A stretch of DNA of 64,000 nucleotides from contig JALAGF010000347.1 of assembly GCA_030167865.1 (NCBI GenBank), forward strand, positions 1 through 64,000, in the 5' to 3' direction. The number at the start of each line of letters is the position of its first letter. Position 1 is the stretch's first letter. Shown here piece after piece: positions 1 to 64,000 of the stretch. The notes under the pieces were generated by a model. That model saw only the letters and a program-made list of their open reading frames with translations, did no database searches and had not been told where the DNA came from. The position numbers were made by a program, and so were the translations under genes. The stretch comes from Craspedostauros australis. Taxonomy: Eukaryota.

Positions 1-121
1 TGGGTGTTGGCAAGGAAGCGGATTCGAAAAACGAAAATGCGACCTCGCCAATTTGGCGATTCGCGTCTCGCCAATGGAATGAGCTACAGTCCCGCAGCTC
101 AAAATCGATTCACGAGTACTT

Positions 122-208
122 NNNNNNNNNNNNNNNNNNNNNNNNNNNNNNNNNNNNNNNNNNNNNNNNNNNNNNNNNNNNNNNNNNNNNNNNNNNNNNN
201 NNNNNNNN
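122..208. other. Assembly gap (87 N)
   Basis: Run of N characters. Confidence 0.99.
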
Positions 209-665
209 TGTAAAGAAAAGAGGTTCCCACTCGTAGGCGTTGGGGTCAAAAGTTTGAATAACTGATTTCGATTTGTTTATCGCCCAATTATTGGGCGATA
301 GGTCGTAAAGGGATAAACGATAGAGTAATCTCATGCATCATGATGCACATCGTTACCAGGCAGAAGAATCGAATCTGATGTTCAAAGACAAGGCGTTGTG
401 TTGAGCCACCACGCAGAGCTTTCCTTCCTCTCCATGCCCCTATCCAGTCAGTAGGTCGTAATGCACTCGGCAATACACTCGTTCACTCATCCATCTAATC
501 ATATTACTATCATACTGTATTGATTTTATGTACCATTAAGTTTTGTCCATGTCATTGCGTTGCGTTACGTTGCGCCGCATTCGATTTCATTGGAGCATTC
601 GTACATACCAACAATGGCTACCCCAAGCACACGCTCGTGCGGAGCTGATCAAGCAATGAAGATCC

Positions 666-3489
666 TCAATTTCCGCCGCCGCCGCTGTTGTTGCCTTGGT
701 CGTCCTTGTACAGCAGCTGCGGATCGAAGCTGTAATCGGACCGTTCGAACTTATCCGCCCAGTTGCCATCCTCGTGCTCCAGACGGTTGAAGTTGTAGTC
801 GCTGAAGCACCCGTTGGCATCGCAGCATGTGTCGCAGCAGGTGCATTGCACGGTGGCGCAATCGGTTGTGATCACGTCCACGTTACCGCAGTAGTCACCA
901 TCCAGGTTGCCTTGCAGGTTCGCGTTCTGGTGCAACGCCAGCACGGCGAGTTTGTCGCCGCCGATCGTGGGTGCAATCGCGGTGCTGGACAGGCTATTTT
1001 GCTGCAGCATCAGGAAACGCAGCTCCTTCAAGTTGGACAAGTCCGGGATCTCTCCGTCCAGGCCGTTGCTCGCCAGATCCAGTAGACGGAGCTCCGTCCA
1101 GCTGGTGTTGATCCATGCTGGGAGGGATCCGTTACGGTTCGTCTTGTCCATGCTAATCTCTCGCAGATTCTTGAGCTGCTCGTACTCAGACGGGATCGGC
1201 CCTTCCAAGAATTCGTTCTGTCCCATGAACAAGTATCTCAGCTTCGGACACGCAGTGGCGAGCATCGCGTTCATGGGGCCCGTCAATTTGTTGTTCTCCA
1301 GATCCAGATGCTGCAGCTCCGTCAGCTTGGAGATGAAGTCGTTGGACACGATGCCGTCAAACTGGTTGTTGCGCATGGACAAGTACTCCAACTGTGACGA
1401 TGCGATGGAGAGCGCTTCGTTGGGCAGATTGCCACGGAGGTTGGAGTTGCCGGAGAGATCGAGAATCTTCAGGTTCTGATGGTCTTCGAAGAAGTGCCTT
1501 GGGAAGGATTGGGAGGTGAACATGTTGTGGGACAGGTCCAATTCGAGGAGGCTGGAATCATTTTCGTCGTTGAGGAAGACGCCCATATCTCCGGACAGAA
1601 TGTTGTGATCGAGGTACAGATATTCGATGGTTTGCGAGAGCTGCAGAGTGGTGATGTCGCCCGTGAGCAGGTTGAAGTCCAACGCCAATGTCTTCAACTG
1701 AGAGAGGTTGGAGATGGCGGATGGAATCTTCTTTGTCAGTTGGTTGTGCGAGAGTCCGAGAACCTGCAGCTGATCCGCTTTCTCCAGCAATGATTCAGGG
1801 ATGCTGCCAGATAGGTCGTTGTTCTTCAAGTCCAAGTACTCCAATTGGCTCCAGACGTTGCTTGGTTCCGAGGGTGGTTCTGGAAAGTTGCCAGAAACTG
1901 AATTGTGCTTGAGATTGAGAATCTTCAAGAGCGGCAGGTGGTACAGCTCGGCAGGCACGACGCCGTCGAGGTTGTTCGATGCTGTTCGTTTAGTGCCGAT
2001 GCGATTGGGGAGAGTGGAGCATCGTAATGCGAATATCGGAGACGGACGGCAACGAGTGTGAATGTGAGTGTGAATGTATTGTATGGTAGTGTCACGAGCA
2101 GCCCAACTTCCGCAATCCACGATACACAGAGCAGAGTCGAATGGTGGCAATATTCAAAGAACACACAAACATGTACCAAGGCGAGAGTGCGCTCGCATCA
2201 ACAGTCCAAAACTTACGCAGCAGGATGGATTCAATCTTCAACTGACGGTCGCAGGTGACGCCGAATCCGTACGGGACACCATTCTCATCTTCCACCGTCT
2301 CGAACCAATTGCATTCATGATCTTGCGACAGGAAGTTGAGAGATTTGGTCCATTGCGATCCACCCAGGGCGTAGTAGAGCACGGCCACGATGTATCGTTG
2401 CAGGACGCGATCCGCCGCAGAGCTGTCGTCGGCGCCTGCTGGAATGGCGATGTCGTCGACGTCCGCATCGGCGAGCCACTGGATGGCCAGAAACTGCGGC
2501 GACGCGTTGTCCGTCAGGGATGCGGGATCTGAAACATCTCGCGCGGTCAAGAAGTCAAGCAATTGTTGCGTTCTGGCTGCAGCTGTGGTTTCATCGTCAC
2601 CCGAGTCTGCGCTAGCGTCCGTGTCGGGAATTGAGGGTGCATCGTTGCCGTTGTTATCGTTGTTGGTGGTGTCTATGCTTGTGTCTGCAGAAACGCCCGC
2701 GTCCTTGTTGTTTTGGCCGATGAGGTCAAAGAGCAGACCTGTGCCAAGGAAGACGAGAAGCGCGGCCAACAGGATGGCAATGCCCCAAACGATCCTGCGG
2801 AAGCACCTCCTGCGGCGCTGCAGGGACTCGTCATCCTGCTCATCCGCGAAGTTGACGGTGCGGAGATTGGCGGATGGGAAGCCGGACAAGGGCGCCGTCT
2901 CCGCATTCTGCTTTTGGAACATGCCGCTCATCTTCTTGCCGAAGACATGGCGCCTGGAGTTGCGGTGTTCTGATTCCTGCAGGATGGTGGCCGCGAAGAG
3001 CCTTGCTTGCTCGACGCTGGGCAGCTGATCATGCCCCTGGCTGTCTGCGCCGGAGTCTCTGTAGAAGCTGGATTGCTGCTGGAACTGCGAGTTGTTGCGC
3101 GAGACGGGCATTCCGTACTCCGCATCTTCGTCATCGTTATCTGGTGGCTGCAGGTCGTCGTCGTCGCCGTTCTCGGCGTCTTCCACGTCATTCAGCGACA
3201 TGGAAGACCCCTGGCGCTCCCAGTCGAAGCGGCCCTGGCGATCGTCGCTGCCGTCGCCGCCCATGTCCAGCGAGATCTTCTCGCGATTGCCGGACAGAAA
3301 CGAACGCGCGGAGGGCTTGTGGAAGCTTTCCCTGCTGCCGCGGCTTTCGGTGTCGGAGCTGTAGCTCCCGCTGAAATGGTCATCGTCGGATCCGCCGGCT
3401 CCGTGCAGACGCGATGGGCGCAGCGGTGGCTTCTCGCCGGGATCGATGACGTTGGGCGTCTCCCAATTGAACTTGTCGTTGGAGAGCAT
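666..3489 (-). CDS. Type II membrane leucine-rich repeat protein; exons 3489-2217 and 1981-666
   Basis: Disordered N-terminus, a TM helix (IVWGIAILLAALLVFLGTGLLF), an LRR N-cap (SPQFLAIQWL...QRYIVAVLYY...HECNW...GVTC), many plant-type LxxLxLxxNxLxGxIP repeats and a Cys-rich C-cap. The GTAAGT...AACAG intron 2216-1982 joins the two ORFs in frame (ILLP-SNNLDG). Confidence 0.9.
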
Positions 3490-4924
3490 CTTGCTGTCTC
3501 AATGTCCGCAATGTTTCTCTCGTCGTTTCTCTCGTTCTGTTGGTCTGTTGTTCTGAACTTGTACGAGTATGATATTGGTACGGTATTTGTGTGGCGTGTT
3601 GTGGACCTTGGCTGAGTTGTGTTGGTGTTGGTGTTGCACACCACCGGAGGCAAGAGTGTGCTCTGCGTGCTTTGCGCTTTCCCTCAGCTTGATTTTGTTT
3701 TGTTGATGCCTCGTCAACAAGGAATTGATGTTGGTTTGTGTGCGCAAGTGTTGCGTCGTGTCGTGTGCGGAGGACAAAGCGCGTGTTGCTTTCCTGCTTG
3801 CGCGCGTCAACCCCGATTCCTTTTGGCGCTGCGACGTTCTTGTTTCTGGATGTTTTCAATCTTGTTTGTTGGACCACACGGAACAACTCCATCGATACCA
3901 GCGGCTGATAACAAAACCGTATCGTATCCAAGTCACATTTGCGTCGTCACCTTAAATGTTGCCAGGCCACACAGCCTCACTCTTGATTGAGATGACCGCC
4001 TTTCGCGACGTTGCGTCTCTCGGAAGAGGTTTGTTCTCTGCGCTTGCACGCACTTTGACCAGTTACGAGAAACTGAATGGTGCGCATCGGCTATCTGTGA
4101 ATGGAAAGGTTTCCGGATGTCATTTGGGAATGGCGGAAACGAGCTTCTTGCTTGCCGCTCCTCCTCTCTTGTGGCGGACTGCATGATGCAGATGCACAGG
4201 GCACGAAGTTAGTGGGACAACACCAGCCGTGAGCATCAGCAGAGCTAAAACCATCGATAGAATGAGACTCGCTGGTACCAACACTTCACCAGTACGAGAG
4301 CATGGAACAGAGTGTGTATGATCAAGATTGGACAGCGCAACAAAGAAAATGTCCAATCAAGTCAACGCCATGTAATAGCCGCATTTCCATTCCTCCCACG
4401 CATTCAAACTTCAGATACCAGACACGATGCCAGACATCATCCGACATCTCCAGAGAAGGAGAGGATCCCGGAGCATCAAGATAGCGGCATCGCCCATCAC
4501 CGCCCTCTTCGACATCATCCAAACTAGATTGTCCTTGTACCGGTAGATACGCTTGTTGCGTTCGCCCAAGTCGTGTTGCGTTCTCACGCAAACAACGAAT
4601 GATGTTCGAGTCCCATGAATAACTATTTTTCGTGACTAATAAAGAACTACATATGTACTATTCGCAAATCAACGTATCCGGACGACCCGTTCGACCAACG
4701 CATCTCGATCCAAGAAGAACATGAAAATGACACCAAGAGAGTGAAGAACAACGTGAAGAAGAACAATACGATGGACATGGCGACAATGGCGACACTGGTG
4801 ACAACCGAATCAAGATGAGAGCAACAGGCAAAGGAGGGAGATGGGACCACGCACAACCACAACAATTCATTCAACCCCCTCATTACCGCACGAATCCTAT
4901 TACTCTACTCAACGTACTGCCACC

Positions 4925-5922
4925 ATGAAGCTCTCCACTGCCGCCATCACCCTTTGCCTCGCCTCCTCGGCCTCCGCGTTCGCGCCACGCGCCGCATTCA
5001 CCCGCGATGCCGTCCGCGCCCTGCGGAACTCCAACTTCGACCTGTCCGGCAACAGCTGGAAGCCGGATTCCGAAAAGATGGGATCCACCGACACCGGCGA
5101 CTACCTGCCAGAGAACTACGATCCAGAATCCGAGATCGCCTTCTCATCTGGCATGATGGGCAGCCAGGCCATGCTCGATGGCGACCGCGGTGGTCCACAG
5201 CTTCCAGGCATGGAGAACCTCGGTGCCGACGCCATCATGATGGGTGGAATTGAGGAGAATTCTGAAATCCCAGCCGGCATGGAGTTCGTCCCATCCTCCG
5301 TCCCAGACGGCGAGTTCCAGATGAACGTCGCCTCGCAGGCATCAGGTGCGTCGCGCTGTGTCGAGCATGCGTTTGTGTTTGTGAAGATTGTGGGGCAAGC
5401 ATTGGGGCAATTGACACACCATAACGTGATGTGATGTCATGTGATGTGACTCGTCGCATTACCGCCACCTGAAGAACTGCTCTACTCTACTCCACGCTCT
5501 ATTGGTGCTCTAACACTTTCTGCACTTCTCTTCTCTTCTCTCTCCCCTTTCATATCTATTTTACTATTCAACAATGATCTTATTTGCATTCCGGTTCACG
5601 TCCACGTTCACGTTTGCGCACCCACTGCACACTCATTCATCGCCCATATGATTTATCTTCAGGCGAGATCCTGACCATCGAATGCAAGCCAGTTTGCATG
5701 ACCTTCGAGGACTACTTCGCAGCCTTCAGCGCTGACTCTCATCCAACCCTCTCCGTGTCGCCACAGACCGGGCGCATGGACCGAAGAGGCGGAGAGCCAA
5801 CCGTGTTCGAGGTCCTCTGCACCCCCAACGGACAGGGCGGAACATTCACCGGAGATCTGGTCATCAACCTTCCAGAGGATAACTCCAAGATCTGCTACAA
5901 GATCACGGCCAACTGCTTCTAA
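4925..5922 (+). CDS. Plastid-targeted uncharacterised protein; exons 4925-5345 and 5663-5922
   Basis: Signal peptide ending in ASAFAP and strong codon bias. The GTGCGT...TTCAG intron 5346-5662 restores frame (ASG-EILT). Beta-rich C-terminal domain (CMTFEDYFAAF...GRMDRRGGEPT). Confidence 0.85.
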
Positions 5923-6424
5923 GTGAGAGGAGTGATTGATGCGCGCGGAATGACATAGTGCTTGACTCTGGAGTACTCTGACATGGTCAACTCTACTCGT
6001 CAGTGGAAGGGAGTCGACAAGTCGACATTTTGTATTCGAGCAGATTGTAAGTTGAGAACACAGAATCTCTTTCATTCTATGGAGAGTTGACAATGACGAC
6101 GGCTACGGCAATGATGATGAAAGAGGACCATTCGGGCTCAAAGAGAACGCAACCAACAGAACCGATGTGATCCAGTAGCACTTGTAGATGGATCCAACAG
6201 AAGGACAGGGCGAAGACCAAAGGAGTGTTGGAGAGCAAACCATAACAAATGGGATATTGATCTATCATATGTACTCCTACCGACGATTGGAGCGACAACT
6301 GCGCCTACATCAATGATCTGCCCCTGCAACATCAACGAACTGCGACATGCTTGTGAGGTCACATAGGAGTGGAGTACTTTGATGTATGCTGCGAGAGGCA
6401 TCGCTGCAGAGCATGTATCATTAC

Positions 6425-6427
<3 letters not shown>

Positions 6428-6455
<28 letters not shown>
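6428..6455. repeat. (GA)n microsatellite
   Basis: About 14 GA units in intergenic DNA. Confidence 0.95.
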
Positions 6456-6456
<1 letters not shown>

Positions 6457-6875
6457 CAGAAGTGCATATAGATCGTACATAGCCGAGAGTGCTCGTTCTC
6501 TACCTTCAATCCAACAACAGCGGCGCCCAAAGTTGCGCAATCGCCACTCTTCGAGTCACGTAAATCCAGGAATCAATTCCGTTTGTGTTCTGACGTCACT
6601 TTGTTACTCTTTCTGCAACTTGCGATCCAACACGCACAGGAGAAGGCCGAACGAGTTCGATCTTTCGCGCCTCACCACCCATCGCGAATGGAGTTGAACC
6701 GAGCACAACGCAACATCGCCACAGCACAACAGCACGGGCAGAAGTGTAGCACCACCATCACCGTCACTATCATTATCGGCGTTGCTCTGTCACAAACAAT
6801 CTCACGATCGCAATTCATAAGGTTGGACTGTTGATCACGCCATCGAAAGGTCGAAACGAGTATTCTACAACGCAG

Positions 6876-8974
6876 ATGAACATTCCGAAGATGCGGTCCT
6901 CCAGCCGCACGCGGGTCTTCCCGACCTTGGCGTTGCTATGCTTGTGCACCATCGCAACGCTGATGCAAGATCGCAACATGGCGATGGCATTCGTACATCC
7001 TGCGCGCGGACGGACGCAGGTGTCGCGCAATGCTCCAACTTCCCTGAACAGCTGGAACGGCAACAACAAGGACGAGGCCGCCATCGAAGAGGAGGCACGT
7101 ATTCGCATCTACGAATCCAGACGAATGCAGATACGCGGCACCCTCAAGTCGGCCGAATCCCTGCGCAACTTCCGCATCGCCAACGATCTCATCCCCGAGC
7201 TGGATGAGGATGGCAAGCCCATCAAGTCCGACGGCAAGCTGGCGCTGTCCGCCACGGCGTTCGTTGTGGCAGCCGGCGCCATCGCGCTGCGGGTAGGTGG
7301 ACGTGCGGCATTGATCAGCACGATCGGTCTGGATTTCATCACTGAGAATCCGGACTTGCAAAACCAAATGAATCAGATCCTGGAGTTCTCGGATTCGATG
7401 GACATTCTCACCAAGCTGGGGTTGTTCTGTCTGGCGTGGACCGTCATCAAGGTGTCATGCTTTGATGCCGGGGCTATCGCTCTGGCCCTGTCATCGGGCA
7501 TTCTCTTCGGTGGTGTGTTGCAAGGTGCCGTCGTGTCGGCATTCGGTGCGACTGTTGGTACGTACAAGTGTGCTGAATGCCATCGCACTCTGTTTGGCTG
7601 CCGTCAGAGCGCATGTTGATGCGGCGATGTCAAGCGGAGTACTCTACTTGCCTTTATTCCACGGCAATTGATGCTCATTCAAATCAAGTCGGGTACACTA
7701 TGCTTGATTGTGCCAACTCCATGTGGTCTTCACACATGTACTCATCTTTATTCTCACGCCATCTGTACCGCGCGATATTCGGACGATGCTTTGCTCCTTC
7801 GCCAATTTATTGCACAGGCTCCAGCGCCGCGTTCGGATTGGCCAAGCTGGACACACCCGTGCGCAAGAAGGCGTTGGAAATTGTGGAAGATAATCCATCA
7901 TTGCGTGGCATCGAAAAGGTTGTTGCCAAGGATGGATTGAAGGCCATCCTCACACTGCGGTTGGCACCCATCCTGCCTATCCCGATTGGATTTTACAACT
8001 ACGTCTACGGTGTGACCAACGTTCCTTATCTGGATTTCGCTGGCGGCATCTTCTTGGGATCCATGAAACCCTATCTGTTGGACAGCTACCTCGGATATTT
8101 CGGAAAGACGCTGGTGGACGGTTCAGCATCGCAGGACGGCGGTCTGCAGGATATCATCCTCCTCACGGCGTTGGGTGTCAGCGTTCTGATCGGCGTGTTT
8201 GCATCGCAGCTGGCGAGCGAGACTTGGGATACGGTGCTGGAAGAGATAAAAGCGGAGGAAGCGGTGACGGGGAAGGACAAACCGGACGACGACAAGATCA
8301 TGCGCGAGATTTTCGGACTCACCCTGCCGCAATGGATCGTCGGATTTCAGCTTGCTTTGAAGGAGGCCGAGGTCCGTGTCAACGGCATGATCGATGCGGA
8401 GGTGGCGGCGAAGGCATGGAATTACACGAAGAGCGATGGTGACAACCCGGTGCCCCGAACCATCGATCCGGCCAAGGCAGTCGACAGCCCAGAAATGTTG
8501 GGTGTGAACAAGGGCATCGACTATGGCGGCTCGCTGTGCGAAGGATTGGTGCTGAGCCCGTGCCTGTTTTCCATCTACTTGACTCTGGCTGATCCGCTGT
8601 ACGATGAAGCAGAGGCCGCCAAAGCCAAGGAGGCAATCGCAGCAGAAGCAGCAACTGAAACAACAACAACGACAGCAGCGGCGGCGGACTCGGTGATCGA
8701 GCCAACACCTTCGACGGAAAGCTCTGCCAACGCAATTCTGACATCTTCAACTGCATTGTCAACGGACACACCGCCGCCGGCCGCGTCAGCAGCATCAGTC
8801 CCAACCAAGGAGAGCTTGCGCACTCTCTCGAAGGATATTAGCGATGGTGCGAAGGAGAAGCTTGTGATACTGTCGCAGAAATTGGATAACCAGAATCAGG
8901 GCAGCAGTAGTAGCAGCAGCAGCATCGATGCCAGCACAGAGGACAAACCAGATAGAGATGTGCTCAAGATATGA
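6876..8974 (+). CDS. VTT/SNARE-associated (TVP38/TMEM64/DedA family) membrane protein, probably plastid-targeted; exons 6876-7557 and 7818-8974
   Basis: Motifs SSGILFGG..QGAVVSAFGATVGSSAAF and LRLAPILPIP..FYNYVYGVT. Intron GTACGT...CACAG 7558-7817 is in frame. Signal-like N-terminus with AMAF. Start could alternatively be 6891. Confidence 0.85.
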
Positions 8975-9470
8975 GAATGATCACTGATGAACTATTAGTA
9001 GGCAGTAGTATTAGTAGTCACTGTGAAACTCCTACAATAGTGTCATGATTATTATACTCTTGTGTGCAACAATGCACGAGTTCCGGATGAGAGATGTACG
9101 AGTGATGTATTATTATTAATATGTACTCGTATTGGTACTCGTATTGTACTCGTATGGAGTCAAGTAGAGAGCCTTCTTGTTGACGGTCTTTGGTGATCGT
9201 TGGCGGGCAACTGCAGCTCCCTGAGCACCTTCTTCGCCTCGTTTCCAACGGTCCTCTTGTGCGTGTTGTCGATGAAAAACAAAGGAACGAAGGAACCCAC
9301 AATTCACAACTCACAGTTCACAACACACAACCATAATTCTCATTGCAATCCCTCTCCACTTTTCTTCACCTCTCGCAAACAAATTATTATATACAGCAGC
9401 CACAACAACACTGTCACCAACGACATCAGTTCCATCCAAGCACAATTTCACACACGATCAAACATCGAAC

Positions 9471-10434
9471 ATGAGGCCATATTGCATATCATCCGTACTG
9501 CTACTGCTTGCTTCGTGCGTGAGCATGACGTCCGCAACGTACAAGGTGCCGTTGGAGAAAGCGGCAGAGCCAAAGATGGATCCCATTCCGTGAGTGCAGG
9601 TGGTGCCAACGCTGCAGGCGATTTGCATGCGTATGCGCATGTGCAGATTCAGCAGCCACTGCGCTGTGCGAGGGCTTGTTTTTCTGGAAGCACACGCTCT
9701 ATTGATTGCGTCCATGCCACCGTGGCTTCGTACTATTAGTACCTACTGTGGAGATCAACCATCGCTAACTCTGCTCTACTTCTGTTCCATTTATTCCCCA
9801 ATCCCCTCCCCGCCCATACTATGCTAAATTTATTGTATTCCATGACAGGATGCTGCCAGCCATCACACAGAGGGTCTTCATGGACATCGAAGTGGATGGC
9901 AAGTCCATCGGGAGGATCGTGTTTGGCTTGTTTGGTGGCATTGCGCCCAAGGCGGCCGAGAACTTCATCGCCATGTGCCTGTGCGATCACGGTGTGGGCA
10001 AGCAAAGCGGCAAGCAGCTGTGCTACAAGCACTCCAAGATACATCGCGTCATTCCCAACTTTGCCTTTCAGGGTGGAGATCATGTGCACGGCGATGGCAC
10101 CGGGATGGAGACGATCTACGGTGAGCTGTTTCAAGACGAATCGTTCGAGGTCAAGCACAATCGAAGGTACATGCTGAATGCGGTCAATGCGGGAAAGAAG
10201 AACACGAACGGATCGCAATGGTTCGTGTCCACCGTCAAGACGCAATGGCTGGATGGCAAATACGTCATCTTTGGGATGGTGCTGGAGGGAATGAGAGTGA
10301 TGAACAAGATCGAATCGCTGGGCAGTTACAGCGGCATCCCCAGTGCTGAGATCGTGGTCGCCAATTCAGGATCGCTGCCAGCCAAAGATGGAGATGAGAC
10401 ACCCCGTCTCGTCAGCTGGAAGCTCAAGAAGTAA
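9471..10434 (+). CDS. Cyclophilin-type peptidyl-prolyl isomerase with signal peptide; exons 9471-9589 and 9849-10434
   Basis: Motifs GRIVFGLFG, HRVIPNFAFQGGD, NTNGSQWF, WLDGKYVIFG. The upstream exon encodes MRPYCISSVLLLLASCVSMTSA and is joined by a GTGAGT...ACAG intron. Confidence 0.9.
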
Positions 10435-10867
10435 GGGTGGTGCCATGCATCGGTGCATCGAACCTCATACCTCATACACGTACGTTGGGAAGCTGATGAG
10501 GAGAATACCGAATCAATTCCGCTTAGAGTATTATGGATGAGAGTGTTACAGCTCTCTTGCGGGTGTGCCCCACACATGCACCATTCATCCATTCATTGAC
10601 ATGACAAAGATCAGTCAACCAGCCCCGAAGCAACACATCAACGCTGGCAGACACATACAATGAAGGATAGGCCGGTGGTATTGCACAACATGGACATTAT
10701 TTAGTACGGTAATTGTAGACTTTGTCATCTTCTTTCTTCCTTGTTTTTTGTTCGTTCTGTCTCTGTCGCTTACACATCCGTTGTTTGTTGCCGCCGCGCC
10801 AGTCAAGACGCTGCACGATCATCCTTGTCGCTTCCGTCGTCGTTGTCAGGCACACCAAGCTGTTCGC

Positions 10868-13279
10868 TTAGAGCAAGTCGGCAACATCCATCGGCATCTC
10901 GGTAATCTCAGTGTTGTAGAACTGTTCGATATCGCGAAGGTAACGAACATCCCCCTCAGTCAAAAAGTTGATGGCCACACCCTTACGTCCGAAACGTCCG
11001 GAACGGCCGATACGGTGGATGTAGTTCTCGCGGTTGGTTGGCAGGTCGAAGTTGATGACCAGAGACACCTGCTGGACATCGATACCACGGGCGAGAAGAT
11101 CGGTGGTGATCAGGACACGGGAGGATCCGGTACGGAACTCGCGCATGATGATGTCACGCTCTCTCTGCTCCATCTCTCCGTGCATGCAGGAGACGGTGAA
11201 GTCCTTCTTTATCATCTCCTCCTGGAGCCAGTCGACCTTGCGTCTGGTGTTGCAGTAGATGATGGCCTGGGTGATGGTCAAGGTCTCGTACAGATCGCAG
11301 AGGGTGGCGAGCTTCCACTCCTCCTTCTCGATGGCAATGTAGAACTGCTTGATACCCTCGAGAGTGAGCTCGTCCTTCTTGACAAGGATGCGGACTGGAG
11401 TGCGCATGAACTTCTGGGTCACCTCAAGCACATCGAGTGGCATGGTGGCGGAGAAGAGGCAGACCTGGACCGTTTCTGGGAGGAACTTGAAGATGTCATA
11501 GATTTGGTCCTTGAAACCGCGGGAAAGCATCTCATCGGCCTCATCGAGGAAGAACTGACGGATGTTGTCGAGGCGGAGGGCACGACGGTTGATCATGTCG
11601 GAGACACGTCCTGGGGTTCCAACCACGACGTGGACACCTCCCTGGAGGGTGCGGATGTCGTCACGCACGGCGGTACCTCCGACGCAGGCATGGACCTTGA
11701 TGTTCATGTAGTCGCCGAGGGCAAGGACGACCTTCTGAATCTGCTGGGCCAACTCACGGGTTGGGGCCAGGATCAGGGATTGGCACTGCTGGACCTTCGG
11801 GTCGAGCTTTCCGAGAGTACCGATCGCGAAGGTCGCGGTTTTTCCCTGTTAGTTTTGTGTGTGTGTGTGGAGGAGGAGGTGAGAAGACGAGATGAATGCG
11901 TTGTTGATTGCACAATTGTATTGCGTATTCCGCATGGTGGCATAGATAAGTTCGATGTGAGGTATTGAGTGAGAGCATGGTGGTTGTGCAAGGTATGTGC
12001 AGCTGTTCACGACCAGGCCACAGACATATATCGTTGCTGGTGCTGCTGTTGTGGTGTCATTGCGGTCAGACTTCGAGTTTGGATTTTTCAGACACGTCGA
12101 GGGTGACTCTTTTCAGACTCGAAAGATGGTTAACAAATAAATCTTCATCCCTTTCGTTGCTGCTGTCATGCTGGCATCGCGCAGGGAAAGATCGGCTGCT
12201 GCTTTCAATGCGTGTCCACATCTTCCAACCTGTGTGGCGGGAGGTGTGAATTGTGATTCGTGCTGTGGGCTTTCGTCTCCCCGTCACAAGCCACAGATCA
12301 ACCTGCCACGATGCTGCCTTCTCGGTAGTCGGTTTTGGCAACGCTTGCTGCGTACGGAGGCCTCCATGTTGATTGGGAGCCGCAGAAGCCTCACAATCGA
12401 CGACATCCTGGGCGCGAGCAACAGCGGCGCCGATGACAACGACAGCGGCAGCAGCAACAACAACGACATCAGCGCAATTCATACAACGCGTACATGCTGA
12501 AGGATCATGACAACAAGGAACTCACGGTACCGGATTGGGCCTGGGCGATGAGATCGTGTCCCATAATCGTTGGGCGCACGGCTCTCTGCTGGATGGCAGA
12601 TGGCTTCTCGAAACCGTAGGAGTAGATTCCGCGGAGGAGCTCCTCTGGCAACTCCATGGCATCGAAGGTCTCGATGGCCTCGTCCCAGTTGGTGTCGAGA
12701 TCGGCATCACTGATGCCGCCCGGCGGGGCCTCTCCCTCTGGGAGAGGTTCCTCCTCGCGAGGAGGTTCTTCACTGTGGGTGGATGTGCGTCACGAGGCGG
12801 AGCGACGAGAATGGGAAGCCGGTGACACGATGGACGCAAAGCAGGGAAATAGCAGGATTGCGGCAGATGTGAGCGGATGTGAGTGGCCTGAAGGAATGTG
12901 TGCAAATAGATCTGGAGCACTCGTCGGGATGTGGTAACATGACGCCATGCGCTATTGCATGAATCAGCTATCTTGAGTAACTACCCATCGACGATGTTGC
13001 TGCTTGGCTGGGACCACGATCCCTGTGCATCCGCATGTGCGACAGCAGAAGGCGACCGCGGCGGCTTCGCCATCTCGCATTTCTCCCCTGCATCGCGAAA
13101 AATCACCTCGCATGACGGTTGTTTGCGGTGGCAACACCACTGCAGCGCGGCCGTATTGTCAAGCATCTTCATTGAGGGTGTTCACAGTATCGCAGAGTGT
13201 ATCATGGCGCGCCGCAGCGACGACGATCCGCAACGGAGCATCAGGGCAGCACATACCTTGTTGGCTGTTCGTCACTCAT
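10868..13279 (-). CDS. EIF4A: Eukaryotic translation initiation factor 4A (DEAD-box helicase); exons 13279-13257, 12772-12526, 11845-10868
   Basis: Q motif [37 protein letters not shown] and [10 protein letters not shown]. Both introns are GT-AG and phase-compatible. Confidence 0.96.
12063..12151 (-). ncRNA. Candidate intronic box C/D snoRNA (snR39B/SNORD2-like)
   Basis: Lies in eIF4A intron 2 on the host strand: gg-ATGAAGA (C-like box) ... ACCATCTTTCGAGT-CTGA (guide plus D') ... CTGA-cc (D). The guide is complementary to the conserved LSU rRNA segment GACCCGAAAGAUGGUGAAC. Confidence 0.6.
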
Positions 13280-14342
13280 TTTCGTCTTTGTTTTTTGTGT
13301 TCCAACTGAGAGCGCTTGTTGGTGCTGCACCTGCTTCCAACCACGAAAACGAAAGGGAACTCCAACAAGCCTCGTCGCGAAGTCGACACAACCACACGAT
13401 GAAATACGGCAGCTGGTGCTGGTTGCCCAAACACACACCACGCGCGCAATGCTGCGACACAGCGCACACAAAGGCAACACGCCACACGCTGCCCGCACAC
13501 ACAAGAACCACACAAACATGCCAGCGCCATCTGCCTGTCCCACGTTGGCGAAACTCCTGCACCACACGCGTCCAGTCGTGCTCCACCAAATGAATTTTGT
13601 TTTCTACGGCTAATACCAGTATTCATCGGGATGCAATGTCGTATTCGAGTTTTCGGCTGGACTTCATTCACTCGTGAATAAACGAGTGGCGGACAGACGC
13701 AACCACGTGGATTCGTCCTTTTTGTGTGGCCGAAATGAATGGAGCAGCATCGTATGGGACGTCTGATCTTCGTACGTGTTGTGTGCACGACCAAAAGCGC
13801 GGCTCCACGATCTGCTCACAAGATACCCCCAAACCAAAACACCCGAGGATGCCCGAAGACCACAAAAGAGCAAACTCGTTCGGAGAACTTCTGTGGAGGC
13901 TGATAGAGAACACTCAGTCTTGGCTCTTGGCTCTTCGGTCGTTGCAAGAGTATAGTCGTCCACAGGAAGTCAAGCGGAAGCGCTTGGTCCATTCTGGAGC
14001 ATTCCTAATCGCATGTATTGTATAATGTTATACGCAGAATGCAACAGAGATGATGGTAATCATGCTGTGGAGAATGCAGACGAACAGTTTGGACTGAGTT
14101 GCGTACTCCACGAGTAGTAAATGAATAGGACTAGCCAGGCCTTTTCGGGGATAAGAGCGCTCGTTTCGTGTGCGTGATAGAAGAGAGTGGGGCCGAATGA
14201 TGTTATGATTTGCAGGATGACCGATGTCATGTTTCGGTCTTCATGGCGACATGTTACCCTACAGCGCCGTACCATTGCAGCGCACGGTTCCAGTCTTGCA
14301 TGAATGTGGGAGACGCTCATTGGATTCCTTGCTCTTCGGTGG

Positions 14343-17300
14343 CTACTGCGCAATGCTGCGCACGATGACACCGCGCGCCTCGTCGAGACGGTAACCATTC
14401 TCGGTGAAGCTCTCGCCCCTGCAGAACTCCATGATGTCGTAGATGCGTCTCTCCCGAGCTCTGCTCTCCAATTCGTCGAGGGGAATTTCCAAGGTGTCCA
14501 GCAGATCTTCGGACAGGTTCTTCTGCCGCAATCGAATGACCTGGTACATCTGCTCCTTTCGGAACATGTCTTGAAGGATGTGGAGTAGCAGATGCGCGCG
14601 ATCTTCGCCGCTCGTGACAAACTTGGCGAAGCTGCGGCGTAAGCTCCTTCGGACGCTGAACTTTTGCGCGGTGATGAAGCTCTCCAGCATCATGCGGATG
14701 GCAGCGTCGACGTCGTCATCTCGCACGTAGTCCCGAAGGTGCATCTTGGCATGCGCCTCGGACATTCGCATGATGGACTCGATGTGCCGAACAGCGATGG
14801 GGACACCTCCCGAATTCGCTGACTCGCGACGCAGCGCCACGTACAGCGACGTCACCTTCTCCTGATCGAAGGTGTTGCCGCGGAGAATCGGTCGCACGTT
14901 GGTGCGCGCGTATTGGATGTACTTGCGCAGCATTTCCTGGCTGATCGTACCCGGCGCAGTTGCCGCAGTGCGTTCGGGGAAGTTCGCCGTGCCGTTGATG
15001 ATATCCACGCCTGGGGCAGCATTCATGTGACTCGATGTAACGAAGGTGGCAAGGCGCTCGTCGGCGACCGGGTCGACAATGTCCTGCAGCACGCAGAGGA
15101 TGTCAAATCGTTGCAGGATGGGATCAGTCAGCTCGACATTTTCGGCAAGCGTGTGAGCACTGTCGTAGCGTCCGCCGATTGGATTGGCAGCAGCAATGAC
15201 AGAGCATCTGGCTTGCAAGGACGTGACAATACCCGCCTTCGACACGCTGATGGATTGCTGTTCCATGGCTGGAAGGGATGGATTGCGAACAAAGACGGGC
15301 GTTCGTTATTGAAGTGTTACGCAGTGCAAAAGTGCATGACGTTTTGTTTGGTACCCGCAGCCATGACATACCATGGCATTGCATGGTATGACAGTTGTTG
15401 GCGAGTTATGGTCAAGTCATGGACAAGTCATGGACAACGACAAGATGTGTCAGAATTTGGTTGAATAGATCGCAAAATGTGAGCGCAACAGGTAATGATC
15501 CAGAGGCTGGTATAGTGCTAGAAGAGCAGAGTGCAAGATTTTTGCAACGGCTGCATTTGCATCAGCATGTGTATCTGCATCTGCATCTGTCACCACCTTC
15601 TCCACCAATTGTACAAATGCACAGTGCTGACATACCTTCGTGGATGGAGGTCCGGTCCTGCTCGTTCATCTTGTCAAACTCATCAATCAATGCGACACCT
15701 TGGTCAGCCAGCACGAGGGCTCCGCCCTCCAAGGTCCACTCTCTCGTGATGGGATCCTTGTGCACGCCGGCTGTGAGACCGACAGCACTCGCTCCCTTGC
15801 CGGTGCTGTACACGGCGCGCGGCGCTGTGTTCTCAGCGTACTTCAAGAACTGACTCTTCGCCGTTCCTGGATCCCCCAGCAGCAGGACGTTGACGTCACC
15901 ACGCACGCGGTGCTTGTCGTTGACGTTCTTCGCAACGCCACCGAAGAGACTCATCGCCAGCGCCATCTTGCAGTTCTCGTGACCGAAGATACTTGGGGCG
16001 ATGCTCTTCACGATGCGTTGGCCGATGTTGGGATCGCGCGACAAATTGAGGATCTCGCGGACGTCAGCCTCCGAGAGATTCTTGGCGCTGGAGGCATCCT
16101 CACGCTTCCGAATGTGGTTGGCCGACAGGAACGTGGAGAAGACGGGGAAGCCTGACTTCAGCGTGAGATGGGGGTCGAACGCATGCTCGTACACGCCCGT
16201 GACTTCGATTTCTTCACCTGGTCTGGCGATATCGATCAGGTCGTTCGCAAGCAGGACCTCCTTCGTGCGTGGCACTCTGCCAGGAGGGACGGAGCCTGGC
16301 GTTTCCTGCAGGTTGACCCTCTGGAGATTGCGATACTCGGATAACGATGGGTGCAGGCGGAATGCTCCGCCAGAGCATGAGGGGCATTCGTCAGGAGCGT
16401 AGGCAGCCGCCGCATTCTTTCCAGCATCTCCCTCCACACGAAATGGCCCCAACTTTTGCCTGCAACCTTGGTTGACGCACTGGAACGTGGCGGACTGAAG
16501 TTGCGGGTAGATGGCTGACCGACGAGTAACGACGCCGTTGACTTTGACAAGGCAATCGAGATGCGACCTTCGCAGGTCTCGCAGGGAGTCGGTGATGGGG
16601 ACGTCGCTGATGCGAACGTGGATTTCTGATTTAATGGCATCGTACGAAGGGAAGAGCATCAGGGTGTGACGCGTCGCGGCCTCATTGAGAACCTCGAACA
16701 TGTCCTTCGGTGCATCCGCCAACCAGACGGCCAGGATCGGTTCCATCTCCATGAGGTGCAGGTAGGAGACCTGAAGGGTTGACAGGTTGGAGGCGCACAT
16801 CGTCCTGATCTTCTGTTCGTAGATGCCGTTTCCCCTTCGCCGTCTCTGTTCGTCGCCCACCGAATCTTCACGGAAATGACGCAGGAACGCTCTGAATTTG
16901 CGCTGGATCTCGCGCCACGTTCGGTCCTGCGCAATCCACTCACGCAGAGGCACGTCGAATGCTTCGATATTGATTTGGTCTTCGCCATCGAGATCCTCCT
17001 CGTCCGTCTCGTCTTCGACCTCATCCCCCTGCTGCTCATCCACGCCGAAAATTCCGCGACGTGCGCGTCTTGCTTCGTCATCTTCATCCGTCTCCATGAC
17101 GTCAAGGGCCGCACCGTACAGACCTGCGTTGCGGCTGGATTGACGATCCCTCGTCGACAGCGCGGCTTCGGCTGCCCGACGTTGATCCACATCCATTGCC
17201 GAGTACTCCCTGTTATCAATCCCCTCGGTGCCGTACGTGTCCAACGCAGCGATGCGCTGATAATCCCTTTCGGCATTTTCCAGCAGGTCCTCGCCTTCCC

Positions 17301-17802
17301 CCTCCTCTTCTTCCGGATCCACGACGTTGTGGTAGACATCCACGTCGTCGTCCACATCATTGTCCTCTGCGTCCGACAGCGGTTCGGGCTCTCGATCTGC
17401 CGGATCCACGGGCTCGTACGGCTCATCCTCCCCAAAATCCAGCCGCAACTCTTCTGCTTCGCGACGTGCCTCCTGTTGCCGACGCCGTTGTCTGCGCTCT
17501 GCCGAACGACGCGCCAGGAAGCTCGATCTTCGAGATCTGATGGACGCGGTGTTGTTGTCATCGTCATTCGTTGGCGCAGAGGTCACGTCATTGTCGCCAT
17601 CGTTGTCGTTGGCATCACCAATTGCATTGTCACTGTCGTTTCTATTGCCATTTCCATTGGCAGTGTCATCAACATCCACACCAACACTATCAACACCACC
17701 ATCAACACCACCATCATCCTCCTCCTCCTCGTCATCTTGAGGGATGGTGCGCCTTCGCTTCCTCTGAGGTCCATCATTCTCGTCATCCGCAGGGCGGTCC
17801 AT
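14343..17802 (-). CDS. MCM2: DNA replication licensing factor MCM2; exons 17802-15636 and 15268-14343
   Basis: Acidic N-terminus, Zn finger, LQETPGSVPPGRVPR, Walker A GDPGTAKSQ, IDEFDKM, IHEA|MEQQSISVSKAGIV, ELTDPILQRFD. Intron 15635-15269 is in frame. Confidence 0.96.
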
Positions 17803-18030
17803 CTTGAATGCTTTGCTTTTCTTTTCCTTCGGCTGATCCTCTCCTCACTTGAACTGCTTTACTCTATGTTTCAACGGTTCGGATGCGTCTTGAATTGCCG
17901 TCAATCGATGCCGTCGATGGGTTGTGAGGGATAGCGGAGGTGACAGAGAAGTTGGCAGATCCGCTCACTGGAAGGAGGCGTTGGTCTCGCCTCGGTGATT
18001 TGAATTTGGTCAATCTGTGGGGTGTTTGCG

Positions 18031-18044
18031 TTTTCGCGCCATTT
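18031..18044. promoter_or_regulatory. Putative E2F-binding site upstream of MCM2
   Basis: TTTTCGCGCCATTT about 230 bp upstream of the MCM2 ATG; matches the TTTSSCGC consensus. Confidence 0.5.
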
Positions 18045-18720
18045 TCGGGTGAGTTGAGACACCACCAATCGACTCAATCGAGCACATGATATTTGGGACC
18101 ACCCCCAAATTGAAAGAGGGGTGCTTCAATGGTGGTCATTTGTGGCTGGTGACCGTTGAGTGTGCAGCAATGCGCACCGTGACCACCACGCCTGTTGTGA
18201 TTGGGGCCATGCACAGAACGGAACAACCATCTTCTTCGCTCGTCACGTTGCGTCGCGCCACGAAGCGAGCACGGGTGTTTGTACCCATTGCAATACGCAA
18301 TACGCAGAACACAACGCACAGAGCGCGCTGACCAGCGACTGAATCTGCCCCCGTTTTGAGGAAAAGCCACGATAAATGCAGGCAACGACGGCGGTGTGCG
18401 CAAACAGCACGATCCATCGCGCTCCGCACGCAGAGTCACCGAACAGCACGACACAGTTTCCACGGGTCACAGCTCCGCAGCTTCTTCATCTGCAACCGTA
18501 GGTACTCTCATCCACACCCACACCCACAATCATAGTCACACTCATAGTTCAGCCGCAAAGCCAGTAGCTGCTGAGACCGTCAGAGTTCCATAGTGCGACA
18601 TCGTCACCCTCGAGCATTGCAGAGACTTCCTGCAAAGCAAGAACCGCAAGCGAAGCATCTGAAGCGATCGTTGCGAGCAAGAACATCCGAGAAGAGATCT
18701 GAGACAAGGAACAACGCAAC

Positions 18721-20673
18721 ATGCTGTCCCCACTCACAAGAGCGATCTTCGCGGCCCTCGCGTTGGCGCAATGCGCGCAGGCCTTCTACATCCCAGGCAT
18801 CCAGCCGGAGAAGTTCGAGAAGGGCAAGCCGGTGCCCCTGAAGGTGAACTCCCTGACATCCGTCCGCACCCAGGTGCCGAAGGACTACTACCGTCTCCCG
18901 TTCTGCCAGCCCAAGGGAGGCGTTAAGATGGCCTCCGAGAACCTCGGGGAGTTCCTCACCGGCAACAAGATCCAGAGCAGCCCGTACGTCATCAAGATGC
19001 TCCAGAAGTCCTACTGCAGCAGGCTGTGCCAGGTCGAGCTCGACAAGGACAAGGTCAAGCGCATCGTCAAGCACATCAAGCAGGATTACCATCACAACTG
19101 GATCATCGACAACCTCCCCTCCGCTTCCATCATGCGCGATATCAGCGGAACCGAGAAGAAGCACTTCTCCGGCGGCTTCCCCATCGGCTTCGTCGACCGC
19201 AAGTCCAAGGATCCCTACATCTTCAACCACGTCAACATCCAGCTCGACTACCACCAGCCTGATCCAAACGTCAAGGCCTACCGCGTCGTGGGCTTCTCCG
19301 TGGAGCCGGTCAGTGTCGCCCACAAATTCTCCGCAGGATACGAATGGGATGGCAAGGAGGAGGGCGGGTTCACCAAGCCCCTCGAGACTTGCAAGAAAGA
19401 CACCGCCATGAAGCTCGACAAGGTCAAGAAGAGCCAGATCGTGGCGGACAAGCAGAAGATCCTCTTCACCTACGACGTCGTCTGGAAGGAGAGCCCCGTC
19501 GCGTGGTCCTCCCGTTGGGATGTCTACCTCTCAGAGGGCCACCTCGTCCCACCGCAGGTGCACTGGTACTCCATCACCAACTCCATCCTCGTCGTCCTCT
19601 TCCTCTCCCTGCTCGTCATCACCATCCTCGTCCGCAACTTGCGCCGCGATATTGACTCCTACAACGCCCTCTCCGTCCTCGCGGATGAGGAGGCCAATGA
19701 GGATGAGGACGAGAGCGGCTGGAAACTGGTCCATGCCGACGTCTTCCGCCCACCGCAGACCATGCCAATGCTGTACTGCGTCTTCATCGGAAGCGGATCG
19801 CAGCTCGGACTGACCATCCTGCTGTCCATCATCTTCTCCGCCGTCGGATTCCTCAACCCATCCAGACGCGGATCGCTCGTCAATGCCATGATCTCCTTCT
19901 ACATGCTCTGTGGCATCGTGGCCGGGTACATCAGCAGCCGCCTCTACAAGGCATTCCGCGGCCGTCTCTGGCAGCTCTGCACGGTCCTCACCGCCATCCT
20001 CTTCCCAGGGCTCGCATTCTTCATCTTCCTCTTCTTCAACGTCATCCTCTTCTTCCTTCACTCCTCTGCGTCGGCGCCATTCCTTGAGGTCATCATCCTT
20101 GCCGCGCTCTGGTGCTGCGTCTCCATCCCACTGGTCTTCCTCGGAGCCTACTTCGGATACAAGAAGGATGCCATCGAGTTCCCAACCGTCACGTCCACCA
20201 TCGCGCGAGCCATCCCACCACCCCAACCATTCCTCAACCCAACCGTCGGAATGTTCGTGGCCGGAATCGTGCCATTCGCCGCCGCCTACGTCGAGCTCTT
20301 CTTCATCATGTCCAGCCTGTGGATGGACCAGTACTACTACGTCTTCGGATTCACCCTCATCGTGTACCTCATCCTCATCTTGACATGCGCAGAGGTCACT
20401 GTGCTGCTCGTGTACTACCAGCTCTGCGCCGAGAACCACAGATGGTGGTGGTTCGCCTTCTTCGCGCCAGGATCCACCGCCCTGTACACCTTCATGTACA
20501 GTCTGGTCTGGTTCAAGTCGCTGCATCCATCCAAGATGCTCATGACCTACCTCCTCTACTTTGGCTACATGGCCCTCATCTGCTTCTCCATGCTCTTGGT
20601 GTTCGGTACCGTTGGTGCCCTCACCTCCTTGTGGTTCACACGCAAGATCTTCGGCACAATCAAGGTGGATTAG
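18721..20673 (+). CDS. TM9SF: Transmembrane 9 superfamily (nonaspanin/EMP70) protein
   Basis: Signal peptide plus AFYIPG, ENLGEFLTG, HWYSITNS, GWKLVHADVFRPP, nine TM segments and a C-terminal KVD; intronless. Confidence 0.96.
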   Translation: MLSPLTRAIFAALALAQCAQAFYIPGIQPEKFEKGKPVPLKVNSLTSVRTQVPKDYYRLPFCQPKGGVKMASENLGEFLTGNKIQSSPYVIKMLQKSYCSRLCQVELDKDKVKRIVKHIKQDYHHNWIIDNLPSASIMRDISGTEKKHFSGGFPIGFVDRKSKDPYIFNHVNIQLDYHQPDPNVKAYRVVGFSVEPVSVAHKFSAGYEWDGKEEGGFTKPLETCKKDTAMKLDKVKKSQIVADKQKILFTYDVVWKESPVAWSSRWDVYLSEGHLVPPQVHWYSITNSILVVLFLSLLVITILVRNLRRDIDSYNALSVLADEEANEDEDESGWKLVHADVFRPPQTMPMLYCVFIGSGSQLGLTILLSIIFSAVGFLNPSRRGSLVNAMISFYMLCGIVAGYISSRLYKAFRGRLWQLCTVLTAILFPGLAFFIFLFFNVILFFLHSSASAPFLEVIILAALWCCVSIPLVFLGAYFGYKKDAIEFPTVTSTIARAIPPPQPFLNPTVGMFVAGIVPFAAAYVELFFIMSSLWMDQYYYVFGFTLIVYLILILTCAEVTVLLVYYQLCAENHRWWWFAFFAPGSTALYTFMYSLVWFKSLHPSKMLMTYLLYFGYMALICFSMLLVFGTVGALTSLWFTRKIFGTIKVD

Positions 20674-21311
20674 AGTGCACTATCTTCAACAAACGTGCAG
20701 CTGCGGTTCCCTCCAGCAGAGCACCGTCCTCGCAAGCACTTGGCGTCCACACAACATGAGCAGAGCCGTCTGCGTGTCTCACAAAGACGCGCTATCGATA
20801 AAGAATGGAATTGGAACTGCGTCGTCACGTGGTGTGGTGTGCTCATCTCGTGCGAGTACCCGTTTCACGCACAGTTCCCTGACAACGCTCCATCGGATGC
20901 AACTCAATGCAGTGGCACACAACAATAGGCAACAGTAGCGGTACCACAGTATGTATGGTCGATCACATCCAAACAACAACAAAGAAACATGAAATATTAT
21001 ACAATACTATCACAAGAACAACCTAGTTGAATTGATCGGCAAAACGTTGTCGTATGATGCAAAGACGCCAAATCGTAGGAGTGTGCAATGAATGTCGTCA
21101 TGCGGAGTATGGATTCGAGTGAAACATTCCGTCCGTTGTTGCAATCGTGCCGCTGCTACACCATCCTTCGTAAACAGAGGCATTCTCATACTGCAACGTG
21201 TTAGATGTTTGTCAGCGTGTTGTTGTGGAAACACACCATGACCAACATATCCGCGGTGGTATTAGAGCGATCTATGGCAGGAACACTCGTGTGTACGATG
21301 TACCTAGAGCA

Positions 21312-21375
21312 CTCTACTCTACATACTCTACTCTACATACTCTACTCTATATACTCTACTCTACATACTCTACTC
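21312..21375. repeat. Minisatellite, 14-bp unit CTCTACTCTACATA (about 4.5 copies)
   Basis: Direct tandem repeat visible in the sequence. Confidence 0.9.
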
Positions 21376-21663
21376 AACCCTACTGGCATTTGTGAGGTCA
21401 GAGAAGGAAAGATTGGGTTTGCGGCGGTCATTCGCGCCAAGTTTTGGTCATGGGTCGAAAGGTCAGAGTTCTTGTTGTGCCTCGTTTGGTCCGTCCACCA
21501 ACGAGGCCAAAAAGCAAACCACATCCAACCACAACTACAACCACAAAGCACCAGCGACACCAATGGCATTAAAGGAGAAGCGACAGCGCTCACAGAGTGG
21601 ACACACGCAAAGCTTGCTTGCTTAGGTAAAAGGAAGAGCGCAACAGGATTTACCAAAGGCACA

Positions 21664-22632
21664 ATGACACGGCTTCCACGTAACAACGTCGAGAGACTTG
21701 TGGCGCTGTTCGGTCTTCTGGTCTTGGCATCCTGTGAACCACGCGAAGCCAACAGAGCAACGGCGGGAGGGCATCTTCCACCCCTTCGCCGCACAGCAGA
21801 GGAGCCAAATGATCGAGGCGTTCCTCTTGACAACACATCCGATGATGTGTCGTCCCACTTGCGAAAGCGCCGAACCACGGGAACTCTGCAACCGTGGACA
21901 GCCCACGATTCGTTGCTGCAGCAGCGTACACGCGAGGGTAGACAACTCCAGTCTGTCGCGGACCTCAAGAAGAGGAAACGAAAGAAGCTCCGCACACTCA
22001 AACGAGGATTTGCCCTCAGCATCGCCACCGTGGCGTTTCTATTCCCCCTGTTCTACTTGATCCGCGCCATCCTGCAGCGCAATCGCAACGAATTCGACGA
22101 CGACGAAGAGATGTTCTACGATCAGCAGGAGTTGGTGTCGTTGCGTTTGGAGCATCATGAACATGAGATTCGCGAGGCCCGCAAGGAGCTCATGAGAAGT
22201 GCCGATGAGCCGCAGGCTGAAGAACGAAGGACGAAGAGTGGGGGACCACCGTCACGTCAGGGATCGCAGAGAAGCGGCGGCAGCGTCGGGTCTCAGTCCA
22301 CCGCATCGTCCAGCTCAGGCAAGCGAGATGGATTGATGCGAGATGTGAGTGCTGGAAGAGGTCGAGCTAGAGGCAGAGGCAGAGGTCGAGGTCGAAGTGG
22401 AGGTCGAGGTGGAGGCAGCGGAAGAGGTAGAACACCAGGGCGAGGTAGAGGACGAGGACGAGGACGCGGCAGGAATCAAGGCAGCGGAAGAGGCCGTGGT
22501 GGGAATTCAGGTGGGGGCAGAGGCAGAGGCGGAAGAGAAGCAAGTGGAGGAAGGAATGGACAAAGAGGATCAACGCAGCAGGCAAGACAAACGAAGCGAC
22601 AAGGATCTGAGCCGGAAACAACTTTCGTCTGA
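21664..22632 (+). CDS. Uncharacterised single-pass membrane protein with an RG-rich C-terminal tail
   Basis: Hydrophobic N-terminal signal (LVALFGLLVLAS), a TM helix (GFALSIATVAFLFPLFYLI), a short coiled coil and GRGRGRG tracts; start codon inferred. Confidence 0.7.
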   Translation: MTRLPRNNVERLVALFGLLVLASCEPREANRATAGGHLPPLRRTAEEPNDRGVPLDNTSDDVSSHLRKRRTTGTLQPWTAHDSLLQQRTREGRQLQSVADLKKRKRKKLRTLKRGFALSIATVAFLFPLFYLIRAILQRNRNEFDDDEEMFYDQQELVSLRLEHHEHEIREARKELMRSADEPQAEERRTKSGGPPSRQGSQRSGGSVGSQSTASSSSGKRDGLMRDVSAGRGRARGRGRGRGRSGGRGGGSGRGRTPGRGRGRGRGRGRNQGSGRGRGGNSGGGRGRGGREASGGRNGQRGSTQQARQTKRQGSEPETTFV

Positions 22633-23721
22633 ACAGCATTCGACAAGTCATCATCCAAATCCAAGCGGAAGAGCAGCAACTCAATTGGAGGAGCATCAAT
22701 ATCAACAACCACAATACTCAACTTGATTGCTTTGCGCGTCGCAAATTTTAGTGGAAACACAAACAACCAGAGCAGAGTACCTGGAATGACCACCTGCCTC
22801 TCTCTCTATCTCTCTCCAGAAAGTGCAGAACATCCCGGAGTACTGTATTGACTTGATGCAGAGCAGAGGACCACAATCTCCAACACCATCGAGAGGCTGC
22901 GAGTACTGTTGTTGGCGGACGCAATTCACACTGAGACTTCAAGAAAGGACTTGGCAGGTACATGTGCACTCTCATGGTTGTTCCTCTCTCCGTCTCTTCC
23001 AAGACAACTCTGCTGTCACAACAAATACACGTAGGTCCACCACGAGTACAAACACTGCTCAGGTGCAGTCTGGAATAGAATACGGCTAGAGTACACACGA
23101 GCACAAGTGCGCTCTCTCTCAAACGAACGAACTGGAGTATTAAGAATAGAAGCAGATGCCAACAGGACCACAGCGAAGTGCCAATAGACTGTAGAGTGTA
23201 GCAGAGGAGCATGCAGGCAAATCACGTAACAGAACGACCGACTCCAAGGAGATGAGGCCCAAGGGTACTGATGGATGGGTGAAAGCCGTTCTGCACATCA
23301 CGGATTGCGACTTCTGCGACTGCCGAAGCGGGCACAATTGTGAAGCAGATGGTTCAAGTCGCAAAAGATACGATTTGTGTCATCGCTTCGCCGCGAGTGC
23401 ACACGCGTTGGTCACGTTGAAGAGACGCAGTGTTTTGTGTGTCCCTCATGTGTCTTTGTTTCTCACCAGTGGTTTGAAGTCTGCCCTCGACAAAACCAGC
23501 ACCTCTGCAGGACGCACCACACGGCAACACCCACTCTCGCACCAACAATCGCACTCCTCGAGTGGGACTCTCGTAAGAAACAGGAACAACCGTAACGAGA
23601 ACAAGTTTCGCACAAGGAACCTTCACACCACACCACAGCACACTGCGCTCAACATAGCACAGCATAGCATAGCACAGGACAACAGCCCACTGCCCAAGCT
23701 CGTTGTTGAAGATCCGCAATC

Positions 23722-26478
23722 ATGGGCTCTACAGGATCGAAGAAAAAGAAGTCAAAACAGAAGCGAAAGCAACAGAAGGACCAAAAGATCCAAGCCAAGC
23801 CACAAGCCAAGCCACAAGCCAAGCCACAAGCCAAGGTTGACGCAATGCCACAGACCAAACCCAACAGCAAGCAGCAGACGAAGGCAAAGACCGAGCTTGT
23901 CGAACAATCACCGGCCAAGCCAACTGAGCCAGCTAAGCCAACCACTACTACGCCAACCAAGCCAACCAAGCCAACCAGCTCATCATCTCCGTCAATTGAT
24001 GCTACGGCGACGGTGGCATCGGCAGTAGCCTCCTCCGTGCCTGCGCAAACAGCACAGACCGATGCAGTGCCATCCCTCTCCCTGGAAACCTCCAACGACA
24101 TGAGCGTCCAGCCCATCGAGATGGTCAAGACTGAGGGATCCGAGGAAAGCACATCCTCCAAGGCAGAATCTGTCGAAGCGACGGGCGCAGCCGAGACAGG
24201 CAGCGCGTCACAACAGATTCTGTCTGCGCCAACGCACACCGACGATGATTTCACCAGCGACGGTGGCATCGGTTCCATGAGAGGCGTGCTCAACTACATC
24301 TGGACCTTCATTCTGGGTCTGGCCGGATTCCTCGATCTGCTGGCATGCCTGCTGCCGCTCTACATCACCCCGGAAATCATCGCGTCGGTCAAGGAGAATG
24401 GAGACGCGGAAGCTCTTGCAGAAGCCTTGGCGGCTGCCAGGACGCCGGAGGCCCTCATCGAGAACTACGGCGACGATCTCGTCGAGTGGACGGAATGGCT
24501 CGACAAGTACGATGTCACCATCGGCTTCATCTTTGCAGGGATGTGGTTCCTCGACGCCTTCGTCGCCGCACACCGACAGCGTTCCCAGGCCATCAATGAG
24601 CAGGAACGCAAACGCTTGCACGTGCATCATGGCGGTCACGCAGAGGGCAAGGCTGGCGAGGACAGTGCGGCTGGCGAAGACAGTGCGACTGGCGAGAAGA
24701 TCAGTTTTTGGAAACGGCCAATGGTCGCATACTACCGCACCATCATCATCCAGCTCCTGCTCTTGCCCATCGGCTTTTACTTCTCTCTATACTACTACTA
24801 CAACCAGGCCAGGCTTGGTGAGAGCATCATGTCGCTCGACGACATCGATGACGAGGTCATCATCGACGTGGGCCTGATCACCGACGAAGAGGGCGCCGAC
24901 TTCGCTCGCACGGTGTTCTCTCCCAGGAGCAAGCTCACCGTCATCTTCGCCATCGTCCAGCACGTCTGGCTGCAAACGATGCGCTCCACAATGCGCATTG
25001 CCAAATCCAAGATCAACGAGACGAGGCGCACCACAGTCCCCAAGCTCGTGCGCTACGTGCTCGGCAACGCCATCCGCCACCCCATCAAGTTCCGTCGCCA
25101 GATCCGCAAGCTCCTGCGCTACGTGCGCTGGATCAAGTACCTCGCACCAGTCATCGGGGCGCTCAACAAGCTCAAGGGCAACGTCTCGGACATGTTCAAG
25201 AAGATGAAGCAACGCCGCAAGGCGCGTGCGTTCAAGCAAATCCAGAGGAAGCTGTGGGCGGAAAAGTCGCCAGAAGAACTGCGCGAGCACGCGGCGCTCA
25301 GGCTGCAATCGGCGTTCCGCGCCTACCGATCTCGCAAGACCATGTACGCCTACAAGCTCATGCTGGGCACCAGGAAAGAGTTCGCCACGTTGCGCATGCA
25401 ACGGGTCCTGCGACGTCGACTGGCGGCTGCAAGGGCCCGGTTGGCCAAGAAGAAGCTCGAGCTGGAGCGTCTCGAACATCTCAAGACGGATCGAATCTCC
25501 GACGCCGAGAAGAAGCGGATGTACGAGCTTCAGGATGAATTGACGCACGAGGCACGCAAGCTCATCAACAAGCGCATGCTGCTGCGTCCGAATACGACCT
25601 TTGCGGTCGTTTGGAGGATGCTGTTCATTCTGTGCGTCGTGATCGAGATCACCCAGCTCATCGCAAAGCCGATGGTGGCGCACTTCAAGGATCAGGACAA
25701 GATCAAGAGCAGCGACACCTCCGTTGACAACACCGATGCCCAATATCTGTCCAGGAAATTCATTCCTGCTCCCATCTCCCAATGGCCATCCTGTCAGCCC
25801 AGCAAGGCCATGAAGAAGAAGCACAAGAAGAACAGTCACACTGGCAATGACACATCCGATGGTACCAGCGTCTTTGATGACTTGCCATGGTACTGCAGCA
25901 GGCCGTTCTCGACAATCCAGGAAACCGGCCGCGATCTCATTGCACTGGCAGTAATTCCATCAGAAGTCTCCACGTGGGAGGAGTGTAGCACCGTGGAGAA
26001 AAAATCGCTCAAACAGCGCATTAGCAGCATTTGGAAACCAAGGCAAGGTCCATCATCGCCATGGTACTGCAAAGAACCGACCACGTGGGTGCATTCCAAA
26101 TACCGCATGATGGCAGACTTGCTCTTCGATCAGTTCTTGGTGTTCGTTGGAATCGTCTGCTTCGTCGATGTCTTCGTCAACTTCTTCACGGGGGAATTCG
26201 AAGCTGAAACTGGTGTGCTCGTGCCCAAGCCATTCTTCGTGCGATGGATCCTGCCCGGTCTTGTCCTGCAGTTGCTCGTCAATCCAAAGATGGGCACCGT
26301 CGCCGCGGTCGTCGCCGACCTTATGAAGAAAATGTTCTCCCAAGGTCCAATCCGTGTGTTCCGATGGGGCATCGCCGTCGTCTTCCCCGTCATGTACGGG
26401 TTGTACCACTTCGTGTCCACCTACATCTGGATGCCCGTCGTCAGCTTTGAGAATACGTACAGAACCGTTTCGTCGTGA
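23722..26478 (+). CDS. Multi-pass membrane protein with IQ calmodulin-binding motifs and ion-channel-like TM segments
   Basis: 918-aa intronless ORF with coding codon bias. IQ-like AALRLQSAFRAYRSRK and ATLRMQRVLRRRL; LLRPNTTFAVVWRMLF and FVDVFVNFFTGEF resemble S1/S2 of CNG/HCN/EAG channels. Confidence 0.8.
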   Translation: MGSTGSKKKKSKQKRKQQKDQKIQAKPQAKPQAKPQAKVDAMPQTKPNSKQQTKAKTELVEQSPAKPTEPAKPTTTTPTKPTKPTSSSSPSIDATATVASAVASSVPAQTAQTDAVPSLSLETSNDMSVQPIEMVKTEGSEESTSSKAESVEATGAAETGSASQQILSAPTHTDDDFTSDGGIGSMRGVLNYIWTFILGLAGFLDLLACLLPLYITPEIIASVKENGDAEALAEALAAARTPEALIENYGDDLVEWTEWLDKYDVTIGFIFAGMWFLDAFVAAHRQRSQAINEQERKRLHVHHGGHAEGKAGEDSAAGEDSATGEKISFWKRPMVAYYRTIIIQLLLLPIGFYFSLYYYYNQARLGESIMSLDDIDDEVIIDVGLITDEEGADFARTVFSPRSKLTVIFAIVQHVWLQTMRSTMRIAKSKINETRRTTVPKLVRYVLGNAIRHPIKFRRQIRKLLRYVRWIKYLAPVIGALNKLKGNVSDMFKKMKQRRKARAFKQIQRKLWAEKSPEELREHAALRLQSAFRAYRSRKTMYAYKLMLGTRKEFATLRMQRVLRRRLAAARARLAKKKLELERLEHLKTDRISDAEKKRMYELQDELTHEARKLINKRMLLRPNTTFAVVWRMLFILCVVIEITQLIAKPMVAHFKDQDKIKSSDTSVDNTDAQYLSRKFIPAPISQWPSCQPSKAMKKKHKKNSHTGNDTSDGTSVFDDLPWYCSRPFSTIQETGRDLIALAVIPSEVSTWEECSTVEKKSLKQRISSIWKPRQGPSSPWYCKEPTTWVHSKYRMMADLLFDQFLVFVGIVCFVDVFVNFFTGEFEAETGVLVPKPFFVRWILPGLVLQLLVNPKMGTVAAVVADLMKKMFSQGPIRVFRWGIAVVFPVMYGLYHFVSTYIWMPVVSFENTYRTVSS

Positions 26479-27088
26479 GATGACATGCAACAACAAATGG
26501 TCGAACACGACGTTCTTGGAAGTCGATTGATGTGACATGATTCAAACATATTCTATGTAACAGTAGCGCGTAGGAGCAAAGCCGGGTCACAATCACGGAA
26601 GTATCATACGCGCACGGGTGTGTCCACAGAATTGCAATCATTAATCAGGATAGAATCATCTACGCGTACTTCACAGTTCATTTCATCAAGAGGCAACAAA
26701 GAGAACTGATCGACAGCACGCGCAGAATGCGAATGACTGCCGAGCCTGTCCAGACTCATCGCATCAAAGAAACTCGATTCCTGCGACGACGACAGGTGCC
26801 ACCACATGCGGTCCGATCTGCTCTATGGTACGAGTATGGTCCATTCCACTTTCGATAACCAATACATACGTGTATTCTCAAGATACGGAGAACTTTCGAG
26901 TGGTAGGTGCAGGATCTGCACTTGCTGTACGATCCATTCAATTCAAGGTATGGTGCGAGCATAATGCCAAAGTCTATTTGATGATGCATTGTGGAGGAGA
27001 GAACCGGGAGTTAAATGTGTTGCTAGATCCGGTTGGAACGATGATTCTGAAAACAACTTCTCGTGCTATTCAAAAAGGAAGCTGCGAT

Positions 27089-30000
27089 CTATCCCATGAG
27101 GGCTCCCCCTCTTCTCATGCCGATAACCGGTGCCTGTCGCACGAGCGCCTCGTCTGGCTCCTTCGTGCCCTCTGGCTTGATCGTCTGCCCGATGCACGTG
27201 AACAGATCCTGCTCGTCCAGCAACAAGGTCTCCAGGGTGAGCTGGAGGTCCTTTGGCGTGATGGCCTCAACGACGGCCTGGAAGTCGGTGAAGGAGAGCG
27301 GCCCTTTGAGCGGGATGGATTCCTCCTGGAGTCCAGACATCAGCTGGGCCCAGTACGAATTCGTTCGCAACTCGATTTCGTGACGGTTGACGACAACGCG
27401 CTTGGCAGACTCGACGTTGTCGGGTGTGATTTGCTGGTTCTTTCGCAAGGTGTGCAAGGTTTCCTTGCAAGCATCGAGGGCCTTCTGGGCGTTCTCCTTC
27501 GAGGCCGTCACAGTGACCAGGAACCAGCCACCGAGTAACCTTTCGAAGCCGGAGAAAGAGAAGTTGGCGTCGTAGGTCAGTTGCTTGCGCTCGCGGACGT
27601 TCGAGAACAGTCTACGGTTGATGATTTCGGATAGGAGCATGAGGGCGACATGGGCGAACAATGGGTGCTTGCGTCTTTGCTTGTCGTAGTCGGATGCTCG
27701 CTTATCATTCTCCAGCACTCTTTCTGCAACGGTCGATCCGTCGGAAAGGTAACCCCAGGTGTTGGGTGCAGCTCCTGCGACGTACGCGACGGCGCGTGGA
27801 TCAGAGTCTGGCAGCTCCATGTTGATGTGCTTGCCTGGAAGTGGGACGGTTGGAACGGCTCCAACCTTCGCCTCCTTCTGCTCCTCGACGATGTACTCAT
27901 TGTTGGCGTTCTCAGGGATGCTTCCGATGTACTTGTACACCATCTCCAGCACTTCGGCAACATCGAAGTCACCGGAGAGGGAGACCTCAAGGTTGGGCGG
28001 CAACAGCTGTGACATGACGGCTGTCCTGGCATCCTCAAGAGTGATGTCTTCGACGGAATTCACGTCGATGGAGACGAATCTTTGGATACGGTTGCGGTTA
28101 CGAAATGGAGCGGAGTAAAGTGTCAAAAAAGAGAAGAATGAATGACGAGCCAAATTACAAGGCAAGGGTGAGTCATCGTGGCAACCTCCGCAACATGCAA
28201 CACAGCGCCGTCCACTCGGAGCAACATTGCACGAATGTGCCATGCATCGCGGCAAACAAACAAACAAACAAACACGCAGGCAGAGCATTGACGAACGATG
28301 AAAGCGATGAACGCACCTGTCATCCTTTCTGGCCATGGCCTCGATGATACGTTCTGTGCTCAGACCTTCCAAGTTCTTTTGCAAGCTCTCGTGGGCGCTT
28401 CGGAAGCTGGACTTGCTGCGTCCCAAGGCGTCCTGCTCCCACTTGAAGCCGACGATGATCTCGCGTACGACCTGCAGCACCGATTCGGTTCCGGTGATTC
28501 CGAGCTGCACGTTGTCGCCGAAGCCAACATTTCCGACATTGGTGGTGGGGAAGACGAAGTCCACAGTCACCGATTCTTCGTTGCAGTTGATTTCCACCAT
28601 GAGCAAGTGGTCGACGCAGAAGAGCTCGACCTGTTCGCGGGTCCATGGACCGAATGCGCCACCTTCCTGCATGGTCCTGGCGCCAACCGCCATAGATCCT
28701 CGCTTGAAGCCAAGCCTCTTCTCGGCATCGCGACCTCCTGGTGCCACAAGGCGGAGGTGACCACGTTGGGATTCGCCGGCGTTGTAGGCAACACCAACAC
28801 GGATGCCGTTGCCGAGACGTCGCAGGGTGAATGGGCGTGTCATGGTGTCTGGGGATGTGTCGGGTGTGCCGTCAGAGAAGTGGCCGCCCTTCCAAGTTGG
28901 TGGATTTCCCTGCATGGCCTTGTGCAGTTCGTTTTCGGGGACAAGCGAGTATGGTACGACAACATCCTCCTCCGGCTGGACGTTGGCTTGACATGCCTTG
29001 TAGATGGCATCAACCAACGTATTTTCGTCGCAGTAGGATGGGTCTCCCTTTCCAATGCCCTTCGGTGTGCAGGCGATGGCGATGAGCGGGCCGCTGATGC
29101 CGTCCTTGCCATCCTTGAGGCTGGTGATGTGAGAGCATAGCTCCGCCGCGGCCTCGTTGACATCCTGCAACGTGAGGGAAGAGAGGGCGTTGGCTGTGAC
29201 GTGGTAGGATTGCTCAGGTGACATGAAGGTGTGCCCGTTGGCCACGGTCTCCATGAGGTACGCGAGCTGGTCGCCGTGGCTGATTCGATCGCCCTGGGCT
29301 GCTAATTGCTCGGCATCGGTCATGAGGGATGATGCGTAACGTTCCATCTCGCCCATGGTGACACCGTACACGCCGAGCTTGCGGATTTCGGAGAGCGATT
29401 TGGAGATGGCCTCCTCCCAACGGTGGGGTTCGGCGGTCATGTCCAAACTGCAGACGGCGCAACCTTCACGTGCCGAGTCGAGCTGATTGAACTCGACAAA
29501 GGTGAATGCTGGATCGTCGCTTCTGCCGCCCACGTTCAATCTGATCTGCAACGCGGCAAGAGCGACGCGTCGTGCCAGACTTCGGCGGAATGCGGCCAAT
29601 GTTGTGATTGGCTCGACTGGTCGCTTGGCAAAGACGTGCAGGGAGAATGCCTGCAACAGCTCATGACTGCGCGAACGGTATCACAGGTGTATGAGAGAGA
29701 ATGGAAGCGGAGGGAAGCAGAGCAGAGGGTTAGGAAATGCGCGAGTACAAGCTGTTTGGTGTTGCATTGCGTTGGTGATGAGATGTCTTGACAACTGGCA
29801 GCTGACCGTGACGATTCGCCGTCGTGGCAGCAGAACGATCGTTGTTGGCATCACATGGACCAATCGATGGACTGAGAACGACTTTGTGCTGTGCTGCTAT
29901 GGTGCACGCACGCACATGCACACATATCCAGGCGGGCGCCCGCGCCAAGCACGCAGCATGGGACGTTGATGTTTGTGGTTTGACTCACCGGAAGATGTGG

Positions 30001-31706
30001 GGACGGATTCTCTTGCCGGGCGCAGCCTCCTCGATGCTCAAAATGTCAACCTTCTCATCCAACGAGTAGGCGTTCTGCAAGTGGATGTCATAGTCGGCGA
30101 CGCCACCTTCGAATGCCATTCCTTCCTCGATCTTTGCGTTGAATGGGATGTTCCAGTCGTGCTTGACTGGAGGGTAATGCCAGCTCTGTCCCGCCTTGAC
30201 GGTGCCGCTGACCACCGCATCTGCCAGCTTTCCGGCCTCCTGCTTGATCTCTGGGATCTTGATGTCGACCGCCTGCTTCTCGGCGCTGATGTGGCCGAAC
30301 TTCTCCTCGATGACCTTCTCGGCCTCATCAGGGTTGATGTCGCCCACCAAGTACAGCAAGACGTTGTCAGGACGGTAATGCGTGCGATGCCAAGACTTGA
30401 CATCATCAATCTGCCAGCTGCGGATGAGGCTTTCCTTTCCGATGGGGAATCGCTTTGCGAGTCTGTTCTCTCTGTGCAAAGTAGCAAGGATCTGGCACTC
30501 CACGCGGTATTCGATTGTGTTGACCATGGTCATCTCGGACAGCACAGCGGCTCTCTCTTTCTCGACGCGCGAAGCTTCAACCCTTGCCTCCATGACATCA
30601 ACAAGCGCATCCAGCGCCATGGGCAGCATCTGGTATCCGCCGCGTGGGGTGCGCACAGGACAAGCGGCGTAAAAGACAGTGTGATGAAAGTCGGTGTACG
30701 CGTTGGTCTGCGAACCTGTTCCAAACAACCGCTCTCTCTTTCGCGAACCCATGTACGCCACATGCTCCGTCAAGTGCGCGATGCCCTGCTGTGGTTCCAA
30801 CTCATCGGCTGTGATTCGCATTCATGTTCAAATTCCAATTCGAGCAAAGTGGTGGAGGGTGGGATAAATACGTATCGCACAGTGTACAGTGTGCAGTGTG
30901 CAGTGTGCAGTGTACATTGCACGTTGTGTGGTGTCACATGAGATAGCAGGGCGTTGATTGAGTCACAACCCACGGATTGAGTTCAAGTCGATTCCATTGC
31001 ATGAAACATGGTGTGTCGTCCGGTAAGATCGATGACATTCGGTTCCATGCATAACCCAAAGGAATGGATTGGTTGGGCAGATGGAAAGGAGAGGTGGGAG
31101 GAGCGGAGATGGTGAGGAATGTGATGGCGATGACTTGATGGATGTGTCGGTTGCAACGCGAGCCTCTACCTCGTGGGGATACAGCAGGAAGAAACGAGCC
31201 AACCAGGAAGCAATCAGGAGCAGAAGGCGCAGCGTCGGAAGCAGGTGACGGAACGACTTACCAGAGCCGGAGAAGACCTGCAGATGTGCCTCGAAGCGGT
31301 CAGCGGGGCTCTTGTTGGGAAGGATGACGTATGGGAGTCCATTCTTGAGCACTCCGCTGCGCACATCCTGATGGACGGGGAGGATTTGAGAACCATCCTC
31401 CGCATCCAATTTGCGTCCTGGCGTGAGACGGTTGAGCGGCGAGATGTGCGGCCGGACGCTGGGATGCGGATCCAAAGCGCGGTTGCCACGCAGGGCAGAC
31501 TTGGTTGCACCGCCATCGTTCTGCTGCGGCCCGCCGAAGAGATTCGTCAAGGAGAAGGCAGGCTCACCGTCCTTGCCCAGGCGGATGGCAGATGAGGACT
31601 TTGTTTTGGCCACCCATGGCTGTCTGCCGCTGTTCTGCAAGGTGAACGCCTCAGTTGTTCCCAACGCTCCCACGAGGGCCAACAGAACGGAGGCCGGGAT
31701 CTTCAT
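27089..31706 (-). CDS. SPP: Stromal processing peptidase (M16 metallopeptidase), plastid-targeted; exons 31706-31262, 30808-29989, 29666-28317, 28079-27089
   Basis: Presequence ..TTEAFTL; FEAHLQVFSGS|ADE, inverted zinc motif HLTEH, TNAYTDFHHTVF, KRFPIGKE and RLFSNVRERKQLTYD. All three introns are GT-AG and phase-compatible. Confidence 0.93.
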
Positions 31707-33148
31707 GATTGCTATGCGGTGTTGGGTGTTCAAAAGGTCCTTTTCCAAGCACAGCCGGTGCTCAGTCTGTTGATACTGTTGATGTCGATGTCGTTGATGC
31801 TGTCGATTCTTCACAACAATACACAACTCTGTTTGCTCTGCAACGCTATCACCCTGTTCACTGTGGTCAGGTCGATCTTGCTGTCGCGCTCAGTTGCTCT
31901 GTGCTGAAGTGCGGTGACAGACGATCGTGCGTGTTTGGTGTGATTATGGATAGAACGCTGTCGTCTTCGATGGATAGAGCCAACTAGCACTTTCAGTGTA
32001 GATAGCACTGACAACTGACCCGCCACTGCGCGTGTGTTCTGGAGCTTTTGTGTTTCAGTTGGTGGCAGGAGCGTCCGCAATCTGCTTCGGAGCGCCCTTC
32101 CGCGGCGCGCTTGTCGTTTGCGCCTGCTTCCGCTTCGTGTGGTTTGGATCAAGCCAAAAAAAGGCAGATCCGCGGCGGCTCCGAACAGAAATTCCGGGCT
32201 TTGGTTGGACGATGGAAGACATGTGGAAGCCGCATGTCCCACGCACTGAACGTCACGCAACTTCTTCTTCTATTCCGATGAGTCGATAGCAGTTGACACC
32301 GAATCAATTGCAACTGGAATTGAAGATGACGTCACGATGTATCCATGGATTGCCTCGATTTGTTGGTGCTGTGTGATCATGGTCGACTCCTCTGACCGTG
32401 TTTCGATTCTGGCGGTGACATGGACAGACGAACAAGAAACGAATTCCGGATGTATGGCCAGGCGGTCGCATTGTCGAACTGTTCGGTTTGGCGCGCGAGA
32501 CGGACGCTGCGACAACAGTCCCAAGGGAACAGCACCAACAGCAAAGGCAAGCGGGAGGACGAGGGGACGAACGACATCAGCGAGAAATCAGCATGGTCTG
32601 GAACAACACCAGCAACAAAAGCAACAAGGACACCACCAGGAAGGGTAGCGAGAACGGCATCGTCAGCACCTGAGCAACAGCGATCTGCACGCACAACTGT
32701 CGTAACAGCAAGAATTGGTATGTTGATGTCGAAGGACAAGAGGAGGCAACGTGGCAGATACGACAATGAAGATGGAGGTCTCATCGCATAGGTCCTCTCT
32801 TTCCAAAATCATCATTGCCGTGAAGACCCTCAGTGACGGTTCCTGGAAGTGCAGCTTCGTTGCTTCGTCGTTTGATGGCGGCTTCGCTAATCCCAGCGCT
32901 GATTGGAGCGCACGCTTCTTCTTGATGACGCCAAGAGGTCAACCAGATACCTGACTTGTGCATTGGCGGTGTTGGTTGAAGTCACTGGTCATACATGTAG
33001 CGTGTAGCGTGTACATCACCCGCAGCTATCTCACGTGCTCTCCTCTCCTCCACCCTCGTGCTCTCCTGTTCCACCGTTCCGTCCCTGCTCGCTCCGCTCT
33101 CTGGTCGGATGCCGTCTGTTGTGTGCTGCCCCAATAGAATTTTCCACC

Positions 33149-33394
33149 ATGGTTCAAGGTGAGCGAATCATCAACTACAACAAGCGCCTCTACGGCCCAG
33201 GGCCGCTGGCACGCGTCCCAGCACCAGGCATCATGGGATACTTCGCCCGCCAACCTCCTCTTCGCGGATTCGCCATCTGCGCCGCCCAGGGTGTCGCGAT
33301 GGGATTCGCCGTGTCCCTCTACTACAAGGTCTTCATGGGAGATCCAGACACACGCGCCATCGAGGCCTACTACAAGGAGAATCCACCGCGATAA
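33149..33394 (+). CDS. Small single-TM protein, possibly cytochrome c oxidase subunit VIc/Cox9-like
   Basis: 81-aa ORF with a good start context (ccaccATGG) and high-expression codon bias. The TM is followed by YKVFMGDPDTRAIEAYYKE, similar in pattern to the COX6C C-terminus; the product call is tentative. Confidence 0.6.
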   Translation: MVQGERIINYNKRLYGPGPLARVPAPGIMGYFARQPPLRGFAICAAQGVAMGFAVSLYYKVFMGDPDTRAIEAYYKENPPR

Positions 33395-34161
33395 GCAATC
33401 ATGGTCGCTTGCATCAATGCATCTCTATCTTTAGAGAAAGAGAGAAAGAAAGGATGTGAGGCGCGAGCAGTCATTGCGCCAGCACGGAATCTCGCATGGT
33501 ATTGCAACCTGCGTTGCTCTTGAGTCGACGAATTCTTCCTCGATGAATACATGCACACGTGCACACATGAAGATGCACACATGAAGATGCACAACCTAAG
33601 ATGAGATCTCGGGCTGCCATTCACATTGTACACCGAAGATTCTGTTCGATCATTTCATGAGGAGAGATGTCGCAAGCAAGTGGAGCTGAATTATGGTGCG
33701 ATACACATAAAGGCCGATTCTATACCATAGAGAGAAAGCCAAGACGTTCACAACCTGTTCATATGCTGTCCACACTTTCATTTGTAAGGCGTTCTGTCAT
33801 GCAGCATAGTTGGAAGGAAGCACAGTCTTGCAGTGGCTCTATTTTGGCCAGTGATGCTTGTCTGTTATCTGTAGAAAGACCATGGTCATGTATGGACGCA
33901 TCGTACCTATTATTATACACTATACATGCGAGTACCGAGGAGAGCGATCGAATGTAAACATGGTGTGATGCCAAACCCTGAACGGAGATGTCACGATTTT
34001 GCTTTGTTGGTTTTGTTTTGGCAATCGTCGTCTTTTCATTTTCAGCGCTTCGACGGCTCGCTCTCATCCAGCTGAAGCAACGCAGAGCACACAATTTCTG
34101 CTCCAACTCATTCACTCATCCACGCAACGTATTCTATAATAGCATTATACAGCACAGAACC

Positions 34162-35076
34162 ATGCCAAGCACTAATTCAACACTGCTGCCACCGACATTG
34201 GTCAGCTCACCCAGCAATGCGGATGACAAGATCGAGTTCAGCCTGCATACGTTGCCCAAGCAGCTGCTGCGGGAGTTCCATCATGTCTTCGGCGACAACT
34301 TCATGCAAGGTGTGGTGGCCACCAACACTGATCAGATGGAGCTGCTGGCCATCCCCACCAACCAGCAGGCGAGACAAGATCTGGTGGCCGTCGGCGATCA
34401 CATCGAGAAAGAGAAGGATCGTCTGCTGAACGTTGTAAGTGTTGCTGTTATTTCTACTCGCATTTCATGCTACCTGTTGCTTGTTTCCAATGGGCGCACA
34501 GCATTGGTGAAACCGTAGAGTTCCTTGAGGTCACATTGATGGTGGCTCAACGCAAACGCTATGTTACTGCTTCATCCAACGGTTCTTCTGTCTGTAGAGA
34601 GCGAGAGACACCACTGTACATACAAGTAATACTCTGCCATTTATTACGACTATGATCTAACATATTCGTTTGATTGCTACACTGCATTATTTGTATCATG
34701 CGATACTGCTCTACTCAACCGTTGACGCGTTGCTGAAACGCAATCAACACCGCCATGCTGCCATGCCACCGTGCCACCACCACAGTTCATGGGCTTTGGC
34801 AAGCAGCTGTGTGAAGCGCTGAGGGCATTGGGTTTCTGGGCTGATTACATCGATCCGTGCTCAGGCCTTCCGATGCTGTCTCGGGGTTGCAACAAGGTGT
34901 ACTCGGAGGTGGATGGCATGGAATGCCTTCTGAACTACCGCTCGTACAACGCAGGATTCTGCAAGATATTGATGCACCCCAAGTGGGGATCCGCTGTCTA
35001 CCCCGCCACAATCTTCGTGTACGCTCCTCGAGATCCAGTGATGAGGTTTGCGCAGCAGCTCATTTCCAAGCCATGA
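34162..35076 (+). CDS. MMADHC: Cobalamin trafficking protein CblD (MMADHC-like); exons 34162-34434 and 34786-35076
   Basis: EKDRLLNV|FMGFGKQLCEAL..GFWADYIDPCSGLP, GFCKILMHPKWGSAVYPATIF; GTAAGT...CACAG intron in phase 0. Confidence 0.88.
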
Positions 35077-35371
35077 GTACGTTCGAAAAGTACGAGTAGA
35101 AGCAGGGGCAGAGGTTTCTGATGGAGTACATGCTCCTCTAATAGTACTCGTATCTCCAATCTTGAGAGCGATCAACAATCGTACTCGTATTCGCGCCCCG
35201 GTACTTGAGGTATGGCATGTTGCACGCTGCAAGCTTCGAGCTGATTGTGCCCCCTCGCTCTCATAATCGCCGCATGCACTGGAGTACGCAAGGTACCCCA
35301 ACAATATTCCATCGCCTCATCACGTGGAGTCCTTCGTACTCGTACTCGTCGTTGTGTTGTTGAGTGTAACC

Positions 35372-36160
35372 TCAGCGTCGGTCCAAGGCACCGTCGGCAC
35401 TGTCGTGCTTTTGAAACAGATTCATGGTCATGATCTCGGTAAAGTCCGAAAGCGAGACTCTGCCCGCATTAGTCCCTTGCGCTCTGTCCATCATCTCCTG
35501 CAGCTCTTCTCTTGCCATGTCCGTCTCCCCGAGCTCCACGGCAACTCGCTCCAAATCATCGATCGTTATGTATCCCTTGTTGTGGACATCGAACAGCTGA
35601 AAGACGGGAGCGAAGTTATCCTCCGGTGTCGGAAGGATGGTGTCCTTCATGGAGTGCTGCATCGTCGTGGTGGCCATCAGCCTCACATATTCATCGAAAT
35701 CGATCGTGGCATCTTTGGGTCGCCGTGACAGCAGCGATACGATCTTGTCCAAGTGAGGATACTGTCTTGGAGTCGTGGCGCCGTTGGGTCCCTTGAGAGA
35801 GTGCAGCACGGCCAGCATGTCTGCACACCGGATGCGTCCAACGCCTTCCGTATCGAACAAGGCGAATGCTTCACGGAAATCATCGAGCTCCATGTCGCTG
35901 AATGCATCGAAGTGCTGCTGTGACTTCTGCTGCTGCGGCTGCGCTTGGCGCCGAGTCCTGGTCGGTAGCATTGTGCTTCTGTTCGCCATGCTTCTCCCGT
36001 TGCGTGTTCTTGGTGCGCGTTCTTGCTGTTGGGCTGGTGCTTGGTGTTGGTATCGGTGTTCTCGAGAGATGCGGAGAGTATTGGATTGTGAGTTCTGCAG
36101 AATGTTGTCTCGATGTTCACTATTGTACAATCTCCTGCTTCCCTTGTCGTGCACCAACAT
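35372..36160 (-). CDS. Centrin/calmodulin-like EF-hand protein with an N-terminal extension
   Basis: FREAFALFDTEGVGRI, IDFDEYV, FQLFDVHNKGYITIDDLERVAVELGE and EELQEMMDRA (centrin-like); start uncertain. Confidence 0.85.
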   Translation of the reverse strand: MLVHDKGSRRLYNSEHRDNILQNSQSNTLRISREHRYQHQAPAQQQERAPRTRNGRSMANRSTMLPTRTRRQAQPQQQKSQQHFDAFSDMELDDFREAFALFDTEGVGRIRCADMLAVLHSLKGPNGATTPRQYPHLDKIVSLLSRRPKDATIDFDEYVRLMATTTMQHSMKDTILPTPEDNFAPVFQLFDVHNKGYITIDDLERVAVELGETDMAREELQEMMDRAQGTNAGRVSLSDFTEIMTMNLFQKHDSADGALDRR

Positions 36161-36450
36161 GGAGCTTGCAGATGATCTGTGCTTTGTGGGATCACCATCC
36201 TGTCCTGCTGGGTGCGATGATGGATGTCGGCGAGGACACAATTCAAAAATTCAAATTTTCCTCTACAGAATCGAATCACGAAAGATACTCCAGTCACGAT
36301 TGATTGCATCCTCACTCGGATGATCACATCATCTGTCGAGAGTTGGAGAGAGCAGGCGTCTTCTTGTTCTTCTGTTATTAGTACAACAAACCAAACGAAA
36401 ATCACAACCAAGCATGTCAGCGACCCAGTGGGCCAACATTGACTGCCATC

Positions 36451-36855
36451 ATGAGAGCTGCGACCTTCTTCCTCTGTGCCGTGTCGGCGTTGCTGATCGG
36501 CAAGCTCGAAGCATTCGTCATTCACCGATCTGCAGATTCGGTGATCGGCACTTCTCCCATGCCGACGTCATCCTTGACTGCGTGGAATCCACGCGGCAAC
36601 AAGCAGCAGAAGCAGACAGTTGGCAAGCAGATTCGCAGCGATCGACGCAAGCAATTGGGCATTCCCGACGATGCCGATGAGTACGATCTCGACGCTGCGC
36701 TCAACAATAACACGGACGACTTCATTTCCAAGGTGGTGGCAGGATCCTTCATCGTGGCAGTGATTGTGCTGTTGGTGGCAGGTATCATCATTCCTGCGAC
36801 TGCGGACTTGGGAGATGAGGTGTGCAAGCCCATTTTGAATGGAGGAAGGTGCTGA
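36451..36855 (+). CDS. Small plastid-targeted single-TM protein of unknown function
   Basis: Signal peptide ending LEA-F, a transit-like region, RRKQLGI...EYDL and a C-terminal TM followed by two Cys. Confidence 0.75.
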   Translation: MRAATFFLCAVSALLIGKLEAFVIHRSADSVIGTSPMPTSSLTAWNPRGNKQQKQTVGKQIRSDRRKQLGIPDDADEYDLDAALNNNTDDFISKVVAGSFIVAVIVLLVAGIIIPATADLGDEVCKPILNGGRC

Positions 36856-37202
36856 GCAAGTATTGCATTCGACGATGAGTACGCTGGGCTCGACCGTGCT
36901 CGAGCAGTCCCAATGTGGGAGAGTGCAAAAGTGCAAGAGTACTGGCATCATGGCCCCACCACAAGCTTCGCAACTTCCGACAAGCATTCGTCCACTCCAT
37001 ATTGAGCCCGTGCCTCGCTATATCCATCCATTCATGCAATGTCGATACTAGGATGAATCATGCTAAGACTCTGCATACTAGTTCGTCGTCACTGCCCATC
37101 CAATGATGCAGCGCATTGATCGGAGCACGGCTGTCTCTGCTCAATTTTGCTCGACTCAGCACAGTTCCGTGATCCATAAGAACATATCCACTCCAATTAA
37201 TT

Positions 37203-38643
37203 TTACTCCAGCCCGCACACATCCAGATTCGTCAGCGCGCCGCCATGCAGGGCAGATGTCTTCACTTTTTCCCGCCGTTCCAGGAAAGCATCGTAGCCCT
37301 TCATGTGATTCAGTTGCGTGCTCGTCATGGGGTTGCCATGCAAATTCAGATCTATCAATGGCGTGTCCGCAAATACAGTGGCGGGTATCGACTGCTCCTT
37401 GCCATCGATGAAGGCGACCATCTTGTTGTTCTTCAGCGACAGCTGCTTCAGCTTCACCAGCTTGCCGAGCTGCTCGGGAAGATTGACGATCACATTGTTA
37501 TCGAGGTTCAATTCCACAAGCTGCGTTAGGCGGCCGATTGCGGAAGGCACGGTTCCCAGTTGGTTGCTGGACAGATCGAGCTTTTGCAGCTTGGGCAAAT
37601 TGCTGGACAGTATTGTGGGTGGGATGGAGGACAGTGCGTTCGCGCTGAGCTTCAATTGCTTCAGGCTCGCCGGCAGGTCCGGCAGCGGATCCAGCTGCTT
37701 GCCGCCCTCCGTCGCCGTCATCTTACCCAGTTGGTTGCCGCTGGCGGACAGCGTTTGCAGCTTGGTTAGATGCTGTATCGACGCCAAGCTGCCCGCTTTC
37801 AGTCGGTTTTCATCCACATTGAACAATTTGAGCACCTTCAGTTTGTTGACGGCGCCGATGCTCTTCAAGGAATTGCGGGACAGATCGAGCGTTGTGAGGT
37901 TCGTCAATCTGGTTTGGAATGAAGCAAGCATTGCATGAAAGTAAAGGTAGGTGAGTCGGGAATCCAGAGAAATGTGATGCAGGCCAAAGTCACAGCACAT
38001 TCTCTGGTTGCGGCGCAGGATGAAGGGCGATGCCAACGAACCGCTGACAATGATCCGTGCAAATTCCAAAGGAGGACGATTGCAGGAGCATGCCATTGTG
38101 CGAGATGCATTCCCTGAATACTCGTCGAAAACTCCACTCCAGAACTTCTCGTGTACGACAACACAACAGCACACCACAATGCATCAGCGAGGCTGCATGA
38201 ACTCACTCATATATCTGGGGAAAAACGGCTTCCAATCCATGTTCACTCAGTGACAAGATGCCGGTCTTCTTGGCATTGTCCAATTTCTGCGAATGGGTAT
38301 GTGAGTGCATGGTAGGTGTATTGCAGCATTTGGTGGTTGTCGGTGTGATGTGAAGAAGATGAAACGATGGAGATGAAGGAAAGGGTTGATGAGCGTGTCT
38401 GATAGTGCGAATGTCGATTCTGACAGTGACAGTAATCGTGACAGCGTTGCCATCTCATGATCAGTGCATCAAAGTTGTTTGAACCCGGCATGGGATGGAA
38501 TGACGATATCCTCCATGGACGATGTGCCAATTGCACATCAAGGTGCGTGGTTGTGCGCAGCATGCTTGGGCTTCACTGACCTGTGCAACAATCTTGCGGC
38601 CAGTCTTGTTCTTTGGCTTACTTCCTCCGATGGCGTTTCCCAT
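37203..38643 (-). CDS. LRRC57: N-myristoylated LRR protein (LRRC57-like); exons 38643-38581, 38286-38207, 37908-37203
   Basis: MGNAIGGS myristoylation motif; exon 2 reads KLDNAKKTGILSLSEHGL; then LRRs and LNLHGNP...GYDAFLERR. Introns are phase-compatible. Confidence 0.8.
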
Positions 38644-39034
38644 GGTTCAACTTGCAGTGATGACGATTGTCGCACTATTGTAATACTTGTGGAATCCGTC
38701 TCAGTGCTGAGTGCCCGAAGGATGAACAGAGATGCTCGAAAAGTGGGGTGAGAACTGCGGTGCTGATTGACTACTTCTCTCTTGTCTCTTCTTGTGAACA
38801 ATGCGAAAGAAGCAGAGTATGAGAGAACTGCTCCGTTGCATGTTTTTCGTGTTTTCGCGTTTGTTGCTACATCTTGTGTAGATGAGAAATTCGAAAAGAA
38901 TGTCTAATTATGACAGAAATATCGATGACGAAAACGTGAACAACTCACAAGATCCACAAACCCGAACTATTTATCAAAGACCTACTGAATTCTAACACGA
39001 ACAAGAACAAGGGCGGCAACACCCGCACAAATCA

Positions 39035-39850
39035 ATGCGCAAAGGCTCGCACGAGCCTAGTCACCCCTCCGCCGCATTGCCGACACGACCGCACCATCCG
39101 ACCATGTCGTCACCAACGAAAGACTCTCGCGAAGTAGATCCAGCGTCAATGCCATCACCGGGAAAAGATAAACAGCAGCAGCAGCAACAGCAACTGCAGC
39201 ACGATACGCAAATCCTGCGCACGGATCTGGTCGCTCGCAACGTGTACGATGAATTGATACGCTCGGTGTACTGCGATGCTGTGTCCAACTTGCACCACCT
39301 GATCAAGACGGGGGAGATCGCTGCGTCGACGTTGACGGAGCCTGTCTCACGCAAGAGCATGTACCCGGATTTGTACAGATCGGCGCAAGACGCTGCAAAG
39401 GCAGCAGGCCCCACCACGCATCGTCGCAGGAACGACAAGGTCGTGGACGTGGCGGACATCGACGAGCATCTGGCCAAGTACTCCACCGAAGTCATGATCC
39501 CACCGACGCGCAAACGACCGCCGTACGGAACGCCAACCGCGGAAGATCGTGAGCGGGAGGTGCCATCCGCGGACGATAACAAGCGACAAAGGAAGGGCGA
39601 CTCACCCAGGAAGTCAAGGTACGGATCGCCAACCAAGGGGGCCGGCAAGAGCGAAGTCAGCAGCCCTGCTCTCTCCACTCGCCAAGCAACATCGCAGACG
39701 GATATTTGGGGCCGGATTCCACCGAAGGAACTCCGAACTCCCTGCGAATGCAGATTGTGCGGGAGGCAGATCAGTGCGTTGCGATTCGCGCAGCATTTGG
39801 ACAAGTGCATGGGGTTGTCGAACAGCAGGCCGAGCAGTTCGTCTCGTTGA
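39035..39850 (+). CDS. SGF11: SAGA-associated factor 11 (SGF11/ATXN7L3-like)
   Basis: C-terminal zinc finger CECRLCGRQISALRFAQHLDKCMG preceded by DIWG; N-terminal helix VYDELIRSV..D. Start could be 39104. Confidence 0.88.
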   Translation: MRKGSHEPSHPSAALPTRPHHPTMSSPTKDSREVDPASMPSPGKDKQQQQQQQLQHDTQILRTDLVARNVYDELIRSVYCDAVSNLHHLIKTGEIAASTLTEPVSRKSMYPDLYRSAQDAAKAAGPTTHRRRNDKVVDVADIDEHLAKYSTEVMIPPTRKRPPYGTPTAEDREREVPSADDNKRQRKGDSPRKSRYGSPTKGAGKSEVSSPALSTRQATSQTDIWGRIPPKELRTPCECRLCGRQISALRFAQHLDKCMGLSNSRPSSSSR

Positions 39851-40420
39851 TCGGGAAGGATGCGGCGGACGAGCATGGTGGTGGAGGGAGTGTTGAGAAA
39901 GAGTGAGAGGAGAAGAGAGATGCTCGCTAGGTATGTTATGATCACATCCGCACCAACGCGAGCGCAAGGAGCACCACGACCACGACCACGAAGCTGCAAG
40001 ATGAGGCAAGGCGAAGATGTCTTGCGTGGAACAAACCACTTTGTGAAGAGGGAATGAATGGTACCAGAGAACAGAGTCGAAGCCGATCACAGCTTCGCAT
40101 GTTGTACGACTCGGCGGCAGGCATGTCTAACGCAACTACAACGCAAGATGTGGATGCATTCATATCAAACGCTTGCATTCATTCATCCATTCATCAATAG
40201 CGTCGGTAAGCTAGTTTGGAGCGTTATATATAGAGAGATTTATGTCTGTTCATGCTGTGCTCTGGAATTGACGAGAAGGAACGATGCAGAGTACTCTGCT
40301 CCATCCCACTCCTGCCATTGCAAATACACAACTCGAATACAGTTATGGCGGTCTGCAAGGTTGTGGAAGCATCGCCGCGGTGATAAGATCCGATCAGATC
40401 GGTCCTGAGCCGAGTTGCGT

Positions 40421-41071
40421 CTACGACGTCAACTGATTGGTCTTGTTCGCTGGAGTTGCGTTGCTGGGAATGTCGGTGGGAGTGGCAGGAAGTGAGGTCG
40501 GTTGCAGATAGCTCGGCGTGCTCTCCGTCTCCAGCTCATCCTCAAGCTCGTCGTCGAGCATCTCCAGCTCCGCATCGAGGTCAGCCTCGTCGAGATCTTC
40601 CGGCGTCGAGAAGTTTCTGCCCAACGTTTCGTTGATCTCGTTGAAGTCGTCCATCATATCCGCCATGTCATCTGTCATGTCCTCGATCTCATCGATGTTC
40701 AGCTCCTTCTTGATCGTCCTCTTGAGCTCCGCGTTGGCAGCCTTCATGGCCGCCACGGTGGCGACGTTCGCCTTGGCGGACTCAATGCCAAAGCTGGCCT
40801 GGTCGATGTTGTGGGCCTGTCCGGCGATCGTATCGCGCTGCTGCTCGTACATGCGCTTTCGTTTCAGGACATCCATGGCGCGCCTCTGCAGATTCTTCTT
40901 GGCTGCAGGGTTCTTGGTCTTCTTCATCTTGTCCTTGTACACGCGCAGCTCGCTTTCCAGACTTGCGATCTTGGTGTCCATGCTGCCTATGCGGTTGTTC
41001 AGCCCGGACGAGGCCTCGTCCAGCGTCGGTGCCGGGGCTGCCTTCTTCTTCTTTCCGAACACGCGGTTCAT
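40421..41071 (-). CDS. CHMP5: ESCRT-III Snf7-family protein Vps60/CHMP5
   Basis: MNRVFGKKK, RAMDVLKRKRMYEQQ, IDEIEDMTDDM and DEADLDAEL. Confidence 0.93.
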   Translation of the reverse strand: MNRVFGKKKKAAPAPTLDEASSGLNNRIGSMDTKIASLESELRVYKDKMKKTKNPAAKKNLQRRAMDVLKRKRMYEQQRDTIAGQAHNIDQASFGIESAKANVATVAAMKAANAELKRTIKKELNIDEIEDMTDDMADMMDDFNEINETLGRNFSTPEDLDEADLDAELEMLDDELEDELETESTPSYLQPTSLPATPTDIPSNATPANKTNQLTS

Positions 41072-42402
41072 CTTGATTCGCTTCCTGCTTGGATGTTGGG
41101 TGCTTGATTGCTCTGGTGATCGATCGATGGTGTCTTTCCTTCGTCTCTTGTGCTCAATCGCTGATCAATCGTTGTCGTGCTTTGGTTTTTGTGTCGTCTT
41201 CGCGTTCGATCGCCTTCGTGTCGTGCTGTCAGCGCGTGTTTCTGCACACATTCGGACAGGCTCAGTTGTGTTCGCACCCGTGACAGAAATGGAGCCAGAT
41301 CGCGAGACACAACAAGACGTTGGATTTGGTCTTGCTTTTTTTGGAGTCGCATTAGTCAAGTCGTGGTTTGGTGTGGTTGTTTCGCCTTTCTGGTTGAAGG
41401 GTTGCCACGAACTTGCTTGTGTTGGTCGCACACAACGCAGCACTCCGCGACATCAGATGGAATCAAGTATGACAGGTGAGAGGAGATCGTATAGTCGTAG
41501 CACACCAGTGACAACTTCAGCAATGCCTATCCTCCATATGTCGATGGCTCTCTCTCTCTCTCCAGTGATGCAGAGAGAGAGAGGTCAGATGAGAGAGCTG
41601 GTTCAGAGATAATGGAGTAGATTCTAGTTGTATTGCTGCGTTCGTTGCTGGTGTGTCATTCGATTGCCAAAATAGTGTTGGCTTCGATTGTTCCGCAACA
41701 CAACGGTTCATGTAATCATGCCATACATGATGGTAGATCTCAGTTGGGTGATTGACTGATTTGGTTGATAGCTTGCTTGTTGGGGGAATTGAGCAAAGGA
41801 TGAGATGTGGCATTTGAAAATGGAGAAAGGGCATCAACACCATGCCAAGCTGCAAGGTTGTCCGCGACCCCCAAACCCCGTGTGATGTTTGCGATTTGCG
41901 CTTACTTCTGTATGGCTCAGACCTGTGTCATGCGCATGCGAATTTGTACTTGGTGTCGATCGCTGTGGAAGAAGGACATCGACTCCCCATTCTGACGTTC
42001 CTACTCGTAGGTTGCAAGATGGAAGCGACGTGTGGTTCGTCATGGTTTGGTATGAGTACGGCAGGAGCGAAAGTAGAGTGCAATGGCACCAAAGGTTGTG
42101 TCAGATGTGATGTGAGGGAACAACAAGGGAGATAGTCACGGTTGCTTGTGTTGTCAACGTCATCGTTGTTGTCGTACCTTCTTTCCTTCGCTGTCGCAAC
42201 CCCATCTCGTCATTGTTTCGTATGCACACTGCACTCCTGAGTGCATACCATACACCGACCCGTCTGTGTGTGCATGCATCATGCAAGCACCACAACGGAT
42301 CCCACTCGATGGTGATTGTGCTTGTGACGATTGAGCGCGAGATGGTGAGGGTGATGGTCAAAAAGCACCATACATAAAACTACACGGTGCGCATGTCCGT
42401 AT

Positions 42403-45400
42403 TTAAAGACCGTCCAGGTACGATCCTCCGCTGCTGTTTGGTCCCGTTGGTGGTTGCTTGCGCGCTCCTCCGGATGGTGCGAATGATGATGGTCCGGTTG
42501 ATGATCCTCCCTGCCCATTCATTCCTGCTCCCGCCGAGGGCCCGGATGGGTTAGCGCCCGAGCCCTCGTTGCCATTGACTGTGCCGGTTCCTCCATTTGG
42601 AGCAAACGACACCATGCCGTTGTCGTAGCTCGTGGGGACAGATCCTGCACCTCCATTCATACTGCCGTTGGGAGTACCAATATCTCCATTCACGTCGCCC
42701 AGCCCACCGTTTGGTGGTCCGGCATCCACGTTCATCGTTGGTGACTTCGGAGTGCCTGTGGACGCAGGTACGGATGTTTGGCCGACGTTGTCAAGGTAGG
42801 ATGGCATTCCTGTACCGGTCCCTGATGGTGAACCAGGTGCAGAACTGCCCGCAGGCTTGTTCGTGGAGCCTGCTGGTGTACGAAGGCTTTCCAGGTAGGA
42901 GCCTGTCGATGGTTGCTCTGGAGTAGTGCTGTCCGAGACAATGTCGACGGCGACTTCCGGTGGGATGGTGGCAGGATCGACGCGATCTGGGGAGGCGACG
43001 ACGAAGGTTGGACGTGCCGTGCTGACCGGCTCGATGATCGGGAGCGTGGGGTTTCGCTTCACCCTTTCGACAACGCTGATGTCGAGCGTGGCCCCATCCA
43101 ACGATTCGAGGTAGGAACCGCCGAACGGACTTGCTCCAGTGGATGCAAGCTCAGACGACGACGATCGCAGAGCATCAAGGTAGTTGGACATCCCAGCGCC
43201 GCCTTCTCTGGAGGAGGAATCGCTCGGAAGACTGTCAACGTACGTCCGCACACCAGGGCCAGATGGCTGGTCGTCATCGCTGGACTTGATGGTGTCGAGG
43301 TAAGCGTTTCCTGATTTCCCAGATTTGGGCTGGGAATCAACCTTCATGGTCGTCTTCGGTGGCGATCCACCACCCGATGGCTTATCGCTGGAAGATTTTG
43401 AAGACGATGAGTTACCACCCTCGGCCTCTTCCTGAGCCATTGCGCCGGCACCAGCTGCAGCGAGAAATGCAGCTGCTGGGACGCCATACGCAACGCTAGT
43501 AGGGATTTCAGTGCCGAAGAACACGACCTTGTCGTCAAAGTTGAACATTGACGACAGTGCTGGAGCAGTTGATGCAGATGAAGCGGCAGGTGGCGAAGCC
43601 GCAGCGATTGCGGCCTCCCTGGCTTCCCTTGACTTGGCCACTGCTTCGGCTCGTTGTCTTGCTGCTTCCTCTTCGTTCGCCTTCACACGGGCCTCTTCCT
43701 CGGCTCGTGCCTTGGCATCTGCCTCAGCCTTCACGCGTGCTTCTTCTTCTGCCTTTGCCTTGGCTTCTTCTTCGGCCTTCACGCGCGCTGCCTCCTCCTC
43801 AGCTTTAATTCTTGCCTCTTCCTCCGCCTTTACACGAGCCTCCTCTTCCGCCTTGATTCTTGCTTCCTCCTCAGCCTTCACGCGGGCTTCCTCTTCTGCC
43901 TTTACACGAGCCTCTTCCTCTGCTTTGACTCTGGCCTCCTCTTCTGCCTTCACGCGTGCTTCTTCTTCTGCTTTGACTCTGGCCTCTTGCTCAGCCTTGA
44001 TTCTGGCTTCCTCTTCGGCCTTCACACGAGCCTCCTCTTCTGCCTTCACGCGAGCCTCTTCTTCTGCTTTGACTCTGGCTTCTTCTTCCGCCTTGATTCT
44101 TACTTCTTCCTCTGCCTTGATTCTAGCCTCCTCTTCTGCCTTCACGCGAGCCTCTTCCTCTGCCTTAATTCTAGCCTCCTCTTCAGCCTTGATTCTTGCT
44201 TCCTCCTCTGCCTTTACGCGGGCCTCTTCCTCGGCTTTCACACGGGCTTCCTCTTCTGCTTTGACTCTGGCCTCCTCTTCCGCCTTGATTCTTGCTTCCT
44301 CTTCTGCCTTAATCCGTGCCTCCTCTTCAGCCTTGACTCTGGCTTCTTCTTCCGCCTTGATTCTTGCTTCCTCTTCAGCCTTCACGCGGGCCTCTTCCTC
44401 CGCCTTCACACGTGCTTCTTCTTCTGCCTTCACGCGGGCTTCTTCCTCTGCCTTAATTCTTGCCTCCTCTTCTGCCTTCACGCGAGCCTCTTCCTCAGCT
44501 TTTGCGCGGGCCTCCTCCTCAGCCTTGACTTTGGCTTCTTCTGCCTTCACGCGAGCCTCTTCTTCAGCCTTAGCCTTTTGTTCCGCTTGCAATCGAGCTT
44601 CCTCCTCAATGCGTGCCTTTTCTTCGGCTTCAGCTCGGAGACGGGCCTCTTCCGCGGCCTTTTCTTCGGCTTCGATTCGGGCCTGCTCCTCCTGCTCGGC
44701 CTTCACTCGCGCTTCCTCGGCGGCTCTGGTCTCAGCCTCTTCGGCTGCACGGGTGGCCTCTTCTGCTTTGATGCGTGCCTCCTCGGCAGCCTTGGTCTCC
44801 GCTTCGGCCTTGACACGGGCAGCCTCGGCAGCCTGGGCTTCACGCTCCGCCTTGAGACGCTCGCGTTTGTCTGTCTCATCGCTGAGCTTCGCCTCGGCTT
44901 CCGCCTTCTCCTCTGCCTTGGCAGCCAAGCGTGCTTCTTCAGCTGCCTTGGCCTCCGCCTTTTCCGTGGCCTTGACTTCTGCATTGGCCTTCGCCTGCGC
45001 TTCTTTGGCAGCCTGTGCCTCTGCCTTTTCTGCCTCCTTGGCTTCGGCCTCCGCCTTCATGAGTTTATCCTCCGCGATCTTGGCCTCCTCTCCTGCCTTT
45101 GCCTTCGCTTGTTCCGCGATCTTGGCCGCTTCCTCAGCCTTCGCTTGCGTTTGTTCTGCGATCTTGGTCTCGGTCACTGCCGCCACGACCTCCGGGGCAC
45201 TGTCCTCCTCCACAGCAGCCTCGCGGCTTGCCTCGTATTCCTCCCTGGCTTCTGCCATCCGAGCAAGGCGATCAGCCGCGGATTGCATGGTGATTTCCAT
45301 GGGTTGTTCGGAGTCATCGGTATAGTCGTCCATGAAGGTCGGGAGGACGCTGAGGTCGTTGCCGGCGAAGATTCCTGTTCCCAAGGCAACTCCGAGTGCG

Positions 45401-46659
45401 GCTGTGGCGGCTGCGATGGGCAGCGACTGCGCATGAATTGGATGAGTGGCAGTATTCGTCGTTGTTGTTGTTGTTGTTGTCGTTGTTAGTGTTGATGATG
45501 GTCAAGTCATTGGATGATTGAGTACCATAAAAGCCATCAAATGACGTCACGTAGTTGATGGCAAAATCGAGATGACATGCCGATACATTTCACATTGTCA
45601 GAAAGTGATGAGCGTTGTACGGATAGGTGTGTGTCAGTGTGTGATGACGAAAGAGGAACAATCGATCATCGCAACATCGTAACAGCTTCAAAAAAGCAGC
45701 ACGGCCGCAGGTGAAATGCCGATGAAAAAGGTCTGCCACCATGAACACGCTCACGAGCGCACTCATGCCAACGGTTGAAGTTGGCAAACACGATGAATCG
45801 GCATCAATGATCGAGGATGTCACGCAGGATGTAGACTCACATTATTGGACGATGCCTGCTTGGCCTCTTCGGCCTTCTGCTTGGCAAGCTCCTCCTCCTT
45901 CTTCTTCGCGGCTTCCTCCTGCACTTCCCTTCGTTTCTGCAATGCCGCGCGCCCACCTGCCACCAACGCCAGCGGTCCCAGGACAAACGGTGCGGCGGCT
46001 GCGGCCGCGCTGGTCACACCACCGGCGGCACTTGCCGCAGCAGCAGCCTTGGCAGCCGCTGCTGCTTGGGCCGCGGCCTCTGCCAATTCCGCCTCTGTGG
46101 CGGCCAGGACCTCCTTCTTCGCTGCCAGTGCGGTCTCGACCTGCGCCGCCTCCTGCTGCAAACGAGCGGCTTCGGCCTCCGCATCGGCGATCTGACGTGC
46201 GAGCTGGTCCTTGGCGGCCTTCTGCTTGGCAGCGGCTTCGGAAAGGGCCTTCTCGACCTTGAGACGCTGCGCTTCGGCGGCGGCGACCTCTTCCGACAGC
46301 TGTTGGGCCGTTGCGGCAGTTGCCGGTGGAGTTGAAGTTGATGGAGTTGCGGCAGCAGCGTTGGCAGCGGCGTCGGCGACAGGTTGCGTCGGAGGAGGCG
46401 GAGCTGCGTTTGTAGTTGTGCTGGGTGCCGCGTTGGAGGTGGTGGCTGGCTTGGACGTCGTCTTCGTCTTCGTCTTGGGAGTAAAGTCGTCACCAAGATC
46501 GATGTAGTCCGCCATGCGCAGCTCTTGCTTGGGTGGTAGCTGCTTGCTGTGCTGTCGCCCCGATGTAGGCCAGAGTGATGCGCGGAAGTTCGGGAGGAAG
46601 GCAGACACACTGGCCGGAAGGGCAATGGCCGCGATCAGCGCGTATTTCGAGAACCTCAT
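42403..46659 (-). CDS. Plastid-targeted membrane-anchored helical-repeat protein (about 1280 aa); exons 46659-45841 and 45426-42403
   Basis: Signal peptide MRFSKYALIAAIALPASVSA-FLP. The GTGAGT...CGCAG phase-0 intron 45840-45427 joins the two ORFs. Three short hydrophobic segments, an EEEAR[VI]KA array and a disordered tail with SYLxxL motifs. Confidence 0.82.
43660..44620 (-). repeat. Coding tandem repeat, 24-bp unit encoding EEEAR[VI]KA (roughly 35-40 copies)
   Basis: Units differ almost only at synonymous sites and V/I. Confidence 0.95.
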
Positions 46660-47819
46660 TGCTGCGCTTCGTCTCTTTGGCTATCTCCGTTGTCAAGTGG
46701 TGGTGTGCAGTGGTGTGCAGTGGTTTGAAGCGGAGTTCAGTGAGCTATTGTCGATTGTCTCTCGGTTGCGTGCTTGTCCTGTTGGTGGTGTACAACGTGG
46801 GACGTGCAATGTGGAATGCGCAATGACTTCGCTTGGTTGCCTTGCGTACTTGTTTCAGATGGCTCCAATGATGGATGTCGTATCCTGTTTGGGTGCAATG
46901 CAGGCAGAGTGCAAATCTTACACCACAGCACTGTTAGAGCAGGTCGTAGATCAGTATTCGTACTGAACACGCGTACTGCGCTGAACGAGCGGTGGACGAT
47001 GATGTTGCTGTCGTCACGAAAGGATCTCAACCATCAACGGGGGATCGACGCGATTGATTGATGGGGCGAGCGATCGGTCGGTCGATTTGGCTTGTTCCCT
47101 TGGTTTAGCTCTTTTCGCTTTGGCAAGGTGGTGACAACCATTCCTCATCGTGACATTCAACCCACCCAAACTCGCACACGGACTCCGCCAAAAAGAGAGG
47201 TCCATCCGCAGTCGTCGTGATGTCCTTCACCCCCTCCCGCACCATTCAACAGCTGAGAGTCGAACGTCACACACCGAAATTCAACAACATCGACAGCACC
47301 AACATCAACAATCAACGCACTCGTATCCGCACGCGCACGTCAACCACACATCAACCGTCCAATTGCGCGCGTTGGCGATCATGATGACGTATCCATGCCA
47401 ACCACCTTGCGACGCGTTTTCATTGGTCCCACACGTGACACATGGGAACATACGATCTTACAAAATATCGCTGTTTCTTCATCAAAATATCTCCTAACTG
47501 TCAAAACGTGGATTTCTGTCTCGCAAATGTGCGGTTGAATCTGTGGATTCGACCCAAGACTCAATTCGTGACACGCCTTCAACATCAGCTTCGGAAAAAA
47601 TGAGAACCATCCACGAATCCGCAAAACATCTTCCTGTCTCCTTCGCGAAGTCCAACACCCAACTTGCACGAAGCCCGACACCTCCGCCCAACTCAAAAAG
47701 GAACTCCGAATCGTGTTGCCTTCCCACCACGACCACATCTTGCCCACTATCCTTCCTCGACTCACACCATCAGTTCTTCGAAAGCCCCGCCAACAGAAGC
47801 ATCCTCTCTCTCTCCAGAG

Positions 47820-49850
47820 ATGGAGAGAGGGGTGGAAGACCATCGAAGCAAAAGCAGGAACATGCCATCTATGAATCCAATACATTCATCAGCACCATCA
47901 GGTGCAGCATCAACAACATCGTCAGTGACAACAACATCATCCGTGACGACGACTGCCCATGATGCACTTCAGGCCAAGCAATCTCTCATCTCCAACAATT
48001 ACAAGCCTCCCGTGCCGACCAACGTCCAGGAGTATGTGCGGTTGATGAGTGCAATGTCCAGCTACAAAGGTGACGACGATGACATTGACAATAACGACGG
48101 CGACGCTGGCAGTGGCGAGCCATCATCATCACTCCAACACAAGCGTAGGAGCAGGAAGTTCAAGCCAAGAAAGCAAACGGCGCTCGTAAATCTCGGATAC
48201 GCATGCCGGGTGGCGGCAGTGGCTCGAATCCTTAACTCCTTCATTCAGTTCCATACAACACTCTCCTCAAACAGCAACAGCGGCAGTATCAGCAACGGCA
48301 CGAAGCAGCCTGCCGATGACATTTCCTCTCCAACAGTTAACATCGTCATCATGGGATGCGGCCTGGACATCATCGGAATGTGGTGCCATTCCTTGGCACG
48401 GTCCCATGTGCGCGTCATTGAGCTGGACGTACCCTCTATTTGCACACTCAAACGCGACATTCTCTTGAAGCAGAATATCGTGGTGCCAGTGGAAGAAGAG
48501 GAAGAGCCATCGTCCAAAACCGATGACCGTGTGCGCTTTCATGGCACCATCGTGGATGCGACAGAATCCACCACAACGTCGACAGCGGCAGAGACGCCAA
48601 ATGTGTGCAACTACTCCCTGCTGTCCGTCAATTTGCGGAACGGCGATGATGTCAAACAAGTTCTCCACGAGGTGATGCAGACGCACAGCAGCGATTCCGA
48701 ACCACTGGCAAATACTACTCATGCTGCCCCGACCTTCATACTATCGGAACTCGTCATTTCCTATCTATCCGCACGAGAGACAAATGACCTGCTTCATGTC
48801 TGCAGAACTGTGTGCGATCAATCGCCCAACAGCATCTTCGCAGGATTGGAACCGTTCGCGCCAACAACAACAGACACTTCTGAAGTCAACACTGCAACTG
48901 CAACTGACAGCGATGGCAGGGTGGCAACTCCGATCATCAATGTTCTGGATGGATACGTGAATGCGTACTGTCACAAGTTTGAAGCCAAGTTATCACGAGG
49001 CTATGCGACAACTTTAGGTCCGAATGCAAACGATCCACCGTCAACAACAGCCACGCCTGCATCGTTGCAATCCTTTCAACCGCTCGGTGCAACATGCGCA
49101 GAGATCGATTCCAGACTGGTCCAGGCTGGCTTCCACACCTCCCACACTCATCATCTGGGGTTGGCATTGAGAGGCTGTCCCATTGCCACGCCCGAACTTT
49201 TCGATGAGCATGCTGCATTTCTGTTGCATGTGCAGTCCTATTTTGTGACATGCGGATTCGCAGCCAATGCCGACGTCGTCTTGGAACGATTGTTGTGCCC
49301 GTCATCCTTTCCGAAGGACGTTGCGCCACGGCTGAATTTGCAACGCAAGCACATCCTCACTGTGATCGAACCTCGCGATGACGGTGCCATCCGTAGCTTG
49401 TTCGAATGCACGTATCGACACCAGACGCAAGAGTTCACCGCAGTCCGCAAGATGGTCAAGGCGGCGTTGCGCAAGGATCTATCCACGTCCGAATCGACAA
49501 TCGGGGTGCGGTATCGACAAAATGGTGGCTGTTTCCTGGTTGCCATTCAACAGCAACAACGTGAAGTGTTGGGATTCGTTGGATTCCAACGATGCTGCCA
49601 GGCTGATACGGCAGAGATCGTGCGGCTAGTTGTAGATGAGAATCATCGACGGAGAGGCATAGGGATGGAATTGCTGGACATTGCCGCGTGTGCTGCGCAA
49701 CGGCGCGGCTACACCAAGCTGCGGGCGACGACCATCGACAAGCTGGAAGGTGCGCGTGCCCTGTACCAACGTTTAGGATACAAGGAGATCGAGACGGCCG
49801 ACATCGGGTCGTCGCTGATGCTGCACACCTTCGAGAAGGCAATTGCATGA
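47820..49850 (+). CDS. Leucine carboxyl methyltransferase (LCMT/TYW4-like) domain fused to a GNAT acetyltransferase
   Basis: TAHDALQAKQS, NLGYACRV, IVIMGCGLD, ELDVPSICTLK, PTFILSELVISYL and ELFDEH match LCM motifs. RLVVDENHRRRGIG...ARALYQRLGY is a GNAT. Start uncertain (47820 or 47862). Confidence 0.85.
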   Translation: MERGVEDHRSKSRNMPSMNPIHSSAPSGAASTTSSVTTTSSVTTTAHDALQAKQSLISNNYKPPVPTNVQEYVRLMSAMSSYKGDDDDIDNNDGDAGSGEPSSSLQHKRRSRKFKPRKQTALVNLGYACRVAAVARILNSFIQFHTTLSSNSNSGSISNGTKQPADDISSPTVNIVIMGCGLDIIGMWCHSLARSHVRVIELDVPSICTLKRDILLKQNIVVPVEEEEEPSSKTDDRVRFHGTIVDATESTTTSTAAETPNVCNYSLLSVNLRNGDDVKQVLHEVMQTHSSDSEPLANTTHAAPTFILSELVISYLSARETNDLLHVCRTVCDQSPNSIFAGLEPFAPTTTDTSEVNTATATDSDGRVATPIINVLDGYVNAYCHKFEAKLSRGYATTLGPNANDPPSTTATPASLQSFQPLGATCAEIDSRLVQAGFHTSHTHHLGLALRGCPIATPELFDEHAAFLLHVQSYFVTCGFAANADVVLERLLCPSSFPKDVAPRLNLQRKHILTVIEPRDDGAIRSLFECTYRHQTQEFTAVRKMVKAALRKDLSTSESTIGVRYRQNGGCFLVAIQQQQREVLGFVGFQRCCQADTAEIVRLVVDENHRRRGIGMELLDIAACAAQRRGYTKLRATTIDKLEGARALYQRLGYKEIETADIGSSLMLHTFEKAIA

Positions 49851-50065
49851 AGCAAGAGCCGAGTACCCCTCAAAATGTAATTGAAAAATTAACAGAGTCC
49901 GCCGTGTTGCGGAACGAGTATGGAAGTAGAGTACGAGTGCGATGCCAGTATTTGATGCAAACGTTGAATTACTATCACTACGAGCACATTATAATACTAA
50001 CATACTCGATCTAATGATGCAGAAGACAGGCTCGTCGGATCAGCGGTCGCATCAGCAGAATGAAC

Positions 50066-51355
50066 CTAGGCGAGGGTCTCCTCAGCGAACTTGGAGAAGG
50101 CCTCGACGGTGCGGACCTCGCTCTCGTACTTGACGACGGATCCGTCTGGCTTGATGACGTTGACGGTTGGGAAGGATTCGGTGTTGAGGTTGGCCTGGAC
50201 GAATTCACGCTCTTCGTCTCCGCGGAAGCTGTAGACATCGAGGTCGGAGTCGGCGGCGAACTTCTCGAACTCCTCCTCCATGTTCTGGGAGAACTGGCAC
50301 CATGGGGCGTAGACGACCATGACGGCTGGCTTGCCGGCCTTGACGGCCTCATCAGCGGCGCCGGTGGTCTCGATCTTCTTGACGGCGGACTTGTCGGTCT
50401 CCCAGAGGTCGCGGTCCCAGGTGCGCTCGGCTCCGGCAACGTGGATGCCGCACTCGGTCTTGGTGGATCCGTCCTTGTTGGCGAGTCCGACGAAGCGTCC
50501 CTTTCTCTCGCTGGCGTAGTCCAACCACTGGGTCTTGTCACCTTCGAAGGAGAAGTCGGCGAACTTGACGCTGCCGTCTTCCGGGATCGGGATGGTGTCC
50601 TTGGCATCACCGATGCTTGGGTATCCCTTGGCGTGGAGTGGGTGGTGCGGGATCTCGTACTTCTTGATGTAGTCGAAGGTATCCTCGAGGGTCCAGTACG
50701 CGAGCGGGTTGCACTTGGCGAGTCCACCTCCGATTGGGGCGTTCTCGAACATGTCAATCCAGGCACGCTCGAATCCCTGCCACCGGGTGCGTCCGTTGAT
50801 CATGCAGTCGGTGTTGAGGGTCTTGAGTCCGCGCTGGAATGGCTCAACCTTGCAGACGCGGTCGTACTCCTCGATGTTCTCCTTCCAGAGGTCGGCTCCG
50901 TAGCGCTTGTCGTAGGCTGCCTTGTCGGCGATCGGGATGCCCTCGGCACAGAAGACCTCGGCCTTGAAGTTGTAGAACTCCTCGATCTCCTTGAGGAAGT
51001 CCATGGTCTCTGGGAAGAGGTGGAAGGTGTCGACGACCATGATCTTGGCCTTGCCGCTCTCGAGGAAGCCGAGGCGGTGGAGAAGGTGGGTGATGACGAC
51101 GTCACCGGCGATCATGGCGTTGGGGAAGACTGCGTTCTCGTAGTTCTCGCAGGAGATCTTGAGGGCGTACATGGCCTGCTCCTCGAGGTGCTTGAGGCGC
51201 ATATCCTTGGTCTCCTGGATGAACTGCTCCTGGTCGAAGCTGTCGGCCATGTTCATGGTGGTGGTGGGGGTCGTGGAGAAGGCTGGCTTGGTTGGGACGA
51301 AGGCGGCGGCGAATGGGGCGGCGCACAACGCGGTGAAGGCGATGATGTGCTTCAT
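50066..51355 (-). CDS. APR: Plastid adenosine-5'-phosphosulfate reductase, APR-B-like, with a C-terminal thioredoxin-like domain
   Basis: Presequence AAAFVP; VDTFHLFPET, KVEPF, GYPSIGD and ERKGRF..KTECGIH; Trx-like YAPWCQFS...SFPT. Confidence 0.93.
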   Translation of the reverse strand: MKHIIAFTALCAAPFAAAFVPTKPAFSTTPTTTMNMADSFDQEQFIQETKDMRLKHLEEQAMYALKISCENYENAVFPNAMIAGDVVITHLLHRLGFLESGKAKIMVVDTFHLFPETMDFLKEIEEFYNFKAEVFCAEGIPIADKAAYDKRYGADLWKENIEEYDRVCKVEPFQRGLKTLNTDCMINGRTRWQGFERAWIDMFENAPIGGGLAKCNPLAYWTLEDTFDYIKKYEIPHHPLHAKGYPSIGDAKDTIPIPEDGSVKFADFSFEGDKTQWLDYASERKGRFVGLANKDGSTKTECGIHVAGAERTWDRDLWETDKSAVKKIETTGAADEAVKAGKPAVMVVYAPWCQFSQNMEEEFEKFAADSDLDVYSFRGDEEREFVQANLNTESFPTVNVIKPDGSVVKYESEVRTVEAFSKFAEETLA

Positions 51356-52089
51356 GATGTTGGTTGTATTTGTGTTGTGTTGTGTCGTGTCGTTTGTCGT
51401 TAGACTTGGACCTGAGTTGATTTTATGTCGATGTTGGCTGAAGCAAAGATTCTTTGTTTGGGAGTGTTTCGGATTTGCGTTGTGTGCTCTTTGGGTGTTG
51501 CACTTTCCTTTTTGCGTTTTGCGGCTGCGAGTACGTTTTGGGTTTGGCGCAATGGTTTTGTGAGGTGCGTGCACCTGTGTCTCTCTGTCTTTTGGTTGGA
51601 ACAAGAAGGATTCGATTCGGAGGATGCTGACGGTCGAGGCACAGAAAAACAAACGTGGGACGCAGGGTTCGGAGGTTCCCGGAGATTTGACACCACCGAT
51701 CGTGTGTTGGTCTGTCGAGTCCAATCCCATTCAACCACGATACAAGGAGCAACTGTGGGTATCCACGCTGCGTGTGCGGTGGCATTGCTGTGACGTTTGT
51801 TTTCTGTGGCTGGGAGGCGCCGACACCAAAGATACTTCGAGTTGACGAACGAGAGGTCTCAAGATACAGAGTTCGTACCGTTGTGTCCGATTGTCGTGTT
51901 TCTTGCGTGTGGGTTGGCGGACAGGCGATACTGCGCTAGTTGACGCTACAATATTGAATCTAGAGAGTAGCGCTCACTTGATTTGCTTGCAGAACATATG
52001 CACTGTACGACTCTGCCTCGACCCGCGTACCACACTTTGGTTCTACCGCATCGTGTCTGCACTCGTGCACTCGTTTACCTCAACTCTCC

Positions 52090-55000
52090 TCATGGCTGCT
52101 GATGGCAAATCGCATGAGCTCTGGTCGGTGGCATTGATGGGATGGCATCAGCCTCGGCCAATAGTCCGTTGCGACAGCAAAACAAGTTGTCTGCGTCGAG
52201 AGTCTCTTTCAGACCCTTCATGACGCTGAGCATCGTGGGCGATGAGCGCTCCTTCAACAAGGACGATCGCAGCTTGCCGATGCCATGATGGTGACTCAGC
52301 GAGCCGCCGTGCTCCAGAATGGCCGCCTTCGCGGCATGCTCGAGATCCGAGTAAGTGTCGCTCGGTTTTGGAACGCCTTCGATGCTGATGCAAAGGTAGA
52401 AGTAGATGCACGCCCCTTCGTGGTAGAGCTGGGTGATGCGGCATCCGACGAATGGAGTGCCTGGCAGGTTCCGCGCAAAATGCTCTTTCGTGATGCGATC
52501 GTGCGTGCTGCTGATCACGGTCTCGATCTTGGACCACGGGACGAAGGTCTCGAAGGACTCGCCCAGCAAATCGTAGTTCATGGCGAAGTCCCGTAGGTAC
52601 GCGATCATGAACGTGAGCTCGTATCCCGACTGTCCAACCCTGGATCCCAGAGAGATCCCGCCATGCTGCGTTGCCAGTCTGGCGATCTCGCGCTGTTGGC
52701 TTGCGACCTCTGCGGCTCTGCCTTCGTAGGATATGGTCGCGCAGACGACGGAGTGCGGGTGAAACGTTCCGTTACCAACCACGGAGGTCAGGGCGAACTT
52801 CATGAATGACTCAACTGCGCTGGTCACCATGCCGTCCGAGTCGGGGCGCAGGGCCTGACCCAGGCGGAAGTGAGCGTTGTCCATCAATCGGATGCTGGCG
52901 GGTGCCAGAGCACCGAGCTTGGACACGTCATGGACGAAGCTCAAGCCAGTGCCGAATGACGGCAGCAAGATGCTGTCGAACTTCTTCACCTCTGGCAATG
53001 GCCAAACGCGGATGATCGCTCTGGTGATCACTCCCAAACAACCTTCTGAACCCAAGATCAATGACAGCATATCCAATCCTTCTGACATGCGCCCTGGCAC
53101 CGTTCTCGAATGGCACCGTGCCGACTCAACGAGCTCGCCCCCCTCCTGCTGGGTGGAAGTCACAAAGGTCACAGACTTCACGATGTCCTCGATGTTGCCG
53201 TACTTGGATCGTTTCATCCCGCTGGCCTTGGTCGCGATCCAACCGCCGAGCGTGCTGAATTCGTAGCTGTCTGGTTCATGCCCGATGGTGAAGCCACGGC
53301 TGGCCATCTCTTCGACGAGCTCCTTGCCCGTGATGCCAGCCTGAACCTGCGCAAGCCCGTCCTCCTCGTTGAGCCAGAGCACCTTGTTCAGCAGCTTCGT
53401 ATCCAATGCGATAATCGAGCGTGGCTCCTGTTCGTACGTCGGACATCGTGTTGCCGATGTAACGTTCGTTCCACCACCGACTGGGATGATGCACCACCCT
53501 CGTTGTGTCGCCAGCTGGATCAATCGCGACATCTGCTCTTCGGATGAAGGCCGGGCCACGACGTCAGGAATACGATGCAACGTACCGTATCGGAGAGCGT
53601 ACACATCATTCTGAGAATGGCCGCTGCACTGCCTTGCGCGATCCCACGGGTCCGTGGACACATCACCCACGACCTTTCGTATCTCATCAAGGTCTGATTG
53701 GCCGAGTTTGCAGTTGGTGTTGGTGTCGCTGTCGTATAGGGAGGGATCGAATGAGCATGCGGCTGGTTCGGTCATGAGGTTGATCTTCACACCCATTTCA
53801 TTCTCGATAAACGGCAGCAACTTGCGAATGCGCTTGTTACAAAGCCTGTACCGTGCCCCCTTCATGGTCACGTACGGTCTCCCCTTGCTGTCCGATGCAA
53901 CGATGAATCCAGAATCACCAAAGCCCCAATACCCCAGCTTTTCAGCGCCGTTGGTGTCGTTGATGCCGTGCTTCGCATATCGCACCAAGTTATCGCTGGG
54001 CGCTGATGTCGATGATGCCATCAGTGCACTGATGGTGTGAATCCCACTATACTGCAAGGCTTGCAATGCCTGCAATGCTTTACATGCAGCAGCATACACC
54101 AACATGCGCGGGAGAGATGCATCCTGCCTCAACGCGATCTGCATGACATGCTCCGCCGTCGTTTTGCTTGTCATCCCAGATTGTTGCAATTTTTCAACTG
54201 CGGTCTTCGCTGCCTGGTCTGCACCATCAAACAACTCGATGAAGCCTTTCAAGAGGGCATTCGCACACGCATTCGTGGTCGCGCTCGGGTTCATAGATTG
54301 TGACTTCTCCGTCAGTTGAGGACTCGTCAACTTGAATCTGCTCCGCACCAGATCAGTGTGGAACGCAAGCCACGATGACCACCGGGGCCTCGAAGCTGCC
54401 AATGAACTGGCCAGGATGTGCGAGAATTGAAATGCCACGGCACACAGCTCGCTACGATCTGTTGGGATGCCTGGAGGTCTTGGCATGCCATCTTCGCTCG
54501 GCGTCCCTTGATCGGAGCAGCAGCAGCAGCATGGTGGCTTGAAGTTGCACCTGAGCTCAACCATACCATTTTGGACTGTGTTCGAATCTAGTTGCAACAG
54601 GCGGGAGATAGCCTCCACATGGTAGTCTGTCACAAACGTTTGCTGTTGCTGTCCAAGCTGGATGTCTTTCGCAAGCGCCTTGTAGCAGCATGCGGCAGGA
54701 TCATGTCCGTTGGGCATGCGAATGGGCTGATCGGCAGCGATATGAATCTTCCCAAGCTGCACGAATCCCTTGCCAACTTGCTGGTTGCGCCAGTAGGTTG
54801 TTATACAACAGTGTGCGTTCCAACGTTTGGGGAATAGGGAGAGGCGATTTGGTAACGGACGGTCAAGAGAAAGGGAGTCGCGATTAGACACACTGTTGAA
54901 TTGCGTGTCGATAGGTACTCGCACATCGGAGCAAATGGTAGAATTGGACACACAGTGGAGAGCACTGTTTGTGTCCGGCGCTTATTGGGATGTTCAGCAC

Positions 55001-58000
55001 ACACAGCACATTCCAATCCGCAGGCACATTAACCCACGGCACACAAAAAGCACGGATCGGACCAAGCCAAACCAGACCAAACAGACCCACACGCAGCAAG
55101 GAAGGCAAGGCAAGGCCAAACGCTGTGCTTCGACCATAGAGTACAGTGTCCGCTCACTCACCATCAGCCATGCCAAGAGACCAGAGAGGCTCAGGTGGTT
55201 GCGATTCGCGCCGCCTGCTTCGGGCACCAGCAGACTCTGTTCTGGAATGACTTCGTAGTTGATGGAAATGGGGACCACGATATGACTACCACCCGATTGC
55301 TGAAGATGCTTGAGAAATCCTGTCTTGGGCTCGAGATATCGTCGATCGCGGCTTCGCTTGCCCTCGATGAACACCTCAAAGCATGGCACCGATTGCTGAC
55401 TGGCGTCTTCCTTCATACTCCTCAGCTGGCTCGTGAGAGCAGGGTCTTCAGTTTTCCTTCCTCGTTTCACGTACAATGCACCCATGCAGCGTGCGAGGAA
55501 TCCAACGATAGGCATGCGTTCAAAGTCAGTGGCTGCTGCGATCATGGGCAGTTCGATCCCCATCTCCGGAAGTGAGAAGATGGCGTAGCTCAGCAGCATA
55601 AAATCGAAAAATGAACGATGCGTCGGAGCAAGGACGATCGTCGTCATCTGGCCATGATCCTCGGACGTCGCTTGTTGAACGGCTTGGAGGAAGAATTCCA
55701 TGTCGAAACTCACTTCCGCGCAAGTCCTTCTTAGTATGTGCGAGAAAAAGTAGCCAGTGAGCCGGAAGACGATGTTCCCTTTCGGCTGCGACATAGCCCA
55801 ACCGAAGTCGCTCAGGCATCGCGCGTGCCGTCGGCCACCGATCATCACTTCCATCCTTCCAGATGATGATTTGCAGTCTGTTCCCTTCTGACCAGCAGCA
55901 GCATGAGCATGAGCAGCAGCATCATTGTGCACTTCAGCGGATTTGCTTTGCGCCAACGAAGCTTGTCGCTTGGTGGCCATGTTGCGATTGAAGGCATGCG
56001 CGGCTTGCACGCAACGTGTCATGTACCTATCACCCTCAACAGTTGTCGGCGCAACCAGCTTGGAACGGAAGTGGTATGTTTTGTTCATGAATGGGAAGAA
56101 CAGAAGGGGCAAGTCGAGGTATCCCACCAACATGTTCAACGCCGGATTCTGCATGTCCAGGTAACGAAGCGCCGCCTGAACGAGATACATCGGTTTCATC
56201 ACCAGCCATGCATGAAGCGTCGCGAATGTCTCCCATCCCATCCCAACTCCCGGGAACAGCTTGGTTGCGAAGAGAAGTCCGATGAAGGCGACTGGTCGGC
56301 TGAAGTGATCGTAGATGGCTCCAATTTGACAAGTCGCGAGACTGTAGTCGGTCCACGTGAAGTGTGTGGACGGAGGAGAGCATGCGTCCCATGTCACATT
56401 GTGAATGGAGTGCCGTGGCACATCCTTGCAGGCAGAGGCATTTGGTTTTGATAGAGTCTTGGACCTGTCGATACGAAATGCTTCGTGACTGTCCCCGGAG
56501 GAATGGAAGCTGCTGATACCTGTCAGGTTCTCGGCGGGTCGGATCTTGACAAGATCGGAATCCTCGCTATCCACCTCGTCCGAGGAGGCCAAGGAGTCCT
56601 CTTGCGCAGCATCGGGAGACTGGACGGTGCTTCCGGCTGGACATTGGAAGGCCTTTTGCAGCACGCAGCGAGCCACCACGTCCACGGGGATGTATGGAAC
56701 TCTGTGACTTCCAAAGCACCACAGATTCCACTGGTAGAATAGATACAGGCTGGACGCAGCAACGATGGTTGATGGTTTTTGTCCGGCCCAACCTTCGGAA
56801 GGATTCTCAAGGGCAGGACCGACGATGCTGGGCCGCAGGATGATGGTCTGGACGGACGGATCGGCACGGCTCAATAGCAGACGTTCACAAATGCATTTGC
56901 TGAACGTGTACGTGTTCGGAAATTCCAAATCGTGCATTGCTTGTTGGGCGAACAGCTGGTTCCCAAGCATGGATCGGTAGATCTTCGCAGCAGCGTCGTT
57001 GTACAATCCGCCAAGATCGAACAATCCCTCGCCTAGGGGTCGTTCCGAACTCCCCGTCTGTCCGCCATGCACGAAGGCTGTGCTGATCTGAATGAATTTG
57101 ACGGATGGGTTTGACAGCCGGCCGGCAAAGTCCTGCATAATCAACGGCGCAGTTATGTTGGATTCCGCAGCTTCATCCAGGCTTTGCTTGAAGCTGACAG
57201 AGGCAGCGCAATGAATCACGACGTCGATGCTGTCATCTTGCTGGAGTTGCTGCAATGCACGTCCGTCGCAGATACCTGCATTGGATTTCGTTATGTCACC
57301 TTCCACAACTCGCACTAATGTTTCCTTCTCCGTGCTGGAGAGAAAGCCGAACATATCCTGGGATGCCAAGAGCTGCTGGATTCGTTGCTGCGCAGTCTTT
57401 TGCCGTCTTGGACGGCACAGCACGAGGATCTGTTCGATTCCAAAGCGTTTGCGATGCTTCAGCAAGTCACGCAGGATCATGGACCCCACAAATCCCGTTG
57501 CGCCCGTCAAAAATACTTTGCGTCGGCATGTTGCTGCATCTTGTGAGAGCACCGCATCCTGATTATCCGCAAATAGGGAATCGATGATGGGGTCGTCTTG
57601 ATTCTCATTATTCTCGCTGTCGTCCTTCGGCGCCGAAACCAAATGCTTCATGAACGGTCCGCTGCGTCCAAAGTAAAATGTGGACGCGGCTGACCTCAGC
57701 AGCATCAATCCTGCAATGTACAACGCGTACACCGCCATTGTCACTCGAATTGCGAGCCAACACGTTGACAGCACCAACGCTGCCACCGGCATGCAGCCCA
57801 TTGAACGCGCCATGATGGCAACTGCAATGATTGGGACGACTGTCCAAGTCGAAAAGAGTTTGATGCGGGTGCTTGCATTGCGCGAAGATGTAGGCATGAT
57901 GGGACGTCGTAGACAATCCGCCATGTGTTGCATCTGTTGTGAATTCAACTCCTGGCTGGCAATGGGAAGATACACGATATGATCCATCAAGTAATCTGTA

Positions 58001-60132
58001 TTCACTGTTGTTGTTGTCGTCGTCGTCGTCGTCGTCGTCGTCGCTGTGAGGTTGGAGTGCTGCTGATGTGGACAATTGTTGGGTTGCGATGCTTTTGGCA
58101 TCATCATTTTCGAGACGGAGCAGAGCTGTGATGCACCAGAAGTCACATCGTATCCTGCGTGCCGCATTCGCATGCTGACTTGTTGCGGTTGGTCAACACA
58201 GATTGGGAACAGCCAGTAGGTATGCGAGATGGTTTGGTGCTGCTTGAGATTGCCGTTTCGAACAATGACATTGCCGTCATCGTTGAGGCTCTTCATGTTG
58301 GATTGTTGAAGTAGCTGGGTCATGTGTTGACAACGCTGGATTCTGGTATGGACGCTACGCAGAACCCCTTCTCGCTGTGCTTGCTGCAGTCGACGCCGGA
58401 GCAACAGGAGCTGAGCCAGGCACGGCTGTTTCCGAACATGCTTCGTGAAGTGCTGTGCATCGTCCGTTCGAAAATTCCGAATACTGGATGTGATTAGGAC
58501 GTCGACATCAATTCGCACGGCGTTGCATACATGTACCAATATTCCGAACAGAGACGGTGATGATGCGATGACCGTCACCAGGGCCGATTTCACGACTTTT
58601 GCGAAATACTCCGTCGTGGATTGCCGCTGATAAAAGGACGATTGTAGTCGGTCCATGGAAACTGCGTCCGCTTGATTCTTGACAACGGCAATGCCTCCAC
58701 CGATGGCCGTGGCAGTTTTGATCGTGCCGAAGGAAAAGAAGCAGGCGTCTGCGAATGCATGGCCGCGGTAGATGCAATCGTTTTGATCAGAACTCTGCCA
58801 TCGAGTTTGATACGGACTCATGCCCGTGAAGCATTCGGCACAATCCTCGAGGAGATCGAGTTGACGCCCATCGGCAAGCTTGCGTAGTTGTCGCCAATCC
58901 GATTCGGTGGTGGAGATCATGCCAAACGGATGTACGATGATGATTGCGACTGTTTTGGACGTGATAGCCGCTTGCACAGCCGCCACATCGACGCGGACCT
59001 TTGTTCTGTGTGGAATGTCGATGGGGACGCATCGTAGCTGATGGTACTGGATGACCTTCATCATTCCTGGGACAGTGATGGGAGGCACGATGATGATCTC
59101 TGCATCCTGCGTATATTGCTTGGACATGAGGTAGAGATCGAGCAGGGATCGAACGGAGAGGCCCGAAATGACATGCCGAGTTTCGTTCATGTTCTGTTGC
59201 CAGATGCGTTGGATGGATGCTGTTATCTGCTTGGATTGTGACCGAACTGGGTTGTGGATGAAATTGAAGTACGACCGGATGCAGTGCCAAACAACGAAGA
59301 CGAGATCGATGGTTCGAATGTCAATGCGCCCACGAGGCAGGATGGGTTTGATCCCGAGGCGGTCCATAACCCATTGACTGATCCATGACATCATCGCCGT
59401 TGCTGCTGTTGCTGCTGTTGTTGGTAATGTTGCTGATGCTGCTTCTGTTTGAACTGGCAACTGCAGTGGAAAGGGAGGCTGAGTTCGATTCTGACTTTGG
59501 CCTTGTAGATGTTGAGGTTGCGCTCGTGCTGTTGGTCGGAGCGTGGCGGAATGAGTTGCAGGTCTTGAGCTGGCATCGTCCTGCTGCTGTGGTTGCTGTT
59601 GTTGATCACAATCATCGTCATTGTCATCGTCATCTTCAAATTCGCCGTCGTTGTTGGTGTCGTCAATGTCATCGCTGTTGATGGACTGCAGATAGGATTG
59701 GAACAAGCGTCGGCAATGATTGCCTGTTCGGTTATTCTTCGTCGCCACGAGCTTGATGTAATTGATCATCGCCTCCTCTGCGAGTTGCGTGCTGCAAGAT
59801 AGCCATTCCTTGTACTTTGCTCTGGCCACGACGTTGAACACAGAGGGCATGCTGTCATTGGGACACGGGCCGTCCTTGACGAGCTTGTAGAGAGCGTACA
59901 ACCGAAGCTTTTCATCCGTTGTAACATCGTCGCCTTCGATGGAGGACGGTGGAGCGTTGCGCACCTGCGACACCACCTCATCGAATAAGGCTTGCAGCCG
60001 GTTGATCGTCGCTTTGCTCCTCCTGTTCATCAAGCCATCATCGTGCTGACCAATACGGGTGCCAGCATCGTTGCCCGTGTCATTTACTGGTGATTTGCCA
60101 TCGTCGAGATCTGCGGATTCATTGAACGACAT
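52090..60132 (-). CDS. Giant multifunctional ether-lipid synthase: ACBP - DegT-type PLP enzyme - TM - fatty acyl-CoA reductase - DHAP acyltransferase - alkyl-DHAP synthase; exons 60132-55162 and 54780-52090 (about 2550 aa)
   Basis: ACBP: KLRLYALYK..ARAKYKEW..AMINYI. DegT: VHPFG, LLEDCAE, FSFGTIKTATAIGGG. FAR: LTGATGFVG, HCAASVSF, NTYTFSK, RPSIVG. Acyltransferase: PTHRSFFD, FIEGKRSR. AGPS: WGFGDS, RIPDVV, PVGGGTNV, GHEPDSYEFSTLGGW, GSEGCLGVIT, HHHGIGK. Phase-0 intron GTGAGT(55161)...ACCAG(54781). Confidence 0.85.
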
Positions 60133-62299
60133 TGCGAGAGCTGCGCCCAATCGTCGTCACGCAAGGCAAGAGCAGAGAAGAGCACGAGCGATCTCCTGAT
60201 GTATGGTAAACAGTCGCACGTAAATGAGGGTTGATGGACGTCGTCGTACAGGTTTCACGTCGAGTAGTTGTATGTGTGGTATGGTATTGTATTAGTATCG
60301 TATGGAATGTATGCTTGTTGGTTGGCACCACGCCTGCGGATGAGGCCGGTGTTGTTGTCAGCGTACTCGTATAGTAGGTAGCAAGAAGAAGTCTCTCTTT
60401 CTGCTGTTCTTGCTCTTGCTCTTGCTCTTACTCTTGCCCGCGACCATGATCGCAGTCGAGAGGGGAACCAACCACGATGACGACGATGACGAAGACGGTG
60501 ATGGCGGCAACGTTGTCTTGTTGGTGTCACTTTCCGCGATGGTTGGTGCCCACGAAGGAAAATCCAAAATCGTGGACTGACACCGGATGAAAAATGTGCA
60601 CCCATCACAAAGCGTGTGTCAAACACATGCCCACGACTCGCTTGCCACCACCAATCAATTCCTTCGCCATCTCCTCTCAGTCGTGCTTGCTCGATAGAAA
60701 AAACCATCTAATCGGCTGAATCGAAGAACTTGCCCATCGCAAGTTCAACGCTTCCGGCTCTTTCGGAGAAATTTGTATCGATTATTCAAGCGTTAATATT
60801 GAATACGGTATTGCATGTGTATCACATGGTTGCTGTTTCCCGAAAAGTGAAGTGTTGTTCTGACGTCAATCGTTTTGGCACCACGTATGCATGAGCATCC
60901 AATCAGAATTCAGTATTTGTCCATCGCACAATCTGCGATGCTGGCGATGTGTGCGCGGCGTACGTGTCGGCAAGAGCTCCACTTTTTGGCCTCGACACTC
61001 CTTCGCCAGTTCGCCGCCACGGCCAGATCGTCATCGTGTTTTTGCGTCGCTGATGCGATCAGACGCTGCGACACGCACGCACAAGCACATGCGTGATTTT
61101 GCTGGGTGGGTGGCAATCTTCCGAGACACTGAGAGAGATGATGACCTCGTCAACTGCTTCCGCAGGCACCCTTGCTTTCCCAGTCGTCAATTTCAACCAA
61201 CCCAACCAAGGCCAAACACACAGACGCAGACGCAGAACAACCAGGCAGAACAAGTACCAACAAACACGCCTTTCTCACTGCGTGACATCCACGCATACAC
61301 GTCCATGGTATGGAAGAGTGCACACATCACGATTAATCCACGTATTGCCAGCATTAACGGCGCTATTAGTACGTCCCACCACCGCGAGACAGCGTTGCAA
61401 TTGCTCTGCTCCACTTTCCTTTCCTCCGTAAAGCAATACCAATACTCCGCCCTCAAGTGCGACACCAACTCAACCAGAGGCGACGATTCACCACAACCAC
61501 CAAACCAAACCAAACCTCTCAGACAAAGACAAAGACAAAGGACAAACAGCACTACCACAACCTCAAGGCAACACCAACAAAACGACTGCGTCGCCTTCTT
61601 TCCATCACACGCATCCTCCGATCGGATAGATTCTCACAGCGCTCACAAAATCAAAACAACCGCACAATTGCACACCAACACGCCAACACGAGTTCCTCAC
61701 AACATTCTCACAACTCCATTCTCCCATCCATCATCTCAGAAGGCACACAAAAAACGAAAGAAGAAGACACAACAACGGCTCGAACTCGCGCTCCATCACA
61801 TCAGTTTTCCGATCAGGTGAGTTCTGACAACGTCGGCGTTCCTTGCGTGAAAGAAAAACATCAACTTCATTTTCCTTGCGAAGCCATCGAGAAGTGCCGT
61901 CATTGTGACGATTCCGTCTTGTGTTCCTACGTCATTCCGTCTCCGCACACGCAATCATCCATCAGACATGCCCCAGAAAACTCACACGAACATCAACCAT
62001 TCACTGCCCTGCTTGCACGCCCACTTCCATCTCTGCTCGCATGGCGCGTTGCCGACCGCCACCGCGATTCATTGCGTGATTGCATTGGCCCGCCATCGCC
62101 TCGCATCATCGCAAAAAAACATGCGACGTCTTTCCATGCCTCCACACCATCACAAACACACAACAACGCACCCTGACACGGATGAACAACGACCAACGAC
62201 CAACCCTTTACGCCACATCACACGGATACTCCAAACGAAACAAAGATACCAACCATACACACCAAACCCTCAGCCAAATTCAATCCAATCTAATTCGCA

Positions 62300-62764
62300 A
62301 TGATCTCCAGACAGAACATCCTCGCTTTGCTCTTCCTCTGCCTCTCCGTCTTCGCCTCTACAACAACGGCGCTCGTGGCACCATCTCCAATCCGCAGAAC
62401 GGCAGCAGCAACCTCGACCACCCTCGCCGCCACAGCACTCCAACGTCCTGCCGCAAGCACCGTCCTGGAACGATCGCAGCAGAAGCAGCGCCGCAATGAT
62501 TCCAACGAACAGCGCGTCGGCGGTGATGCCTGGGAGGTCCGAATTTACAACGATGGATTGAACACGAGGGAATACGTGGCGCGATCCCTGGTCAAGGTCG
62601 TCGGCATTTCCGAGCTCACCGCCTACCAGACCATGATGCAGGCGCACAAGAATGGTATCGCCGCCGTCGGACGATGGGCCTTCGAGGTTGCCGAACTGTA
62701 TCACGATGGTCTGCAAAAGAATGGCATCGTTTCCGATCTCGTTCCAGTCGACGAAAGCTCGTGA
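62300..62764 (+). CDS. clpS: Plastid-targeted ClpS-like adaptor protein
   Basis: Signal peptide plus transit-like region; WEVRIYNDGLNTREYVARSLVKV...AYQTMMQAHKNGIA...AELY. Confidence 0.88.
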   Translation: MISRQNILALLFLCLSVFASTTTALVAPSPIRRTAAATSTTLAATALQRPAASTVLERSQQKQRRNDSNEQRVGGDAWEVRIYNDGLNTREYVARSLVKVVGISELTAYQTMMQAHKNGIAAVGRWAFEVAELYHDGLQKNGIVSDLVPVDESS

Positions 62765-63509
62765 AGTATTTCATTCCCATCATTATCATCATCATGATGA
62801 GACAGGCAGACTCGCCAGAGAGACGGAGAAAGAGACGAGACGAGGCGAGTGATTGCGAGACGCTAAGGACTCAAGAGGACAGCGCTCTACCCCCAACATT
62901 CTCCCAAGAAGAGCAGCCAACCACATCAAACAACAATCCATCCACCCCACGTTCATGTACTCCTACAACGCACTGTTACTCTACACAAGACAACCACAAC
63001 ACCACATCTATCGCAGCCGCGATGAACATGTATATATAACCACACAATGCACAAGCAAAGCATAGCAAACCATCAAAGCACTAGGATTCCAATAAAATAC
63101 TATTATATTCTAGAATATAATGCAAGCAGACGATCCCTTGGAAAATCCAAGTCTGATACATTAGATTACCAACATAGGACTGGTACACTCAAGAACACCT
63201 TGTGGCGTCGTACTCGAGAACCATGTTCGTGTCGGAGTGGGTTGGCCATTCCGCAAAGCGCGGTTGGAGGACATGCAGAGTATTGGTAGTTCAAAGAAGC
63301 GAACCGTGCTCACTCGTATGGAGGAACGCCAAGAGGAAGGTGCAACATTCACTTTGCTTCTACCTTACACGTACCGTACTGCGCTGCATCGTGCATTGCC
63401 TGCGCTAGATACGCTGTGTCCTCAAATTATTCTTCGACTCTCTCCACAACTCTCGATCAGGACTTTCTCTCTGGAAAGTACTCCACTCTTCAGTTCAGTT
63501 CAGCTCAGC

Positions 63510-64000
63510 TTAGATTGCATTGTACGACGTCGACATAGATGCCGCGGAAGGCGACACGCCGTCGACGCCAAGCAGGGGTTGTTGCGAGGCGTACCCAACT
63601 CTGTTGGCAGGGGCTGCTGATGCCGCTGGTGCCATCGGCGTCATCATCGCAAAGGACCAATAACTTGAAGGTGCTGCCGCCGGCTGTTGCTGGTGGCGAT
63701 GGTAAAGAGCCTGCGATGCTCGTGCTTGCTGTGGTTGCTGGGTCGTCGCCAGTCCGGCAGGGCCACCAGCGGACGACACCATCACAGACTTCCGGTTCTT
63801 GTACATCCCACCGATGATCGAGCCGCTGTTCAGGATGCCGGTGCCGTACACGTCCAGCTTTTGGAATGCCGAGAACGTGGAGAGGATGTCATCCTCCGTC
63901 ACCTTGCCAAGTCTCACCAGCATCGCCAGCGCGAACATCTCCCTGGTGCATTCGTCCAGCCCGCTAGGACGCTGGGCACACAGATTCAACCGTCGGATCA
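63510..64000 (-). CDS. C-terminal part of a probable TPK/two-pore K+ channel with an EF-hand (partial; continues beyond the window)
   Basis: FALAMLVRLGKVTEDDI...FQKLDVYGTGILN resembles the EF-hand tail of TPK/KCO-type channels; the pore is not in the window. Confidence 0.6.
   Translation of the reverse strand, partial: IRRLNLCAQRPSGLDECTREMFALAMLVRLGKVTEDDILSTFSAFQKLDVYGTGILNSGSIIGGMYKNRKSVMVSSAGGPAGLATTQQPQQARASQALYHRHQQQPAAAPSSYWSFAMMTPMAPAASAAPANRVGYASQQPLLGVDGVSPSAASMSTSYNAI

Follow-up and report, generated by a model that had tools for sequence, protein, structure and literature searches.

A gene of Craspedostauros australis predicted to unite an alkyl-DHAP-forming core with a DegT-type PLP domain in one polypeptide

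In animals, FAR1, GNPAT and AGPS are three separate peroxisomal enzymes. A locus of the alga Craspedostauros australis raises the question of whether the same three reactions could be brought together in a single polypeptide and, if so, what the other domains of that polypeptide might do. The locus lies on the minus strand of the window, by which is meant the whole stretch of 64,000 nucleotides that was analysed (GenBank assembly GCA_030167865.1, contig JALAGF010000347.1, positions 1 to 64,000). Here, a stop-to-stop list gives one ORF of 1720 codons (60156-54994), in which the first ATG is at 60132, and another of 963 codons (54981-52090) in the same frame; the two are parted solely by in-frame stops (TGA at 54996-54994 and TAA at 54984-54982). 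A preliminary description had joined them across an intron into one gene with the order ACBP, PLP enzyme, FAR, acyltransferase and AGPS. The features are as follows:

55162..60132, minus strand: exon 1, 1657 codons from the ATG at 60132 to a last codon ATG (Met), followed by the GTGAGT donor
59746..59991, minus strand: ACBP domain (PF00887, 8.9e-17, 61.5 bits against a cut-off of 28.3)
58117..59316, minus strand: DegT-type fold-type-I PLP domain (PF01041, 8.5e-19, 68.4 bits against a cut-off of 19.8)
57700..57864, minus strand: hydrophobic stretch of about 55 residues directly before FAR (Kyte-Doolittle)
56665..57510, minus strand: FAR domain (NAD_binding_4, PF07993, 1.4e-42, 146.1 bits), with GATGFVG (Rossmann motif GxxGxxG) and YTFSK (catalytic YxxxK)
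54601..55851, minus strand: glycerone-phosphate-type acyltransferase module, split by the intron (PF01553 at 55261-55644)
54781..55161, minus strand: proposed intron, 381 nt, GTGAGT...CAG, phase 0, holding two in-frame stops
52090..54780, minus strand: exon 2, 896 codons plus the stop at 52092-52090
52168..53973, minus strand: AGPS domain (FAD_binding_4 at 53152-53568, 1.3e-33; FAD-oxidase_C at 52180-52995, 3.7e-28), with the SHHHG loop

A Pfam scan of the product placed all six expected domains (ACBP, DegT_DnrJ_EryC1, NAD_binding_4, Acyltransferase, FAD_binding_4 and FAD-oxidase_C) above their curated cut-offs, and these domains, together with the hydrophobic segment in the Kyte-Doolittle profile, lie within about 100 nt of where the preliminary description had put them. 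The PF01041 match itself spans 58594-59181 and covers profile positions 39-215 of 360. The PF01553 match reaches 3.4e-15 and 56.5 bits against a cut-off of 23, and the acyltransferase, which had been announced as an HxxxxD enzyme, carries HRSFFD, the FIEGKRSR block and VPISINYE. The hydrophobic stretch, with Kyte-Doolittle peaks of 1.6-1.9 at spliced residues 757-811, is probably a two-helix membrane hairpin; hydrophobic peaks ahead of FAR also occur in 13 of the 15 homologues scanned.

The interval 55161-54781, which had been proposed as a phase 0 intron, does have canonical ends: the donor side at 55161 reads ...CTG ATG followed by GTGAGT..., and the acceptor side at 54781 reads ...AACCAG followed by CAA GTT.... 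All ten of the fused homologues compared align on either side of this interval and skip exactly these nucleotides; their alignments to exon 1 run from about 60003 down to 55162-55168, and at the junction they either lack 0-7 residues or overlap by a short stretch. The abutment is exact in three of them, namely P0025 (1469/1470), which is a complete MMETSP transcript, P0005 (1467/1468) and P0034 (1617/1618). Bacterial FAR-AT proteins, which have no intron, align over spliced residues 1428-1717 and thus run 58-60 residues beyond the junction residue, 1657; in one of these alignments, residues 440-700 of P0176 correspond to spliced residues 1442-1717. The acyltransferase fold therefore appears to carry on into the second ORF, as had been suspected. 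Since both the fused homologues and the intron-less bacterial proteins align straight through the junction, we infer that the interval is spliced out in C. australis.

Another explanation would be that there are two genes, the upstream one stopping at TGA 54996 within the interval and the AGPS gene having its own promoter and starting at an internal Met. This would fit with the two in-frame stops between the ORFs and with the many database entries of 1400-1700 residues that terminate inside or just past the acyltransferase domain; however, these short entries are probably ORF calls that ended at introns or contig ends. Moreover, the first 60 or so residues of the lower ORF correspond to the remainder of the acyltransferase fold in the bacterial proteins, no in-frame Met occurs in that ORF ahead of residue 89 (54717), and the fusion of acyltransferase to AGPS is present in all 102 long relatives found in public protein sets, three of which are MMETSP transcript ORFs (two marked complete). 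Two genes are, in our judgement, very improbable. The main reading, for which we estimate a probability of roughly 0.78, is that of one nuclear gene running from the ATG at 60132 through a single 381-nt intron to the stop at 52090, with a product that contains an alkyl-DHAP-forming core. The predicted spliced product has 2,553 residues and consists of ACBP, a DegT-type PLP enzyme, the two-helix membrane hairpin, FAR, a DHAP-type acyltransferase and AGPS.

The idea that this architecture is peculiar to the window did not survive the search for relatives. Diatoms, bolidophytes, dinoflagellates and a few further algae are the sources of the 102 long relatives, which automatic annotation mostly labels AGPS; FAR is present in 101 of them, the DegT PLP domain in 90, and the full five-part order in at least 51. 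Nine have FAR, acyltransferase and AGPS without the PLP domain, which implies that the core works without it. The catalytic residues are conserved throughout the family: the YxxxK of FAR is kept in 102 of 102 rows, the H and D of HxxxxD, here as HRSxxD, in 101 of 103, the EGxRSR block in 102-103 of 103, and the HHH loop of AGPS in 94 of 103 (the other nine being gaps). Of the 91 rows for the PLP domain, 90 have the Lys and 88 have the Asp, and in the ACBP domain, the Y/Y/K signature is kept in 49-57 of 57 rows (LY.LYK motif: Y in 57 of 57, K in 56 of 57). In agreement with the preliminary description, which knew of no characterised five-domain version, a literature search found no paper that describes or characterises it. 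Relatives of the protein are common in diatoms and dinoflagellates, yet they seem to be unstudied.

The AGPS part matches the guinea-pig enzyme (4bby) at 5.1e-131 over chain residues 79-656 of 658, whereas the best FAD oxidase that is not an AGPS reaches only 5.4e-21. In the printed alignment, SHHHG and CIYFY, which we take to be the His-His-His loop and the active-site Tyr segment of AGPS, respectively, are identical between the two proteins. A complete AGPS domain is thus encoded, and the exchange of acyl for alkyl is its predicted reaction. It could be argued that no ether lipids are made, that FAR and the acyltransferase lead to fatty alcohols and to wax-like or acyl lipids, and that the AGPS-like domain is some other FAD oxidase; indeed, sn-1 alkyl glycerolipids are not reported for diatoms in the passages retrieved from the literature searched, and the corresponding part of a review of diatom lipids names only betaine-lipid ethers (PMC5516116). 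The end-to-end match to AGPS and the identity of the two active-site segments speak strongly against this argument, as does the fact that bacteria encode the same three activities side by side. In Myxococcus xanthus, the pair MXAN_1676-MXAN_1675 corresponds to these AGPS and FAR-AT genes, and the relevant part of PMC13012113 describes how deletion of MXAN_1676, the AGPS gene, blocks the formation of ether lipids by that pathway. A protein unconnected with ether lipids is, therefore, very unlikely.

As to the origin of the FAR-acyltransferase module, the preliminary description had drawn a parallel with FARAT, the bifunctional FAR-DHAPAT of Tetrahymena thermophila and Dictyostelium (described in sections of PMC13012113 and PMC13256971). 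The parallel is valid for the order of the domains: in both, FAR is N-terminal to a DHAP-type acyltransferase on one chain, and both AGPS precursors are supplied; the Dictyostelium FARAT P0232 aligns to the FAR and acyltransferase modules alike (E 2.5e-47). It fails for the type of module. P0232 of Dictyostelium and P0226 carry both Sterile (PF03015) and GPAT_C (PF19277), whereas the Pfam scan found neither in the algal protein, and bacterial FAR-AT proteins score 1e-88 to 1e-101 as compared to about 1e-47 to 1e-50 for FARAT proteins. Furthermore, the algal protein, unlike FARAT, has no PTS1-like end, and its chain adds AGPS, ACBP, the PLP enzyme and the membrane hairpin. The closest stand-alone relatives of the module are in AGPS / FAR-AT operons of Gemmatimonadota, Myxococcota and other bacteria, where the FAR-AT proteins have the same Pfam content, again with neither Sterile nor GPAT_C, and where the AGPS is 38-43% identical to the algal AGPS part. 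The AGPS gene is directly upstream of the FAR-AT gene, on the same strand, in 32 of 37 bacterial loci. The module is thus of the bacterial type that adjoins AGPS in operons and not of the type that bears Sterile and GPAT_C. There are differences, too: the bacteria have separate genes in the order AGPS, FAR-AT (and then DegT), the single algal chain runs DegT, FAR, acyltransferase, AGPS, and the bacterial operons lack both ACBP and the hydrophobic hairpin. The fusion to AGPS, along with the adjacent AGPS gene in those 32 bacterial loci, makes DHAP the putative acceptor for the acyltransferase.

The core might, therefore, operate in the following way. The ACBP domain would bind long-chain acyl-CoA; FAR would turn part of this acyl-CoA into fatty alcohol using NAD(P)H; the acyltransferase would load another acyl chain onto DHAP; and AGPS would swap the DHAP-bound acyl group for the fatty alcohol to give 1-O-alkyl-DHAP, while the hairpin would hold the protein on a membrane. 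Substrate channelling across the fused domains is putative. The three reactions would be those of the animal pathway, carried by one polypeptide instead of three; however, this polypeptide has two extra domains that are not part of the animal pathway, and no visible peroxisomal targeting signal. Reading of the C-termini revealed no canonical [SAC][KRH][LM] tripeptide in the algal protein (...HQQP) or in any of the 102 relatives, so a peroxisomal location, as in animals and Dictyostelium, is not supported.

The most unusual part of the protein is the PLP (vitamin B6) domain, for which the preliminary description had offered no explanation. Its Schiff-base Lys (in ...FSFGTIK...) and its Asp (in ...EDCAE...) align with their counterparts in QdtB and are invariant across an alignment of 48 rows of the subfamily, which has an invariant signature that includes S54, R56, D158, K200 and W368. 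An AF2 model of the domain (pLDDT 85.5) was compared to known structures by Foldseek: among the matches listed, the top ones are all aminotransferases with a probability of 1.00, and nearly all of these are DegT-type sugar aminotransferases, to which the identity in the structural alignments is 13-22%. The domain thus resembles QdtB, ArnB, WbpE and DesV of the DegT/DnrJ/EryC1/StrS family in its fold and in having both the Schiff-base Lys and the Asp that binds PLP. However, against the named nucleotide-sugar aminotransferase equivalogs of NCBIfam, its best score is at most 38 bits for cut-offs of 375-650, and the bacterial members of the subfamily likewise fall below every equivalog cut-off. 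The domain is conserved and apparently active as an aminotransferase, and the DegT subfamily to which it belongs has no name.

The gene context of this subfamily differs from that of the sugar aminotransferases in being related to lipids rather than to glycans. Of 19 bacterial loci, 12 have a dedicated PF01553 acyltransferase next to the DegT-like gene; five of these 12 are seeds of the profile, and without the seeds an independent 7 of 14 loci are left. Two operons (L028 and L034) contain a phosphoesterase, AGPS, FAR-AT, the DegT-like gene and a second acyltransferase, and at a third locus (L060) the genes for a HAD phosphatase and a DegT-like protein have an AGPS-like and a FAR gene as neighbours; the FAR at this last locus carries a Sterile domain (PF03015). 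There are also fusions: P0326 joins DegT to an acyltransferase and P0312 joins it to a glycerol-3-phosphate dehydrogenase/oxidase (5.3e-62 to 3da1), an enzyme that makes DHAP. The relatives P0342 and P0352 are fused to a DprE1-like oxidase, which suggests that other keto substrates exist within the subfamily. On the other hand, the DegT-like gene is missing from most AGPS-FAR-AT genomes: it is found in only two of the 37 AGPS / FAR-AT operon loci, the subfamily profile has no real match in any of the five such genomes searched, and in Myxococcota neither AGPS nor FAR lies within roughly 9 kb of the DegT-like gene at any of 15 loci.

What, then, might the PLP domain do? In the reading that we prefer, albeit tentatively and at somewhat less than even odds, its target is the keto group at C2 of a DHAP-type intermediate that the pathway itself provides. 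The domain may aminate this group in alkyl-DHAP, acyl-DHAP or DHAP itself to yield a 2-amino backbone of the serinol-phosphate type, either replacing or alongside the usual NADPH reduction. The recurrence of the subfamily beside or fused to glycerolipid-type acyltransferases, a DHAP-producing dehydrogenase and AGPS-FAR-AT would be consistent with this. The scarcity of the DegT-like gene in AGPS-FAR-AT genomes, the Myxococcota loci, the DprE1-like fusions, the low equivalog scores and the nine relatives that do without the domain weigh against it. Two proteins of Campylobacter jejuni have a bearing on the question, Cj1437, which is possibly of the DegT family, and Cj1436, which is a DegT-family enzyme. 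In the relevant sections of the publications, Cj1437 is a DHAP transaminase giving (S)-serinol phosphate (PMC11800397), the N-domain of RtxA from Bradyrhizobium elkanii is likewise a DHAP transaminase (PMC3222319), and the C2 carbonyl of alkyl-DHAP needs to be processed ahead of sn-2 acylation (PMC13256971). The likeness of the proposed step to these two transaminases lies in the described chemistry, a PLP-dependent amination of the DHAP keto group; their products are soluble whereas the proposed algal product is linked to lipid.

Another possibility, for which the chances again fall a little short of even, is that the account of the gene and its ether-lipid core given above holds, with the PLP domain leaving the ketone of the pathway alone and serving elsewhere, in the supply of a head group, as a regulatory or oligomerisation module, or as an unrelated aminase of, for example, sugars; a separate SDR reductase would then reduce alkyl-DHAP and ordinary plasmanyl lipids would result. 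One route to a head group would be the decarboxylation of phosphoserine, since Cj1436, in the pertinent part of PMC11800397, decarboxylates serine phosphate. The solved relatives, whether by sequence or fold, all belong to the aminotransferases or dehydratases and have sugars, nucleotide-sugars, inososes or related metabolites as substrates, and this possibility also gains from the rarity of the DegT-like gene in the bacterial operons, the nine algal relatives without the domain and the fusion of some subfamily members to a DprE1-like sugar-lipid oxidase. Nevertheless, 90 of the 102 fused relatives have kept the domain, its Lys and Asp being intact, the subfamily keeps recurring in the lipid settings mentioned, and the fusion includes neither a glycosyltransferase nor a nucleotide-sugar gene. 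If amination of the pathway's own intermediate, the reading that we prefer, is true, the PLP domain hints at an amino-ether lipid that is not yet known.

The gene on the minus strand at 60132-52090 is laid out in two open reading frames (ORFs), which share one frame and are separated solely by two in-frame stops, a TGA at 54996-54994 and a TAA at 54984-54982. The first ATG of the upper ORF is at 60132. Pfam recovered, above its curated cut-offs, every domain of the preliminary description in the place assigned to it there, and a Kyte-Doolittle scan located a hydrophobic stretch.

ORFs (from the stop-to-stop list), Pfam domains and hydrophobic stretch of the gene, all on the minus strand
54994..60156, minus: upper ORF, 1720 codons
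52090..54981, minus: lower ORF, 963 codons
Upper ORF residues 56-137: ACBP
Upper ORF residues 326-521: DegT_DnrJ_EryC1
57700-57864 (spliced residues 757-811): hydrophobic stretch of about 55 residues, just ahead of FAR (fatty acyl-CoA reductase)
Upper ORF residues 883-1164: NAD_binding_4
Upper ORF residues 1505-1632: Acyltransferase
Lower ORF residues 472-610: FAD_binding_4
Lower ORF residues 663-934: FAD-oxidase_C

The complete alkylglycerone-phosphate synthase (AGPS) that had been proposed for the lower ORF was borne out by a near-full-length match to the solved guinea-pig enzyme (5.1e-131, chain residues 79-656 of 658), with which it shares an identical SHHHG loop and CIYFY segment. Two codon repeats, both also flagged as repeats in the read mapping, are visible in the translation: a poly-Gln run (59392-59452) in the linker from ACBP to the PLP (DegT-type) domain, just past an acidic Asp-rich stretch, and a poly-Thr run (58001-58051) in the linker from the PLP domain to the hydrophobic hairpin. 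The downstream neighbour, ORF 50069-51730 (minus, 554 codons), carries PAPS_reduct (9.7e-29) and a C-terminal thioredoxin domain and is an APS/PAPS-reductase-type gene; ORF 47604-49847 (plus, 748 codons) resembles a leucine carboxyl methyltransferase in one region and has a GNAT acetyltransferase domain at its C-terminus.

The interval between the ORFs is 381 nt long, runs GT...AG and is in phase 0, with a donor side that reads ...CTG ATG|GTGAGT... at 55162/55161 and an acceptor side that reads ...AACCAG|CAA GTT... at 54781/54780. The spliced protein was modelled by script as 2,553 residues with the junction after residue 1657. Two comparisons, one with fused homologues and the other with bacterial FAR-acyltransferase (FAR-AT) proteins, support the predicted splicing. 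Firstly, when ten fused homologues were aligned to the window by tblastn, all ten matched both flanks and skipped the interval; the matches abut exactly in three of them, P0025 (1469/1470), P0005 (1467/1468) and P0034 (1617/1618), and the others have 0-7 residues absent or a short overlap at the junction. P0025, a complete MMETSP transcript, places residues 1-1469 on 59997-55165 and residues 1470-2287 on 54783-52150. Secondly, the intron-less bacterial proteins run unbroken over junction residue 1657: residues 440-700 of P0176 align across it with spliced residues 1442-1717, and residues 432-705 of P0156 with spliced residues 1428-1715. The lower ORF therefore starts with the remainder of the acyltransferase fold, as had been guessed. 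Two separate genes, the lower with its earliest in-frame Met at residue 89 (window 54717), would be a very improbable reading. Of the transcript data, one sequencing run (its kind a guess, share 0.07) yielded just one contig, of 609 nt, which lies at 52000-52591 at the 3' end; the junction received none.

The architecture search that had been proposed for diatom, stramenopile and MMETSP data was made with the AGPS part as the query for longer proteins, and domains were assigned by BLASTP of the window's own segments. It yielded 102 relatives of 1693-2906 residues, half of which have the full five-domain order.

Architectures of the 102 longer relatives
ACBP-DegT-FAR-AT-AGPS: 51 proteins
DegT-FAR-AT-AGPS: 38 proteins
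FAR-AT-AGPS: 8 proteins
ACBP in another place, or ACBP without DegT: 4 proteins
AT-AGPS alone: 1 protein

The diatom sources include Nitzschia, Seminavis, Fistulifera, Thalassiosira, Cyclotella and Skeletonema, among others; further sources are the bolidophyte Triparma, the dinoflagellates Symbiodinium, Cladocopium, Effrenium and Prorocentrum, as well as Pycnococcus and Ectocarpus. Three of the 102 are MMETSP transcript ORFs, and most relatives are auto-annotated as alkyldihydroxyacetonephosphate synthase or hypothetical protein. Since no relative is more than 58% identical to the window protein, the fused model of C. australis itself is missing from the set. Catalytic motifs are kept almost throughout: the FAR YxxxK in 102/102 rows, the H and D of the acyltransferase HxxxxD in 101/103 and its EGxRSR in 102-103/103, the AGPS HHH in 94/103 (the others being gaps), and the PLP Lys and Asp in 90/91 and 88/91, respectively. 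Seminavis robusta has three paralogues of differing architecture: P0010 (2374 aa) with all five domains, P0069 (1797 aa) with FAR-AT-AGPS and a C-terminal ACBP, and P0076 (1693 aa) with FAR-AT-AGPS alone. When C-termini were read by eye, a canonical [SAC][KRH][LM] ending (the peroxisomal signal PTS1) was found in none of the window protein and its 102 relatives, and no PTS2-like nonapeptide was seen in the N-terminus of the window protein.

To trace the kinship of the core, only the 805 residues of the FAR-acyltransferase part served as the query. Behind fragments from the algal family itself, the next matches were bacterial NAD_binding_4 + Acyltransferase proteins of about 880-900 residues (1e-70 to 1e-84), with amoebozoan FARATs, the protist FAR-DHAPAT fusions, well behind at about 1e-39 (Dictyostelium P0232 and Balamuthia P0230). 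FARATs contain Sterile and GPAT_C domains, whereas the window protein and the bacterial FAR-AT proteins are without both. The window protein would work like a FARAT plus AGPS but, with no Sterile, GPAT_C or PTS1, falls outside the FARAT lineage and nearer to bacterial FAR-AT. Fifty-three bacterial loci were fetched around FAR-AT-type genes, and 37 of them hold a FAR-AT gene; in 32 of these 37, the FAR-AT gene is immediately preceded by an AGPS gene of the same strand. The operon AGPS is 38-43% identical to the AGPS part of the window protein (for complete genes, 1e-111 to 1e-158). The Myxococcus pair MXAN_1676-MXAN_1675 matches this arrangement, and PMC13012113 reports that ether-lipid production through the corresponding pathway is blocked when MXAN_1676 is deleted. 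Kocuria and other Actinomycetota (L045-L050) show an arrangement unlike the AGPS/FAR-AT operon: their AGPS-like gene is more distant in sequence (about 29% identity, about 1e-74) and on the opposite strand from a FAR-only gene some 3 kb away.

With AGPS beside FAR-AT, the three activities are functionally linked in bacteria, and in these algae they are physically fused; this supports the following sequence of reactions. ACBP would be the head that captures acyl-CoA, FAR would convert acyl-CoA to fatty alcohol, the acyltransferase would convert DHAP to acyl-DHAP, and AGPS would convert acyl-DHAP to alkyl-DHAP, with the hairpin as a putative membrane anchor. The alternative, that the protein is not an ether-lipid maker, would have to set this linkage aside, and we give it very little weight.

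The PLP domain is a bona fide DegT-type fold: it scores 68.4 bits in Pfam against a cut-off of 19.8, its Lys and Asp line up with their QdtB counterparts, and an AlphaFold model from a 48-row alignment reached a pLDDT of 85.5 and a pTM of 0.89. Among the top matches listed by Foldseek against the PDB, all are aminotransferases, nearly all of them DegT-type sugar ones (probability 1.00, 13-22% identity). No NCBIfam equivalog cut-off was reached by the domain, and its ESM Atlas matches were generic DegT clusters only. The best PDB sequence match, 7n63, was considered as the Campylobacter DHAP transaminase and is actually HCAN_0200, a Helicobacter canadensis aminotransferase.

The domain belongs to a distinct subfamily, with invariant positions of its own that include S54, R56, D158, K200 and W368 (48-row alignment). 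Of the representatives matched in an exhaustive HMMER search, 1391 reach E<=1e-3 and 857 reach E<=1e-10. The best matches are the fused algal forms; numerous stand-alone proteins, each about 400 residues long, come next, and their sources are bacteria, an oomycete, a sea urchin and a nemertean. The eukaryotic stand-alone members, P0280 and P0375 (Diadema antillarum), P0115 (Tubulanus polymorphus) and P0276 and P0358 (Hyaloperonospora brassicae), are 27-37% identical to the window's PLP domain. When 139 DegT domains were placed in a FastTree, those of diatoms, including that of the window, grouped in a single clade (42 rows, support 100), and those of dinoflagellates and Triparma fell outside it (backbone support 13-89, long branches flagged).

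What might such a domain do here? Judged by its sequence, it is a conserved and apparently active aminotransferase joined to the enzymes that would make alkyl-DHAP. According to PMC13256971, the C2 carbonyl of alkyl-DHAP needs processing before sn-2 acylation, usually by an SDR reductase. PLP enzymes that aminate DHAP are described in two reports: Cj1437 (PMC11800397) and the RtxA N-domain (PMC3222319).

The gene context of the bacterial subfamily members points to lipids. Two loci (L028 and L034) have an operon of phosphoesterase, AGPS, FAR-AT, a DegT-like gene and a second PF01553 acyltransferase; in L060, HAD phosphatase and DegT-like genes face, in convergent orientation, one AGPS-like and one FAR gene. 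An acyltransferase profile was built from genes neighbouring the DegT-like gene, and a matching acyltransferase directly adjoins that gene in 12 of 19 loci, or independently in 7 of 14 when the five matches that were seeds are removed. In the Myxococcota locus L080, a gene for an FGGY-family kinase (glycerol-kinase-like family) at 12884-14476 (plus) lies two genes downstream of the acyltransferase/DegT-like pair. There are also fusions: P0326 joins DegT to an acyltransferase; P0312 (1000 aa, metagenomic) joins it to a glycerol-3-phosphate dehydrogenase/oxidase (5.3e-62 to 3da1), an enzyme whose product is DHAP; and P0352, from a cluster of 61 members that includes Acidobacteriota and has members labelled by JGI as decaprenylphospho-ribofuranose 2-oxidase, joins it to a FAD_binding_4 oxidase. 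P0312 and P0352 look like two-step enzymes, in which an alcohol is oxidised and the resulting ketone aminated.

The fusion to alkyl-DHAP makers, the lipid-acyltransferase and occasional AGPS neighbours and the one fusion to a DHAP-forming dehydrogenase all point to a triose-phosphate ketone and therefore favour transamination: the PLP domain may turn alkyl-DHAP, acyl-DHAP or DHAP into a backbone of the serinol-phosphate type, a reading with a probability of about 0.4. The main rival, that the domain has another role and that the product goes into ordinary plasmanyl lipids, is about equally probable. The domain might then serve head-group supply, be structural or act on another keto substrate. 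In the pathway, the PLP domain sits exactly at the unprocessed ketone.

In the rival's favour, the counts contradict a general link of the DegT-like gene to AGPS: this gene is present in only 2 of the 37 AGPS-FAR-AT loci, had no real match in five of five further AGPS-FAR-AT genomes, and has no AGPS, FAR-AT, GlpD, DprE1-like, HAD or Metallophos gene within about 9 kb in any of 15 Myxococcota loci, one of which (L075) spans only 2.3 kb (tblastn, 1e-8). Among 301 genomes from the phylum to which G001, one of the genomes studied, belongs, 3 carry it. Further points against a general lipid-pathway link are L061, where a GNAT gene takes the place of the acyltransferase, and P0342, the one of the three DegT + FAD_binding_4 fusions (P0342, P0352 and P0346) that was compared with AGPS. 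P0342 was rejected as a DegT-AGPS protein: in its FAD part it resembles DprE1 (about 4e-22, PDB search) and has just 19% identity to the window's AGPS. The JGI label of P0352 cluster members is another such point.

A more specific form of the transamination reading, in which alkyl-DHAP or acyl-DHAP made by the polypeptide is aminated at its C2 ketone by the PLP domain of that polypeptide to give a so far undescribed lipid backbone in the algae and the operon bacteria, is rather doubtful. If true, the backbone would be 1-O-alkyl-2-amino-2-deoxyglycerol-3-phosphate (O-alkyl-serinol phosphate), made by diatoms, bolidophytes, dinoflagellates and bacteria with the AGPS, FAR-AT, DegT and acyltransferase operon; its N-acylated form would be a ceramide-like ether aminolipid, and the unnamed DegT subfamily (the 857 representatives) would be DHAP-backbone lipid aminotransferases.

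Ether-lipid synthesis is textbook matter for animals, ciliates, amoebae and myxobacteria. It is not covered in the examined portions of the diatom-lipid literature, and a search of main texts outside subscription journals found no paper on the fusion or on diatom sn-1 alkyl lipids. A 2026 survey (PMC13012113) calls AGPS, GNPAT and FAR only 'patchy' across SAR, and the available main text makes no mention of the triple fusion; its supplementary Datasets S1-S5 may list the fused proteins. In the available sections of other papers, DHAPAT is 'occasionally part of fusion proteins' (PMC5755239), the Guillardia enzymes are treated as separate (PMC9244630), and the fusion goes unmentioned (PMC8511707 and PMC5516116). 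The family is thus visible in public annotation, yet appears uncharacterised, in keeping with the preliminary statement that no characterised five-domain version was known.

A protein of the window type adds three modules to an already known kind of fusion, and one conserved protein of 2,200-2,600 residues carries every committed step in primary producers of major importance in the sea and in symbionts of corals. The fused protein predicts that these organisms make 1-O-alkyl lipids, and knock-out or expression of this one gene offers a test. Its kinship with the bacterial AGPS/FAR-AT operons bears on the debate over the bacterial origins of eukaryotic ether-lipid genes. Finally, the position of the PLP domain and its bacterial contexts provide a cheaply testable hypothesis of a new class of amino-ether lipids and a new enzyme family.

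Follow-up and report, generated by a model that had tools for sequence, protein, structure and literature searches.

[quoted passage not shown] Cj1437 of the Campylobacter jejuni capsule (PMC11800397) and the N-domain of RtxA of Bradyrhizobium elkanii rhizobitoxine (PMC3222319) form serinol phosphate from glycerone phosphate (DHAP) by transamination, one Gemella haemolysans gene, nas, is enough for N-acyl serinol formation in E. coli (PMC13012048), and CuyC (Bilophila sp. 4_1_30, G1V6E7; JBC 2025), a member of PF01041, is a PLP-dependent cysteinolate racemase (PMC12814064).

In the window, by which we mean the whole 64,000-nucleotide stretch of Craspedostauros australis DNA analysed, a gene at 52090..60132 on the minus strand, as are all features below, forms a single unit with one 381-nt intron and a spliced product of 2553 amino acids, whose domain order by Pfam is ACBP, DegT-like PLP, fatty acyl-CoA reductase, DHAP acyltransferase and AGPS. 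Exon 1 (55162-60132), with a probable ATG start at ORF residue 7, and exon 2 (52090-54780, including the stop) flank an intron (54781-55161) that has a GTGAGT donor at 55161, a CAG acceptor at 54781 and an in-frame TGA. The 1718-residue ORF at 54994..60150 holds the ACBP, DegT, reductase and acyltransferase domains, and the downstream ORF at 52090..54951 holds FAD_binding_4 and FAD-oxidase_C, that is, AGPS; both are in the same frame, and tblastn with three full-length orthologues leaves about 5 residues absent over ~390 nt. The protein is 36-45% identical to diatom orthologues, some of them annotated as AGPS by their sources, and its exon-2 product is 44% identical to the AGPS part of the orthologues. 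About half of the database orthologues carry no AGPS on the same polypeptide and may be truncated gene models.

Both Pfam matches and motifs place the three catalytic lipid domains in the FAR, GNPAT/DHAPAT and AGPS families. The reductase (NAD_binding_4, residues 881-1162; 56665..57510; PF07993, E 1.4e-42) has GATGFVG (Rossmann GxxGxxG) and YTFSK (YxxxK) in its translation, the GNPAT/DHAPAT-type acyltransferase (residues 1503-1630; 55261..55644; PF01553, E 3.4e-15) has HRSFFD (HX4D), and the AGPS domains of exon 2 (52180..53568) match PF01565 FAD_binding_4 (1.2e-33) and PF02913 FAD-oxidase_C (3.6e-28). The ACBP domain lies at residues 54-135 (59746..59991; PF00887, E 8.9e-17), and a hydrophobic stretch in the DegT-reductase interval (residues 763-818; 57697..57864; Kyte-Doolittle windows >1.7) probably forms two to three membrane-spanning helices. 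As the first-pass annotation had observed of alkyl-DHAP reductase, Pfam finds no SDR domain in this polypeptide, although a separate gene is possible. Compared with FARAT, the diatom protein has an additional N-terminal ACBP and DegT-type PLP domain and carries AGPS on the same chain; in the diatom-type gene the enzymes of all three initial steps of ether-lipid synthesis are thus fused with an intact PLP aminotransferase domain.

The DegT-like domain occupies residues 268-745 (57916..59349), is conserved throughout in 55-row and 138-row alignments, and includes one segment (58006..58041) where most orthologues have gaps in the alignment. The interval first annotated, 57950-59345, falls inside it, and the EDCAE and SFGTIK motifs reported there as intact between ACBP and FAR are reproduced exactly by the translation of 58717-58848. 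Pfam matches a core at residues 324-519 (58594-59181; PF01041 DegT_DnrJ_EryC1, E 8.5e-19; 68.4 bits against a curated cut-off of 19.8), covering only positions 39-215 of the 360-position model; the fold outside this match is still conserved among orthologues. By translation and alignment, EDCAE (58834..58848) supplies Asp436, the predicted partner of the PLP pyridine nitrogen, and by translation SFGTIK (58717..58734) supplies Lys478 (codon 58717-58719), the predicted Schiff-base lysine. In phmmer alignments EDCAE pairs with EDAAQ/EDCAQ of solved DegT enzymes and FSFGTIK with FSFYPAK of QdtB (3frk), Lys478 falling on its lysine, and a subfamily profile places both motifs on those of 7n63 and perosamine synthetase (3bn1); the lysine and aspartate aligned to K478 and D436 are what we take to be the catalytic residues of the solved enzymes. 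Against solved DegT enzymes that profile aligns strongly over 6-203 and weakly over 278-400, the C-terminal domain. We predict that this is an active PLP-dependent aminotransferase domain.

The first-pass annotation had held that absence of the domain from orthologues would count against its reading; the domain is retained in 136 of 137 fused diatom homologues, and its fusion to four lipid domains persists across the diatoms. In the 138-row alignment Lys478 is K in all 132 rows covering the column and Asp436 is D in all 131, S473 is present in 131/131 covering rows and R334 in 126/127, and further invariant positions occur in both halves of the fold. The near or complete invariance of K478, D436, S473 and R334 argues for purifying selection on the catalytic apparatus, and the domain cannot be dismissed as lineage noise. 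Two transcriptome-derived orthologues (P0012 and P0369) list PF01041, and a third (P0325) matches the HMM built here.

The domain falls in a large, uncharacterised DegT subfamily, in which no structure has been solved and no entry curated; it spans at least 1802 clusters (E≤1e-30, clustering at 50% identity), and its motifs read CLSVRSGFDLLL / EDCAQAF / FSFGTIKTATALGG. We found no description of this domain in the literature searched. It aligns over its full length with stand-alone relatives (BLASTP E 5e-40 to 2e-56), and the fused clade, with an SH-aLRT of 100 by a quick method, nests inside the subfamily tree. Fused and stand-alone forms have the identical residue at 34 positions that are at least 90% conserved, five of them arginines (R273, R334, R573, R587 and R603), and only 2 positions are conserved yet differ. 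Because the two forms share their active site, function can reasonably be transferred from the bacterial members.

Does that function remain the one typical of the family, on a nucleotide- or lipid-linked keto-sugar, for example to build a glycolipid head group later added to an ether lipid? We consider this very unlikely. The domain does share with QdtB (3frk), perosamine synthetase (3bn1), ArnB (1mdo) and 7n63 its Pfam family, the motifs of fold-type I and an aligned lysine and aspartate, and the solved structures closest to it are sugar aminotransferases; but on the subfamily profile members reach 450 bits or more and solved DegT enzymes at most 115, the substrate-binding segment after the lysine is unaligned, and the SGT motif reads SVR, with V-R where G-T is canonical. 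NCBIfam sugar-aminotransferase equivalogs reach at most 42 bits on the domain, against cut-offs of 375-650, and Pfam detects no sugar-activating or glycosyltransferase domain in the diatom protein. Nor do the bacterial contexts contain nucleotide-sugar enzymes: no NDP-sugar dehydratase or epimerase (PF01370, PF16363) occurs among the 277 neighbour ORFs scanned, and a glycan gene of any kind lies within two genes in only 6 of 69 loci. Favouring a sugar substrate are a DprE1-like oxidase, adjacent or fused in 9 of 80 loci and immediately upstream in 10 of 30 loci of one planctomycete order, which could form a keto-sugar on a lipid carrier, and a flippase and GT4 glycosyltransferase pair lying divergently beside the gene in one planctomycete clade (L016, L027, L031 and L040). 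The VAO-type partners bear only remote resemblance to DprE1 and to sugar-lactone oxidases.

Lipid or glycerol-phosphate-type partners occur in only 16 of 80 diverse loci, the contexts beyond these being unrelated or catabolic-looking; three loci (L011, L055, L060) have a TauD-GST-DegT-TPP enzyme arrangement and three (L006, L008, L058) an OpuAC-type transporter. Fusion proteins of the subfamily link DegT to PF01553 acyltransferases in both orders (P0134, P0160, P0210), to DAO/DAO_C (P0198), to FAD_binding_4 (+ALO) (P0087, P0218, P0281, L041, L072), to PlsX (P0090), to an LpxO/OlsC-type hydroxylase (P0285) and to ACBP, in reverse order (P0076). One operon (L063) comprises an EEP-phosphatase, a PF01553 acyltransferase, DegT and DAO/DAO_C, another (L076) a TRAP transporter, an acyltransferase, DAO and DegT. 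The best match of the DAO partners is the glycerol-3-phosphate dehydrogenase NF008899, at 256-271 bits in L063, L023 and L075 and 136 in L076, all under the NCBIfam equivalog cut-off of 360, and we refer to them as GlpD-like. Within the class of one genome (G002) the DegT gene is present in 19 of 104 genomes and is followed immediately by a GlpD-like gene, 53-100% identical, in 17 of the 19; in all three Thioglobus-order genomes PlsY overlaps its 3' end. The DprE1-like oxidase found upstream in the planctomycete order above is another recurrent pairing of this kind.

These neighbourhoods bear on the two substrates that the first-pass annotation had put forward, the C2 ketone of alkyl-DHAP and a fatty aldehyde released by FAR. 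Its anatomy of the protein stands, and its question whether bacterial homologues lie beside lipid genes is answered positively for acyltransferases, which adjoin or fuse with DegT, and negatively for fatty acyl reductases. We favour the C2 ketone over the aldehyde because bacterial members adjoin or are fused to GlpD-like, PlsC-type, PlsX and PlsY proteins and none adjoins FAR, a coupling that supports the ketone indirectly. That the reductase releases an aldehyde from which DegT makes a long-chain alkylamine seems to us quite unlikely, even though reductase and aminotransferase share one polypeptide and independent fusions place ACBP beside DegT in either order. Polyketide and non-ribosomal pathways pair reductases with transaminases, and Deinococcus and Thermus contain lipids with alkylamines; against this, the substrate of AGPS is a fatty alcohol, not an amine. 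NAD_binding_4 is absent from the 277 neighbour ORFs scanned, the window's reductase as query finds no relative in the 1082 ORFs of 80 loci, and among the fusions seen, the diatom protein is the only one that links a subfamily member with a reductase. The five arginines invariant in the subfamily would also be easier to reconcile with an anionic head group than with a simple aliphatic aldehyde.

We put it at somewhat short of an even chance that the domain is an aminotransferase acting on the C2 carbonyl of the DHAP skeleton and not on a nucleotide sugar. More tentatively, the substrate may be 1-O-alkyl-DHAP specifically, giving a serinol-phosphate backbone for ether lipids. In such a pathway the ACBP of the membrane-anchored five-domain protein would bind acyl-CoA, the reductase domain would produce fatty alcohol and the acyltransferase domain 1-acyl-DHAP, whose acyl group AGPS would swap for alkyl to give 1-O-alkyl-DHAP; the DegT domain would then transaminate this, glutamate or glutamine probably donating the amino group, where the C2 ketone is ordinarily reduced with NADPH. 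AGPS chemistry requires the C2 ketone, so a transamination that uses all the domains in one line must follow AGPS. The product would be 1-O-alkyl-2-amino-2-deoxyglycerol-3-phosphate, or O-alkyl-serinol phosphate, which could undergo N-acylation to a ceramide-like ether lipid.

A variant of the C2-ketone reading, covered by the chance given above, has the domain convert free DHAP to free serinol phosphate, which would serve as a head group or be acylated while the other domains carry out normal alkyl-DHAP synthesis; we regard it as unlikely, though not strongly so. The bacterial pairs of DegT with a GlpD-like protein and no acyltransferase (the 17 of 19 above) suit free DHAP better than a lipid ketone and would fit a route from G3P through DHAP to serinol phosphate; the equal active sites of fused and stand-alone forms, the precedents of Cj1437 and RtxA, and the yield of N-acyl serinol in E. 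coli from the lone nas gene (PMC13012048) agree with it. On one and the same protein, however, the DegT and acyltransferase domains would then be competing for DHAP, and no enzyme would be dedicated to the C2 ketone of alkyl-DHAP; the ACBP-DegT fusions in two orders suggest a lipid-linked role.

Amination of the glycerol backbone, if it occurs, would create a lipid class not described before, and we retain the first-pass suggestion of a new lipid class as conjecture; in the literature searched, no diatom ether lipid with a serinol backbone is reported. Possibly, though we would not expect it on present evidence, diatoms and, separately, many bacteria make unrecognised lipids on serinol phosphate instead of glycerol phosphate, the diatoms with a single membrane-bound polypeptide that takes acyl-CoA and DHAP to 1-O-alkyl-serinol phosphate, an 'oxa-sphingolipid' backbone, and with this DegT subfamily as the signature enzyme.

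CuyC raises a further alternative, which we judge unlikely: other PLP chemistry on a C3 amino alcohol, either as a CuyC-like racemase or epimerase or on serinol phosphate or metabolites of the cysteinolate type, which accumulate in diatoms, with the fusion serving regulation or supply and not one shared pathway. CuyC, itself a PF01041 protein, racemises D-cysteinolate (PMC12814064), and cysteinolic acid is a widespread solute in marine microalgae (PMC8703288); the TauD/TPP-enzyme context of betaproteobacterial members also resembles sulfonate metabolism. CuyC orthologues are called common in marine Alphaproteobacteria (PMC12814064), but a subfamily-level match (at least 400 bits) occurs only in the genome on which our search was centred (G003) and in 0 of 400 other Pseudomonadota genomes sampled. 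The oxidase partners, moreover, make ketones, which are substrates of transaminases and not of racemases, and the four-lipid-domain fusion is kept across diatoms. By Pfam family and substrate type, CuyC resembles the proposed enzyme in acting on a C3 2-amino alcohol with an anionic group, a sulfonate analogue of serinol phosphate, and it is the only characterised DegT enzyme known to act on a C3 amino alcohol. It racemises its substrate, however, and does not transaminate it, and its gene cluster, shared with HpsN, CuyA and CuyB, is catabolic (PMC12814064); no HpsN-type gene (PF00815) occurs among the 277 neighbour ORFs of the subfamily. Cj1437 and the RtxA N-domain resemble the proposed enzyme in reaction type, the conversion of the DHAP C2 ketone to an amine, and are compared here by reaction alone; they serve polysaccharide decoration and a toxin, whereas the diatom domain would serve a lipid. 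Cohen et al. 2017 reportedly described nas as coupling an aminotransferase domain with an N-acyl synthase, a logic shared with the fusions of DegT and acyltransferase in this subfamily; its acyltransferase is presumably PF13444 instead of PF01553, and it yields a secreted amide, where the diatom protein would yield an ether lipid.

We read the gene (52090-60132, minus strand) from two minus-strand ORFs in the same frame, one of 1718 aa (54994..60150) followed by one of 953 aa (52090..54951). Pfam places four domains in the first ORF, whose residue numbering is used throughout: ACBP (residues 54-135), DegT_DnrJ_EryC1 (residues 324-519; E 8.5e-19, 68.4 bits against a cut-off of 19.8), NAD_binding_4 of the fatty acyl-CoA reductase (FAR) type (residues 881-1162) and a PF01553 acyltransferase (residues 1503-1630); the second ORF carries FAD_binding_4 and FAD-oxidase_C, the pair that makes up alkyl-DHAP synthase (AGPS). 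In tblastn, each of three full-length orthologues covers the two ORFs, ~5 residues being missing over ~390 nt. The intervening sequence, 54781-55161 (minus), opens with a GTGAGT donor (55161) and closes with a CAG acceptor (54781); it is 381 nt long, keeps the frame and contains an in-frame TGA. The orthologue alignments and splice sites therefore define a single gene with one 381-nt intron, its product being ~2553 aa if the first ATG is the start. The orthologue alignments place no intron in the DegT region, and a hydrophobic stretch (residues 763-818) lies between the DegT domain and the reductase. A long, acidic, Gln-/Ala-rich low-complexity linker (~59370-59670, minus) parts ACBP from DegT; neither it nor a segment inside the DegT region (58006-58041, minus) is conserved among orthologues. 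The neighbouring ORFs in the window encode a protein joining a PAPS/APS-reductase domain to a C-terminal thioredoxin domain (50066-51730, minus) and a ClpS-like adaptor (62300-62764, plus), and none adjoining the gene is a short-chain dehydrogenase fit for an alkyl-DHAP reductase.

The motifs EDCAE and SFGTIK, from which the first-pass annotation had proposed an intact PLP site, are read exactly when 58717-58848 (minus) is translated, and in a phmmer search of solved structures they pair with the Asp and Lys motifs of QdtB (3frk) and 7n63. A subfamily profile, A1, built from the window domain and 62 stand-alone proteins, aligns the same motifs to 7n63, perosamine synthetase and ArnB. The resemblance to known enzymes is limited: solved DegT enzymes reach at most 115 bits against A1 and align well over the first half only; NCBIfam sugar-aminotransferase models all stay far below their cut-offs for the DegT domain (best 42 bits versus 650); and in the SGT motif the subfamily replaces the canonical G-T with V-R.

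A DegT-domain search restricted to proteins about as long as the whole product gave 54 matches, each of them multi-domain and combining PF01041 with the reductase; those with a named taxon are diatoms (Nitzschia, Fistulifera, Seminavis). With the reductase-acyltransferase part as query we found 191 proteins at E<=1e-10; among the matches listed, 109 of 120 bear a PF01041 label and all named taxa are diatoms, pennate and centric. The 11 proteins lacking the label comprise four with a complete domain missed by the precomputed annotation, six gene models that start inside the DegT domain, and P0338, the sole one of 137 fused homologues in which an HMM built from the fused domains matched no DegT domain. 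The concern that orthologues might lack the domain or splice it out is thus not borne out: it is detected in the other 136 and kept in three transcriptome-derived orthologues, of which P0012 and P0369 carry the Pfam label and P0325 matches the fused-domain HMM. As the domain also lies in frame within the intronless 1718-aa ORF, we rule out both a bacterial contaminant and a spliced-out segment.

Conservation extends to individual positions. In an hmmalign alignment of 138 rows, counting for each column the rows that cover it, the predicted Schiff-base lysine K478 is present in 132 of 132 and the predicted PLP-pyridine aspartate D436 in 131 of 131, alongside S473 (131/131), R334 (126/127), R573 (135/135), W646 (136/136) and Y727 (137/137). 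On these sequence comparisons the DegT domain is real and conserved, and very probably catalytic. Many database orthologues, at 1400-1650 aa, end before AGPS and several start within the DegT domain; given the in-frame TGA in the intron, a good share of the public models of the diatom fused gene are probably cut off there. Automatic database labels describe the fused proteins as AGPS or sugar transaminase fusions. Among the C-termini listed, neither the window protein nor any of 60 orthologues longer than 2100 aa ends in a peroxisomal SKL-type tripeptide recognisable by eye; most of these proteins have a conserved ...FGARNG(L/P)F... motif shortly before the C-terminus.

The DegT domain also has stand-alone relatives of ~400 aa that match it over its full length (81 matches, best E 3.5e-64), from the oomycetes Pythium and Lagenidium and a Planctomycetaceae bacterium among others. 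A search of 1.84 billion representative proteins with A1 gave 44,701 matches at E<=1e-3, of which 1,802 reach E<=1e-30; the best 150 of the matches all run end-to-end at 456-566 bits. An oomycete homologue stored in the ESM Atlas led to generic DegT clusters only. Fused and stand-alone forms share the residue at 34 positions conserved to 90% or more, including five arginines (R273, R334, R573, R587 and R603), and only two positions are conserved yet different, which we take to mean that head-group recognition is probably the same in both; a functional shift between the two forms is rejected on the same count. A maximum-likelihood tree of 115 rows, built by a fast method, not bootstrapped and with midpoint rooting only, gathers the fused eukaryotic domains into one clade (20 rows, SH-aLRT 100); the oomycete proteins and a DegT-ACBP fusion (P0076) make up another, set amid bacterial sequences (SH-aLRT 99).

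Scanning prokaryotes at one genome per species gave 597 matching stretches, 494 of them encoding a relative, and we analysed the best 80 of these 494 loci (designated L), calling 1082 ORFs, all searched with seed sequences, and annotating 277 neighbours: two on each side at 69 loci (248 ORFs) and 29 more from selected operons. Four kinds of partner occur, adjacent or fused: a VAO-type FAD oxidase at 9 of 80 loci (fused in L041 and L072), a DAO/DAO_C flavoenzyme at four (L023, L063, L075, L076), a PF01553 acyltransferase at four (L022, L057, L063, L076) and PlsY at one (L045), amounting to 16 distinct loci. The partner acyltransferases are PlsC-like. Glycerol-3-phosphate dehydrogenase is the best NCBIfam match of the DAO partners, at 256-271 bits in L063, L023 and L075 and 136 in L076, all short of the equivalog cut-off of 360, and the VAO partners bear only a distant resemblance to DprE1 and sugar-lactone oxidases. 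We read L063 (EEP-phosphatase, acyltransferase, DegT, DAO/DAO_C) and L076 (TRAP transporter, acyltransferase, DAO, DegT) as small pathways. Elsewhere the DegT domain is fused to a PF01553 acyltransferase (in both orders), DAO/DAO_C, FAD_binding_4 (with ALO), PlsX, SDR, an LpxO/OlsC-type hydroxylase or ACBP.

The pairings of DegT with its partners are conserved within lineages. The gene occurs in 19 of 104 genomes from the class of genome G002, a GlpD-like gene with 53-100% identity to the L023 copy lying directly downstream in 17 of these 19 loci; from the order of G005, 33 of 201 genomes carry the DegT gene, with the oxidase directly upstream in 10 of 30 loci fetched. The Thioglobus order (that of G1188) has it in 3 of 122 genomes, all close relatives of 1.3-1.8 Mb, and in all three the DegT gene shares its last few bases with plsY (L045 11190-11816; L162-L164). 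The DegT and GlpD-like pair of Rubrobacteraceae is followed by a DUF4153 membrane protein (L023 16120-17595, L075 2801-3439), which may be part of the same pathway.

The first-pass annotation had asked whether bacterial homologues lie next to FAR, AGPS or acyltransferase genes. The acyltransferase is found, in the four loci with PF01553; FAR is not, since NAD_binding_4 is absent from all 277 annotated neighbours, and the window reductase has no relative among the 1082 ORFs. Single-sequence phmmer searches of the 80 loci with the window ACBP, FAR and DHAPAT domains matched nothing, and the AGPS domain weakly matched three FAD oxidases. No member of an NDP-sugar dehydratase or epimerase family occurs among the 277 neighbours.

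Several contexts weaken the lipid case. The VAO oxidase, DAO, PF01553 and PlsY partners are all lacking at 64 of the 80 loci; one planctomycete clade (L016, L027, L031, L040) lies beside a flippase and a GT4 glycosyltransferase in divergent orientation, and L007 and L039 have GT2 and Bac_transf neighbours, respectively. Three betaproteobacterial loci (L011, L055, L060) share a conserved arrangement of TauD dioxygenase, GST, DegT, TPP enzyme and TctC, and in three gammaproteobacterial ones (L006, L008, L058) the gene lies directly behind a fused OpuAC-binding-protein/permease gene; both contexts look catabolic, as if for importing and degrading a small amino alcohol or sulfonate and not for making lipid. 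Few genomes carry the gene in the class of G001 (1 of 201) and the orders of G003 (4 of 301) and G004 (1 of 201), too few for operon conservation to be tested there. Sampling 401 Pseudomonadota genomes for members resembling the racemase CuyC yielded, besides G003 (the search centre), only a sister group at about 108-177 bits to A1. Six of its loci (L154, L155, L156, L158, L159, L160; 150-177 bits, full length) were annotated, and a radical SAM gene is adjacent or fused in all six, the usual order being CHASE2 adenylate cyclase, DegT-like, radical SAM, methyltransferase and B12-radical SAM; L155 encodes a DegT, radical SAM and SPASM fusion. The annotated loci are thus CHASE2-cyclase/radical-SAM clusters, not cuy clusters.

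Our interpretation of the recurring partners is that they are flavoenzymes oxidising a secondary alcohol to a ketone, on a skeleton like glycerol phosphate or a polyol phosphate, and enzymes acylating glycerol phosphate. A transaminase acting between the two would yield a 2-amino-2-deoxy (serinol-phosphate) skeleton. The diatom protein would have no need of the oxidase, as the ketone is present from the start in DHAP, acyl-DHAP and alkyl-DHAP. Transamination of a C2 ketone on a DHAP skeleton is thus the best reading of the domain, and we put it slightly below an even chance. AGPS requires the C2 ketone for its mechanism, and therefore the sole order that uses all five domains in line is acyltransferase, AGPS and then DegT; acting last, the DegT domain would produce 1-O-alkyl-serinol phosphate instead of 1-O-alkyl-glycerol-3-phosphate. 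The alkyl-DHAP ketone, one of two substrates suggested at first pass, is accordingly the one we prefer for the DegT step, a tentative choice, and alkyl-DHAP specifically is on balance improbable. Free DHAP is a serious variant because it fits the GlpD-only pairs better.

Diatoms are among the main primary producers of the ocean, and to our knowledge their ether-lipid metabolism has barely been described. Were the alkyl-DHAP reading true, a globally important algal group would have a new lipid class, whose nitrogen-containing ether lipids would have been overlooked in lipidomics as isobaric with, or misassigned as, other species; they would have consequences for membrane biology and biomarkers and would mimic sphingolipids in structure. 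The literature searched does not describe a PLP or DegT domain in any ether-lipid enzyme, nor does it report a serinol-backbone ether lipid in diatoms. A 2026 survey of eukaryotic plasmalogen genes discusses FARAT and the patchy occurrence of AGPS, GNPAT and FAR in SAR; the words "diatom", "aminotransferase" and "DegT" are absent from that text, and its supplements may list these proteins (PMC13012113). What is new here is the recruitment of a DegT-family enzyme into the known FAR-GNPAT-AGPS ether-lipid module. Aside from diatoms, the analysis marks out a large DegT subfamily labelled as sugar aminotransferases in databases, whose operon and fusion partners (G3P-dehydrogenase-like, PlsC-like, PlsX, PlsY) suggest chemistry on lipids or glycerol phosphate, offering a testable entry to bacterial serinol-type aminolipids.

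The proposed chemistry has precedents outside the subfamily, which we liken to it by reaction alone. Cj1437 (PMC11800397) and the N-domain of RtxA (PMC3222319) each convert DHAP to serinol phosphate, and one Gemella gene suffices for N-acyl serinol in E. coli (PMC13012048). CuyC, itself a PF01041 protein, acts as a racemase on cysteinolate, the sulfonate counterpart of serinol phosphate (PMC12814064).
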